Positions 1-32,000 of a stretch of DNA of 32,000 nt are shown piece after piece (the stretch's first letter is position 1; every line of letters starts with the position of its first letter). The DNA is taken from positions 1 to 32,000 of the forward strand of contig JAPZAR010000009.1 in the NCBI GenBank assembly GCA_027460535.1, in the 5' to 3' direction. The notes below the pieces were generated by a model. That model was given only the letters and a program-made list of their open reading frames with translations, ran no database searches and was not told the origin of the DNA. A program made the position numbers and the translations under genes. This DNA is from Candidatus Methanoperedens sp. (GTDB lineage: Archaea > Halobacteriota > Methanosarcinia > Methanosarcinales > Methanoperedenaceae).

Positions 1-1
1 A

Positions 2-1000
2 GTTCCCTCCATCTTCTTTACCGATCCTACGCCGGCAAACGGTGCGACTCTCACTCAGAACTACGCATACATCAATACAACCGCTTTAAGCTCCAGAACA
101 GCCTTCATCGACTGGAACCGCTCGTTAGTTGGCTGGTGGAGGTTCAATAACGAAAGCGGTGAAAGTCGGACGTTCTTCCGGGACTGGAGCAGCTGGGGGA
201 ACAACGGGACGTGTTCAGGGGCTTCATGTCCGAATTCAACTTCGGGAAAATTTGGAAATGGATCAAGCTTTGATGGAATTAATGATTATATAACAATGGG
301 AAATCCATCGAATGGTGCTCTGGACTTTGGAACCGGTGATTTTTCAATAAGTTCATGGTTTTATATGTCTTCCCTGCCCAATGCATGGAAAACCATCGTC
401 AGCAAAGGTGATTCCGGGGCTGTTGGATATGGCATGGAGATAAGTAGTGGCAACCAATTAACCTGTTCTATTCAAGCGTCTTCCGGCACAAGCCAGCATT
501 TAGGAAGTTCTGTTCCCACTGCTGGTTCCTGGCATCAAGGAGTATGTGTTTTTAATAGAAGTGATAAGATCTATGCATATCTGGATGGCATCCAGGTTGC
601 AAGTGGAACATATGCGGCAAATAATACCAATTCTGTAACTTCATACAAAGCGTACGCACAGGACGCAGCAGGAAATGTGAACCAGACCGAGACAAGAACA
701 TTGACATTGATCTCTGCACCAGTTCCCGGCGGTCCTTCGATAACAGGTTATGCTCCTCCATCCCCGGTCATTGATACTCCAGGAGCTACCAGACAATTCA
801 ACATCACCGTTAACCAGACAGTGAATGTTACCTGGTACATCAACGGGACCCAGGTTCAGTTCAATAATAGTGTTACTGATGCAAAGTATACCAATACCAG
901 TGCATCCATTGGAGTATGGAATGTGAGTGAGCAATGCAAACGGCACAGCCAATCAGAAATGGGATCGGAATGTGTTAACACCGCCAGTTACAACATTTAA
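2..1000 (+). CDS. Cell-surface protein, N-terminal part (LamG/concanavalin-like domain plus first beta-sandwich repeat). The 5' end lies outside the window. The frame breaks near 925 and continues in ORF 927..1646.
   Basis: The frame of listed ORF 296..1000 stays open back to base 2 (VPSIFFTDPTPANGATLTQNYAYINTT...). It has a LamG-like stretch GINDYITMGNPSNGALDFGTGDFSISSWFY...SWHQGVCVFNRSDKIYAYLDG and many N-x-S/T sequons. Confidence 0.7.
   Translation, partial: VPSIFFTDPTPANGATLTQNYAYINTTALSSRTAFIDWNRSLVGWWRFNNESGESRTFFRDWSSWGNNGTCSGASCPNSTSGKFGNGSSFDGINDYITMGNPSNGALDFGTGDFSISSWFYMSSLPNAWKTIVSKGDSGAVGYGMEISSGNQLTCSIQASSGTSQHLGSSVPTAGSWHQGVCVFNRSDKIYAYLDGIQVASGTYAANNTNSVTSYKAYAQDAAGNVNQTETRTLTLISAPVPGGPSITGYAPPSPVIDTPGATRQFNITVNQTVNVTWYINGTQVQFNNSVTDAKYTNTSASIGVWNVSEQCKRHSQSEMGSECVNTASYNI
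752..928 (+). repeat. Intragenic direct repeat, copy 1 (about 176 nt, encodes a beta-sandwich module)
   Basis: Hand alignment with 1344..1519 gives 14 substitutions and no indels. Confidence 0.85.
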
Positions 1001-1646
1001 CATTTCAGGTTTCAAGATATACGACAACAATAATAATGGGATATGGGATGCTGGCGAGCACGGAATTGCAGGCTGGAATATCACTATTAAGAATAGCACA
1101 ACAGACGCAGAGATAGCCACTTCAACAACAGATGCTATCGGCTTCTATCAGCTCACGAACCTAGCTCCTGGCGACTATAATGTAACCGAAGAGACGAGAG
1201 CAGGATGGAGTCCCACCAACGCCACTTTCAAAGTGATAACTCTCAATAATGACATCATGAACCTGAACTTCACGAATCATCAAGCACCGATACAAGGTCG
1301 AGGTGCAGGAGGCGGAGGTGCACCGCCTGCAATAGTTAATTTTGCTCCTCCATCACCGGCCATTGATACTCCAGTAGCTACCAGGCAATTCAATATCACC
1401 GTTAACCAGACCGTGAATGTTACCTGGTACATCAACGGTACTCAGGTTCAGGTCAATAATAGTATCACTGATGCAAAGTACACCAATACCAGTGCATCCA
1501 TTGGAATATGGAACGTGAGCGCGGGTGCAATAAATGATAATGGCAGCGATATACAAACATGGACCTGGACAGTGTCAAACATGGCCATAGTTTCGGAAAT
1601 TACCTCTACCTATCCCACTCCACCAGATAAGACAACCCAGCACTAA
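927..1646 (+). CDS. Cell-surface protein, C-terminal part (SdrD/Cna-B-like beta-sandwich plus second copy of the beta-sandwich repeat). Probably the same gene as 2..1000, separated by a frameshift.
   Basis: FNISGFKIYDNNNNGIWDAGEHGIAGWNITIKN...GFYQLTNLAPGDYNVTEETRAGWSPTN resembles SdrD-B/Cna-B folds. The repeat APPSPAIDTPVATRQFNITVNQTVNVTWYINGTQVQ... matches residues in the upstream ORF. There are at least 14 N-x-S/T sequons in 239 aa. Confidence 0.7.
   Translation: MSNANGTANQKWDRNVLTPPVTTFNISGFKIYDNNNNGIWDAGEHGIAGWNITIKNSTTDAEIATSTTDAIGFYQLTNLAPGDYNVTEETRAGWSPTNATFKVITLNNDIMNLNFTNHQAPIQGRGAGGGGAPPAIVNFAPPSPAIDTPVATRQFNITVNQTVNVTWYINGTQVQVNNSITDAKYTNTSASIGIWNVSAGAINDNGSDIQTWTWTVSNMAIVSEITSTYPTPPDKTTQH
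1344..1519 (+). repeat. Intragenic direct repeat, copy 2
   Basis: Hand alignment with 752..928 gives about 92% identity. Confidence 0.85.
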
Positions 1647-1798
1647 GCTTGCATCAACCGCAGATGAACGCAGATAAACGCAGATTTGTTGATAGGGATT
1701 AAGATAAATTGAATTACATAAACTATATATTTCCACAGTTGCGGCGCTCTGCAAGAACCGGGGCAACCACCGGCCCCCGCATGTCCAAAAGCGCCCTA

Positions 1799-1806
1799 TT
1801 TATATA
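1799..1806 (+). promoter_or_regulatory. Archaeal TATA box (TTTATATA) upstream of the wecB stub
   Basis: Canonical TTTATATA lies about 27-31 nt upstream of the ATG at 1833, which implies a leaderless or very short-leader transcript. Confidence 0.55.
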
Positions 1807-1832
1807 TCCGGCGTTATATCTAAGAGCAGAAC

Positions 1833-1958
1833 ATGAAAATCATCTCAATCGTTGGCGCCCACCCCCAGTTCATCAAGTGTGCGCCACTGTCCCGGGAGAT
1901 TATAACGGAGCGTGAAGAAATCCTCATCCATACTGGCATACAGGGCAGGGACGGATAA
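1833..1958 (+). pseudogene. wecB: UDP-N-acetylglucosamine 2-epimerase (WecB family), 5' stub of only 41 codons
   Basis: My own translation gives [35 protein letters not shown], then IQGRDG and a stop. The first 35 aa match the conserved non-hydrolysing 2-epimerase N-terminus (MKI..VVGARPQFIK.APVSR...E.LVHTGQHYD). Similarity is lost at HTG, and the ORF was too short for the ORF track. Confidence 0.75.
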
Positions 1959-1984
1959 GAGGGAAATTATAGAGGATTATATAA

Positions 1985-2941
1985 ATGAAAATATTACACA
2001 TCGGTGACGTTGCAGGTATCCCACTAATATTAGCTAAAGCACAAAGAAAATTAGGTTATAAAAGTGATGTACTGTCATATCAGAGGCATCCTTTTGATTA
2101 TGGAGTTGATTATTGTTTTCCATTAAATTCAGGATTTCCTATAAATCATATAGAAAAGATGATAATATTTTCAAAATTCTTAAGTAAATATGATGTATAT
2201 CATTTCCATGGGGGAACATTATTACCAAAAGGGATTGATTCAGTATTATGGAAATATCTAAAAAAAAAATTGGTTATTCACCACCACGGTTCTGATATCA
2301 GATACACTGGTGAAAAATTAATTTATTCAAAATTTGCAGATAAAATTTTTGTTTCTACGCCCGATCTTTTGGAGTGGTCTCCATGTGCTATATGGATACC
2401 AAACCCTATTTCTCTTGATAGTTTTCATTATGTGGGAGTCGAAAATAAAGTCAAATCAGAAAATATTAATATCGTCCATGCACCAAGTAATAGAGCAAAA
2501 AAAGGTACCGAATATATACTAAAAGCCATTAACAAACTGAAAAATGAAGGCTATAAAATTAATCTAATTTTAGTAGAAAACATGCCACATAATAAAGCGA
2601 TTGAATACTATAAAAAGGCAGATATTGTAATAGATCAATTACTAATTGGTTGGTATGGTTTGTTTGCTGTTGAGTGCATGGCACTGGGAAAGCCGGTATG
2701 CGTATATATTCGCGATGATTTGGAATCATATATGCCCTTTAACCCGATAATCAATACCTCATCAACAAATATTGCTGAAAATCTTAGAATATTGATAGAA
2801 GATGGAAGGTTAAGAAAAGAAGTGGGAGATAAAGGTAGAAAATACGTTGAAGAGATGCATGATGCAAAAGAGGTAGCAAAGGAAGTAATCCGTTTTTATA
2901 ATGTGGATGAGATAACAAGTGGATTACACTCCCCAAAGTAG
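1985..2941 (+). CDS. Glycosyltransferase, GT-B fold (group 1/GT4-like)
   Basis: The C-terminal half (VHAPSNRAKKGTEYILKAI...KADIVIDQLLIGWYGLFAVECMALGKPVCVYI) looks like a GT-B nucleotide-sugar binding domain. The gene is AT-rich and a purine-rich (agagga) stretch, a possible weak SD, precedes the ATG. Confidence 0.6.
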   Translation: MKILHIGDVAGIPLILAKAQRKLGYKSDVLSYQRHPFDYGVDYCFPLNSGFPINHIEKMIIFSKFLSKYDVYHFHGGTLLPKGIDSVLWKYLKKKLVIHHHGSDIRYTGEKLIYSKFADKIFVSTPDLLEWSPCAIWIPNPISLDSFHYVGVENKVKSENINIVHAPSNRAKKGTEYILKAINKLKNEGYKINLILVENMPHNKAIEYYKKADIVIDQLLIGWYGLFAVECMALGKPVCVYIRDDLESYMPFNPIINTSSTNIAENLRILIEDGRLRKEVGDKGRKYVEEMHDAKEVAKEVIRFYNVDEITSGLHSPK

Positions 2942-3165
2942 CCAAATTTTTTTAATATTCATTATGCAGTCCTCAGATTATATCTTTATATGCTAAACTT
3001 AATGCCATTACCCTTCAGGGTTGGGAGCCTCATTTGCGATACTAGACCTCATGCATCAATAGTCAACACCTCTTCAAATTAGTTGTGTTATGGTATTCCT
3101 CCATATATGATGCCTTATCACAGATATTCTATGCGACTTTATTGAAAAGATTGTAACCTCAAAGT

Positions 3166-3651
3166 TCAATATCGATTTTTAATAAATTTAGCTGGAACGC
3201 CAGCAACGACAGAGTAAGGCGCTACATCTTTAGTTACAACAGCGTTTGCGCCAATTATTGCCCCCTCATTAATTGTAATTCCAGGCATAATAATAACATT
3301 GACACCGATCCACACGTTATCTTCAATATCAATCAGTGCAGATTTGCGTCTTGCCATTATTATATGAGCATTTTTATCGCTATAATCATGCGTTGCAGAA
3401 GCTAATGTTACATTATCTGCTATAAAAATATTATTTCCAATGTGTATCCCACCACGCCCAAAAAACCTGCAATTGTTTCCGATTCGGACGTTATTACCAA
3501 TGATAATATTTTCTGGTCCGTCGAACACAAGATTTTCTCCGATTCTAACATGTATACCAACTTTTCTCATAAACAATTTATAAAACTTTGTTCTTATTTT
3601 TGTTTTGATTAATTTATACATAATATAATATTCAAAAAATATTGTTCTCAT
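3166..3651 (-). CDS. Hexapeptide-repeat (left-handed beta-helix) O-acetyltransferase, LacA/WbbJ-like
   Basis: Repeated [LIV]-G-x-x-x-x hexapeptides (IGNNVRIGNNCRF..IHIGNNIFIADNVTL..VWIGVNVIIMPGITINEGAIIGANAVVTKDVAPYSVVAGVPAKFIKNR). Confidence 0.85.
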   Translation of the reverse strand: MRTIFFEYYIMYKLIKTKIRTKFYKLFMRKVGIHVRIGENLVFDGPENIIIGNNVRIGNNCRFFGRGGIHIGNNIFIADNVTLASATHDYSDKNAHIIMARRKSALIDIEDNVWIGVNVIIMPGITINEGAIIGANAVVTKDVAPYSVVAGVPAKFIKNRY

Positions 3652-4043
3652 ATAACACCTGTTAATTTTAATCTGATGTCTTGCTCTTCAAGCGGGGTAC
3701 GTCACTTGCTATAGGTATTCTCATACGTCAATGGATGTGAGCAGCTTCATACTCTTTAAGTTCTTTTTGGCAGGTCATTGGTTCAAGCCCTAACTTATAA
3801 TCATCGGATCCACCAGACCAGCCAACATAAGGGCATTCTATTTCATTAATCTTTTGGCAATATATGGACTTCTCATTTTCTTCTTTTCCCATAAAGTGAG
3901 AAAACTCAAGCCCATTACTGGGGAGTAGAGTGGGTATTTTCCTTCCGTATAACTGACATCCATCCTTACATCTTTTAATAAACCATTTTCATCTTGCTAT
4001 TGATTTAGCTGGCATTTTTTCACCCTTAATATTTAAGCAATGT

Positions 4044-4250
4044 TTGTGGACTTCACCCCAAAAAGTGGACAGGTAGTTAAGAAACATTCTTAACAAACAT
4101 CTACACAAAGGGTGCAAATATGAAAACAAGAAAAAAATACACACGAGAAATCAAAATATCGATTCTTCATGAACTTGAGAACGGAAAAAGTGCAGCACAG
4201 GCGTGAATATTCATAACATGCTCAAATACCATGGAAAATTATAAGTTAAT
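4044..4250 (+). mobile_element. Remnant of an IS3-family insertion sequence (putative left end plus truncated, frameshifted OrfA HTH)
   Basis: ATG at 4120 gives MKTRKKYTREIKISILHELENGKSAAQA then a stop (4204-4206). This resembles the IS3/IS911 OrfA N-terminus (..RKKYT.EFK...V.....G.S.A...). In a shifted frame, NIHNMLKYHGKL continues the similarity. The upstream TGTGGAC...GTGGAC at about 4044 could be the terminal IR. No intact transposase is present. Confidence 0.5.
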
Positions 4251-4328
4251 CGAAATCCTCTATTATGGGAAGGATTCCTATTATTAAAAAATATGGCGCA
4301 ATTCAAATATATTTATTCAAGGGGTTAA

Positions 4329-5003
4329 ATGACAAAAAATGGAGATTTGCTAAAATCAAACTATTGGGATAAAAGATATTCAAGTGGTGGTGGGAGTGGA
4401 GAAGGTTCGATTGGAGAATATAGAGATTTTAAATGGGAAGTCATAACTCAATATGTACCTAAAATCGACAATGTTTTAGATATTGGATGTGGTGATTTAA
4501 GTTTCTGGGAAGGACGAGATTGTGAACATTATACTGGAGTTGATATTTCTCCCAACATTATTGAAAAAAATAGAAAAAATAAGCCGCATTGGAATTTTAT
4601 GATTAGTAATTCAGAAAAAAAGTTAAATTTAAAATCTGATCTTGGTATCTGTAATGATGTGCTTTTTCATATTATGGATGATGCTATATTTGAAAAAATC
4701 CTCAATAACTTATGTGAATATTCCAAAAAATATATATTTATATTTACATGGAATAAAAATCCATTTGTTAAGTTCCAATATAGATTAAATCTTTTAAGTT
4801 CATTAAGGTTTGATTTATTTCTGAGAAATCTGTTGTTAGATAATACCTCAGATGGGAAGTACCAAAAATATAGGGATTTAAGTAATTATTATAGAATTTT
4901 TAAAGAAGCTGGTTTTGATTTAGTCAACATTCATCCTGCGCCTATTAAACCGTATATTGGGGCAATGTATGTTTTTAGGAAAAAGAATGACAAAATTAAT
5001 TAA
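4329..5003 (+). CDS. Class I SAM-dependent methyltransferase
   Basis: Motif I is VLDIGCGDLSFWEG, followed by YTGVDIS. Size is 224 aa. Confidence 0.75.
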   Translation: MTKNGDLLKSNYWDKRYSSGGGSGEGSIGEYRDFKWEVITQYVPKIDNVLDIGCGDLSFWEGRDCEHYTGVDISPNIIEKNRKNKPHWNFMISNSEKKLNLKSDLGICNDVLFHIMDDAIFEKILNNLCEYSKKYIFIFTWNKNPFVKFQYRLNLLSSLRFDLFLRNLLLDNTSDGKYQKYRDLSNYYRIFKEAGFDLVNIHPAPIKPYIGAMYVFRKKNDKIN

Positions 5004-5040
5004 TATATTAAATTATATTAAAAGATTGCAAGGCAGGTAG

Positions 5041-6528
5041 CTATTTGAGGTATACGAGATTCTTTAAAAAAAAGCAGCTCTCACGTATAATATCCATGAA
5101 ATACATCTTATCTTCTTTTTTCAGAAAAAATGTGGCAATCATAAAAACATAAACGCACAAAATCATAATACCCAATAAATACAGGTTTATAAATTCAAAT
5201 CGTATAAAAATTAAAATAGCCGAAAAACTTAGACCAGATATTTTGGCATACCATTTAAAGTCCATTTTTATTTTTATCATCTTGATAGCGATAAATAAAT
5301 TTAAAAAAGATGCTAAAGATAAAGATACCGCTGTAGCTACTGCTGCCCCAGCGATACCAAACTTGGGTATGAGTAAGATGTTAAACACAACATTTGTTAT
5401 TGCGGAAATGCCAACTATTTTCAAACCTATATCTGGTCGACCCACACCTGTTACAGCCCCACCTATTGATTTAGCAACTCCAAGAATCACTGTTCCTACA
5501 ATTAATATTTCCAAAGGCAAAACGGCATAAATAAATCTGGATCCAAATATTATCGTTATAATCTCTTTCGCAAAAAATCCAACCCCCAATCCAATTGGTA
5601 ATAAAATACAAGCAGTATATTTCATACTTTTATCAATCATAGTTTGCAACGCGACATGATTATTCGTACTCCAATACTCGGAAGTCGCAGGATATGTTAT
5701 CGTTTGAATAGCTTGGGGAACCAGCCAGATAAATGTGCTGAAGGCAACTGCCACACCATAGTACCCTACATCCACCGCTGTTAAAAAATATCCTATCAGA
5801 AGTGTATCTGCCTGGTAATTTATCGTAGCCATTGCATTTGCCCCAAGTATTTGTACACCGAATAACAGTATTTCTTTAGTTGTCTGAGCATACCCCTCCA
5901 GCACAATCTCAAAATAGTGCCTACTGATTTTCATTAGATAAAAACATGACCCTATAGAGGAGAGTACAATGCCTGTTACCACACCAGCAACCCCAAACCC
6001 CTGGTAGATCAATACTAGTGAGACTATTAGCATCAAAATACTCTGGAGAATTGTTGCAATCCCATATTTCTTCATCTCCCGGAGTCCGTTCAGAAATCCA
6101 AGCAGAGTCCCACTCACCAAGGCAAAAGGAAAGACGGGAGATAAAATTATCAAAAGGCTGGACAATCCTGGCATCTTGAATATTCCTTCGAATATGCCCG
6201 ACGAAATGAAAAATAGTATACTAAACCCGATACCAAGGAATAAAGAAGTAATAACGCCGGCAGATACAATCGAATTTGTTTTTCTTCTATCTCCTTTATG
6301 TTCAGCCACATATTTTATTATTGCAGCAGGAATCCCTATCGCAGCAAATAGCATCGCTATTCCATAAATCGTGAAAGCCATACGGTATAATCCGAGCTCT
6401 TCGGCGCCAAGATACCTCCCAAGAAGCACGGTTATGATAAAGCCGAGGAGCATGCTGATTACAGAGGCTATGAATGTTATGCCGACATCAAATGCGAATT
6501 TTTTGGGTTCTTTCATATTCTCACACAC
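5041..6528 (-). CDS. Polysaccharide/oligosaccharide flippase (Wzx / MOP superfamily)
   Basis: A 495-aa protein, hydrophobic throughout (many predicted TM helices). The N-terminus (LLGRYLGAEELGLYRMAFTIYGIAMLFAAIGIPAAIIKYVAE) is typical of polysaccharide biosynthesis (RfbX/Wzx) proteins. Confidence 0.8.
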   Translation of the reverse strand: MCENMKEPKKFAFDVGITFIASVISMLLGFIITVLLGRYLGAEELGLYRMAFTIYGIAMLFAAIGIPAAIIKYVAEHKGDRRKTNSIVSAGVITSLFLGIGFSILFFISSGIFEGIFKMPGLSSLLIILSPVFPFALVSGTLLGFLNGLREMKKYGIATILQSILMLIVSLVLIYQGFGVAGVVTGIVLSSIGSCFYLMKISRHYFEIVLEGYAQTTKEILLFGVQILGANAMATINYQADTLLIGYFLTAVDVGYYGVAVAFSTFIWLVPQAIQTITYPATSEYWSTNNHVALQTMIDKSMKYTACILLPIGLGVGFFAKEIITIIFGSRFIYAVLPLEILIVGTVILGVAKSIGGAVTGVGRPDIGLKIVGISAITNVVFNILLIPKFGIAGAAVATAVSLSLASFLNLFIAIKMIKIKMDFKWYAKISGLSFSAILIFIRFEFINLYLLGIMILCVYVFMIATFFLKKEDKMYFMDIIRESCFFLKNLVYLK

Positions 6529-6589
6529 TTAATTACTTCATAAGGTAAAAGTGTTGGAAACATTTAGAATTAAATTTCTGATTGTTTTG

Positions 6590-7762
6590 TTATTTTCCAT
6601 TTTTTTCACATATTATTTTTTCGTAAACATCCAACTCTTTTTTAATCCGTGTTTCCCAACTTCTTTCTTTTATTATTGTTTTTCTGGCGTTTTTTCCCAA
6701 TGTTTTTCCCAGCTCAGGATTTTCATATAAAAGTTTGAGTTGTTCTGCAAAATAATCTATATCCCCGGATTTTACTAAAAGTCCATTCTCCATATGTCTG
6801 ATTAGTTTGCTTGTCCCACCGCTATCAAATACCACTATTGGTTTTCCAGATGCCATAGCTTCCAGAACGGAGCGATTTAGATTGCTATAAAGGCTTGTAG
6901 CAATAACTACATCAGCAATTGATAAATATTCTGTAATCAGATCTATTGAAACCCCTCCTAGAAATTTTACGTTCTTCTCTAAAGAATATTCTTTAGCTAA
7001 CTTGACTAATTCGTCCTTTAAAGTACCTTCACCTGCAAGAAGAAGACAACTATTGGTTTTGGTTTTATTCAAAAAAATTCCAAATGATTTTATAGCTAAA
7101 TCAATATTTTTCACAGGAATTAAAGAGCTTGTTGATAATATTATAAAATCAGATTCCGTTAATTTGGATTTTTCGATTAACTCTTTATTTTTTGGTTTTG
7201 CTTTAAAAAAATTGGTATCTATTCCATGATAGACAACAGTAACTCGATTTTTCCATATTTTTTTGAATTTTTCTGGGGCTATTGAGCCATCATCCAAAAT
7301 AAAAGCATGATCAGGCTTGAATAATTTTGCCAATATAGCCTCTTGAAAACCAGAAAGTCTTGAATATGCATCATCTGCACCGTGCATCATAGCTACAACT
7401 GGAACCCCCCTTATTTTCTTAAACATAATACATACTGCTGCTGCTTCCATATAATGCACTTGAATCAAGTCAAATTTCTTGGTTTTTCTTAAATATAAAA
7501 AAACTTTAAAAAGATAAATCAACTGATTTAAAGGGGTTACAGGAATATGGAATATCCCTTTTATTGGTTTAAATTTAATTCTTATTATTGGAACTTCAAA
7601 CCTATTATCAAATTCTTTACATTTGCATTCTTCGCCAAAATCAGGTGCAATTATTCGTTGGTCAACATTTTTGTTAATATTTTTTGATAGTTCAATGATA
7701 TGAGTTACAGAACCTCCTTTGATTGGATAAAACTCATATACAATCCTAAGCAACTGTATCAT
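6590..7762 (-). CDS. Glycosyltransferase family 4 (GT-B)
   Basis: C-terminal signature SVLEAMASGKPIVVFDSGGTSKLIRHMENGLLV (E-x7-E type). Overlaps the upstream gene by 17 nt. Confidence 0.85.
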   Translation of the reverse strand: MIQLLRIVYEFYPIKGGSVTHIIELSKNINKNVDQRIIAPDFGEECKCKEFDNRFEVPIIRIKFKPIKGIFHIPVTPLNQLIYLFKVFLYLRKTKKFDLIQVHYMEAAAVCIMFKKIRGVPVVAMMHGADDAYSRLSGFQEAILAKLFKPDHAFILDDGSIAPEKFKKIWKNRVTVVYHGIDTNFFKAKPKNKELIEKSKLTESDFIILSTSSLIPVKNIDLAIKSFGIFLNKTKTNSCLLLAGEGTLKDELVKLAKEYSLEKNVKFLGGVSIDLITEYLSIADVVIATSLYSNLNRSVLEAMASGKPIVVFDSGGTSKLIRHMENGLLVKSGDIDYFAEQLKLLYENPELGKTLGKNARKTIIKERSWETRIKKELDVYEKIICEKNGK

Positions 7763-8702
7763 ACCGTTCTCCTAACTCTTGAGGAGTTATAAATAAAACT
7801 TCTAATTTCTTTTTCCTTGCAATTTCTACAATGTTGTTTAGATTTCTCTTAAAGTTATTTAACGAAAATAGCCCCTTCTCGTCTTTAATGTCTGAGGGAT
7901 GAAAATATGTAGACAAGAAGGCTTCTTCTTCATTACGATTAACGACAATTTTAATTGCATTTTTAAAAAATAATGGATGTTTTGCGATATTTGCTGCTAT
8001 AATTCCTTTTCTCGTTAGAACACGTAAATAGAATGGTATAGGATAAGTTGTTATTGGAATTTCCACAATTTTATGATTATTAGAGGGGTCACTGTCCTCG
8101 ATTTTATAATCATGTTTTGATGGAAAATAAGGATATCTTGATGTGTTTTTCCAATCATATATATTATCAATAGTGCCATTGTTTTTAATCCCCGGAATAG
8201 CGGAGAGATCATTCAAGATACCAAGAGAGTTTAATATGTTCATTGTGTAATTATTATGAAAATCCCAACCCATTCTTGTACTTTTGACTCTGAAAATTTT
8301 AGAAATTTCTTTGTAGCCTTTCTCAAGGCAATGGGATATCCAATTTTTATCTTTTATTTCTTGATACCATATATTTTTTATTTCATTTAATTTCCATAGA
8401 TGAGGATGCCAACCTATTTCATCTCCAGATTTTTCAAATTCATTCCACAATGATACATATTCTCTTACAGGATAGCACCAATCTCCCCATATTATATTTA
8501 TTTGATGATCGGATCTAAGATACCATATAATTTTTGGAGGTTTTTTCTGTTCGTCTTCAAATGTTTTTATCTCTTCTTTTAATCTGATAACAGATTGAAT
8601 AACATCATCCCAAGCACTTTCTTTATTAAAAATAGCTCTTTGATTGACTTCAATTAAGGGATCCGTGTCGCATCCAATTGTAACAAATAATTTTTTTATC
8701 AT
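7746..8702 (-). CDS. Putative CE4-like polysaccharide deacetylase (weak assignment)
   Basis: TIGCDTDP near the N-terminus resembles CE4 motif 1 (Asp pair). GDEIGWHPHLW resembles CE4 motif 2 (GHEIG.H.). I recognise no other family. Confidence 0.4.
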   Translation of the reverse strand: MIKKLFVTIGCDTDPLIEVNQRAIFNKESAWDDVIQSVIRLKEEIKTFEDEQKKPPKIIWYLRSDHQINIIWGDWCYPVREYVSLWNEFEKSGDEIGWHPHLWKLNEIKNIWYQEIKDKNWISHCLEKGYKEISKIFRVKSTRMGWDFHNNYTMNILNSLGILNDLSAIPGIKNNGTIDNIYDWKNTSRYPYFPSKHDYKIEDSDPSNNHKIVEIPITTYPIPFYLRVLTRKGIIAANIAKHPLFFKNAIKIVVNRNEEEAFLSTYFHPSDIKDEKGLFSLNNFKRNLNNIVEIARKKKLEVLFITPQELGERYDTVA

Positions 8703-8703
8703 T

Positions 8704-9579
8704 CTATTGCTTATAAAGTTTTAGAGCCGTTTCCACTATTTTAGACTTAATAAATCCAATCGGAATTCTGTATATATAATATTGCCTATATTCTCCACCG
8801 AAACCTTTTTTGAACTTTGTTGGTCCATGTTCTTTAGTTATAACAGCGCCACCCATATCATAGTAAGGATATCCCTGTTTTTTCGCCCATTTTATTATTT
8901 CCCAGTGCAATAGGTTGTTAGGGCGATCTTTAATATAACTCAAGTCGGTAGCTCCTAACCAATATAAAGGTACTTTATCAATTAATAAAAAAGCCCCGGC
9001 GACTACTTTATCATCAACTTTTGCTACAAATAGACGAGATATGTCTGGATATTTGAATGTTTCGTACACCAAACTACGTGGCTGTGCACTAAATTTTTTA
9101 ATACCTGCTGTACTCTCATATACTTTCCACCAGTCCTTAAAATCATTTTCATTTTTTGCATATTCAATGGTAACACCCTTTTTCTCGGCCTGTCTAACAT
9201 AATTCCTTGTTGTTTTGTTTAGATGTGTCCAGAGATAATCTTCAGGACTGTCAAGATTTTTAATAAATGTTCCATCGGATTTTACTATAGATTTTTCAAT
9301 TGCACTGTCTTTATATGGAGTCAATATTTCTAAAATAGCAGCATTCCTTTCTTTACATATAGTTTGAGCTTTCTGGATAGTAACTAGAATATTTTCTAAA
9401 TCAGGAGAATGCATTTTCATAAATGTATATCCAAAAATCGGAAGCATATGAAAATAAACAATTGTGTTGTCAATTTTAAGAATTTCAAAGTTTTTGTGTT
9501 TACAATATATTTTCATAAATTTCTCATTTTGCATTATTTTATAGCCATTCCACTCTGTTGTGTTTCCGTTCTTATTCAT
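8704..9579 (-). CDS. FemAB-family / GNAT-fold aminoacyl (peptidyl) transferase-like protein
   Basis: NYVRQAEKKGVTIEY...FKDWWKVYESTAGIKKFSAQP...RLFVAKVDDKVVAGAFLLIDKVPLYWLGATD...RPNNLLHWEIIKWAKKQGYPYYDMGGA matches the FemAB/lipid II glycyltransferase-like pattern. Confidence 0.65.
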   Translation of the reverse strand: MNKNGNTTEWNGYKIMQNEKFMKIYCKHKNFEILKIDNTIVYFHMLPIFGYTFMKMHSPDLENILVTIQKAQTICKERNAAILEILTPYKDSAIEKSIVKSDGTFIKNLDSPEDYLWTHLNKTTRNYVRQAEKKGVTIEYAKNENDFKDWWKVYESTAGIKKFSAQPRSLVYETFKYPDISRLFVAKVDDKVVAGAFLLIDKVPLYWLGATDLSYIKDRPNNLLHWEIIKWAKKQGYPYYDMGGAVITKEHGPTKFKKGFGGEYRQYYIYRIPIGFIKSKIVETALKLYKQ

Positions 9580-9582
9580 GTT

Positions 9583-11373
9583 TCACACTGCTCTGACATA
9601 CCAAACATTCAACTCCCCATTATTATATAATTTATCAACTGTTTTATCCATCTCTAATTTTTCAAAATCTTCCTTATGAAACCTTCCAACTACTTTCCAT
9701 ACGGTGTCATAAATTGTCTTATCAAACTCTGTAATCACAGCGTATTTATCTTCAGTGTACGATTCACCTATATATTTATTTAAGTAATAATTAAAATGAT
9801 CAGGAATCTGTAGAGAAAAGTGTTTAATATCTGTTCTTTTATTTACTTCATTACTTCCTATTATTGCATCTGCAAATCGATACGTTGGACTCATAATCAC
9901 CGTATCTGATATCTTTCGATCCTTATTATCTACAAACCATTTCACTCCATACATATCCATCTGCGTAACTTGAACATTGGGTTGCAAAATATACGGAGAA
10001 GGAAATAAACTAAGTATGCTGATTATTGATGCCATCATAATTATAACTATACAAACTATGGCTGAGATATAATTTTTTTTGTTTATAAAATGTTTAAGGG
10101 TAAACCCGGCTGATATCGGCGTAAAAATCACGAGATATGCTAGTAATCTTTGCGAACCGATATTTCCAAGTCCTGGAATGATATTAAATAGATATGCCAC
10201 ATACATCATTCCTACAACGAAAGTTATGCCAATAAAAACCAATAAGTTGTTATTGCGTTTTCTTTCTTCATGGTTTTTAAATAAGATTATGGCAGCAATA
10301 ATTGATAGAACCAAAAATATAATGTCATCTCCCATAATTTTAAGAATAAGATTTACAAAATCAAGACCATGAACGTTTATTTTATTCAATCTTTCTCCCA
10401 TCTGAGCAATTACGTCTTGACCGTACCCTGTTGTAAGTGCATTATATAAAAGATGAATATTAATCTTAAATCCTTGAAATGATAATATCCAGGGAAGAAG
10501 AATTGTGAGAACAATGAATGTGGAAGTTATCGGAAAAAGATATGGAATGTTATGCCAAAAAACATTTTTATTTCCAATAATATGAATTAAACAACTTATA
10601 ACTCCAATTGTTAATATCATTATAATGAGCATCAATGAAGATAGTGGGTGGAAAAAGGGGAATAATACCAATGTAACGACTAACAAGAGTTTATGTTCTA
10701 AGGGAAATCTATTTAATAAAGATTTAAAGAATAAGAAAAAAACGAGTGGAAGATAAAGTATAGACCACCCGTTTGGCATAAGATAGACATCATAACCATT
10801 AAATAAAACTCCACCGATTGCTGCCACAGATAAGAGCTGTGCCTCCCTCGATGACAATGCGGTAGTAGCAAGTAGGTATATAGAAACTACATAAAAAATG
10901 GAGAGTAACGCAGTACTGTGATTTACTATTAACTCAATTGGCGCACCAGAACTAGATATAAGCATAGTTAATAAAATATGGGTAATAGGATAGAAATTAT
11001 CGCTTGGAATATGACCCGTAAATAGAATATCCTTTACAAATCCTATATGTGAGATATTGTCACCGTTCCAAGTGTAATAACCCCTTATGAATGGAATGTA
11101 AAGTAAGGTCACTCTGCTTAAAATAAGTATCAAAAATCCCAATTGCCAGAAGTTACCGTATTTATATTCTTTCGTATAAACTTGATGAACTATTATAGCC
11201 ACTCCACCAGCAATGCTAATTATTAAGAGAACCCATACTGAAATTGGGGTGGATTCATAAATTGATAGTTCAAAATCTTTGCTTGGATTAGTGTAGGCTA
11301 TTAGGGTTGATAATGATATGAACACAAAGCAAAGTATCGCCACAATTTTTAGTTTACAGTCGATTCGTGCCAT
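9583..11373 (-). CDS. Polytopic membrane protein with a C-terminal soluble domain. Candidate glycan polymerase or GT-C-type enzyme; family not recognised.
   Basis: 596 aa. The first 460 or so residues are hydrophobic helices, and the last 130 or so are polar (PNVQVTQMDMYGVKWFVDNKDRK...). No WWDYG (AglB) motif was seen. It sits mid-operon between glycosyltransferases. Confidence 0.45.
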   Translation of the reverse strand: MARIDCKLKIVAILCFVFISLSTLIAYTNPSKDFELSIYESTPISVWVLLIISIAGGVAIIVHQVYTKEYKYGNFWQLGFLILILSRVTLLYIPFIRGYYTWNGDNISHIGFVKDILFTGHIPSDNFYPITHILLTMLISSSGAPIELIVNHSTALLSIFYVVSIYLLATTALSSREAQLLSVAAIGGVLFNGYDVYLMPNGWSILYLPLVFFLFFKSLLNRFPLEHKLLLVVTLVLFPFFHPLSSLMLIIMILTIGVISCLIHIIGNKNVFWHNIPYLFPITSTFIVLTILLPWILSFQGFKINIHLLYNALTTGYGQDVIAQMGERLNKINVHGLDFVNLILKIMGDDIIFLVLSIIAAIILFKNHEERKRNNNLLVFIGITFVVGMMYVAYLFNIIPGLGNIGSQRLLAYLVIFTPISAGFTLKHFINKKNYISAIVCIVIIMMASIISILSLFPSPYILQPNVQVTQMDMYGVKWFVDNKDRKISDTVIMSPTYRFADAIIGSNEVNKRTDIKHFSLQIPDHFNYYLNKYIGESYTEDKYAVITEFDKTIYDTVWKVVGRFHKEDFEKLEMDKTVDKLYNNGELNVWYVRAV

Positions 11374-11421
11374 TCCAAACTTCCATTAAACGGCGAATTT
11401 CATTATTTCATTCATGGTGGA

Positions 11422-12621
11422 TTAAATCACATGTTGATAAATAATCAATATTTCCTTCGTTATGTTCTCCCATGTAAACCGGCCCGCATAAGCTCTTATT
11501 TTTTCGCAATCCCAATCCTTATCTAAAGCTATTAAAATCTTTTCCGCTAAATCTTTTGAGTTTGCAGGCTCTGCTAACAGCCCATAGTCTTCTGAAATTA
11601 TTATTTCTGGCACACCACCAACTTTTGTTCCCACGAATGGTTTTCCGCACCCTAGGCATTCGAACATAACTGTAGGATTGCCCTCGTTTAAACTCGGCAA
11701 AACGAAAATATCGCAGGCATTCATCCAGATTGGAATTTCGTTATGTGGTCGTCCTCCGGCGAGAATAATATAATTCTCCAATTCTGCTTTTTTAATTTGT
11801 TTTTGTAATTTATTTTTTAATTCTCCACTGCCTATAAGAATGCATAGAATATCTTTTCTATGCTTTACAATTTCTCTAATTGCCTCTATTAAATATTTTC
11901 CACCTTTTACTTCGTCGTATACACATCCAACGCTCAATAATATCATTCGGTCGAGTGGGAGATTTAGTTTTTTTCTGCATTCCTTTGAATCTTGTGGGTA
12001 AAACAGATCGCTTCGGAAACCATTTGGTATAACATGGACTGGTGTTTTCGCATTTAATTCTCTAATGCACTTCAGATTACTATTACTTACCGTTATAATA
12101 CAATCTGCAGAATCAAGAACGTATCTGATTTTTTCTTTCCATTCATTGTCTCTAAAAGGTAAATCATAAATATCATAGCCATGAGCAGTAACTACAAATG
12201 GTACATTATATTTCTCCTTAAGTTTTGCTCCAACATATCCTGCAGACCATAAAAAGTGAGAATGAATTAAATCGAATCTTATGTTATCCCTCTCTATTTT
12301 TCTCTCTACTATTTTAAAATGCTTCTCTCCAAGATTTTTATATCCTGAATCAGTAGGTACATAAAATATTGGTGTAACTATTACATTAACATTAGAAGGC
12401 TTGTCTGATAGATCAATTATCGAAGCCTTTTTAAATGGCCTCAAGCTATGTATAGGTAAGATATTCGAGATCTCCGAAATTGGATTATATCTGGACAAAA
12501 TAGTTACGTTATCAAAATGATCCGATACTTGTTCTATTTGATCCTTAACAAATGTACTATAACTATGGGAAACAAATAGTAGACTTTTATTAACTTTTGA
12601 CTCTACTGATTTTTTGCTCAT
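11422..12621 (-). CDS. Glycosyltransferase family 4 (GT-B)
   Basis: VLPSLNEGNPTVMFECLGCGKPFVGTKVGGVPEIIISEDYGLLAEP. Overlaps the AsnB-like gene by 32 nt. Confidence 0.85.
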   Translation of the reverse strand: MSKKSVESKVNKSLLFVSHSYSTFVKDQIEQVSDHFDNVTILSRYNPISEISNILPIHSLRPFKKASIIDLSDKPSNVNVIVTPIFYVPTDSGYKNLGEKHFKIVERKIERDNIRFDLIHSHFLWSAGYVGAKLKEKYNVPFVVTAHGYDIYDLPFRDNEWKEKIRYVLDSADCIITVSNSNLKCIRELNAKTPVHVIPNGFRSDLFYPQDSKECRKKLNLPLDRMILLSVGCVYDEVKGGKYLIEAIREIVKHRKDILCILIGSGELKNKLQKQIKKAELENYIILAGGRPHNEIPIWMNACDIFVLPSLNEGNPTVMFECLGCGKPFVGTKVGGVPEIIISEDYGLLAEPANSKDLAEKILIALDKDWDCEKIRAYAGRFTWENITKEILIIYQHVI

Positions 12622-14419
12622 TGAAAAACTCCCTCAACCAAATCTCCAAATTTATCCACTTCCAAATTGTATCTCCTGCGTTCTTTTTATTTTGAATATG
12701 ACTAATAAATATTTTTTCAACATCATTCCATTTCCAATAAGGTCTGTTCTTAAAACTTTCAGAATAAATAATTTCGTTACAAAATTCTACAATCTTTTCA
12801 TTCCTGAAAAGATCATCTACCGGGGCTTCAAATCCGATTTTATCCGTTCTATTTCTTATCATATCTGGAATATGATGATCTATAGCCCTTTTAAAAACCA
12901 CTTTTGTTTCTCCATTGCGTAATTTTTGTTCTGAAGGCAGAGAGTCTGCTGATTCTACAAGCCCAACATCCAGAAATGGAACTCTACTTTCGATGCTCCA
13001 CCTCATAGAGTTTTTGTCTTCCCATCGCAAAAGATGTGGGATCGCTGTAGAAAAAAGTGTTAATCTAAGGCTATCATTAAGGTTCATGGCTTTCCAGCGT
13101 GGGTCTTTATCGACACATACTTTTTCGAGCAGTTCATGGTTTATCCATTTTTTGTCAAATGTTTTCCAGAAGATATATTTCAACGATCCGGGCAGGAACA
13201 AAAATGCAAGCATTGAGTGTGGATAAACATTTTTAAAATTTTTTATATATAGCACCATTTCTTTAATCAACGTATGCCATTTATATTTTTTAAATAATTC
13301 ATAAAAATAATAACTAAAATAATATACATATCCTGCAAATATTTCATCTCCACCCTGTCCATCAAGGAGCACTTTTGCACCTTGCTCATGGGCAAGTTTC
13401 ATTACGCGATATTGGGCATAAGGACTTAATCCTGTTACTGGCTCTTCTTGCGCAATAATAAAGTCGTCCACTTCCTTTAGAAAATCATCAACGTTTATCG
13501 TAGTGAAAAATTGTTGCGTATTTGTATTTCTTCCAACCTCCTTGATATATTTACTCTCATCCTTCGAGCTTCCCGGTGCAACAAGAGAGAATGTAAAAAA
13601 TTTATTTTTTAAAATAGTATCCAGAGTGCATACTATTGCAGAGGAATCAATTCCACCGCTCAAACAACTGCCTATAGGAACATCGGATATTGTTCTTAAC
13701 CTGACACTTTCTATAAATTTATCTCGAATGACTCCATCATTTTTCACGTTTCTAAATTTTAAATGATACCATTGCTGGATATGATGATGATTGGTTTTAA
13801 GATCGTATGTCAGTGTACTGCCTTGTGGCAGCGAGTAGATATTTTCGAAAAATGTATATTGTTTATGATCTTCAAGGTTGAACGCCAGATACTCCATTAT
13901 CGCTCTCTCATTTGGAGCGGTTATAATGTCATGACATAAGATTCCAGTGATCATAGAGGAAAAAATAAATTTATTGTTTTCTATATAATAATAAAGAGGC
14001 TTGATAGAAAATTGATCCCTGCTTAAAACCAAAATATCTTTGTTTTTATCATATATGCAAAAAGCCCACATGCCATTAAATTGATTTACACAGTTTAAAC
14101 CGTACTCCTCATAAGCGTGAATTATTACTTCAGTGTCTGTGTTGCTTTTAAAAACATGCCCTTTTTTCAACAGGTCAGATCTTAACTCTTGAAAATTATA
14201 AACCTCTCCATTATAGGTTATCCATATCGTTTCATCTTCATTAGACATCGGTTGATGGCCTTTTTCGGATAAGTCAATTATCGAAAGTCGGACATGACCT
14301 AATGAGGTCTTCTCATCGACATAAATCCCTTTGTCATCTGGACCTCTATGTTTGGTTACTCCGTTCATATCTTCAATTAGAGCTGTATCTTTCCAATTGA
14401 ATCCATTGATGCCACACAT
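12590..14419 (-). CDS. Asparagine synthase (glutamine-hydrolysing) family amidotransferase, glycan-locus paralogue
   Basis: N-terminal nucleophile MCGINGF. PP-loop CLSGGIDSSAIV. 609 aa. Confidence 0.9.
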   Translation of the reverse strand: MCGINGFNWKDTALIEDMNGVTKHRGPDDKGIYVDEKTSLGHVRLSIIDLSEKGHQPMSNEDETIWITYNGEVYNFQELRSDLLKKGHVFKSNTDTEVIIHAYEEYGLNCVNQFNGMWAFCIYDKNKDILVLSRDQFSIKPLYYYIENNKFIFSSMITGILCHDIITAPNERAIMEYLAFNLEDHKQYTFFENIYSLPQGSTLTYDLKTNHHHIQQWYHLKFRNVKNDGVIRDKFIESVRLRTISDVPIGSCLSGGIDSSAIVCTLDTILKNKFFTFSLVAPGSSKDESKYIKEVGRNTNTQQFFTTINVDDFLKEVDDFIIAQEEPVTGLSPYAQYRVMKLAHEQGAKVLLDGQGGDEIFAGYVYYFSYYFYELFKKYKWHTLIKEMVLYIKNFKNVYPHSMLAFLFLPGSLKYIFWKTFDKKWINHELLEKVCVDKDPRWKAMNLNDSLRLTLFSTAIPHLLRWEDKNSMRWSIESRVPFLDVGLVESADSLPSEQKLRNGETKVVFKRAIDHHIPDMIRNRTDKIGFEAPVDDLFRNEKIVEFCNEIIYSESFKNRPYWKWNDVEKIFISHIQNKKNAGDTIWKWINLEIWLREFFNEQKISRVKS

Positions 14420-14420
14420 G

Positions 14421-15479
14421 CTAACCTAATATCTCATCTTTTATTTTTTCAAGACTCATGGGAAAATCTTCTAAAAACCGAACCATAAATCCAGTCACAT
14501 TTATTTTGTCTTTTAATAACGTCTCTCGTTTCTCGTTCCATTCCCTTTTTATCTCTGGCTTCTGTATAAGTTCGACCGCCTTTTTTATTGCTATATCGGA
14601 ATCATTATAATTAAACATTAGCCCATATTTTTGTTCAAGTTCGATGAAATTACCCATTGTCCCTGCAAGAGATGAAACATAAATTGCAGGAGTGCCCAAT
14701 ATTGCACTTTCAGTAGCCATCGTTGCCCCCTCTCCCATATACAAAGTGGCATAATACAATAAATCATGTATTTTCTCAGGAGGAACTTTAATCTTATAAT
14801 TTTCTAACTCATTATCCAGCCGCCCCTCAGAGGTGATATACACTCGACCATATTTCTCCAGTTCCTTAACCAATCTTATTTTATTTTGTATGCCATGCTG
14901 CCCGACGTCATGGCTCGCGCCCCAGGTAACAAATCGCAAAATGATAAATATATCCTCTTTGCTCAGTCCAAGCTCATCAAGAACAGCAGGGTCTGGTTTA
15001 AAATAATCCGGGTGCAAATAAGCGAGTTCATGATAGCCATTGTATCGAACTTGTTTTTTACCCAGGCTCTTTTTGAAACAGGATGGTGTAATGATGACAT
15101 CTGTAAACGGATATGTGATCGCCTCGGCGAAAGTTGCATGCTCCGTGTCATTAAAGATAATCGCTTTTTTGCCGAGCAATTTGGAAACATGGGCTGCGCA
15201 TGGATTAAGTATTCCTGTTAAGATATCTGGTTTAAATTCTTTTGCAAGAATTAGTAGTTTATAATCTCGAATTAGCCATTCCTTCATTAGTCCAATCTTT
15301 CCCCTCCCCATAGTGGTCAGAACTATATGTGGAATATTATATGCTTTAAGCAAGTCAATAGCTACATCCTTATCCCGTGCTGTGACCATTACCTCATGCC
15401 CATGCTTTTCGAGAGCCCAGATAGTGTTCTTGAAAAAATGAACATGTGCCGGATGCCCGATATCTATTAGTATTCTCAA
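14421..15479 (-). CDS. DUF354 family protein (GT-B/epimerase-like fold), first gene of the island operon; TTG start
   Basis: MRILIDIGHPAHVHFFKNTIWALEKHGHEVMVTARDKDV is the typical DUF354 N-terminus. An AGGAGC Shine-Dalgarno lies 6 nt upstream of the TTG. Confidence 0.7.
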   Translation of the reverse strand: MRILIDIGHPAHVHFFKNTIWALEKHGHEVMVTARDKDVAIDLLKAYNIPHIVLTTMGRGKIGLMKEWLIRDYKLLILAKEFKPDILTGILNPCAAHVSKLLGKKAIIFNDTEHATFAEAITYPFTDVIITPSCFKKSLGKKQVRYNGYHELAYLHPDYFKPDPAVLDELGLSKEDIFIILRFVTWGASHDVGQHGIQNKIRLVKELEKYGRVYITSEGRLDNELENYKIKVPPEKIHDLLYYATLYMGEGATMATESAILGTPAIYVSSLAGTMGNFIELEQKYGLMFNYNDSDIAIKKAVELIQKPEIKREWNEKRETLLKDKINVTGFMVRFLEDFPMSLEKIKDEILG

Positions 15480-15485
15480 TTAGGT

Positions 15486-15491
15486 GCTCCT
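15486..15491 (-). promoter_or_regulatory. Shine-Dalgarno (AGGAGC) for the DUF354 gene
   Basis: The reverse complement of gctcct is 6 nt from TTG 15479. No room or obvious TATA lies between it and stub A, which suggests read-through from upstream. Confidence 0.5.
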
Positions 15492-15507
15492 TTCAATTAT
15501 TCGATCA

Positions 15508-15909
15508 CTAATTAAAAACCATCTCCTCATGAATACAAATCGTCCTGACATCGCATACCTTCCTGAACTCCTTCAACTCCCTCCCGAACATCTCTATCGC
15601 TTTCCCATGATCCCCATTCGCCTTCCCCAATACCTCGTAATGGTACCCCACCTCATGCCCCATACCCTCTATCTCGCGCATGATCTCAGGACGGAAAACA
15701 TTCATCCTGAAATAATACGTCGCCCTTATCCCCAGCTCCTGCTCCACCCTCGCAGTGTTCAGCGCGCTCATGGGTTTGCGGTCGATGTCGTGGCGCATCA
15801 TGGCAAAGCGCGGGGGCAGCTTCCCTGCCTGGAAATATTCCGCCAGCGTGGGCTGCGCCACTGCGGAGCAGAGGGAGCGGAATTTGGAGAGGGTAAAATC
15901 GAGGGGCAT
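15508..15909 (-). pseudogene. Polysaccharide deacetylase (CE4/NodB-like), 5' stub copy A (about 128 genuine codons plus a junction tail)
   Basis: FAMMRHDIDRKP...ATYYFRMNVFRPEIMREIEGMGHEVGYHYEVL carries the CE4 motifs (Asp pair; GHE[IV]G.H). Similarity ends at ..VRTICIH, followed by EEMVFN and a stop at the AT-rich junction. About 60% GC in a spot count. Confidence 0.75.
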
Positions 15910-15985
15910 AAGGTAGCTCTGGTTCAGATCTCTTTGCTTTTCCTAAACATTTTTTAAGCTCCTTATCTGGATATTTCAACGATTG

Positions 15986-16417
15986 TTATGATCTTTTTTG
16001 TTCTAAAAGCGCTTTTTTTACGTCGTCAGGCATTTTGTTAAGGACAAAATCAAACACTTCAACAGCTAATCTTAATGCTTCATCCGCATCTTGTGGATCT
16101 GGCTGAATTACATCTCCAGGGTACCTAAAAGCGATGGCATAAGGTGTCAAAATGGAAGAAATATCCATGATTTGTTCAAATTCAATATCTAATTCCTTGC
16201 ACTGTTCGACCAGGAATGAAAGATCATGGATCTTTTGGAAAGGTGTATCCTTTAAGGTCAGATATGCCTTCAAAGATTTCTCGGCAGCCTGCTGGCAATG
16301 GTATACAGCGGTATCAAGGTAGGGAATATCACCACTTAGGAGACGACGAGCCGAACCAATATCATGTTCAGCTTTTATAAGCCATTGAACTACTTCATTG
16401 ATCCTTGGATCATCCAT
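15986..16417 (-). CDS. HEPN domain protein (toxin component of an MNT/HEPN pair)
   Basis: WLIKAEHDIGSARRLL...AVYHCQQAAEKSLKAYL...HDLSFLVEQC...PYAIAFRYPGD is typical of a HEPN (PF05168-like) helical bundle. It overlaps the upstream MNT gene by 8 nt. Confidence 0.8.
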   Translation of the reverse strand: MDDPRINEVVQWLIKAEHDIGSARRLLSGDIPYLDTAVYHCQQAAEKSLKAYLTLKDTPFQKIHDLSFLVEQCKELDIEFEQIMDISSILTPYAIAFRYPGDVIQPDPQDADEALRLAVEVFDFVLNKMPDDVKKALLEQKRS

Positions 16418-16730
16418 ATAATACTTTACCTTTGGATAGAATATTATTTACAAGTGATGTTCTTACCAATTTATTCTTTTCAACCTCATCATGAGTCTGC
16501 ACAATAATGTCGATAGGATATTTTATACCCTGCAATACTTCATAAATAACTCTTGCTCGCCGATAAGATGGTTGATCTGAATGGGGAAGGATAACAAATA
16601 GGTCTATATCGCTTGATTCTTCAGGTTTACCCCACACATGTGAACCAAAAAGAATAATCTTTTCAGGATGGACTTTTTCAATAATCCTCTTTTTAATCTC
16701 ATCTAATAATTCATTATTAAATTGTCTCAT
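16410..16730 (-). CDS. Minimal nucleotidyltransferase (MNT, antitoxin component of an MNT/HEPN pair)
   Basis: ILFGSHVWGKPEESSDIDLFVILP is the G-S-x(n)-D-x-D pol-beta nucleotidyltransferase motif. 106 aa. Confidence 0.85.
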   Translation of the reverse strand: MRQFNNELLDEIKKRIIEKVHPEKIILFGSHVWGKPEESSDIDLFVILPHSDQPSYRRARVIYEVLQGIKYPIDIIVQTHDEVEKNKLVRTSLVNNILSKGKVLYG

Positions 16731-16786
16731 TATTGTTTATTCTCTTCAGTTTGTTTATTTCTGGTTATCTTGCTATGAATTACTTC

Positions 16787-16795
16787 TATATAAAA
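16787..16795 (-). promoter_or_regulatory. TATA box (TTTTATATA on the minus strand) for the MNT/HEPN cassette
   Basis: Lies about 57 nt upstream of ATG 16730, inside the AT-rich cassette leader. Confidence 0.4.
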
Positions 16796-16894
16796 CAAGG
16801 ATATATAAGTTATGATTCAGACCACTATAAATCTTTAGTATAAGGTATCGAATTAGTGAGCATCGTAGACCTCATGCCGTCTTGGGATATTTCA

Positions 16895-17198
16895 ATCCCC
16901 ATTCGCCTTCCCCAGCACCTCGTAATGATACCCGACCTCATGGCCCACACTTTCTATCTCGCGCATGATCTCAGGACGGAAAACATTCATCCTGAAATAA
17001 TACGTCGCTTTTATCCCCAGCTCCCGCTCCACCCTCGCCGTGTTCAGCGCGCTCATGGGTTTGCGGTCGATGTCCTGGCGCATCATCGCAAAGCGCGGGG
17101 GCAACTTCTCTGCCTGGAAGTACGCTGCCAGCGTCAGGGTGCTGCGCCACAGCGGAGCAGAGGGAGCGGAATTTATGGAGGGTGAAGTCGAGGGGCAT
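16895..17198 (-). pseudogene. Polysaccharide deacetylase 5' stub copy B (about 100 codons, frameshifted)
   Basis: Aligns with 15610..15909 (about 26 substitutions plus a 4-nt indel at about 17129-17137). The indel splits it into listed ORFs 16892..17104 and 16971..17198. Confidence 0.8.
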
Positions 17199-17263
17199 TA
17201 GTCTTTTTCCTCTTTTACAAGGTTTTTTGGATATTCATTTATTCTTCTAATTCTAACATCTTT

Positions 17264-17593
17264 TTTATTAAATTCATAAATTCACGAATACCTGAAGCTG
17301 GTCGTCATTTATTCTGCTCTCTTCTGCATTGTTTTGTGAACCATTATGGAAATGTTTGGGGTAGGTAGAAACTCCTTTCCAGCGTGGGTCAGGGGACGAT
17401 ACATCTTCCCGTTGATTTGCCTTCTTTCCCAGTGATACGAGAAACGTCCGGGTATCTTTGTTGAGAACCAGATATCAGCGATAGAGCCGTCTTTCAAAAA
17501 TACCCTTAGCTTATCATGATAAATATTCGAATCTATTGTAATATCACTGTACTCGGTATCAACAATTCTTTTCAGTTTAAGGATTTCTGCCAC
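17264..17593 (-). pseudogene. TumE/DUF6516-like toxin gene, frameshifted
   Basis: Listed ORF 17309..17593 reads ...GRFSYHWERRQINGKMYR and then loses similarity. Shifting frame at about 17385-17400 gives SSPDPRWKGVSTYPKHFHNGSQNNAEESRINDDQLQVFVNL, with a stop at 17264-17266. That restores the family pattern (YHW...R.DN.P....FP.H.H). Confidence 0.55.
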
Positions 17594-17868
17594 CTAATTT
17601 TCTCCATTGCCTTTAACAGGTCATCTCTTCGGGATTCGAGATAATCAAGTTCCATAAAGTCTTCCATCATATCTTCTTCTTTGATCTCCCCCGTTTTTAA
17701 CTTTTCATCCAGTTCAAAAATTGATTTTATCCCATGCTTTGAACCGATCTTGTATATTTCCGCCTCTATATTTCTCAATTCCTTTTCCAGAAAGGTTCTA
17801 ATGCTTTCGATTTCCAATTTTTCCTTGCTTATGTTGAGAACGTGCGCAACATCTTCAATTATTTGCAT
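17572..17868 (-). CDS. Small acidic coiled-coil protein, putative antitoxin partner of the TumE-like gene
   Basis: 98 aa. It overlaps the downstream gene by 22 nt and sits in the antitoxin-first position. No motif was recognised. Confidence 0.35.
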   Translation of the reverse strand: MQIIEDVAHVLNISKEKLEIESIRTFLEKELRNIEAEIYKIGSKHGIKSIFELDEKLKTGEIKEEDMMEDFMELDYLESRRDDLLKAMEKIRWQKSLN

Positions 17869-17956
17869 ATTTCCTCACATTTCTTTTATTATACCTGAGA
17901 TAAACACACATGGATTAAATTATGCATGGATATTATTAATATCTTATTCTGAATTT

Positions 17957-18124
17957 CTGCTCCACCCTCGCCGTGTTCAGCGCGTTTCAGGTTGCGGTCG
18001 AAGTCGTGGCGCATCATGGCAAAGCGCGGAGGCAGCTTCTCTGCCTTGAAGTACTCTGCCAGCGTCATGGTGGGGCGCCACTGTGGAGCAGAGGGAGCGG
18101 AAACTTGAAAGCGTAAAGTTCCAT
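17957..18124 (-). pseudogene. Polysaccharide deacetylase 5' stub copy C (about 56 codons, degraded)
   Basis: Aligns with the 5' parts of copies A and B (..ccgctccctctgctcc.cagtggcgc...gccatgatgcgccacgac..). It carries the same +4 indel state as B plus a further 2-nt deletion. Confidence 0.7.
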
Positions 18125-18269
18125 TATACCATGCAATCTATAACCACCCTTTTCCAAGAGCGATGAAGTCCAATATGCGCGGTATCAATAAAATTATTCA
18201 CTCCTGATGAACCTGTTGCAGCATATGGTCTTGAAAGCATTTTTCTGGTCATAACTCCTGATTGGTATC

Positions 18270-18797
18270 ATGTTCCTCTTCGGGCACCTGGGCGTCACAC
18301 TTGCGCTTTTTTTCATCCTCGGATATCTTGTTCCCGGATTCAGGAACCATATCAATTACTGGTACGTGGCTCTGGGCGCGGTACTGCCGGATATTATTGA
18401 TAAACTGGTCGGAAGAGTTCTTTTCCCGTATTCTCTTGCCAGCGGGCATCTCATTGCCCATACTCTCGCATTCGTTCTTATCCTCGCAGTTGCAGGATTA
18501 ATAAGATTCAGGGATCACGGGGATGCTCGCATCCTTCTCATTTCGGGCGCTTCCCTCCTCCACCTGCTGGAAGACCGCCTCTGGACACAGCCTGCGCTTC
18601 TTCTCTGGCCCCTCTTCGGATGGGGCTTACCGCATGGTACTCCCCCGGATAACTGGATCGATTATTTCACGATCATGTTCAGGAGATCTATACATCCTGA
18701 ATTCTCTTTTGATTTCGTCGCGGAGGCCGTCGGGTTCGCTGTGATAGCGATCTGTGTACTGGCATGCCTCATTTCCCGGAGAAAAGCAAGAAAATAG
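18270..18797 (+). CDS. Membrane-bound metal-dependent hydrolase (DUF457 / YdjM-like)
   Basis: MFLFGHLGVTLALFF...LPDIIDKL...GHLIAHTLAF...LLHLLEDRLW shows a His/Asp-rich pattern within 4-5 TM helices. Confidence 0.55.
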   Translation: MFLFGHLGVTLALFFILGYLVPGFRNHINYWYVALGAVLPDIIDKLVGRVLFPYSLASGHLIAHTLAFVLILAVAGLIRFRDHGDARILLISGASLLHLLEDRLWTQPALLLWPLFGWGLPHGTPPDNWIDYFTIMFRRSIHPEFSFDFVAEAVGFAVIAICVLACLISRRKARK

Positions 18798-18800
18798 CGT

Positions 18801-20306
18801 TTAAACCGTTCCGCTCCTGCTCTTATCAGCCTGCATGTCAAAGAGCATTGCGAACAGAAGGAATTGCAACCCCATGAGATCAATAAATACCGCAAGCAGC
18901 GGGAGGTTCTGGGAGACCGGATTCTGATACAGCTTCTGAACCAATATCCACAGGCTGAGCAGCATTCCTGCAGGCAGAAGTACCATGCTTGCCACATAGA
19001 AGAACACAAGCGGATGGAAATCCAGCACTATGTACTTGGTCTTGAGGCGCCACAGGAACCCCCTGAAGAGCATCGGGGCAACCTTCAGGATGTATCTGCT
19101 GTATTTTATCTTGGATCTCTCCCTCCCGTATCGCGCTGGCATCACCACGTCTTCTACCCTCATCCCGAATGTATTGAGCTTTACAAGCAGATCGTTGCAG
19201 TACCCGTAATAGGGATAGATGGAATCCAGGTTCAGTATCTCAAGCGTCCGCCTGGATATTGCCGTATAGCCGTTCTGGGGGTCCATCACATGCCAGTATC
19301 CTGTCGCTATCTTCGTGATCATCGTAAGCATCGCATTCCCGAAGAACCTCCATTTGCTCATTCCATGGCGGAACTCCTTGCTTATCAGCCGGTTCCCCTT
19401 GGTATAATCGGCCCTTTCCTCTATAATGGGCATGAGCAGGCGGGGAAGCTGCTCGGGGTCCATCTGGTCATCCCCTGCCATGACTGCCACGATGTCCATA
19501 TCATCCTCAAGGGCCAGTTTATAACCCGAGACAATGGCCGCGCCGACACCGCGGTTCTTATCGTGGCGGACAAATACGATCCTGGGGTCGGAGGCGCCCC
19601 CTACGATCTCAGGTGTCCTGTCGGTACTGCAGTCGTCGATCACGTAGATCCTTTTGACGTATTCCGGGATGCCCCGGAGTGTATCTTCTATCAGCAGTTC
19701 TTCATTGAATGCCGGGACCACGACCCCAATATTATAACCTTTGAGCTGGCTGAAATTGGGTTCTTTTCCGGAATATAAGTATTTTATCTTCATCTGGCTC
19801 CTTTCAGCCTGGGATAATATGTTCTTAATAGACGATCCATTTAAGATAGTTAGATCGATCTTGCTTAATGATTTCGCTGAGAGGGCAAGAAATTCTTCTT
19901 TTTTATTGTAAGGTTTATTTCTATTCAGGAAAAAAAGATTTTCATTACCTGAAGATTTATTGCGGGGTATTGAACTGATCACTATATCATAACACTCATT
20001 TTTTATGGCATTGGCCATCTCCGGTATCCTTTCAGGCCTGCCTTCCGCGTCCATGGTGACTATGATATCCGCCCCGTTCACAGCCCCGAACCCCGTCCTC
20101 AGCGCCCATCCCTTTCCCAGGTTCTTTGGATGCCTGATGACCTCTGCTCCTGCAAGCCTTGCCACCTCTGCAGTATTATCCGTGCTGCCGTCGTCGACGA
20201 CTATTACCCTGTCGGCATGCTGTCTTGAGCGCAGCACCATGCTGCCGATAGAGACCTCCTCGTTAAAGGCAGGGAGAATCGCGGTAATCTTTGGTACATT
20301 TTTCAC
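18801..20306 (-). CDS. GT2 glycosyltransferase (dolichyl-phosphate sugar synthase-like, C-terminal TM helices). The annotated ORF fuses an upstream GT2 stub to it.
   Basis: The second half is a complete GT2: VVVPAFNEE...VIDDCSTDRT...NRGVGAAIVSGY...MAGDDQMDP plus two or more C-terminal TM helices. The first 115 or so aa are a second GT2 N-terminus (ILPAFNEE..VVDDGSTDNT..NLGKGWAL..TMDAEG). An internal Met at 19793 would give a 331-aa stand-alone enzyme. Confidence 0.75.
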   Translation of the reverse strand: MKNVPKITAILPAFNEEVSIGSMVLRSRQHADRVIVVDDGSTDNTAEVARLAGAEVIRHPKNLGKGWALRTGFGAVNGADIIVTMDAEGRPERIPEMANAIKNECYDIVISSIPRNKSSGNENLFFLNRNKPYNKKEEFLALSAKSLSKIDLTILNGSSIKNILSQAERSQMKIKYLYSGKEPNFSQLKGYNIGVVVPAFNEELLIEDTLRGIPEYVKRIYVIDDCSTDRTPEIVGGASDPRIVFVRHDKNRGVGAAIVSGYKLALEDDMDIVAVMAGDDQMDPEQLPRLLMPIIEERADYTKGNRLISKEFRHGMSKWRFFGNAMLTMITKIATGYWHVMDPQNGYTAISRRTLEILNLDSIYPYYGYCNDLLVKLNTFGMRVEDVVMPARYGRERSKIKYSRYILKVAPMLFRGFLWRLKTKYIVLDFHPLVFFYVASMVLLPAGMLLSLWILVQKLYQNPVSQNLPLLAVFIDLMGLQFLLFAMLFDMQADKSRSGTV

Positions 20307-20436
20307 AAGGTTATCCCTCTTAATATTTATTTATCCAAAAGTATTTAGGGTTATCTCTAGATGTGATTTTGGACATTTACCTGGTTTACTTATAATGCAC
20401 TATGCCTATAGCTTCCGGTTTACCGGCTCAATTTTA

Positions 20437-21711
20437 TTATGTCCCCCTTATCAATTCGGCAGGTTTCATCCGGCTTATCTGCATTACGGCAAGGAAGCTC
20501 GTCAGGAGTCCTGTGATGATCGCGACGGCCATGCCCATGTAAATATAGGTATTATCGATCAGTACAAGGTTATTGAATCCCGCCACTTTATAGACGATCA
20601 TGTTCAGCATCCCTGAAAGTGGAATGCTGAGCAAAACTCCCGTGATCCCGCCAATTATGCATACCAGGAAGCCTTCGGATCCCACAAACTTGAATATGGA
20701 CCACCGCATGAAACCCATTACCTTTAAGATACCTATCTCGTTCTTTCTTTCGTTCAGGGACAAAAGCACCGTGTTCACCATGAGAATGGCTCCCATGATC
20801 ACTGCCAGGACAACGATAGAAAATGCGCTTGCCAGTATAGGGAAATTCTGCTTCACTATCTTTTTCAGGAGATTCAGGTTCGTGCTCACGGTATAGTCCG
20901 GGTATTGTGCCTCCAGTTGTTTCTGCGTATCTTCGGCTTTGGTAGGGTCTTTCAGCCTGAGCATTATGAGATTCACGGTATCATAATAATTGTTCCCGGA
21001 AATGTCCTGAAGCTCTGAGAGGTAAAAAACGAGCATGGGGCCTGAGCTGAAGCTTGACATCGAATTGGTAAGCCCGACTACCTTGAATTTCTGTTTGCGC
21101 GCCTCTATGACCGTTTTTCCGATATTAAGAGTATCGCCGATATTTGCTCCCAGGAGCTTTGCAGCCCTTTCATCCAGCAGTATTTCACTTACCCAGGGAC
21201 CGCTATACAGCCCTTTGTTGTAATGCGTATCGCCTGTGAGACCTTCCCCCTGCAGAATTGAGACAAAACTGCCGCTGGTTTCTTCGATCCCAAGACCGAA
21301 TACAGCTTTCGGTTCTGCCCCTTCCCTGTAAGCATACACTATCTCGGTCAGCACGGGAATCGCTCTTTTAATATTGCTGTTCTTTAAAAGCTCCTTCTCA
21401 AGATTATGGGCATCTGCTATTTTTCCTTCCGTACCGCCGGAGTACTGCGACTCAAGATCAAGGGCCTTGCCGGTCATCCACATCTGCATGCTGCTCTTTT
21501 CAAGGGTCTTTTCACCTGTTATAAGGAGCCCGTTGCCAATAGAACCCAGAAGTATAATGGAAATTACGGCTATAGCTATGCCTGCTATCGAAAGTAATGT
21601 CCTGAACCTGTTATATGCAAGGTTCCGAAGCGCGATCATACAGCGATGCAACGCTTGCATTGCAGATATTTTTATGCATTCTTTGAGAAAGTTATAATAT
21701 CCTGGAAGCAT
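20437..21711 (-). CDS. ABC transporter permease, FtsX/MacB type. The true start is probably an internal Met, e.g. MIALRNL at about 21639.
   Basis: IALRNLAYNRFRTLLSIAGIAIAV (TM1), a roughly 230-aa extracytoplasmic domain, and a C-terminal FtsX module (ERKNEIGILKVMGFMRWSIFKFV...). Confidence 0.85.
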   Translation of the reverse strand: MLPGYYNFLKECIKISAMQALHRCMIALRNLAYNRFRTLLSIAGIAIAVISIILLGSIGNGLLITGEKTLEKSSMQMWMTGKALDLESQYSGGTEGKIADAHNLEKELLKNSNIKRAIPVLTEIVYAYREGAEPKAVFGLGIEETSGSFVSILQGEGLTGDTHYNKGLYSGPWVSEILLDERAAKLLGANIGDTLNIGKTVIEARKQKFKVVGLTNSMSSFSSGPMLVFYLSELQDISGNNYYDTVNLIMLRLKDPTKAEDTQKQLEAQYPDYTVSTNLNLLKKIVKQNFPILASAFSIVVLAVIMGAILMVNTVLLSLNERKNEIGILKVMGFMRWSIFKFVGSEGFLVCIIGGITGVLLSIPLSGMLNMIVYKVAGFNNLVLIDNTYIYMGMAVAIITGLLTSFLAVMQISRMKPAELIRGT

Positions 21712-21722
21712 ATCCCACTACA

Positions 21723-21989
21723 ATGGTATCGATCCCAAGACAGCACAGATTCGTGTATCTCCTCTCTGCATGGATGTTCATGGTGCTCTTCTTCCTTATA
21801 ATAGTCAACAGTCTGGACATTGAGATATTTTTTGTCTTGAACCTGATAGGCTTCCTCGTGCTTGTTGAAATCACCGCGCCGTTCAATTTCAAGCCCGAAT
21901 GGAAACAGAGGTTGAAATGGGTGGTGCTGATCGGGGCAATAGGCTTCTCGATCATAGTTGCAGAAAAAGTATTGAAGATAATCGGATAA
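21723..21989 (+). CDS. Small membrane protein (hydrophobic, about 2-3 predicted TM helices), first gene of the MoxR operon
   Basis: 88 aa and hydrophobic. Its stop is 4 nt before the next start. Confidence 0.4.
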   Translation: MVSIPRQHRFVYLLSAWMFMVLFFLIIVNSLDIEIFFVLNLIGFLVLVEITAPFNFKPEWKQRLKWVVLIGAIGFSIIVAEKVLKIIG

Positions 21990-21993
21990 TCCT

Positions 21994-24339
21994 ATGGGAA
22001 ATGTGAAGAGGTCAGGTAAGATCCTGATACTGCGCTCAAACCTTCTACTGATCTTAATTATTCTTGGAATGATAGCGGCTGCTTCCGGGGGCTTACCCTC
22101 TCATATAAACCCGAGCAACGTCACGGTCTCGAATTCAAACCTCCTTGCGCAGCAGTTGTCGATCATCAATGAACTTCTTCTCTACAGGTCAGAGATTTTC
22201 ATATCACTGAACAAGGGCAATATCAAGGATGCCAAAGAGAATTTTGATGAATATCTGCGCTTACTTCGAGAGAATGACAATATTTTAGTTCAGATTGACG
22301 GCGACGTGTACGGGGAGTTAAAAGGAAGCGCAGGTTCATTGAATTTAAGCACCGAAGATGTAAATCGGTTGCGTGCTCTCTATGATGAAGGGAAAGCTGC
22401 ATATGAGAACAACCAGACTGATAAAGCTATCCAGATAGCCATCAGTGCCAGGGAGGTCATCGGGAACCTGAGTTCTTTGCAGCAGGCACAGATCATGGAC
22501 GCAGTCGCACGGTTTCCCGGTGTGAATATCACTCGATACGAGACCGGATTATCTACCTTCAATAATACCATTAAAGAGATCCAGAAAAGATGGCGCCCCG
22601 TTGAGTTAACCCTTTTCGACGACACCGTTACAAAGCTTTCGGTCGCTCCTCCGGGCGGCGAATTCGGGGATACGATAAGTATCACCGGGAACCTGACCCT
22701 GCCAAGAAATGGTTCAGGCGTTCCCGATGCAACAATGGCCGTGAAATTAGATAATGAGACTTTTACCAGTCTCACCACTGATAAAAAAGGCAAATACAAC
22801 TATACATTCAAAATACCCGGTGCAAAACCCGGAAACCATACCGTCTATGCAGAGTTCGTACCTTATGATGAGCCTCTGTTATCATCTGCAGCTAAGAGCA
22901 CTTTTTTCATCCAGCCATCGGTTACTGGCATAACAATCGATGCAAAACCAGAATATGGAGAATTTGGAGACATTCTGCGCCTGAGAGGAAATCTGACAGC
23001 AAAAAATGCGTCCCGGGTGGCTGAGGCAAGCATTATGATCTCCATAGATAACGGCACCATAGTAAACGTGAAAACCGACAATAATGGAACATATAGATAC
23101 GATTTCAAAATTTCGATGATTAGGGGAGGCAAGCATACGGTGCGTGCAGATTTCAATTCATCTGATCCACTGCTTCTTGGAGCAACCAATATGACCACAA
23201 TAAATGTGATTGCAGCCGACACCATGCTTAGCGTTAATTCAAATGCAAATTATTTGGTGTTTGGTGATTTCCTGTCGATCTCAGGAAATCTTCTCACTAG
23301 GAATGCATCCGGCATATCAGATGCAGATATTGTTATCTCGATCGATAACCAGACATTCACGAATGTGAAAACTGATGAAGATGGTTCATATAAGTACAAT
23401 TTTACAGTTCCCAATATAAAAAACGGGGTGCATAGAATTGGTTCGGATTTCATCCCATCTGCTCAGCCGCTCATACGATCAGGAAATGCAACTGAGATAG
23501 AAGTGATGCAGACAAATACCACGCTTTCAATAGCGGGGCCCAAGATGGTTTATCAGAATGATTATTTGAATATTACAGGGAATCTTTTGACCTCTAAGAA
23601 TCGTAGAGTTCCTGCTTCCAATATTTCAGTCCAGTTCGATTCGAGGGAAATCGGCACAGCAATTGTAAATAATGGGAACTTTTCTTTTAGTTACTGGATG
23701 GCAAAAAATGTGAGTCTTGGGAATCATCTCATTATGATCAGATTTAATGGAGAATCCTCGTTATTACCCTCTGAAAATTCAATGCCAGTTGAGATAAAGA
23801 CTAATCCTGTATTCTATAAAAATATCATATTCCTGATGCTCGCACTGGCCGTACTTTCAGGTATCCTCTACCTGGGAAAGGAAAAAGTTCGCATACCTCA
23901 GATTGAAGCCCTTGTTTCTTCGATTAGAGCAAGGTTCGGCAAATCTGAGAAAATCGAAGAGCCATCGATCGCAACTGAACCTGTAAAAGAAGAAATTGAA
24001 CAGGAAGAGCCTCGTGCAAAGGTACAGCAGGAGGAGATATTGGCTCATCTGGACAACCTTATCAGGCAAAGGTGGTACAGGGAATCCATCTCAATTTCTT
24101 TCAAGAGCGCGAAAGACTGCATTTCGGCAGTTTCAGGGATCAAGGTCACGCAGCAGCAAACCCCCAGGGAGTTCTATGACCTTGTAAAAAAAAGCGCGCT
24201 TGAATACGCCAATGAGTTCAAGGAACTGACCGAAGTCTATGAGCTCGCCATGTACAGCAGCAATAAAATGAATGAAGATATGGCTTTGAAAACTTTGGAT
24301 CTGCTTAAAAAAATTTATAAAATATCAAAAAATGAATAA
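21994..24339 (+). CDS. Surface protein: N-terminal anchor/signal, helical region, four Ig-like repeats, a TM helix, and a cytoplasmic DUF4129-like tail
   Basis: Four repeats of about 98 aa. TM helix IIFLMLALAVLSGILYLG. C-terminal QQQTPREFYDLVKKSALEYANEFKELTEVYELAMYS resembles DUF4129. Many N-x-S/T sequons. Confidence 0.7.
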   Translation: MGNVKRSGKILILRSNLLLILIILGMIAAASGGLPSHINPSNVTVSNSNLLAQQLSIINELLLYRSEIFISLNKGNIKDAKENFDEYLRLLRENDNILVQIDGDVYGELKGSAGSLNLSTEDVNRLRALYDEGKAAYENNQTDKAIQIAISAREVIGNLSSLQQAQIMDAVARFPGVNITRYETGLSTFNNTIKEIQKRWRPVELTLFDDTVTKLSVAPPGGEFGDTISITGNLTLPRNGSGVPDATMAVKLDNETFTSLTTDKKGKYNYTFKIPGAKPGNHTVYAEFVPYDEPLLSSAAKSTFFIQPSVTGITIDAKPEYGEFGDILRLRGNLTAKNASRVAEASIMISIDNGTIVNVKTDNNGTYRYDFKISMIRGGKHTVRADFNSSDPLLLGATNMTTINVIAADTMLSVNSNANYLVFGDFLSISGNLLTRNASGISDADIVISIDNQTFTNVKTDEDGSYKYNFTVPNIKNGVHRIGSDFIPSAQPLIRSGNATEIEVMQTNTTLSIAGPKMVYQNDYLNITGNLLTSKNRRVPASNISVQFDSREIGTAIVNNGNFSFSYWMAKNVSLGNHLIMIRFNGESSLLPSENSMPVEIKTNPVFYKNIIFLMLALAVLSGILYLGKEKVRIPQIEALVSSIRARFGKSEKIEEPSIATEPVKEEIEQEEPRAKVQQEEILAHLDNLIRQRWYRESISISFKSAKDCISAVSGIKVTQQQTPREFYDLVKKSALEYANEFKELTEVYELAMYSSNKMNEDMALKTLDLLKKIYKISKNE
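22624..23799 (+). repeat. Four tandem repeats of about 98 codons (Ig-like modules) inside the 781-aa protein
   Basis: Recurring pattern: GD.L.I.GNLT..NASGV.DA.I.I.IDN.TF.NVKTD..G.Y.Y.F..P....G.H.V.A.F. Confidence 0.7.
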
Positions 24340-25330
24340 AATAAACGGAAAAATATTGATCTTGGTCGTATCTGTCCTGTTGCTCATAGCCTTCTTCAGG
24401 TTCTCCGAGAATGGCGAAGACTTCAGCACCTACAATCCTGATTGGAATGGAGCCACGAAGATCAAAGATCTCATATCTGAGAACCATACGGTAATCTCAA
24501 TGCCTGCCCGCCAGGACCTCACCTTATTGAAACCCAATGGATCGGCGCTTGTTGTTCTTGGGCCGAGAAGCAATTTTTCAGAAAAGGACATAGAGATCAT
24601 TCAAAAATTTGTAAGGTCGGGCGGGCTCCTTGTTCTCTCAGATGACTTTGGCACAGGGAACCAGCTCCTCAACAGATTAACTACGTCCGTATCCTTTTCC
24701 GGCCTGCTGCTCCAGGATGACGTGAGTTTCTGGAAAAACTCCACACTGGCAGTGGTAAAAGCGAACATCGAAAATGTGAGCAACATCACCTTGAATTATC
24801 CTACATCCCTTGTGATCACGAATGGATCTATCAGCGTGCTTGCAAATACAAGCCGATTCAGCTGGCTTTCAAAGAACGACTCCAGATGGGCGCAATCAGA
24901 TCGCGAAAGGGAAAGTTATCCGGTAATAGCGGATCTCGCCTTCGGGCAGGGAAAGATCGTTGTGATATCAGACCCAAGTATTTTCATTAACAGTATGCTT
25001 CCAATGCAGGACAACAGGCTACTCCTTGGGAAACTTGTTGAGGAAAGACCATTCGTGGGCTTTGACGAAACCGTACGCATGCCGCCTATACCGGCTTTTA
25101 ATTACATGATACGAAACAATCCCTCCTTTCAGTACCTGTTTGCAGCAGTAGTTATATCCCTGGCATTTATATATATGAAAAGAGACGAGATTAGTAAGCT
25201 TAAAACCAAAACCACAAAATACAGGTTTGATCCGGATGAAGATACCATTATTTCAGAAATATTGAGCAGGAAGAACTGGGATAAACGAAGGTTCATGCTT
25301 TTTAGAAACAGGATCCGAGGAAATAAATAA
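24332..25330 (+). CDS. DUF4350-like membrane protein
   Basis: N-terminal TM, FSTYNPDWNGATKIKDL, VLSDDFGTGNQLL, ISDPSIFIN and a C-terminal TM. It overlaps the upstream gene by 8 nt and occupies the usual position before MoxR. Confidence 0.6.
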   Translation: MNKINGKILILVVSVLLLIAFFRFSENGEDFSTYNPDWNGATKIKDLISENHTVISMPARQDLTLLKPNGSALVVLGPRSNFSEKDIEIIQKFVRSGGLLVLSDDFGTGNQLLNRLTTSVSFSGLLLQDDVSFWKNSTLAVVKANIENVSNITLNYPTSLVITNGSISVLANTSRFSWLSKNDSRWAQSDRERESYPVIADLAFGQGKIVVISDPSIFINSMLPMQDNRLLLGKLVEERPFVGFDETVRMPPIPAFNYMIRNNPSFQYLFAAVVISLAFIYMKRDEISKLKTKTTKYRFDPDEDTIISEILSRKNWDKRRFMLFRNRIRGNK

Positions 25331-26278
25331 ATGAACACGGGAACTAAGTTCATAGAGATACAGCGCACCGCCAAGGCGATCTTTAATGAAGTGAATAAGA
25401 TCATCGTGGGGAAAAACGACCTGATCGATCACCTTATCATAAGTCTTCTCTCAGAGGGCAACATTCTGATGGAAGGTTATCCCGGCGTTGCGAAAACGAC
25501 TATTGCAAAAACATTTGCATCGGCACTTGGCTGTGATTTCAAGAGGATACAGTTCACGCCCGATATCATGCCTGCGGACATTACAGGCACATACATATAC
25601 AATCAAAAGACCGGCACCTTTGAGCTGCGGAAAGGACCTGTGTTCGCCAATATCGTACTGGCGGATGAGATCAACCGGACATCGCCTAAATCCCAATCCG
25701 CGCTTCTTGAATGTATGGAAGAGCGCCAGGTCACGCTTGAAGGGAAGACCATCCCTGTCCCGAGGCCTTATATGGTCATAGCCACGCAGAATCCCATAGA
25801 TCTTGAAGGTACATACCCGCTTCCAGAGGTACAGATAGACAGGTTCCTGTTCAAGCTTGAGGTGAAATACCCTGATGAAAAAGAAGAGCTTGAAATACTG
25901 GTGCGCAAGGACAAGGATTTATTCAATGAAATTAAGAAAGTCAGTTCCCCTGCTGAGATCACTGGATTGATAAATGCCGTGAAAAAGGTGTACATAGACG
26001 AGAAAGTTTTGATCTACATCCGGAACCTTGTGTTGAAAACGAGAAATAATAAAGATCTTCTGATCGGAGCAAGCCCCAGGGCATCCATTGCCCTTTTAAA
26101 TGCCTCAAAATCCTTAGCTGCGATCCAGGGCAGGTCGTACGTTATCCCGGACGACGTTAAGCATCTTCTCCCTGCTGTACTCCGGCACCGCCTCATACTT
26201 TCCCCGGAATCGGAGTTTGGCGGAGTCTCAGTTAACGACGTTATTCAGGACGCTTTAGACAGTGTGGAAGTCTTGTAA
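25331..26278 (+). CDS. MoxR-family AAA+ ATPase
   Basis: Walker A is MEGYPGVAKTT, Walker B is IVLADEINRTSPKSQSALLECMEERQVT, followed by ATQNPIDLEGTYPLPEVQIDRF. The start directly abuts the upstream stop. Confidence 0.92.
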   Translation: MNTGTKFIEIQRTAKAIFNEVNKIIVGKNDLIDHLIISLLSEGNILMEGYPGVAKTTIAKTFASALGCDFKRIQFTPDIMPADITGTYIYNQKTGTFELRKGPVFANIVLADEINRTSPKSQSALLECMEERQVTLEGKTIPVPRPYMVIATQNPIDLEGTYPLPEVQIDRFLFKLEVKYPDEKEELEILVRKDKDLFNEIKKVSSPAEITGLINAVKKVYIDEKVLIYIRNLVLKTRNNKDLLIGASPRASIALLNASKSLAAIQGRSYVIPDDVKHLLPAVLRHRLILSPESEFGGVSVNDVIQDALDSVEVL

Positions 26279-27679
26279 ATGCAATTTCAACCAACAGGAA
26301 AAAATTCAGCTATATTTGTTTTCATTTTTACACTGTTAGGCCTGATAACATCAAATCCTCTCTTTTACGCCCCTGGCGCAGTCATTGCCCTCGCGGTATT
26401 TTTCGATCTGGTAAGTTTTCTGATAGCCCTTGATGCTCTCAATGCATCGGTCGTAAGAAAGGTAGGCAAAACAAAAATTCATATGGATAACCTGCTGGAT
26501 GTTGAGGTAGACCTGAAAATAAATGCCAGAAATCTAAAGAAAGTTCATTTTCAGGATTTATATCCCGAATCGTTTACCTTCATCTCAGGGGATGCGGGCC
26601 AGAATATCAACCCTGAAAAAACCCAGCACCATTTTTCATACTGCTTGAAAGCAACCGGGCGCGGAACTTATTCGTTCTCAAGATCGCATCTTGATATTGA
26701 AAGCAATCTTCGGATGTTCAGGCACAGGTCTGATATTGAAAGCCATATCGAGGTAAGTATTTATCCGCCTGTCCTATCGAGAAAATCCATGTTGGCCCAC
26801 TATATTTCCACACAGTACGGAAGCGGCAGGTTGAGGCAAAAAGGCATGGGAACCGAAGTTGCGGAGATCAGGAATTATATGCCCGGAGACGATGTGAGGC
26901 ATATAGACTGGAAAACAAGTTTGCGGCTTAATAGCATGTTCACAAAAGAGTTTGAATCTGATACGGGGCTTTCGATGTTCGTTCTGGTGGATCACAGCAA
27001 GATGGATGGCCAGGATAACCTTGACTATGCAATTCGGATAGCAAATTATTTGACGCAGCAGGCGGCCAGGGACAACCAGCCAACAGGCGTGATCACATTC
27101 ACCCATGATCGCATCACCAACAAATGCCTGATAAAAAGTGGGAAGAACCCGTTTGAAATATCAAGAGATCTCTTTTCTCTGGTCCCTGAGACGAGTAAAC
27201 CGTGTACCTTGGCCATGGATGCCGGGGAGATAAAGGAATTTGAAAGAAAGTTGAGATCCTCCAATGGAGATCGCTTCCATTCTATTCTTTCGCCGTTTTT
27301 TATCGAGGGTTCTGAACACTCAAGGATTATGGAGTCGCAGGGCATATACCGTGCCATAAAGCATCTGATCCAGTTTTCAAAGACACCTTCACTGATCGCG
27401 ATAATTACGGACCTTGCGTATGAAGTGCCGGTGCTTGACAGCGTGCGCCTTGCGACATATTACGGGAATCGGGTTCTTGTGATCGTTACATCACCCGTTC
27501 TTTTCAAGGAATATGATGTGCTTGAGCTTGAAGAACATTATATTGAATACATGAGATTACAGAAAAAAATTGAAAAATTCAAGCGTCTTAAAAGTGTAAA
27601 AGTAATGGAGGCACGACCGGGTGAAAGGCCGGAACTAATTATCGATAAGGCGGTGCAGGGATGGAAAACTCATTTTTAG
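26279..27679 (+). CDS. DUF58 domain protein (vWA-like, MoxR partner)
   Basis: Hallmark EIRNYMPGDDVRHIDWKTSLR. N-terminal TM pair. Degenerate MIDAS-like VLVDHSKM. The start abuts the MoxR stop. Confidence 0.85.
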   Translation: MQFQPTGKNSAIFVFIFTLLGLITSNPLFYAPGAVIALAVFFDLVSFLIALDALNASVVRKVGKTKIHMDNLLDVEVDLKINARNLKKVHFQDLYPESFTFISGDAGQNINPEKTQHHFSYCLKATGRGTYSFSRSHLDIESNLRMFRHRSDIESHIEVSIYPPVLSRKSMLAHYISTQYGSGRLRQKGMGTEVAEIRNYMPGDDVRHIDWKTSLRLNSMFTKEFESDTGLSMFVLVDHSKMDGQDNLDYAIRIANYLTQQAARDNQPTGVITFTHDRITNKCLIKSGKNPFEISRDLFSLVPETSKPCTLAMDAGEIKEFERKLRSSNGDRFHSILSPFFIEGSEHSRIMESQGIYRAIKHLIQFSKTPSLIAIITDLAYEVPVLDSVRLATYYGNRVLVIVTSPVLFKEYDVLELEEHYIEYMRLQKKIEKFKRLKSVKVMEARPGERPELIIDKAVQGWKTHF

Positions 27680-28467
27680 AAAAAAGACTGGCAGAGTCGG
27701 AGCGGGAGGTCGAAAGGCTGAGAAAAGAACGCAGCCGGGCAAAAAAAAATGAGTACAGGAACACGGGCTATGCGCTTATCGCTTTCGGGGCGGCCACGCT
27801 TGCTATCTCTTATTTCACCCATAACAATACCACTCTTGCATCGATCCTTCTATTCGCAGGGCTGGGTACCACTTATCTTGGTATCCTGTCCCTTTTTCTC
27901 GCGCCTGAGAAGTTCGTGCGTGAAGAGATACTCGAGAAAAGCAATCTATCCAGCCTTATAGTAATAAATAATATCATCCAGGAACTCCAAATACATTCTA
28001 AAGGAATTTATTTAATGTTTGATGATGAGATCAGGGTCGTACTTCCGCTCAAACCCGGAAATATGCCGCGAGGTGAAGCCCTCCGGAGGACATTTAATTT
28101 AGGCCAAAGTACTGCCCTGGTGCTCGTCCCGCTTGGGTATTCTATGATGAAGATGGCAGAAAAAGAGGGCGCAGACTTTAGCGATATATACGGGGCTTTG
28201 AATGAAGTGCTGGCTAAAGGGCTTGAGCTTGCCGATAGCGTTGAGGTGGCGAAAGGAAGCGGTGATATAACCGTTATTATAAATAACCCGCTGTACCTGA
28301 ACCTGTGCGAGAAGGTTTCCGTAGAAGCCCCCGGCATATGCGCAGTGGGTTGTTCCTTCTGCAGTATGATAGCGTGCATAATCACAAAAAGTACAGGGAA
28401 AAACGTAGTGATAGAGCAGGTTGAGCACGGGAAGAACAAAATTATTACAAGATTCAGCCTGAACTGA
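27661..28467 (+). CDS. Membrane protein of unknown function with a C-terminal cysteine cluster; last gene of the MoxR operon
   Basis: Coiled-coil N-terminus, two TM helices, and a soluble domain ending in PGICAVGCSFCSMIAC. Overlaps the DUF58 gene by 19 nt. Confidence 0.45.
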   Translation: MENSFLEKRLAESEREVERLRKERSRAKKNEYRNTGYALIAFGAATLAISYFTHNNTTLASILLFAGLGTTYLGILSLFLAPEKFVREEILEKSNLSSLIVINNIIQELQIHSKGIYLMFDDEIRVVLPLKPGNMPRGEALRRTFNLGQSTALVLVPLGYSMMKMAEKEGADFSDIYGALNEVLAKGLELADSVEVAKGSGDITVIINNPLYLNLCEKVSVEAPGICAVGCSFCSMIACIITKSTGKNVVIEQVEHGKNKIITRFSLN

Positions 28468-29404
28468 CCCCAACCCATAGATGGGTATCCCTGTAGGGCT
28501 GGGTAAAATTATTGTTCTTAAAAAGGAGGAATTGGAGCTTGAGCTCTGTGCCTGCATGCCTGGGCGTAAAGTTGACCTGATGCTCCCAGGTCTGATTATA
28601 AGCGGTCTGGATTTGCTCTTCCTTCAGGATGTCCTCATTAATTTCGACCCTGAGCGTGTAGTTGACGTTTTCATATTCGTGATTAACTATCCCGACGATG
28701 ACCGAATCAGTCTTTCCAACGGTGAGGTTTGCCGGGTATCCTTCGGCTTTTCCACCTGGGCCAAGAAGATAGAATTCAGTGAACTTCTCGCCCTGTTTTG
28801 GGGTGGCAATAACGTAAACCACCATAAAGAGAGATGTTATGATGGATATGATAAGAACGACAGTTAAAATTTTATCAACGCGGTTCTCGGGTTTATGGAC
28901 AATTTCGGTTTTGATCGAATTATAAATTTCCTTCAGATTTACATCAAACCTCTGATTTTCCGCAAGCTTGAGGCGCCGGAAGAGGGCAATAACGGTCATT
29001 GCCAGGATAAAAAGAGTTAGTACTATTATTATTGGAACGAGGCGTATGCCCCATGGCGTAAAGTTCAATCCCAGGCCTACCAGGGGGACTATTGCAATGC
29101 TGAGTCCGAAGCTGAGAGCCGTGCGCTCAATTGGATCAAGATCGTTCTTACCCGGAAAAAGTGCCGCGATCAAAACATACCCAGGGAAAAATAGCACTGC
29201 GGGTATCCCGAAAATTATTCTGATAGGGGTGCCGTCAAATGGTGGAACGAGCACGAACAATAGGGCCAGGACAATAAAATAAATTACCACCTTCAGGTCG
29301 GAGGGAATTTTAGTCCTCGACGCACGGCGGATCATATCAATGAGCCCATGAGAGGAATTGTTCAATAAGTCCATCAGTAATTCCGATTTCACGTTAACCT
29401 CCAA
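28454..29404 (-). CDS. DUF1616-like archaeal membrane protein
   Basis: Four TM helices (..FGIPAVLFFPGYVLIAALFPGKNDLDPIERTALSFGLSIAIVPLVGLGLNFTPWG..) plus a C-terminal beta-rich domain. Overlaps the upstream permease gene by 11 nt. Confidence 0.55.
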   Translation of the reverse strand: MEVNVKSELLMDLLNNSSHGLIDMIRRASRTKIPSDLKVVIYFIVLALLFVLVPPFDGTPIRIIFGIPAVLFFPGYVLIAALFPGKNDLDPIERTALSFGLSIAIVPLVGLGLNFTPWGIRLVPIIIVLTLFILAMTVIALFRRLKLAENQRFDVNLKEIYNSIKTEIVHKPENRVDKILTVVLIISIITSLFMVVYVIATPKQGEKFTEFYLLGPGGKAEGYPANLTVGKTDSVIVGIVNHEYENVNYTLRVEINEDILKEEQIQTAYNQTWEHQVNFTPRHAGTELKLQFLLFKNNNFTQPYRDTHLWVGVSSG

Positions 29405-30560
29405 GCACGCTGGCTATATTTACATTTCTGCCAGAAATTGCAGGCACGATCCCTGAGATCATCCCCGCGATTAATGCCGCGGAAAAAACCATCAAAGGAA
29501 TTAATGGATTGGAGGACAGAATAATATCCATATTAAAGTAAGAACGAATAGCCTCATTCAAAACATACCTGCCCATGATGCCCATCAATACCCCGGCGGC
29601 GCCCCCTAACAACGAGATCATAATGGATTCATAAAATATGATTTTCATGATAGACCCGTTTGAGATCCCGATAGCCCTCATGACGGCGAATTCCTTTTGC
29701 TTTTCATTGACCGAAAAGATCATTGCGCTGGATATGAACAGTATCCCCATAATAAAAGAAACAAGGGTAACGGCTGTTGCGGTTGCGAGGACACGTTTGT
29801 CGTCCGTAAGGGTATGAGCATAGTATTCTGCCTCAGAAAGGATTACTGCATCCGGAAAATATGCCTGAAGGAGTGGCAAAACGTTTTCTCCTCTTACAGT
29901 GATCTGGTTTACCCTGTCCCCTTTCAGGTTACCTGTGAGTTCCTGGAGCTCGGACAGGTGCAAGATTACCACCGGGGCATTTGAAAACTCGGCAGAATCA
30001 ACGATCCCTGTTATTTTGAAAGGAGTAGAATTCATAATGTTCCCCGGATATGCACTCAAATGAACGAGATCTCCCTTTCCAACTCCCAGCAACTTTGATA
30101 GCTTCCCGTTAACTTCGACTTCATGCGTCCAGTCATTCCCGTAGAAATGAGGATCTCCCGGCGTTAGAGCCTCCTGCGAAAAGGTGTCGGAACCATCAGG
30201 AATGACACCCATGCCCAGAACCATTTTAGGTTCTTTTTTTGCAGCATAAAGCACTTTATTAAGGACAGGGTCAGCAGACTTCACATCAGGAGATGACTTT
30301 ATTTCATCGATCCTCTGGTGAGCATTGCCGAGCATGGTCTTCTCAGAATTCGTTACCGGGTCAAGAACACTTGAACCCGCAGGTATTATCCAGAAATTCG
30401 TTTGTTTATCAATGACGGCATTATTTTCCTGGTTCAGGCCAACAGCGACAGATACCAGTAAAATGGCAAAAGCCACGGATACCCCAATGGCAAGGAGGGT
30501 CAGCATGGTTCTTGATCTTCGGTTCAATAAGTTCAAGAAGGCTATCTTAACGAACGTCAC
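29394..30560 (-). CDS. ABC transporter permease, FtsX/MacB type
   Basis: N-terminal TM ([25 protein letters not shown]), a large extracytoplasmic domain, and a C-terminal FtsX module ([23 protein letters not shown]...). Overlaps the ATPase gene by 14 nt. Confidence 0.85.
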
Positions 30561-31245
30561 TGATTATTCTCCCATCCATGATCTTTATTATGCGGGCCGG
30601 AATTCTTGAGAGGCTCTCATCATGGGTCACCACTATCGTGGTCTTACCATATTTTTTATTCAGCTCAATGAGCAGATCTATTATCCTGTTTCCCATGATG
30701 CTGTCCAGTTCCCCTGTCGGCTCATCTGCCAGGATTAACGGGGGATCGTTCGCCAGAGCCCTTGCAATGGCCACCCTTTGCTGCTCCCCTCCGCTGAGCT
30801 GACCCGGCCTGTGGTTTGCCCGGTTCGAAAGCCCCACGGATTCCAGGAGGGATAAAACCCTCTCCTTTCTTGCATTTTTGGGTATTTTTGCCTCTTTCAT
30901 GGGCAGCTCAATGTTTTCATATGCCGTCAGGGTAGGCAGAAGATAAAAATGCTGGAATACGAAGCCAAGAGCATGAAGCCTCAGGTTTGCAAGCCTGTCC
31001 GCACTCAGATTCGCGGTATCGGTACCATTTATCTTTACGCTGCCCGATGACGGGACGTCCACGCATCCTATGATGTGCAGCAGGGTGGACTTCCCCGAAC
31101 CACTGGAACCCTGTACCACGACAAATTCACCCTCTTCGACCTCAAGATCGATGCCGCGAAGTGCCTCGATAACTACCTCCCCTACTCGATACTGTCTATG
31201 AATGTTAGTAATCTGGACAATTTTTCTTGACATGTGCATCCTCAT
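30547..31245 (-). CDS. ABC transporter ATP-binding protein (MacB/LolD-like). The start may be the Met at 31233.
   Basis: Walker A is GSSGSGKST, the signature is [15 protein letters not shown], and Walker B is [12 protein letters not shown]. Confidence 0.92.
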
Positions 31246-31260
31246 TATAATTATTATTAT

Positions 31261-31268
31261 TTTATATA
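31261..31268. promoter_or_regulatory. TATA-like element (TTTATATA) in the divergent intergenic region between the ABC operon and the secreted-protein gene
   Basis: The 78-nt spacer is AT-rich. A GGTGGAG Shine-Dalgarno sequence lies about 5 nt upstream of ATG 31324. Confidence 0.4.
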
Positions 31269-31323
31269 GAAAATATTATATGTTAATAGGACGTATTATA
31301 GATTACGGTAAAGGTGGAGTCAC

Positions 31324-32000
31324 ATGATCAACAAAGAAATAAATATAATTAGGTATCCGGTTCTGGGTGTGTTATTGGTTTTGATAGTAATTTCGGCCTT
31401 CCCTGCAAGCGCAGGGATAAACTTCAATTTTACCAATGTGACACCCCGCAATTACACGATACCGGATGCGGTATTGAATACGCCCAATTTTGTAAGATTG
31501 ACCGGGGGCGATATAACGGTGCCCTCAATAGACCTTAGTCTTTCTATTGACAAAACTCTGACGAGCGGGAACAGGAGTCTTGTTCTGAAGGCTGGTCCCT
31601 TTGTTAATAAAATCACGACCTTACCGCCGCAGAAAGTCTATATCGTGTCCGGAACTACGATATCAGGAGGTAAGGCAGCAGTTAAGTATACCATAGATGC
31701 CCCATCTTTTCCAAATACCATGGTCAATGTGTCCATATATAAACAGATCAGCGGAAACTTGCCATTTTTCTCGGATTTTTCAATTGCTTTATTGAATTTG
31801 GCTGATTTAAAGGATACATGGAATAACAACACAAAAGTAATGGATGAGTTACTGGACACAGTTTTTAACGATTTAAACAATGTAAGCAAGATGCCAATAA
31901 AGCTGGGTGGAAGCGGGAATTCCGAATCTATAACACAGAACCTGCCTGCAGGAAATTATCTGATAATGGTTACAAACGGCACCGATCCGAAGAAGATCAT
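31324..32000 (+). CDS. Secreted/surface protein with an N-terminal signal peptide; 3' end outside the window
   Basis: My own translation: MINKEINIIRYPVLGVLLVLIVISAFPASAGINFNFTNVTPRNYT... stays open to the window end. It is sequon-rich and was absent from the ORF track because no stop is present. Confidence 0.6.
   Translation, partial: MINKEINIIRYPVLGVLLVLIVISAFPASAGINFNFTNVTPRNYTIPDAVLNTPNFVRLTGGDITVPSIDLSLSIDKTLTSGNRSLVLKAGPFVNKITTLPPQKVYIVSGTTISGGKAAVKYTIDAPSFPNTMVNVSIYKQISGNLPFFSDFSIALLNLADLKDTWNNNTKVMDELLDTVFNDLNNVSKMPIKLGGSGNSESITQNLPAGNYLIMVTNGTDPKKI

Follow-up and report, generated by a model that had tools for sequence, protein, structure and literature searches.

A mosaic, probably swappable surface-glycan gene cluster of Methanoperedens with gene-start fragments and toxin-antitoxin cassettes at its edges

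The AT-rich block of the analysed window (a 32,000-nt stretch of Candidatus Methanoperedens DNA) is best read, with a probability of about 0.75, as the organism's own swappable surface-sugar gene cluster, the modules of which are traded among related lineages, and not as one foreign island. The region is likely to be the Methanoperedens version of a surface-glycan biosynthesis locus (N-glycan or exopolysaccharide) that is widespread in Euryarchaeota, and its ancestral gene order was probably GT2-(YdjM)-deacetylase-DUF354, then variable genes, with an inward-pointing wecB at the far end. As a replacement-type glycan locus, the cluster is of a familiar, ordinary kind; the unusual part is the gene-start fragments (5' stubs) stacked at its edges and interleaved with toxin-antitoxin (TA) cassettes. 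The direct observations concern composition, mosaic identity blocks, a shared junction, selection on a short ORF and recurrent stub/TA arrays, and involve the following features.

296..1646, plus strand: surface protein gene (LamG-like and SdrD_B-like domains, Pfam); GC 0.45-0.46, native
1799..1806, plus strand: TTTATATA, TATA-box-like motif read from the sequence, ~27 nt upstream of the wecB stub ATG
1833..1958, plus strand: wecB (UDP-GlcNAc 2-epimerase) 5' stub, residues 1-35 homologous; GC 52%
1985..2941, plus strand: GT-B glycosyltransferase, first AT-rich gene, co-oriented with the wecB stub; best relative L110, 61% aa
3166..3651, minus strand: hexapeptide-repeat acyltransferase (Pfam)
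4120..4206, plus strand: IS3-type transposase 5' remnant, 28 codons; HTH_Tnp_1 profile positions 1-27 of 75
4329..5003, plus strand: SAM-dependent methyltransferase (Pfam)
5041..6528, minus strand: Wzx-type oligosaccharide flippase, last gene of the minus-strand operon; 65% aa to L099
6590..7762, minus strand: GT4 glycosyltransferase (Pfam)
7746-8702, minus strand: 318-aa protein with weak DUF3473 match (CE4-like), in two-gene module 7746..9579
8704-9579, minus strand: FemAB/GNAT-like transferase, same module
9583..11373, minus strand: 596-aa hydrophobic membrane protein, probably polytopic; no Pfam match
11422-12621, minus strand: GT4, in exchanged block 2 (11422..14419)
12590-14419, minus strand: AsnB-like amidotransferase, in exchanged block 2
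14421..15479, minus strand: DUF354 gene, TTG start, AGGAG Shine-Dalgarno sequence upstream; 89% aa to L094, 58% to L002
15508..15909, minus strand: stub A, short form of a CE4-like 257-aa protein, ORF intact; with DUF354, exchanged block 1
15986..16894, minus strand: MNT/HEPN toxin-antitoxin cassette, including a 164-nt upstream spacer with a TATA-like motif at 16794
15986-16417, minus strand: HEPN gene, 143 aa (PF05168, E=4.4e-25)
16410-16730, minus strand: MNT gene, 106-aa NTP_transf_2 protein (PF01909, E=1.5e-12)
16895..17201, minus strand: stub B, deacetylase residues 1-~100; 92% nt to stub A, frameshifted near codon 20
17309..17868, minus strand: second two-gene cassette, overlapping 98-aa and 94-aa ORFs; 98-aa ORF with precomputed PF27273 MJ0235
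17943..18132, minus strand: stub C, deacetylase residues ~4-62, three frames; most decayed copy, beside the native divergent intergenic region
18270-18797, plus strand: YdjM, conserved core anchor, syntenic
18801-20306, minus strand: two-domain GT2, conserved core anchor, syntenic

The composition of the window is non-uniform. GC content amounts to 45.8% in positions 1-1832 and 45.4% in 18270-32000 versus 33.3% in 1959-15479, GC3 to 0.21-0.36 in the island genes versus 0.40-0.62 in the flank genes, and the tetranucleotide correlation to r=0.86 between the flank halves versus 0.46-0.61 between island and flank. The AT-rich interior noted in the original prediction is confirmed; it measures 13.5 kb at 33% GC between flanks of 45%. 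Its reading as a mark of foreign origin, however, is not sustained, since nearly all relatives examined have an AT-rich cluster downstream of their conserved GT2 gene, and since the divergence of the Fem and CE4-like genes is similar to that of the core GT2 gene. The module formed by these two, the one pair of variable genes for which a Methanoperedens homologue was traced, shares 72% nt identity with the M. nitroreducens-like locus L141, the value for GT2 being 75%. In Methanoculleus, GC falls at the same site from 66% to 50%.

That chimeric metagenome assembly or mis-binning produced the composition jump and the stubs is barely credible. The source is indeed a MAG contig, and several public contigs stop inside repeats (at 1817, 15680 and 17045), but NCBI, ENA and Logan assemblies made independently from different samples read through both junctions, and the junction between stub A and DUF354 is present in four other lineages. 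The contigs spanning the right junction, L085 (8270-28797) and L086 (11904-26943), match the window at 100% identity, as do two Logan left-end contigs, while those spanning the left junction, L081 (725-12941) and L082 (787-12044), differ from it solely by an 8-nt indel at 930, a deletion in the window that splits the surface protein gene into two ORFs.

Comparison with related loci shows that the window cluster is a mosaic of at least 3-4 blocks with different nearest relatives. Stub A and DUF354 (15904-14437) share 90% nt identity with L094 (88-98% per 100-nt segment, sharply bounded) but only 61-70% with L002; meanwhile GT2/YdjM show only 59-74% identity to L094. From 14500 down to ~11650 (AsnB and GT4) the window is 87-98% identical to L002 at the nucleotide level, and then identity collapses. 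The exchanged blocks are 82-98% nt identical within a core at 59-78%, and divergence at four-fold sites is 0.09-0.25 in the blocks versus 0.56-0.71 in core genes; exchange of blocks of the cluster between lineages is clear.

Synteny of the genes GT2-(YdjM)-deacetylase-DUF354 extends through Methanosarcinales and further, with the deacetylase directly after GT2 in many of 80 loci, and the GT2/YdjM anchor is followed by different downstream genes in L002, L003, L005, L006, L094, L139 and L141. The full architecture is seen in L139, where a truncated deacetylase gene and DUF354 face the flippase and an intact, convergent wecB across an AT-rich interior, with wecB fragments and TA genes beyond. 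This supports the predicted locus of the O-antigen or capsule-switching type, bounded by two inward-facing 5' remnants. Some relatives are rearranged and count against a simple locus scheme: in L001 the cluster is absent beside YdjM, L141 has neither stub nor wecB, and in L005 and L006 wecB lies on the opposite side of GT2.

At the right edge, stub A proved to be a 5' deacetylase fragment, as had been proposed; it aligns with residues 1-~137 of homologues 252-258 aa long, and similarity is lost after ..ICIH at 15529. It is 133 aa long here and ~139 aa in relatives, in which short forms of that length recur with related tails; the tail is a remnant of an earlier DUF354 5' end. The full-length deacetylases of 252-258 aa were found outside Methanoperedens, and in L095 one of them abuts DUF354. 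A CE4 protein has its D-D and HxxxH motifs in the N-terminal half, and its C-terminal half holds further catalytic motifs. Stub A keeps MRHDID and GHEVGYH and is without residues ~138-257 of the full-length homologues, one of which itself matches PF01522 weakly (E=0.065); it does not have the complete catalytic barrel of a CE4 (NodB) deacetylase, and half a barrel should not be an enzyme. The short ORF is nevertheless under purifying selection, with dN/dS of 0.08-0.30 and nonsynonymous changes below the neutral expectation (p=0.0015 to 1e-7).

The DUF354 gene begins, as was read originally, with a TTG at 15479, 28 nt past the stub A stop and preceded by AGGAG. The junction between stub A and this gene is homologous in five lineages with differing downstream genes and is evidently ancient. 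A right breakpoint made by the island is contradicted by this shared junction and by the joint travel of stub A and DUF354 as one block. Nor does DUF354 replace wecB: gene order places it ancestrally beside the deacetylase, and in relatives it co-occurs with intact deacetylase and wecB genes.

At the left edge, the wecB 5' stub was likewise recovered as predicted, its first 35 aa being 57-77% identical to wecB N-termini before homology ends. On the DNA level homology reaches ~1949, and an 8-nt duplication (CATACTGG/CATACAGG) shifts the frame. No 3' remnant of wecB was found elsewhere in the window, and no syntenic relative of the left flank was found. Similar stubs occur in P0002/L093 and L139.

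Between the edges, the minus-strand run of eight genes is tightly packed, in agreement with the predicted operon (junctions of +1, -32, +48, +3, +1, -17 and +61 nt, five of seven being tight). The sugar enzymes of the cluster comprise 3-4 GT-B glycosyltransferases together with the AsnB-like, hexapeptide acyltransferase, methyltransferase and FemAB-like proteins. In its flippase (E=1e-32 to 1e-34 to PF13440 and PF01943), glycosyltransferases and modifying enzymes, anchored site and inter-lineage exchange, the cluster agrees with a Wzx/Wzy-type variable cluster. The 596-aa membrane protein, which matched no Pfam or PHROG family, has distant homologues within the fetched GT2 flanks of related loci (inside the cluster in L139) and is a candidate polymerase or oligosaccharyl-transfer enzyme. 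The CE4-like assignment of the gene at 7746-8702, which was suggested as a substitute for the deacetylase, is tentative and consists of a single DUF3473 match (E=0.0076; 16.7 bits, below the 29.6-bit cut-off); the protein has no sequence match in the PDB, its homologues carry no precomputed Pfam domain, and the closest of them with a named source are from Methanoperedens. The transposase remnant (E=5e-4, under Pfam's cut-off) is another scar within the cluster.

Stub A is one of three deacetylase fragment copies (A, B and C), of which the other two had gone unmentioned. The outer copies are more decayed than the inner one, and no homology is shared upstream of the ATG among the three. The putative native divergent promoter is not adjacent to stub A but lies beside stub C, ~2.3 kb away. 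The MNT and HEPN genes, which overlap by 8 nt (16410-16417), are predicted from their profile matches to form a type II toxin-antitoxin pair of the MntA/HepT type; MNT also matches a PADLOC candidate family. Their cassette shares 88% nt identity with L008 over a 1119-nt block that includes part of stub B, with flanks at 72%. The second cassette is presumed to be a toxin-antitoxin-like pair, although our own profile scans of its 98-aa and 94-aa ORFs gave no family match. Stub/TA arrays were found in six Methanoperedens-like loci (the window, L003, L006, L008, L137 and L139), and the extra stubs separated by TA cassettes appear to record earlier events. The 92% identity of stub B to A, however, is explained equally well by gene conversion, by a recent local duplication or by a fossil boundary.

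The recombination mechanism, the direction of transfer, the sugar product and the transcription pattern are, by contrast, inferred. The interior would be intrinsically AT-rich and work as a replacement-type flexible island, with Methanoperedens lineages swapping glycan-gene modules through recombination. The window cluster would then be a patchwork of stub A with DUF354, AsnB with GT4, Fem with the CE4-like gene, the flippase and the left-hand genes. Since both boundary genes point inward, an exchange breakpoint inside either of them would leave a 5' stub on the outer side, and the wecB stub is probably the scar of such an exchange. The innermost deacetylase stub (A) would be an old conserved short ORF that has moved with DUF354 since a single ancient deletion, whereas stubs B and C, set apart by the TA cassettes, would be fossil boundaries of earlier events, in each of which incoming DNA with its own gene-start copy and cassette was joined within the resident copy.

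The original prediction envisaged a single event in which one foreign AT-rich 13.6-kb island cut both genes, used their promoters and supplied DUF354 and the CE4-like protein as substitutes. Its structural part stands, as 5' stubs do face each other across AT-rich DNA; the one foreign insert gives way to a mosaic. The sharp GC shift at both stubs and the convergent boundary genes, as in L139, would suit such an island, and the absence of an integrase is compatible with recombinational replacement. It is nonetheless very unlikely: the blocks differ in nearest relatives and in age, the right junction is common to five lineages with differing downstream genes, DUF354 belongs ancestrally beside the deacetylase, AT-richness is near-universal at the locus, the Fem/CE4-like pair shows core-like divergence within Methanoperedens, and an IS remnant lies inside the block. 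No integrase or recombinase domain was found in any ORF of 1-20306 apart from the 28-codon transposase remnant, no tRNA genes in the window and no direct repeats bracketing 1959-15507; a classical integrative genomic island was accordingly rejected. An integron was rejected as well: no integrase is present, and the inter-cassette repeats derive from the coding sequence of a single gene and differ in their 3' ends.

The stubs and TA cassettes might instead be remains of circular extrachromosomal elements (ECEs; plasmids, Borg-like or other) that carried glycan modules and entered by single-crossover homologous recombination at the deacetylase or wecB gene, the 5' part of which was thereby duplicated; decay would have left only the addictive TA genes and a stub, and AT-rich glycan modules would circulate on ECEs. 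Such an origin is rather doubtful, if conceivable. In PLSDB, a DUF354-GT4-GT2-flippase module is present on a 32-kb Methanosarcina barkeri plasmid of ~33% GC, on other Methanosarcina plasmids and in many haloarchaeal plasmid records; the GC of Borgs, 32-35%, equals that of the cluster (PMC11208441), TA genes are typical of plasmid maintenance, and the repeats are direct and co-oriented. On the other hand, no replication, partition or integrase genes are left in any array examined, no Methanoperedens ECE with the module was found in PLSDB, and one-sided illegitimate joins during linear-DNA replacement could give the same structure.

A further, unlikely possibility is that the deacetylase/wecB 5' fragment is a portable homology and expression adaptor, the boundary being an integrase-free, recombination-driven platform that shuffles TA/defence cassettes and glycan modules. 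Different Methanoperedens lineages would use this platform to acquire cassettes and modules alike, and stub-plus-cassette units would move together, possibly via circular intermediates or ECEs. The short ORF would then be kept by selection because it serves the adaptor role, for instance in translational coupling into DUF354 or as a recombination target.

Methanoperedens is an uncultured methane oxidiser, and present discussion of its genome plasticity centres on Borgs and plasmids. The glycan cluster shows a second route: modules that pass between species-level lineages reassemble the cell-surface glycan genes, with virus or ECE pressure as the most likely driver. Past exchanges can be read from the stacked stubs, by which events could be ordered and donors traced in metagenomes. 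Two oddities lend themselves to testing, namely a truncated gene under purifying selection and the repeated arrival of TA cassettes, in different species, at a single site flanked by stubs.

Bacterial O-antigen and capsule loci are comparable replacement-type glycan loci. Replacement flexible genomic islands for exposed glycans are of the O-chain or cell-wall type and include the cell-wall island of Haloquadratum walsbyi (PMC4033161, PMC4535781). The window cluster resembles replacement islands in its constant genomic position among relatives with different gene content of the same function, in the sharp identity boundaries left by recombination between diverged lineages, in a GC content below that of the genome, and in its Wzx flippase, glycosyltransferases and sugar-modifying enzymes without an integrase. 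Unlike in those islands, which have intact conserved flanking genes, the boundaries here lie inside inward-facing genes, exchange is modular with blocks of several ages in one cluster, the 5' stubs build up in tandem arrays with TA cassettes, and one stub is retained as a selected short ORF.

In rhs/cdi orphan toxin-immunity arrays, a repeated 3' fragment of the conserved core is fused to a toxin tip. The arrays described here are similar in their tandem units of a conserved-gene fragment followed by a small variable gene pair, and in that the repeated fragment can provide homology for recombination. However, the fragment here comes from the 5' end of a gene for a glycan enzyme, the cassette genes form ordinary type II TA pairs, and the two are unfused, with the one exception of a BrnT fusion in L006. 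Integron cassette arrays, and archaeal gene capture by serial integration at tRNA/int sites, share with the window small cassettes in one orientation, often TA pairs, that are separated by repeats at one site beside a conserved anchor. Here, however, IntI and any other integrase are absent, as are attC-like structured sites and a tRNA target, and the repeats are protein-coding fragments of 190-400 nt and variable length. The MNT-HEPN pair itself is ordinary; what is unusual is its position between gene stubs and its close match at the same site in another species.

The features on which the original prediction had been built, namely gene stubs, an AT-rich interior and a tight minus-strand operon, all proved real on re-examination. 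Together with their surroundings they are arranged as follows:

1833-1958, plus strand: 5' stub of wecB, a 41-codon ORF matching the first 35 residues of wecB
~1959-15479: AT-rich glycan gene block
7746-9579, minus strand: Fem/CE4-like gene pair, within this block
15508-15909, minus strand: deacetylase stub A, residues 1 to ~137 of a CE4-like protein of 252-258 aa in other genera
15986-16894: MNT-HEPN pair, the first cassette upstream of stub A
16895-17201, minus strand: deacetylase stub B, residues 1-100, frameshifted
17309-17868: second two-gene cassette, between stubs B and C
17943-18132, minus strand: deacetylase stub C, the outermost, residues 4-62, broken in three frames
past stub C: native divergent intergenic region, adjoining YdjM
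18270-18797, plus strand: YdjM
18801-20306, minus strand: conserved GT2 gene, with closest relatives in Methanoperedenaceae

The AT-rich block codes for a Wzx-type flippase, three or four GT-B glycosyltransferases, an AsnB-like amidotransferase, a FemAB-like transferase, a hexapeptide acyltransferase, a methyltransferase, the DUF354 protein and a hydrophobic membrane protein of 596 aa without family match; judged by these predicted products, it is a surface-glycan assembly cluster. Its eight minus-strand genes are joined at intervals of +1, -32, +48, +3, +1, -17 and +61 nt. Searches of NCBIfam, PADLOC and PHROGs with the 596-aa protein and the ORFs of the second cassette gave no match, PDB sequence searches with the deacetylase, the CE4-like protein and DUF354 returned nothing informative, and nothing useful on DUF354 was found in the literature.

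The predicted GC contrast was confirmed (45.8% left of 1832, 33.3% in 1959-15479 and 45.4% right of 18270), in agreement with the GC3 of flank (0.40-0.62) and island (0.21-0.36) genes and with tetranucleotide correlations (r=0.86 between the flank halves, 0.46-0.61 between island and flank). However, low GC is no marker of recent foreign origin but a standing property of the locus, since in almost every relative the DNA downstream of GT2 is poorer in GC than that upstream (0.40 to 0.29 in locus L005, 0.66 to 0.49-0.51 in a Methanoculleus). Nor is the window a chimeric assembly, since both junctions are crossed by independent assemblies: right-junction contigs are identical to the window, and at the left junction two longer contigs differ from it only by an 8-nt indel at 930. 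The encoded proteins match contig JAPZAT010000041.1 of GCA_027460495.1 exactly, and the same sequence is present in ENA and Logan assemblies. Relative to two other assemblies of the locus, the window lacks 8 nt (CAATGGTG) at 930, and this loss breaks a long surface-protein gene into ORFs 296-1000 and 927-1646; the difference is due either to strain variation or to curation.

According to the original prediction, the right breakpoint was made by the arrival of the island. Against this, the sequence running from ..ICIH through a 28-nt spacer to the TTG start codon of DUF354, which is preceded by AGGAG, is homologous in the window and in four loci of relatives (L094, L139, L005 and L002), and the DUF354 proteins of these five lineages are as little as 55-58% identical; the junction is old. 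The tail of stub A (EEMVFN in the window, SLTNISY.. in L005) goes back to the opening codons of an earlier DUF354 gene, with 15511-15531 and part of the spacer to 15479 corresponding to its beginning (ATGAGG..TTTTTAAT). A DUF354 5' stub is thus nested inside the deacetylase stub, and the junction itself carries two nested scars. Among the junction-sharing copies of stub A, nonsynonymous changes are far below neutral expectation (dN/dS 0.19-0.30; p=0.0015 against L094, 1e-7 against L139 and 3e-7 against L005), and the indels are in frame. Hence, stub A is a maintained short ORF, not a fresh wound of island arrival. Short forms of ~139 aa whose tails are related are numerous in protein databases, which also contain other truncation points from 62 to ~195 residues. 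On the opposite strand, long ORFs reaching 157 aa extend across the GC-rich stubs (15484-15957, plus strand, in the window, and equivalent places in L003, L005 and L006); as genes they were rejected, being probably codon-bias artefacts.

In the comparison set of 80 loci fetched around the GT2 gene, the deacetylase gene directly follows GT2 in many, at full length outside Methanoperedens, and most have a DUF354 homologue nearby. A full-length deacetylase abuts DUF354 in locus L095, and in other genera its stop codon overlaps the DUF354 start. DUF354 is therefore the native neighbour of the deacetylase, and not, as had been proposed, an island-borne substitute for wecB.

The interior of the island consists of blocks with different nearest relatives. 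Stub A and DUF354 (15904-14437) are 88-98% identical per 100 nt to L094, with sharp edges at the stub A ATG and the DUF354 stop, whereas GT2 and YdjM are just 59-74% identical to L094; past DUF354, the glycan genes of L094 differ from those of the window. With L002, stub A and DUF354 share 61-70% identity, and AsnB and most of the next GT4 gene 87-98%, as far as ~11650, beyond which there is no alignment. Four-fold-site divergence is 0.09-0.25 in these blocks against 0.56-0.71 in core genes. From these three comparisons, the blocks moved between lineages long after the lineages separated. With 72% identity to a Methanoperedens nitroreducens-like genome, the Fem/CE4-like pair has diverged about as far as GT2, and the nearest of its homologues for which a source is named belong to Methanoperedens. 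In addition, a 28-codon ORF at 4120-4206 matches the first 27 positions of the HTH domain PF01527 (E=5e-4) and represents an IS3-type transposase remnant. The island is thus a patchwork whose parts come from the glycan gene pool of the family itself. The idea of locus switching with breakpoints in the boundary genes is partly supported in spirit, but the single foreign origin attached to it is wrong: the blocks differ in their nearest relatives and the locus is GC-poor in almost every relative. The IS remnant lies in a 677-nt gap between the acyltransferase and methyltransferase genes.

At the left boundary, DNA homology to wecB continues to ~1949, with an 8-nt frame-shifting duplication; the window's gene has been cut at about codon 38, and no other piece of wecB is present in the window. 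The left-flank protein gave no match in exact look-ups and, in a metagenome scan, only distant paralogues of a repeated surface-protein domain; neither approach found a relative sharing the left flank, and the truncation therefore cannot be dated. A search for homologues of the stub gave just four short matches, which are examples of other stubs and not orthologues. Among the wecB stubs known elsewhere, one has 89% identity over 65 nt and sits in a series of 5' gene fragments. The layout of L139, together with such stubs, indicates that two convergent boundary genes were correctly recognised as the general architecture: an AT-rich interior (26-34% GC) lies between GC-normal boundary genes, and at the far end a short operon that includes the flippase begins with an intact, oppositely oriented wecB, past which come a 26-codon 5' stub of wecB, a ParE pair, a further fragment of wecB and additional toxin-antitoxin (TA) genes.

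Several other details were observed around this boundary. The surface-protein gene contains a 180-nt internal repeat (748-927 and 1340-1519, 92% identical), the domain of which recurs in many metagenomic surface proteins. Just after its stop codon (1658-1685) lies a half-site of a palindromic repeat, one arm of which reads ACCGCAGAT(G/A)AACGCAGAT(A/G)AACGCAGAT; further sites occur in L003 of M. nitroreducens (16649-16674, inside the stub array), in L005 (9407-9432) and in L015 of Methanolobus (8809-9256, a tandem array with an 86-nt period). Position 1817, 16 nt ahead of the ATG of the wecB stub, is the exact starting point of two Logan contigs, each from its own sequencing run, which suggests an assembly-graph branch, i.e. 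an alternative left context or a repeat. Downstream of YdjM in locus L093 (994-1409), reading by eye identified serial gene-start fragments: N-termini of an NAD-epimerase, a DegT-like protein and wecB (31 aa), and a radical-SAM-like piece.

The alternation of stubs and cassettes on the right recurs in other Methanoperedens-like loci:

L003 (M. nitroreducens): six stubs; MazF, UPF0175, two DUF4258/DUF2283 pairs, an AlbA_2 protein
L006: three stubs; BrnT/BrnA, AbrB/PIN
L137: four stubs; C39 peptidase, DUF2283, PemK, HicAB
L139: four stubs; acylphosphatase, C39 peptidase
L008: two stubs; MNT-HEPN

In L008 the MNT-HEPN cassette occupies the same place, and a 1119-nt block that spans the cassette and a portion of stub B shares 88% identity with the window (99% for the MNT proteins), against ~78% for the adjacent stub and 72% for the core. 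The cassette therefore passed from one species to another, arriving at an equivalent site flanked by stubs. Decay in the window is strongest in the outermost stub, and the innermost stub is intact, a gradient that fits a stack of successive events. A 10-nt repeat (TGAAATATCC) at both cassette ends was considered as a target-site duplication and rejected, since the L008 copy lacks it. No conserved motif was found at the stub/cassette junctions, where upstream sequences differ between arrays, and the literature yielded no description of such arrays in Methanoperedens. The AlbA_2/HATPase_c_4 protein of L003 (461 aa, 14933-16318) matches PADLOC pAgo-associated models. One of the L006 stubs (11600-12091) continues in frame into the C-terminal part of an apparent BrnT toxin, assigned by reading the sequence, and is followed by a CopG/BrnA-type antitoxin gene, confirmed with Pfam; both genes would have been truncated by that junction.

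These arrays also bear on transcription. Stub A had been thought to supply a native promoter, which is probably the wrong one: two cassettes separate it from the native divergent region, and the stub copies share no homology upstream of the ATG. A conserved leader of ~110 nt, present in L002, L005, L006 and L139, is missing ahead of stub A, and within the MNT-HEPN spacer there is a separate TATA-like motif at 16794. DUF354 may therefore be transcribed from the 76-nt HEPN-stub spacer or by read-through. On the left, TTTATATA lies at 1799-1806, upstream of the wecB stub, and it is plausible that this stub and the gene at 1985 are transcribed together from a predicted TATA box at 1799.

Most likely, Methanoperedens lineages exchange glycan modules with one another by recombination. 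As the two boundary genes face inward, a breakpoint within one or the other would leave a 5' stub on the outside. Incoming DNA bringing its own copy of the gene start and donor upstream DNA, often with a TA cassette, would leave the resident copy as an extra stub, and the arrays would be fossil boundaries. Campbell-type integration of circular DNA carrying the 5' part of the gene could produce the same structure, and is slightly favoured by DUF354-GT4-GT2-flippase modules on Methanosarcina plasmids and in many haloarchaeal plasmid records, as well as by a cluster GC matching that of Borgs (32-35%; PMC11208441), but no replication or integration genes remain. The 32-kb plasmid of Methanosarcina barkeri Wiesmoor (6605-17687) carries flippase, DUF354, GT4 and GT2 homologues at ~33% GC, so the glycan module is plasmid-borne in a related genus.

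The defining features of an integron were looked for and are lacking, as are those of a classical integrative island, there being no integrase, tRNA gene or bracketing direct repeats in or around the AT-rich block. Classical parallels are found in bacterial O-antigen and capsule loci. Among known systems, the locus comes closest to replacement flexible genomic islands for exposed glycans, which are exchanged between clonal frames by homologous recombination, with the Haloquadratum cell-wall island as an archaeal example (PMC4033161, PMC4535781). The Methanoperedens locus departs from this kind in four respects: several modules of unequal age make up its cluster, breakpoints fall within boundary genes that face inward, the boundaries accumulate tandem 5' stubs with TA cassettes, and one stub persists under selection as a short ORF. 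The glycan island belongs to an ordinary class of feature, seen here in a new organism; what merits follow-up are the stub/TA arrays and the conserved short ORF.

Follow-up and report, generated by a model that had tools for sequence, protein, structure and literature searches.

The window is a 32,000-nt stretch of a Candidatus Methanoperedens sp. genome (GCA_027460535.1, contig JAPZAR010000009.1, positions 1 to 32,000). It includes the conserved site that opens the Methanoperedens surface-glycan cluster, where the gene order is GT2 – YdjM – CE4-like gene – DUF354. Here, three co-oriented 5' copies of the CE4-like gene (C, B and A) alternate with two toxin–antitoxin (TA) cassettes, an MNT/HEPN pair and a TumE-family pair that is probably frameshifted. 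From the outer flank towards the glycan cluster, the features are as follows.

18801–20306, minus strand: GT2 glycosyltransferase (Pfam PF00535), the outer conserved flank
18270–18797, plus strand: YdjM-family membrane protein (Pfam PF04307), the flank at the array start, divergent from the array
17950–18124 (start approximate), minus strand: stub C, about codons 5–65, from alignments and nhmmer
17572–17868, minus strand: putative antitoxin of the second cassette, 98 aa, MJ0235-like, PF27273 (precomputed Pfam)
17309–17593, minus strand: TumE/DUF6516-family toxin gene, 94 aa, with homologues carrying PF20126
16895–17198, minus strand: stub B, codons 1–106, frameshifted by an 8-nt deletion
16731–16894, minus strand: cassette linker and putative promoter region with TATA-like boxes
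16410–16730, minus strand: MNT nucleotidyltransferase, MntA-like antitoxin (Pfam PF01909/PF18765)
15986–16417, minus strand: HEPN toxin, partner of the MNT protein (Pfam PF05168, E = 4e-25)
15508–15909, minus strand: copy A, the terminal copy of the CE4-like gene, an intact 133-codon open reading frame
14421–15479, minus strand: DUF354 gene (Pfam PF04007), first gene of the variable glycan cluster

In most related loci, a GT2 orthologue directly precedes the deacetylase-like gene, and the YdjM-family gene occupies the same place in loci L005, L009, L091, L096 and L007. DUF354 is the native downstream neighbour of the deacetylase-like gene, a synteny kept in more than 50 loci. The deacetylase-like family itself matches Pfam PF01522 with E = 0.11 and TIGR02764 with E = 0.007, far below the cut-off, and a profile search of the PDB returned no significant match. 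The top 16 Foldseek matches of its AlphaFold model (pLDDT 69, pTM 0.71) are all CE4 enzymes (E = 2e-5, TM 0.41–0.56). We conclude that the family has a CE4-like fold; it is a putative deacetylase.

Both spacers between the copies hold two-gene cassettes, as the initial annotation had described. The MNT and HEPN proteins have clear Pfam matches, and their genes are adjacent with an 8-nt overlap, an arrangement that would place them among type VII pairs; against the NCBIfam MntA model, the MNT protein scores 35.9 bits, below the cut-off of 60. The second cassette pairs a TumE homologue with a PF27273 partner. The TumE-family open reading frame encodes 94 aa, versus 118 aa in relatives, and is divergent over its C-terminal 30%. 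It has no direct Pfam match, and a BLASTP comparison with the bona fide TumE from L006 was not significant. Homologues that carry PF20126 are 80–92% identical to it, over its first 70% only, so the gene is probably frameshifted. Its 98-aa partner, encoded by a gene that overlaps the toxin gene by 22 nt, had no match in our own Pfam and NCBIfam scans; the PF27273 assignment comes from precomputed Pfam.

The cassettes differ from the copies in base composition. GC content is 55.7% in A, 58.2% in B and 59.5% in C, compared with 36.1% in the MNT/HEPN cassette and 38.0% in the TumE cassette, in line with the contrast first estimated (about 60% versus 38%). The MNT protein is 98–99% identical in L009 and L006, and the HEPN protein 93%, an overall range of 93–99% across lineages with only about 58–60% identity between core genes. 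Judged by this near-identity across distant lineages, the cassettes are foreign. In L009, the MNT/HEPN cassette has the same stub junction as in the window, and the two loci are 62–74% identical over the body of the stub, 85% over its final 80 nt, 79–85% over the linker and 90–100% over the coding sequence. The linker contains a box, ACTAAAGATTTATAGTGGTCTGAA (about 16809–16839), that is common to an unrelated MazE/PIN cassette in L004.

Arrays of this kind invite the suspicion of an assembly artefact, with strain reads collapsed into a chimeric contig. Repeats of 170–400 nt at 85–90% identity can break short-read assemblies, and one Logan contig, though identical, ends inside stub B. However, NCBI GCA_027460495.1 and ENA ERZ27247996 match the 4.6-kb array stretch at 100% identity, and a contig in ENA ERZ27248265 is 100% identical over 3.2 kb, spanning every junction. 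The junctions are thus spanned in three independent assemblies. Arrays also occur in the M. nitroreducens reference genome and a dozen other MAGs. The copies can be told apart by about 10% differences plus indels. An artefact is extremely improbable.

All three minus-strand 5' copies are confirmed. Homology of copy A to the family profile covers 15526–15908; it is 91.7% identical to the L091 orthologue (dN/dS 0.32–0.36). It lacks about 350 nt of the 3' part of the gene, owing to an old deletion, and abuts DUF354. Because DUF354 is native there and the A-type junction deletion is old and shared with L091, L094, L002 and L007, the idea that the glycan island had truncated copy A is rejected. Relative to A, stub B has 4 additional nt, and C has the same 4 nt and a 2-nt deletion. 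With relatives as the reference, an 8-nt deletion is common to B and C, at the spot where A has an in-frame deletion of 12 nt. Stub B ends at the 317–326 hot spot (…GGCGAATGGGGAT|, in stub positions). Stub C, which is 80–86% identical to A, carries the 8-nt and 2-nt deletions and ends at the 191–197 hot spot.

Homology had been said to start at the ATG, or within a few nt of it, in every copy. It starts at the ATG in A and B; in C the first 12 nt or so are eroded. In other clades the repeat takes in about 250 nt upstream of the ATG, so the ATG is no fixed boundary. The sequences upstream of the three ATGs are mutually unrelated, as reported. The shortening of the copies with distance from the glycan island is a coincidence: in L005 the lengths read 197, 201, 214, 319, 110 and 326.

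A search for further arrays of truncated 5' ends with TA pairs, suggested at the outset, was productive. Approximately 40 stubs were mapped in 15 non-redundant Methanoperedens loci, all co-oriented and located at this one conserved position. With few exceptions they begin at the ATG or take in the native leader, and TA cassettes separate almost all of them. The M. nitroreducens reference genome has six stubs, the maximum repeat number. Across loci, spacers measure 0.5–1.9 kb and are mostly two-gene TA modules (PIN/VapBC, PemK, HicAB, DUF4258/DUF2283, MqsA, MNT/HEPN, TumE and DUF433/DUF5615), and at least 15 cassette types have arrived at this one site. The closest relative, L091, has an empty site (YdjM–A–DUF354), and cassettes appear to come and go at internal positions too, as between L006 and L098. 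The array is real and widespread, not a one-off, and is built from known processes.

The differences between copies are not those of neutral decay. Over 75 aligned codons, A and B differ by 11 synonymous and 6 non-synonymous changes (dN/dS 0.12), a synonymous excess over the neutral expectation (P = 1.3e-4) that bears the mark of purifying selection; the bias noted earlier stands, although the counts then given (14 substitutions, 8 of them synonymous) differ. Stub pairs in general show mostly synonymous differences, with a dN/dS of 0.11 in L005 and L096. The differences are allelic ones joined by recombination, as opposed to neutral decay after duplication, in line with the earlier proposal that the copies diverged as functional genes and were later brought together. 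The copies do not, however, simply derive from three different donors, since the three window stubs and the L091 orthologue are each other's nearest relatives and share lineage-specific indels, and B combines a local body with a foreign end.

This mosaic structure of B is clear from its divergence along its length. Positions 84–255 are closest to A (94.5% identical, compared with 90.9% between A and L091), while the last 65 nt or so (about 256–318) are foreign: identity between A and B falls to 87.3% over about 255–318, a stretch in which the identity of A to L091 is 95.2% (Fisher P = 0.027). In most other arrays, too, the junction-proximal 65 nt or so are more divergent than the stub body. 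Identity to the terminal copy rises towards it, from 0.80 to 0.90 in the window, from 0.81 to 0.94 in L004, through 0.84, 0.88 and 0.91 in L094, and through 0.68, 0.79 and 0.89 in L096; the gradient is monotonic in these four and L005 is the exception. The stubs closest to YdjM have eroded 5' ends, and those farthest from the terminal copy are the most decayed. The repeated 5' part has a GC content of 57–60% (GC3 0.63–0.76) in array-bearing lineages only, which fits frequent gene conversion. Within genomes, stub similarity is 97.5% in L001, 92–96% in L005, 94.7% in L004 and about 90% in the window.

Junctions between stubs and cassettes cluster on G-rich runs at stub positions 191–197, 304–326 and 343–351. 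The clustering is partial: there are about 30 distinct junction types spread over positions 99–403, of which 9–12 fall within 298–326. After the 305 junction, four different cassettes share a 25–30 nt motif, CTGAGGAAATAAGAAATC. Conversely, one cassette can have two junctions, as with MNT/HEPN in L006 and the window, and with DUF4258/DUF2283, which joins at 110 in L005 and at 229 in L096. Some cassettes, DUF4258/DUF2283 in L005 and L096 among them, start about 25 nt past the stub end. Four lines of observation point to recombination, namely the G-rich stub ends, the advanced decay of far stubs, the same cassette-plus-junction in distant lineages and the mosaic B.

The explanation we regard as probable, by a modest measure, is a sequence of one-sided displacements at the gene's 5' end, started by homology-facilitated illegitimate recombination (HFIR), spread by homologous recombination and retained through TA addiction. 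For T6SS and Rhs arrays, sequential displacement based on HFIR has been put forward (PMC5361080). Two suggestions of the initial annotation are supported: that the 5' end serves as a recurrent recombination anchor, and that one-sided recombination best explains the origin of the stubs. At founding, DNA from a related strain, in which a TA cassette directly precedes that strain's copy of the gene, would recombine homologously within or downstream of the gene. Its non-homologous end would be joined illegitimately in the GC-rich first 400 nt or so of the resident gene, so that the resident 5' end persists as a stub, with the incoming cassette and new gene start downstream of it. Spread, which is partly shown, would involve a fragment that runs from a stub end through a cassette to the next gene start and so has homology at both ends. 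Such a fragment could insert by ‘ends-in’ homologous recombination into any genome or array with the 5' end of the gene, remaking the same junction and duplicating the resident 5' segment. Gene conversion would then keep stub bodies within a genome alike, and recombination between stubs would add or remove cassettes, with TA addiction biasing retention. In the window, C and the TumE cassette would be the oldest layer, followed by B and MNT/HEPN, with A as the current terminal copy.

Several observations sit uneasily with displacement. No founding event has been caught, and L005 breaks the age gradient. In its strict form, displacement is at odds with A, not B, being closest to the cassette-free L091, so that later gene conversion or loss of cassettes in L091 has to be invoked. 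That one cassette can carry two junctions also counts against it, and the divergent junction-proximal segment could equally be an edge effect of gene conversion. Moreover, at least 15 cassette types and the GGGGA-type breakpoints could point to a targeted activity and not to chance. Under a site-specific cassette platform, comparable to integrons or dusA islands, a recombinase encoded elsewhere in the genome would act on attachment sites in the 5' end, each cassette bringing a replacement gene start. The clustering of breakpoints in three short G-rich stretches, the occurrence of different cassettes after one and the same stretch, uniform cassette orientation and the motif common to four cassettes agree with this, and dusA islands do leave a 5' remnant and supply a new 5' end (PMC4482086). 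Yet no recombinase, integrase or transposase domain was found in the window open reading frames of at least 110 aa that were scanned, nor any integrase or transposase within ±10 kb of six annotated loci; the called genes of L091, L092, L094 and L096–L099 likewise include no recombinase. Junctions scatter over several nt within hot spots and many lie outside them, and the repeat may begin at the ATG or as far as about 250 nt upstream of it. There are no attC-like ends; inverted repeats sought across 14000–20000 gave only weak pairs (71–94% complementarity), none at cassette ends, and no core sequence common to left and right cassette ends was found. Conservation in the flanks of the shared MNT/HEPN cassette does not exceed that in its own non-coding linker; over 113 nt, the downstream gene copy in the window matches that in L009 at 83% identity. 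A platform of this kind is unlikely, and so is a dedicated cassette-accretion system in Methanoperedenaceae that would be an integrase-less analogue of integrons with a host-, plasmid- or Borg-borne activity. Such a system would cut or join at GGGGA-type runs in the first 350 nt of genes at glycan-island borders, loading TA and other small defence cassettes, and a second stub family (wecB-like) at the other border may then be a second docking site.

Local tandem duplication by unequal crossing-over, with cassettes inserting independently at the joints and stubs decaying, would account for stubs being usually closest within their genome (97.5% in L001, about 90% in the window) and for the lineage-specific deletions shared by A, B and C. 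It is hard to reconcile with the synonymous-biased differences (dN/dS 0.11–0.12), the foreign end of B, and the same cassette-plus-junction in lineages with core genes about 60% identical, and it leaves the presence of a cassette at every joint unexplained; we consider it unlikely. The low dN/dS between stubs could also mean that they are kept as useful, as short N-terminal proteins or as start signals for promoterless cassettes, in keeping with cassettes that begin about 25 nt beyond the stub end and with A-type open reading frames of 133–139 aa that are intact in several lineages. This is less probable still: frameshifts or internal deletions affect many stubs (B, C and a recurrent ERKGRG frameshift class), promoters upstream of stubs are not conserved, other cassettes have their own TATA-like region, and searches for conserved RNA structure and Rfam matches found neither.

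Integration that leaves a remnant of the target gene is known from tandem islands at tRNA genes. The statement that no described element leaves such a signature is too strong, as the bacterial orphan arrays of Rhs, CDI and T6SS effector–immunity loci, for which the terms C-terminal displacement and sequential displacement are used (Kirchberger et al. 2017, PMC5361080), and the dusA islands (Farrugia et al. 2015, PMC4482086) are analogous. In the former, as here, a conserved gene part is the recombination anchor, modules from relatives displace the resident copy, and the result is a row of co-oriented fragments of a single gene, with a small, horizontally acquired module behind each one whose loss is costly; HFIR is the proposed route of founding and homologous recombination that of later spread, without an integrase. 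The geometry is mirrored, however, with 5' ends left upstream here and 3' tips downstream there. The cargo also differs, being free-standing type II/VII TA pairs functionally unrelated to the anchor gene, in place of toxin tips and immunity genes, and here the host is an archaeon and the anchor a glycan-cluster gene. In dusA islands, the 5' end is replaced and the original kept as a remnant, and repeated events would give several remnants. The window array fits in geometry, although its gene copy downstream of the shared MNT/HEPN cassette is conserved with L009 no better than the linker is. Those islands use a dedicated tyrosine integrase and a single att core, whereas here there is no integrase, about 30 junction types, and inserts of 0.5–1.9 kb.

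Chromosomal integrons (10.1101/2022.08.03.502626) likewise have long runs of co-oriented cassettes with a repeated element between them and prominent TA cassettes, which are thought to stabilise the array. The present array has no intI beside it (it is bounded by YdjM and GT2), no attI and no attC at cassette ends; its repeat is a 100–400 nt piece of a coding gene at 80–97% identity. TA islets and gene-flux hot spots (PMC13617665; PMC5635113) resemble it in their compact TA-only inserts at a recurrent site between conserved genes and in having no mobile-element genes, and homologous recombination in flanking core genes is the suggested route by which TA islets spread (PMC13617665). Ordinary hot spots differ in that inserts bring no partial copy of the flanking gene; here the flank is reiterated and becomes the homology arm.

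The array is a visible record of exchange between lineages of an uncultured and environmentally important methane oxidiser. Displacement of this kind implies that no integrase is needed to build integron-like cassette arrays, plain homologous and illegitimate recombination being sufficient. An array fragment would be an insertion vector into any genome with the anchor gene, which would explain why TA modules pile up at particular sites. The locus marks the border of a variable surface-glycan island, whose diversification is probably driven by viruses, and could be used as a fast-evolving strain marker for Methanoperedens populations. Dozens of ‘hypothetical’ open reading frames of 70–140 aa in Methanoperedens genomes are also explained, as pseudogene stubs.

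Three minus-strand copies of one gene start, reported in the initial annotation, are all recovered by a three-way alignment of the window.

15508-15909, minus strand: copy A, an intact 133-codon ORF, the terminal copy adjoining DUF354
16895-17198, minus strand: stub B, from the three-way alignment
about 17950-18124, minus strand: stub C, from the three-way alignment

Homology had been described as starting at the ATG, or within a few nt of it, in every copy. It does start at the ATG in A and B, and C is eroded by about 12 nt. Further features described for this region stand: the sequences 5' of each ATG in the window are unrelated to one another, the spacers are two gene pairs (MNT/HEPN and TumE-like), and GC content differs between stubs (56–60%) and cassettes (36–38%), with 40% for the whole window. 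The two MNT/HEPN genes, between B and A, overlap, and both have clear Pfam hits. The second cassette, between C and B, is also an overlapping pair, comprising a 94-aa TumE/DUF6516 homologue and a 98-aa partner that carries PF27273. Because the 94-aa protein aligns with its 118-aa relatives over only its first 70%, its gene is probably frameshifted. All three stubs have an overlapping 8/12-nt deletion, and a 6-nt deletion common to A and B is absent from L091, the closest related locus.

The window belongs to a Candidatus Methanoperedens MAG, and its junctions were tested against other assemblies. NCBI GCA_027460495.1 and ENA ERZ27247996 both match the 4.6-kb array region at 100% identity, and ENA ERZ27248265 is identical across its 3.2 kb, which cover every junction. 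One Logan contig is identical too, but breaks inside B. Since other assemblies hold the identical array, an assembly chimera is very unlikely, and with independent assemblies in agreement, artefact is barely credible as an explanation of the locus.

Homologues of stub A in a set of 5.8 billion proteins come nearly all from Methanoperedens and are nearly all short (73–230 aa), with two to four on each of several contigs. When the family was mapped by tblastn and by a DNA profile of five full-length genes, 15 non-redundant loci were seen to contain about 40 stubs. Six of these are in the M. nitroreducens ANME-2d reference genome (L005), five in locus L006, and four each in loci L092 and L094. 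Every mapped stub is co-oriented with its terminal copy. Mapped stubs start at profile position 2 (the ATG), except for those nearest the YdjM gene, whose 5' ends are eroded. The flanks of the arrays follow the order seen in the window, namely GT2, a divergent YdjM gene, the array, the terminal copy, and glycan genes; the arrays of L001 and L096/L097 end in an intact 251-codon gene. The array is a real, reproducible, lineage-wide feature. No published description of it in Methanoperedens or other archaea was found in the literature, coverage of which was incomplete. In a metagenome alignment search, the matches listed were mostly full-length genes of other taxa and not new arrays; further arrays were collected by exact-protein look-ups. 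Viral contigs yielded no stub and one distant full-length match.

In dozens of more distant loci, the order is just GT2, the gene, and DUF354, which indicates that DUF354 is the native neighbour of the stub gene. L091, with 91.7% DNA identity to A, has the empty arrangement YdjM-A-DUF354. By this comparison, C-TumE-B-MNT/HEPN is additional material in the window.

Scans of stub A against Pfam and NCBIfam gave no hit, so the family label depends on a structure model. The full-length relatives, of about 251 aa, match PF01522 and PdaB below threshold and nothing significantly among PDB sequences. An AlphaFold model of the family, from an input alignment of 18 sequences, has a pLDDT of 69 and a pTM of 0.71. 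The best 16 Foldseek matches to this model are all CE4 deacetylases or esterases (best E = 2e-5, TM 0.41–0.56), and ‘CE4-like’ seems a fair label for the predicted fold.

The AT-rich island did not cut copy A short. An old deletion removed the 3' ~350 nt of the gene, and its junction is common to loci L091, L094, L002, and L007. The protein tail of A, EEMVFN, is also that of the intact 139-aa ORFs P0001–P0003. The window, L091 (P0001), and the homologues P0002, P0003, and P0006 all keep the A-type truncated ORF (133–139 aa) intact; between window 15610-15909 and L091 1896-2315, its dN/dS is 0.32–0.36. The 12-nt deletion in A resembles the 8-nt frameshift seen in B and C with a further deletion of 4 nt that restores the frame. 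There are hints that the truncated ORF, or translation through it, still matters. Within the glycan island, a 318-aa ORF (7746-8702, minus strand) matches DUF3473 below threshold, a domain that accompanies polysaccharide deacetylases. It was rejected as a replacement copy, its similarity to stub A not being significant; it might supply the activity lost from the truncated copy.

Across the arrays, the spacers measure 0.5–1.9 kb, and in most of them there is a pair of small genes that overlap and lie on the same strand as the stubs. The families represented are PIN with an antitoxin, MazE/PIN, PemK, UPF0175 with a PIN-like protein, DUF4258/DUF2283, DUF4258/MqsA, HicAB, MNT/HEPN, TumE, and DUF433/DUF5615. 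Other contents are a recurrent C39-peptidase pair, acylphosphatase-like genes, and one SLFN/AlbA_2 protein. In L061 (1-5542), where the gene is only ~50% identical, stubs alternate with DUF4258/DUF2283 and AlbA_2 cassettes, and at L057 9492-10744, a divergent-allele stub lies directly 5' of the intact gene, and no cassette separates the two. Integrase and transposase domains were found neither in the window nor around six annotated arrays. The window has no tRNA, no Rfam family occurs in it or in four array loci, and a search for inverted repeats found none at cassette ends. About 1.5 kb upstream of the L001 stub, a 153-aa ORF (2195-2656, minus strand) resembles an IS200/IS605 TnpA, by eye alone.

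Sequence comparison indicates that cassettes move between lineages. The window shares its MNT and HEPN proteins with L009 at 99% and 93% identity and with L006 at 98% and 93%, compared with only ~58–59% for GT2 and YdjM between the window and L009. A piece of stub also appears to accompany the cassettes. The window and L009 are identical at 62–74% in the stub body, 85% in the last 80 nt of the stub, 79–85% in the linker, and 90–100% in the coding part of the cassette, and the MNT/HEPN stub junction falls at the same nucleotide in both. Stub B itself is a mosaic. Over profile positions 84–255, it groups with A (A–B 94.5%, A–L091 90.9%, B–L091 89.7%), while over positions 255–318 it is the outlier (A–B 87.3%, A–L091 95.2%, B–L091 87.3%; Fisher P = 0.027 for informative sites). 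A homogeneous body and a divergent junction-proximal segment of ~65 nt are also found in most other arrays (98.1% versus 87.7% in L001).

The suggestion that A and B differ as alleles of working genes do is borne out. Their 75 compared codons hold 11 synonymous and 6 non-synonymous differences (dN/dS 0.12, P = 1.3e-4 against neutrality), and stub pairs in L005 and L096 have a dN/dS of 0.11 at dS ~0.43. The arrays show an age gradient, with identity to the terminal copy rising from the outermost to the innermost stub in the window (0.80, 0.90), L004 (0.81, 0.94), L094 (0.84, 0.88, 0.91), and L096 (0.68, 0.79, 0.89). L005 is an exception, since identity is not monotonic along its array. Two cassettes, ordered alike, are common to loci L006 and L098, and in L006 an extra one lies between them, which suggests that cassettes are gained or lost at internal positions too.

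Approximately 30 distinct junction types were recognised, of which 9–12 lie at profile positions 298–326, five at 191–197, and four at 343–351. The clustered stub ends all fall on GGGGA-type runs or beside them, and different cassettes sit behind these ends. The hot spots at 191–197 and 304–326 fall on GGGGA-type purine runs, with stubs ending directly after ...CTGGGGATAAG, ...GGTGCGGGGGAAG, and ...GGCGAAGGGGGAT. Two hot spots are the ends of stubs in the window, B directly after ...GGCGAATGGGGAT (16895) and C at ~197 (~17950). Four different cassettes behind the 305 junction have the motif CTGAGGAAATAAGAAATC in common.

The 5' boundary of the repeat, by comparison among clades, varies and is not fixed at the ATG. 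In the L002/L004/L006/L007 clade, the repeat takes in 70–250 nt of native upstream region, and L005 has two short leader variants common to different cassettes. Retro-copying of a leaderless mRNA was rejected as the cause of the ATG boundary, because other clades duplicate these 70–250 nt upstream. A conserved ~250-nt element, in which a TATA-like TTTATATTC comes after a GC-rich box (GGCGCCTCTGCGATCCCC...), lies 5' of the deacetylase-like gene in other clades (L004 8323-8560 and 9776-10010; L005 12017-12257; L006 3443-3706; also L081, L092, L094, L098, and L007). It is duplicated together with some stubs and is absent from the window. It was rejected as a structured RNA (consensus fold of only -2.7 kcal/mol, one covarying pair, no Rfam hit) and is treated here as a promoter plus leader. 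The first ~330 nt of the gene, the repeated 5' part, are GC-enriched (GC3 0.63–0.76) only in array-bearing lineages (L001, L096, and L012), whereas in array-free lineages (L003, L013, L020, L027, and L008) the gene is uniformly 33–42% GC. GC-biased gene conversion may have left this enrichment as its footprint; frequent recombination as such would fit it too.

One-sided recombination anchored at the gene's 5' end, of the homology-facilitated illegitimate (HFIR) type, had been proposed from the outset and is still the reading we prefer. We hold, with slightly better than even confidence, that sequential one-sided displacement at the 5' end produced the locus, with later spread by way of the stubs. 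Most likely, the mechanism consists of known recombination processes. In the founding events, a donor fragment would have comprised a cassette and then the start of the donor's gene. This fragment would have undergone homologous crossover within or downstream of the gene, with its other end joined illegitimately at a position p in the GC-rich first 400 nt of the resident gene, leaving resident positions 1 to p as a stub. This would be standard HFIR, and ordinary topology would suffice if the crossover lay downstream of p. Spread is partly shown, by the cassette with its piece of stub and by the mosaic in B. A fragment that extends from a stub end across a cassette and into the next gene start carries two homology arms for one and the same gene, in permuted order, and so could act as an ‘ends-in’ insertion vector. 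Its insertion would duplicate the recipient's own 5' segment and remake the donor's junction, which would explain why stub bodies are local and junction-proximal segments foreign, why junction positions are conserved, and why there is no integrase. Gene conversion may then lie behind within-genome similarity and GC enrichment, and toxin–antitoxin (TA) addiction behind these modules being what remains. Repair of an essential gene, with the TA pair preventing loss of the cassette, was set aside as the chief driver, since many genomes have a terminal copy that is itself truncated.

Sequential displacement has its weak points: A, not B, is closest to L091, L005 departs from the age gradient, and the same cassette at times has two different junctions. 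With the hot spots and at least 15 cassette types, there is still scope for a targeted activity. An activity dedicated to loading cassettes at G-rich sites is unlikely, though a second, wecB-like stub family at the other border of the glycan island makes it slightly more plausible. Just as doubtful is a site-specific platform served by a trans-acting recombinase, which would fit the breakpoint hot spots and the common post-junction motif, but for which no integrase was found and to which fuzzy junctions and a variable 5' boundary are ill suited. Purely local duplication with independent insertions is hardly a stronger candidate; the similarity within genomes would follow from it, but the bias to synonymous sites, the mosaic structure of B, and the junctions held in common would not. 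That the stubs are functional is less probable again, given how frequent frameshifts are among them.

Contrary to the initial annotation, which knew of no described element with such a signature, analogues exist. Closest are the arrays of orphan modules at Rhs, CDI, and T6SS effector-immunity loci, for which sequential displacement by HFIR has been proposed (PMC5361080). The Methanoperedens array is their mirror image, as its 5' ends accumulate upstream of the gene; it also differs in its cargo of unrelated TA pairs and its archaeal host. Islands integrating at dusA, with a comparable geometry, replace the 5' end and leave a remnant, but do so by means of a dedicated integrase (PMC4482086). 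Integron arrays have a similar cassette-and-TA look, but their defining parts are not shared. For TA islets at hot spots flanked by core genes, homologous recombination is the suggested means of movement (PMC13617665, PMC5635113), and there, unlike here, the flank is not reiterated.

The second stub family is represented in the window by a 35-codon 5' fragment of a wecB/Epimerase_2-like gene (1833-1937, plus strand), which reads ...HTG and then meets a stop six codons on. It faces into the AT-rich glycan island from the border opposite the array, and is preceded by a similar GC-rich box and TATA (1738-1832). Comparable 5' stubs of 25–36 codons occur in four other Methanoperedens loci (L094 18521-18447, L096 20271-20191, L004 19341-19267, and L001 13200-13093). 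At L094 18700-20348, an internal Epimerase_2 fragment (aa 210-324) sits between ParE-type and MqsA/DUF4258 pairs, upstream of an intact epimerase gene, an arrangement that resembles the stub-and-cassette pattern with a different anchor gene. Lastly, a 180-nt direct repeat of 92% identity (748-927 and 1340-1519) lies inside or across two adjacent surface-protein-like ORFs with LamG and SdrD_B domains.
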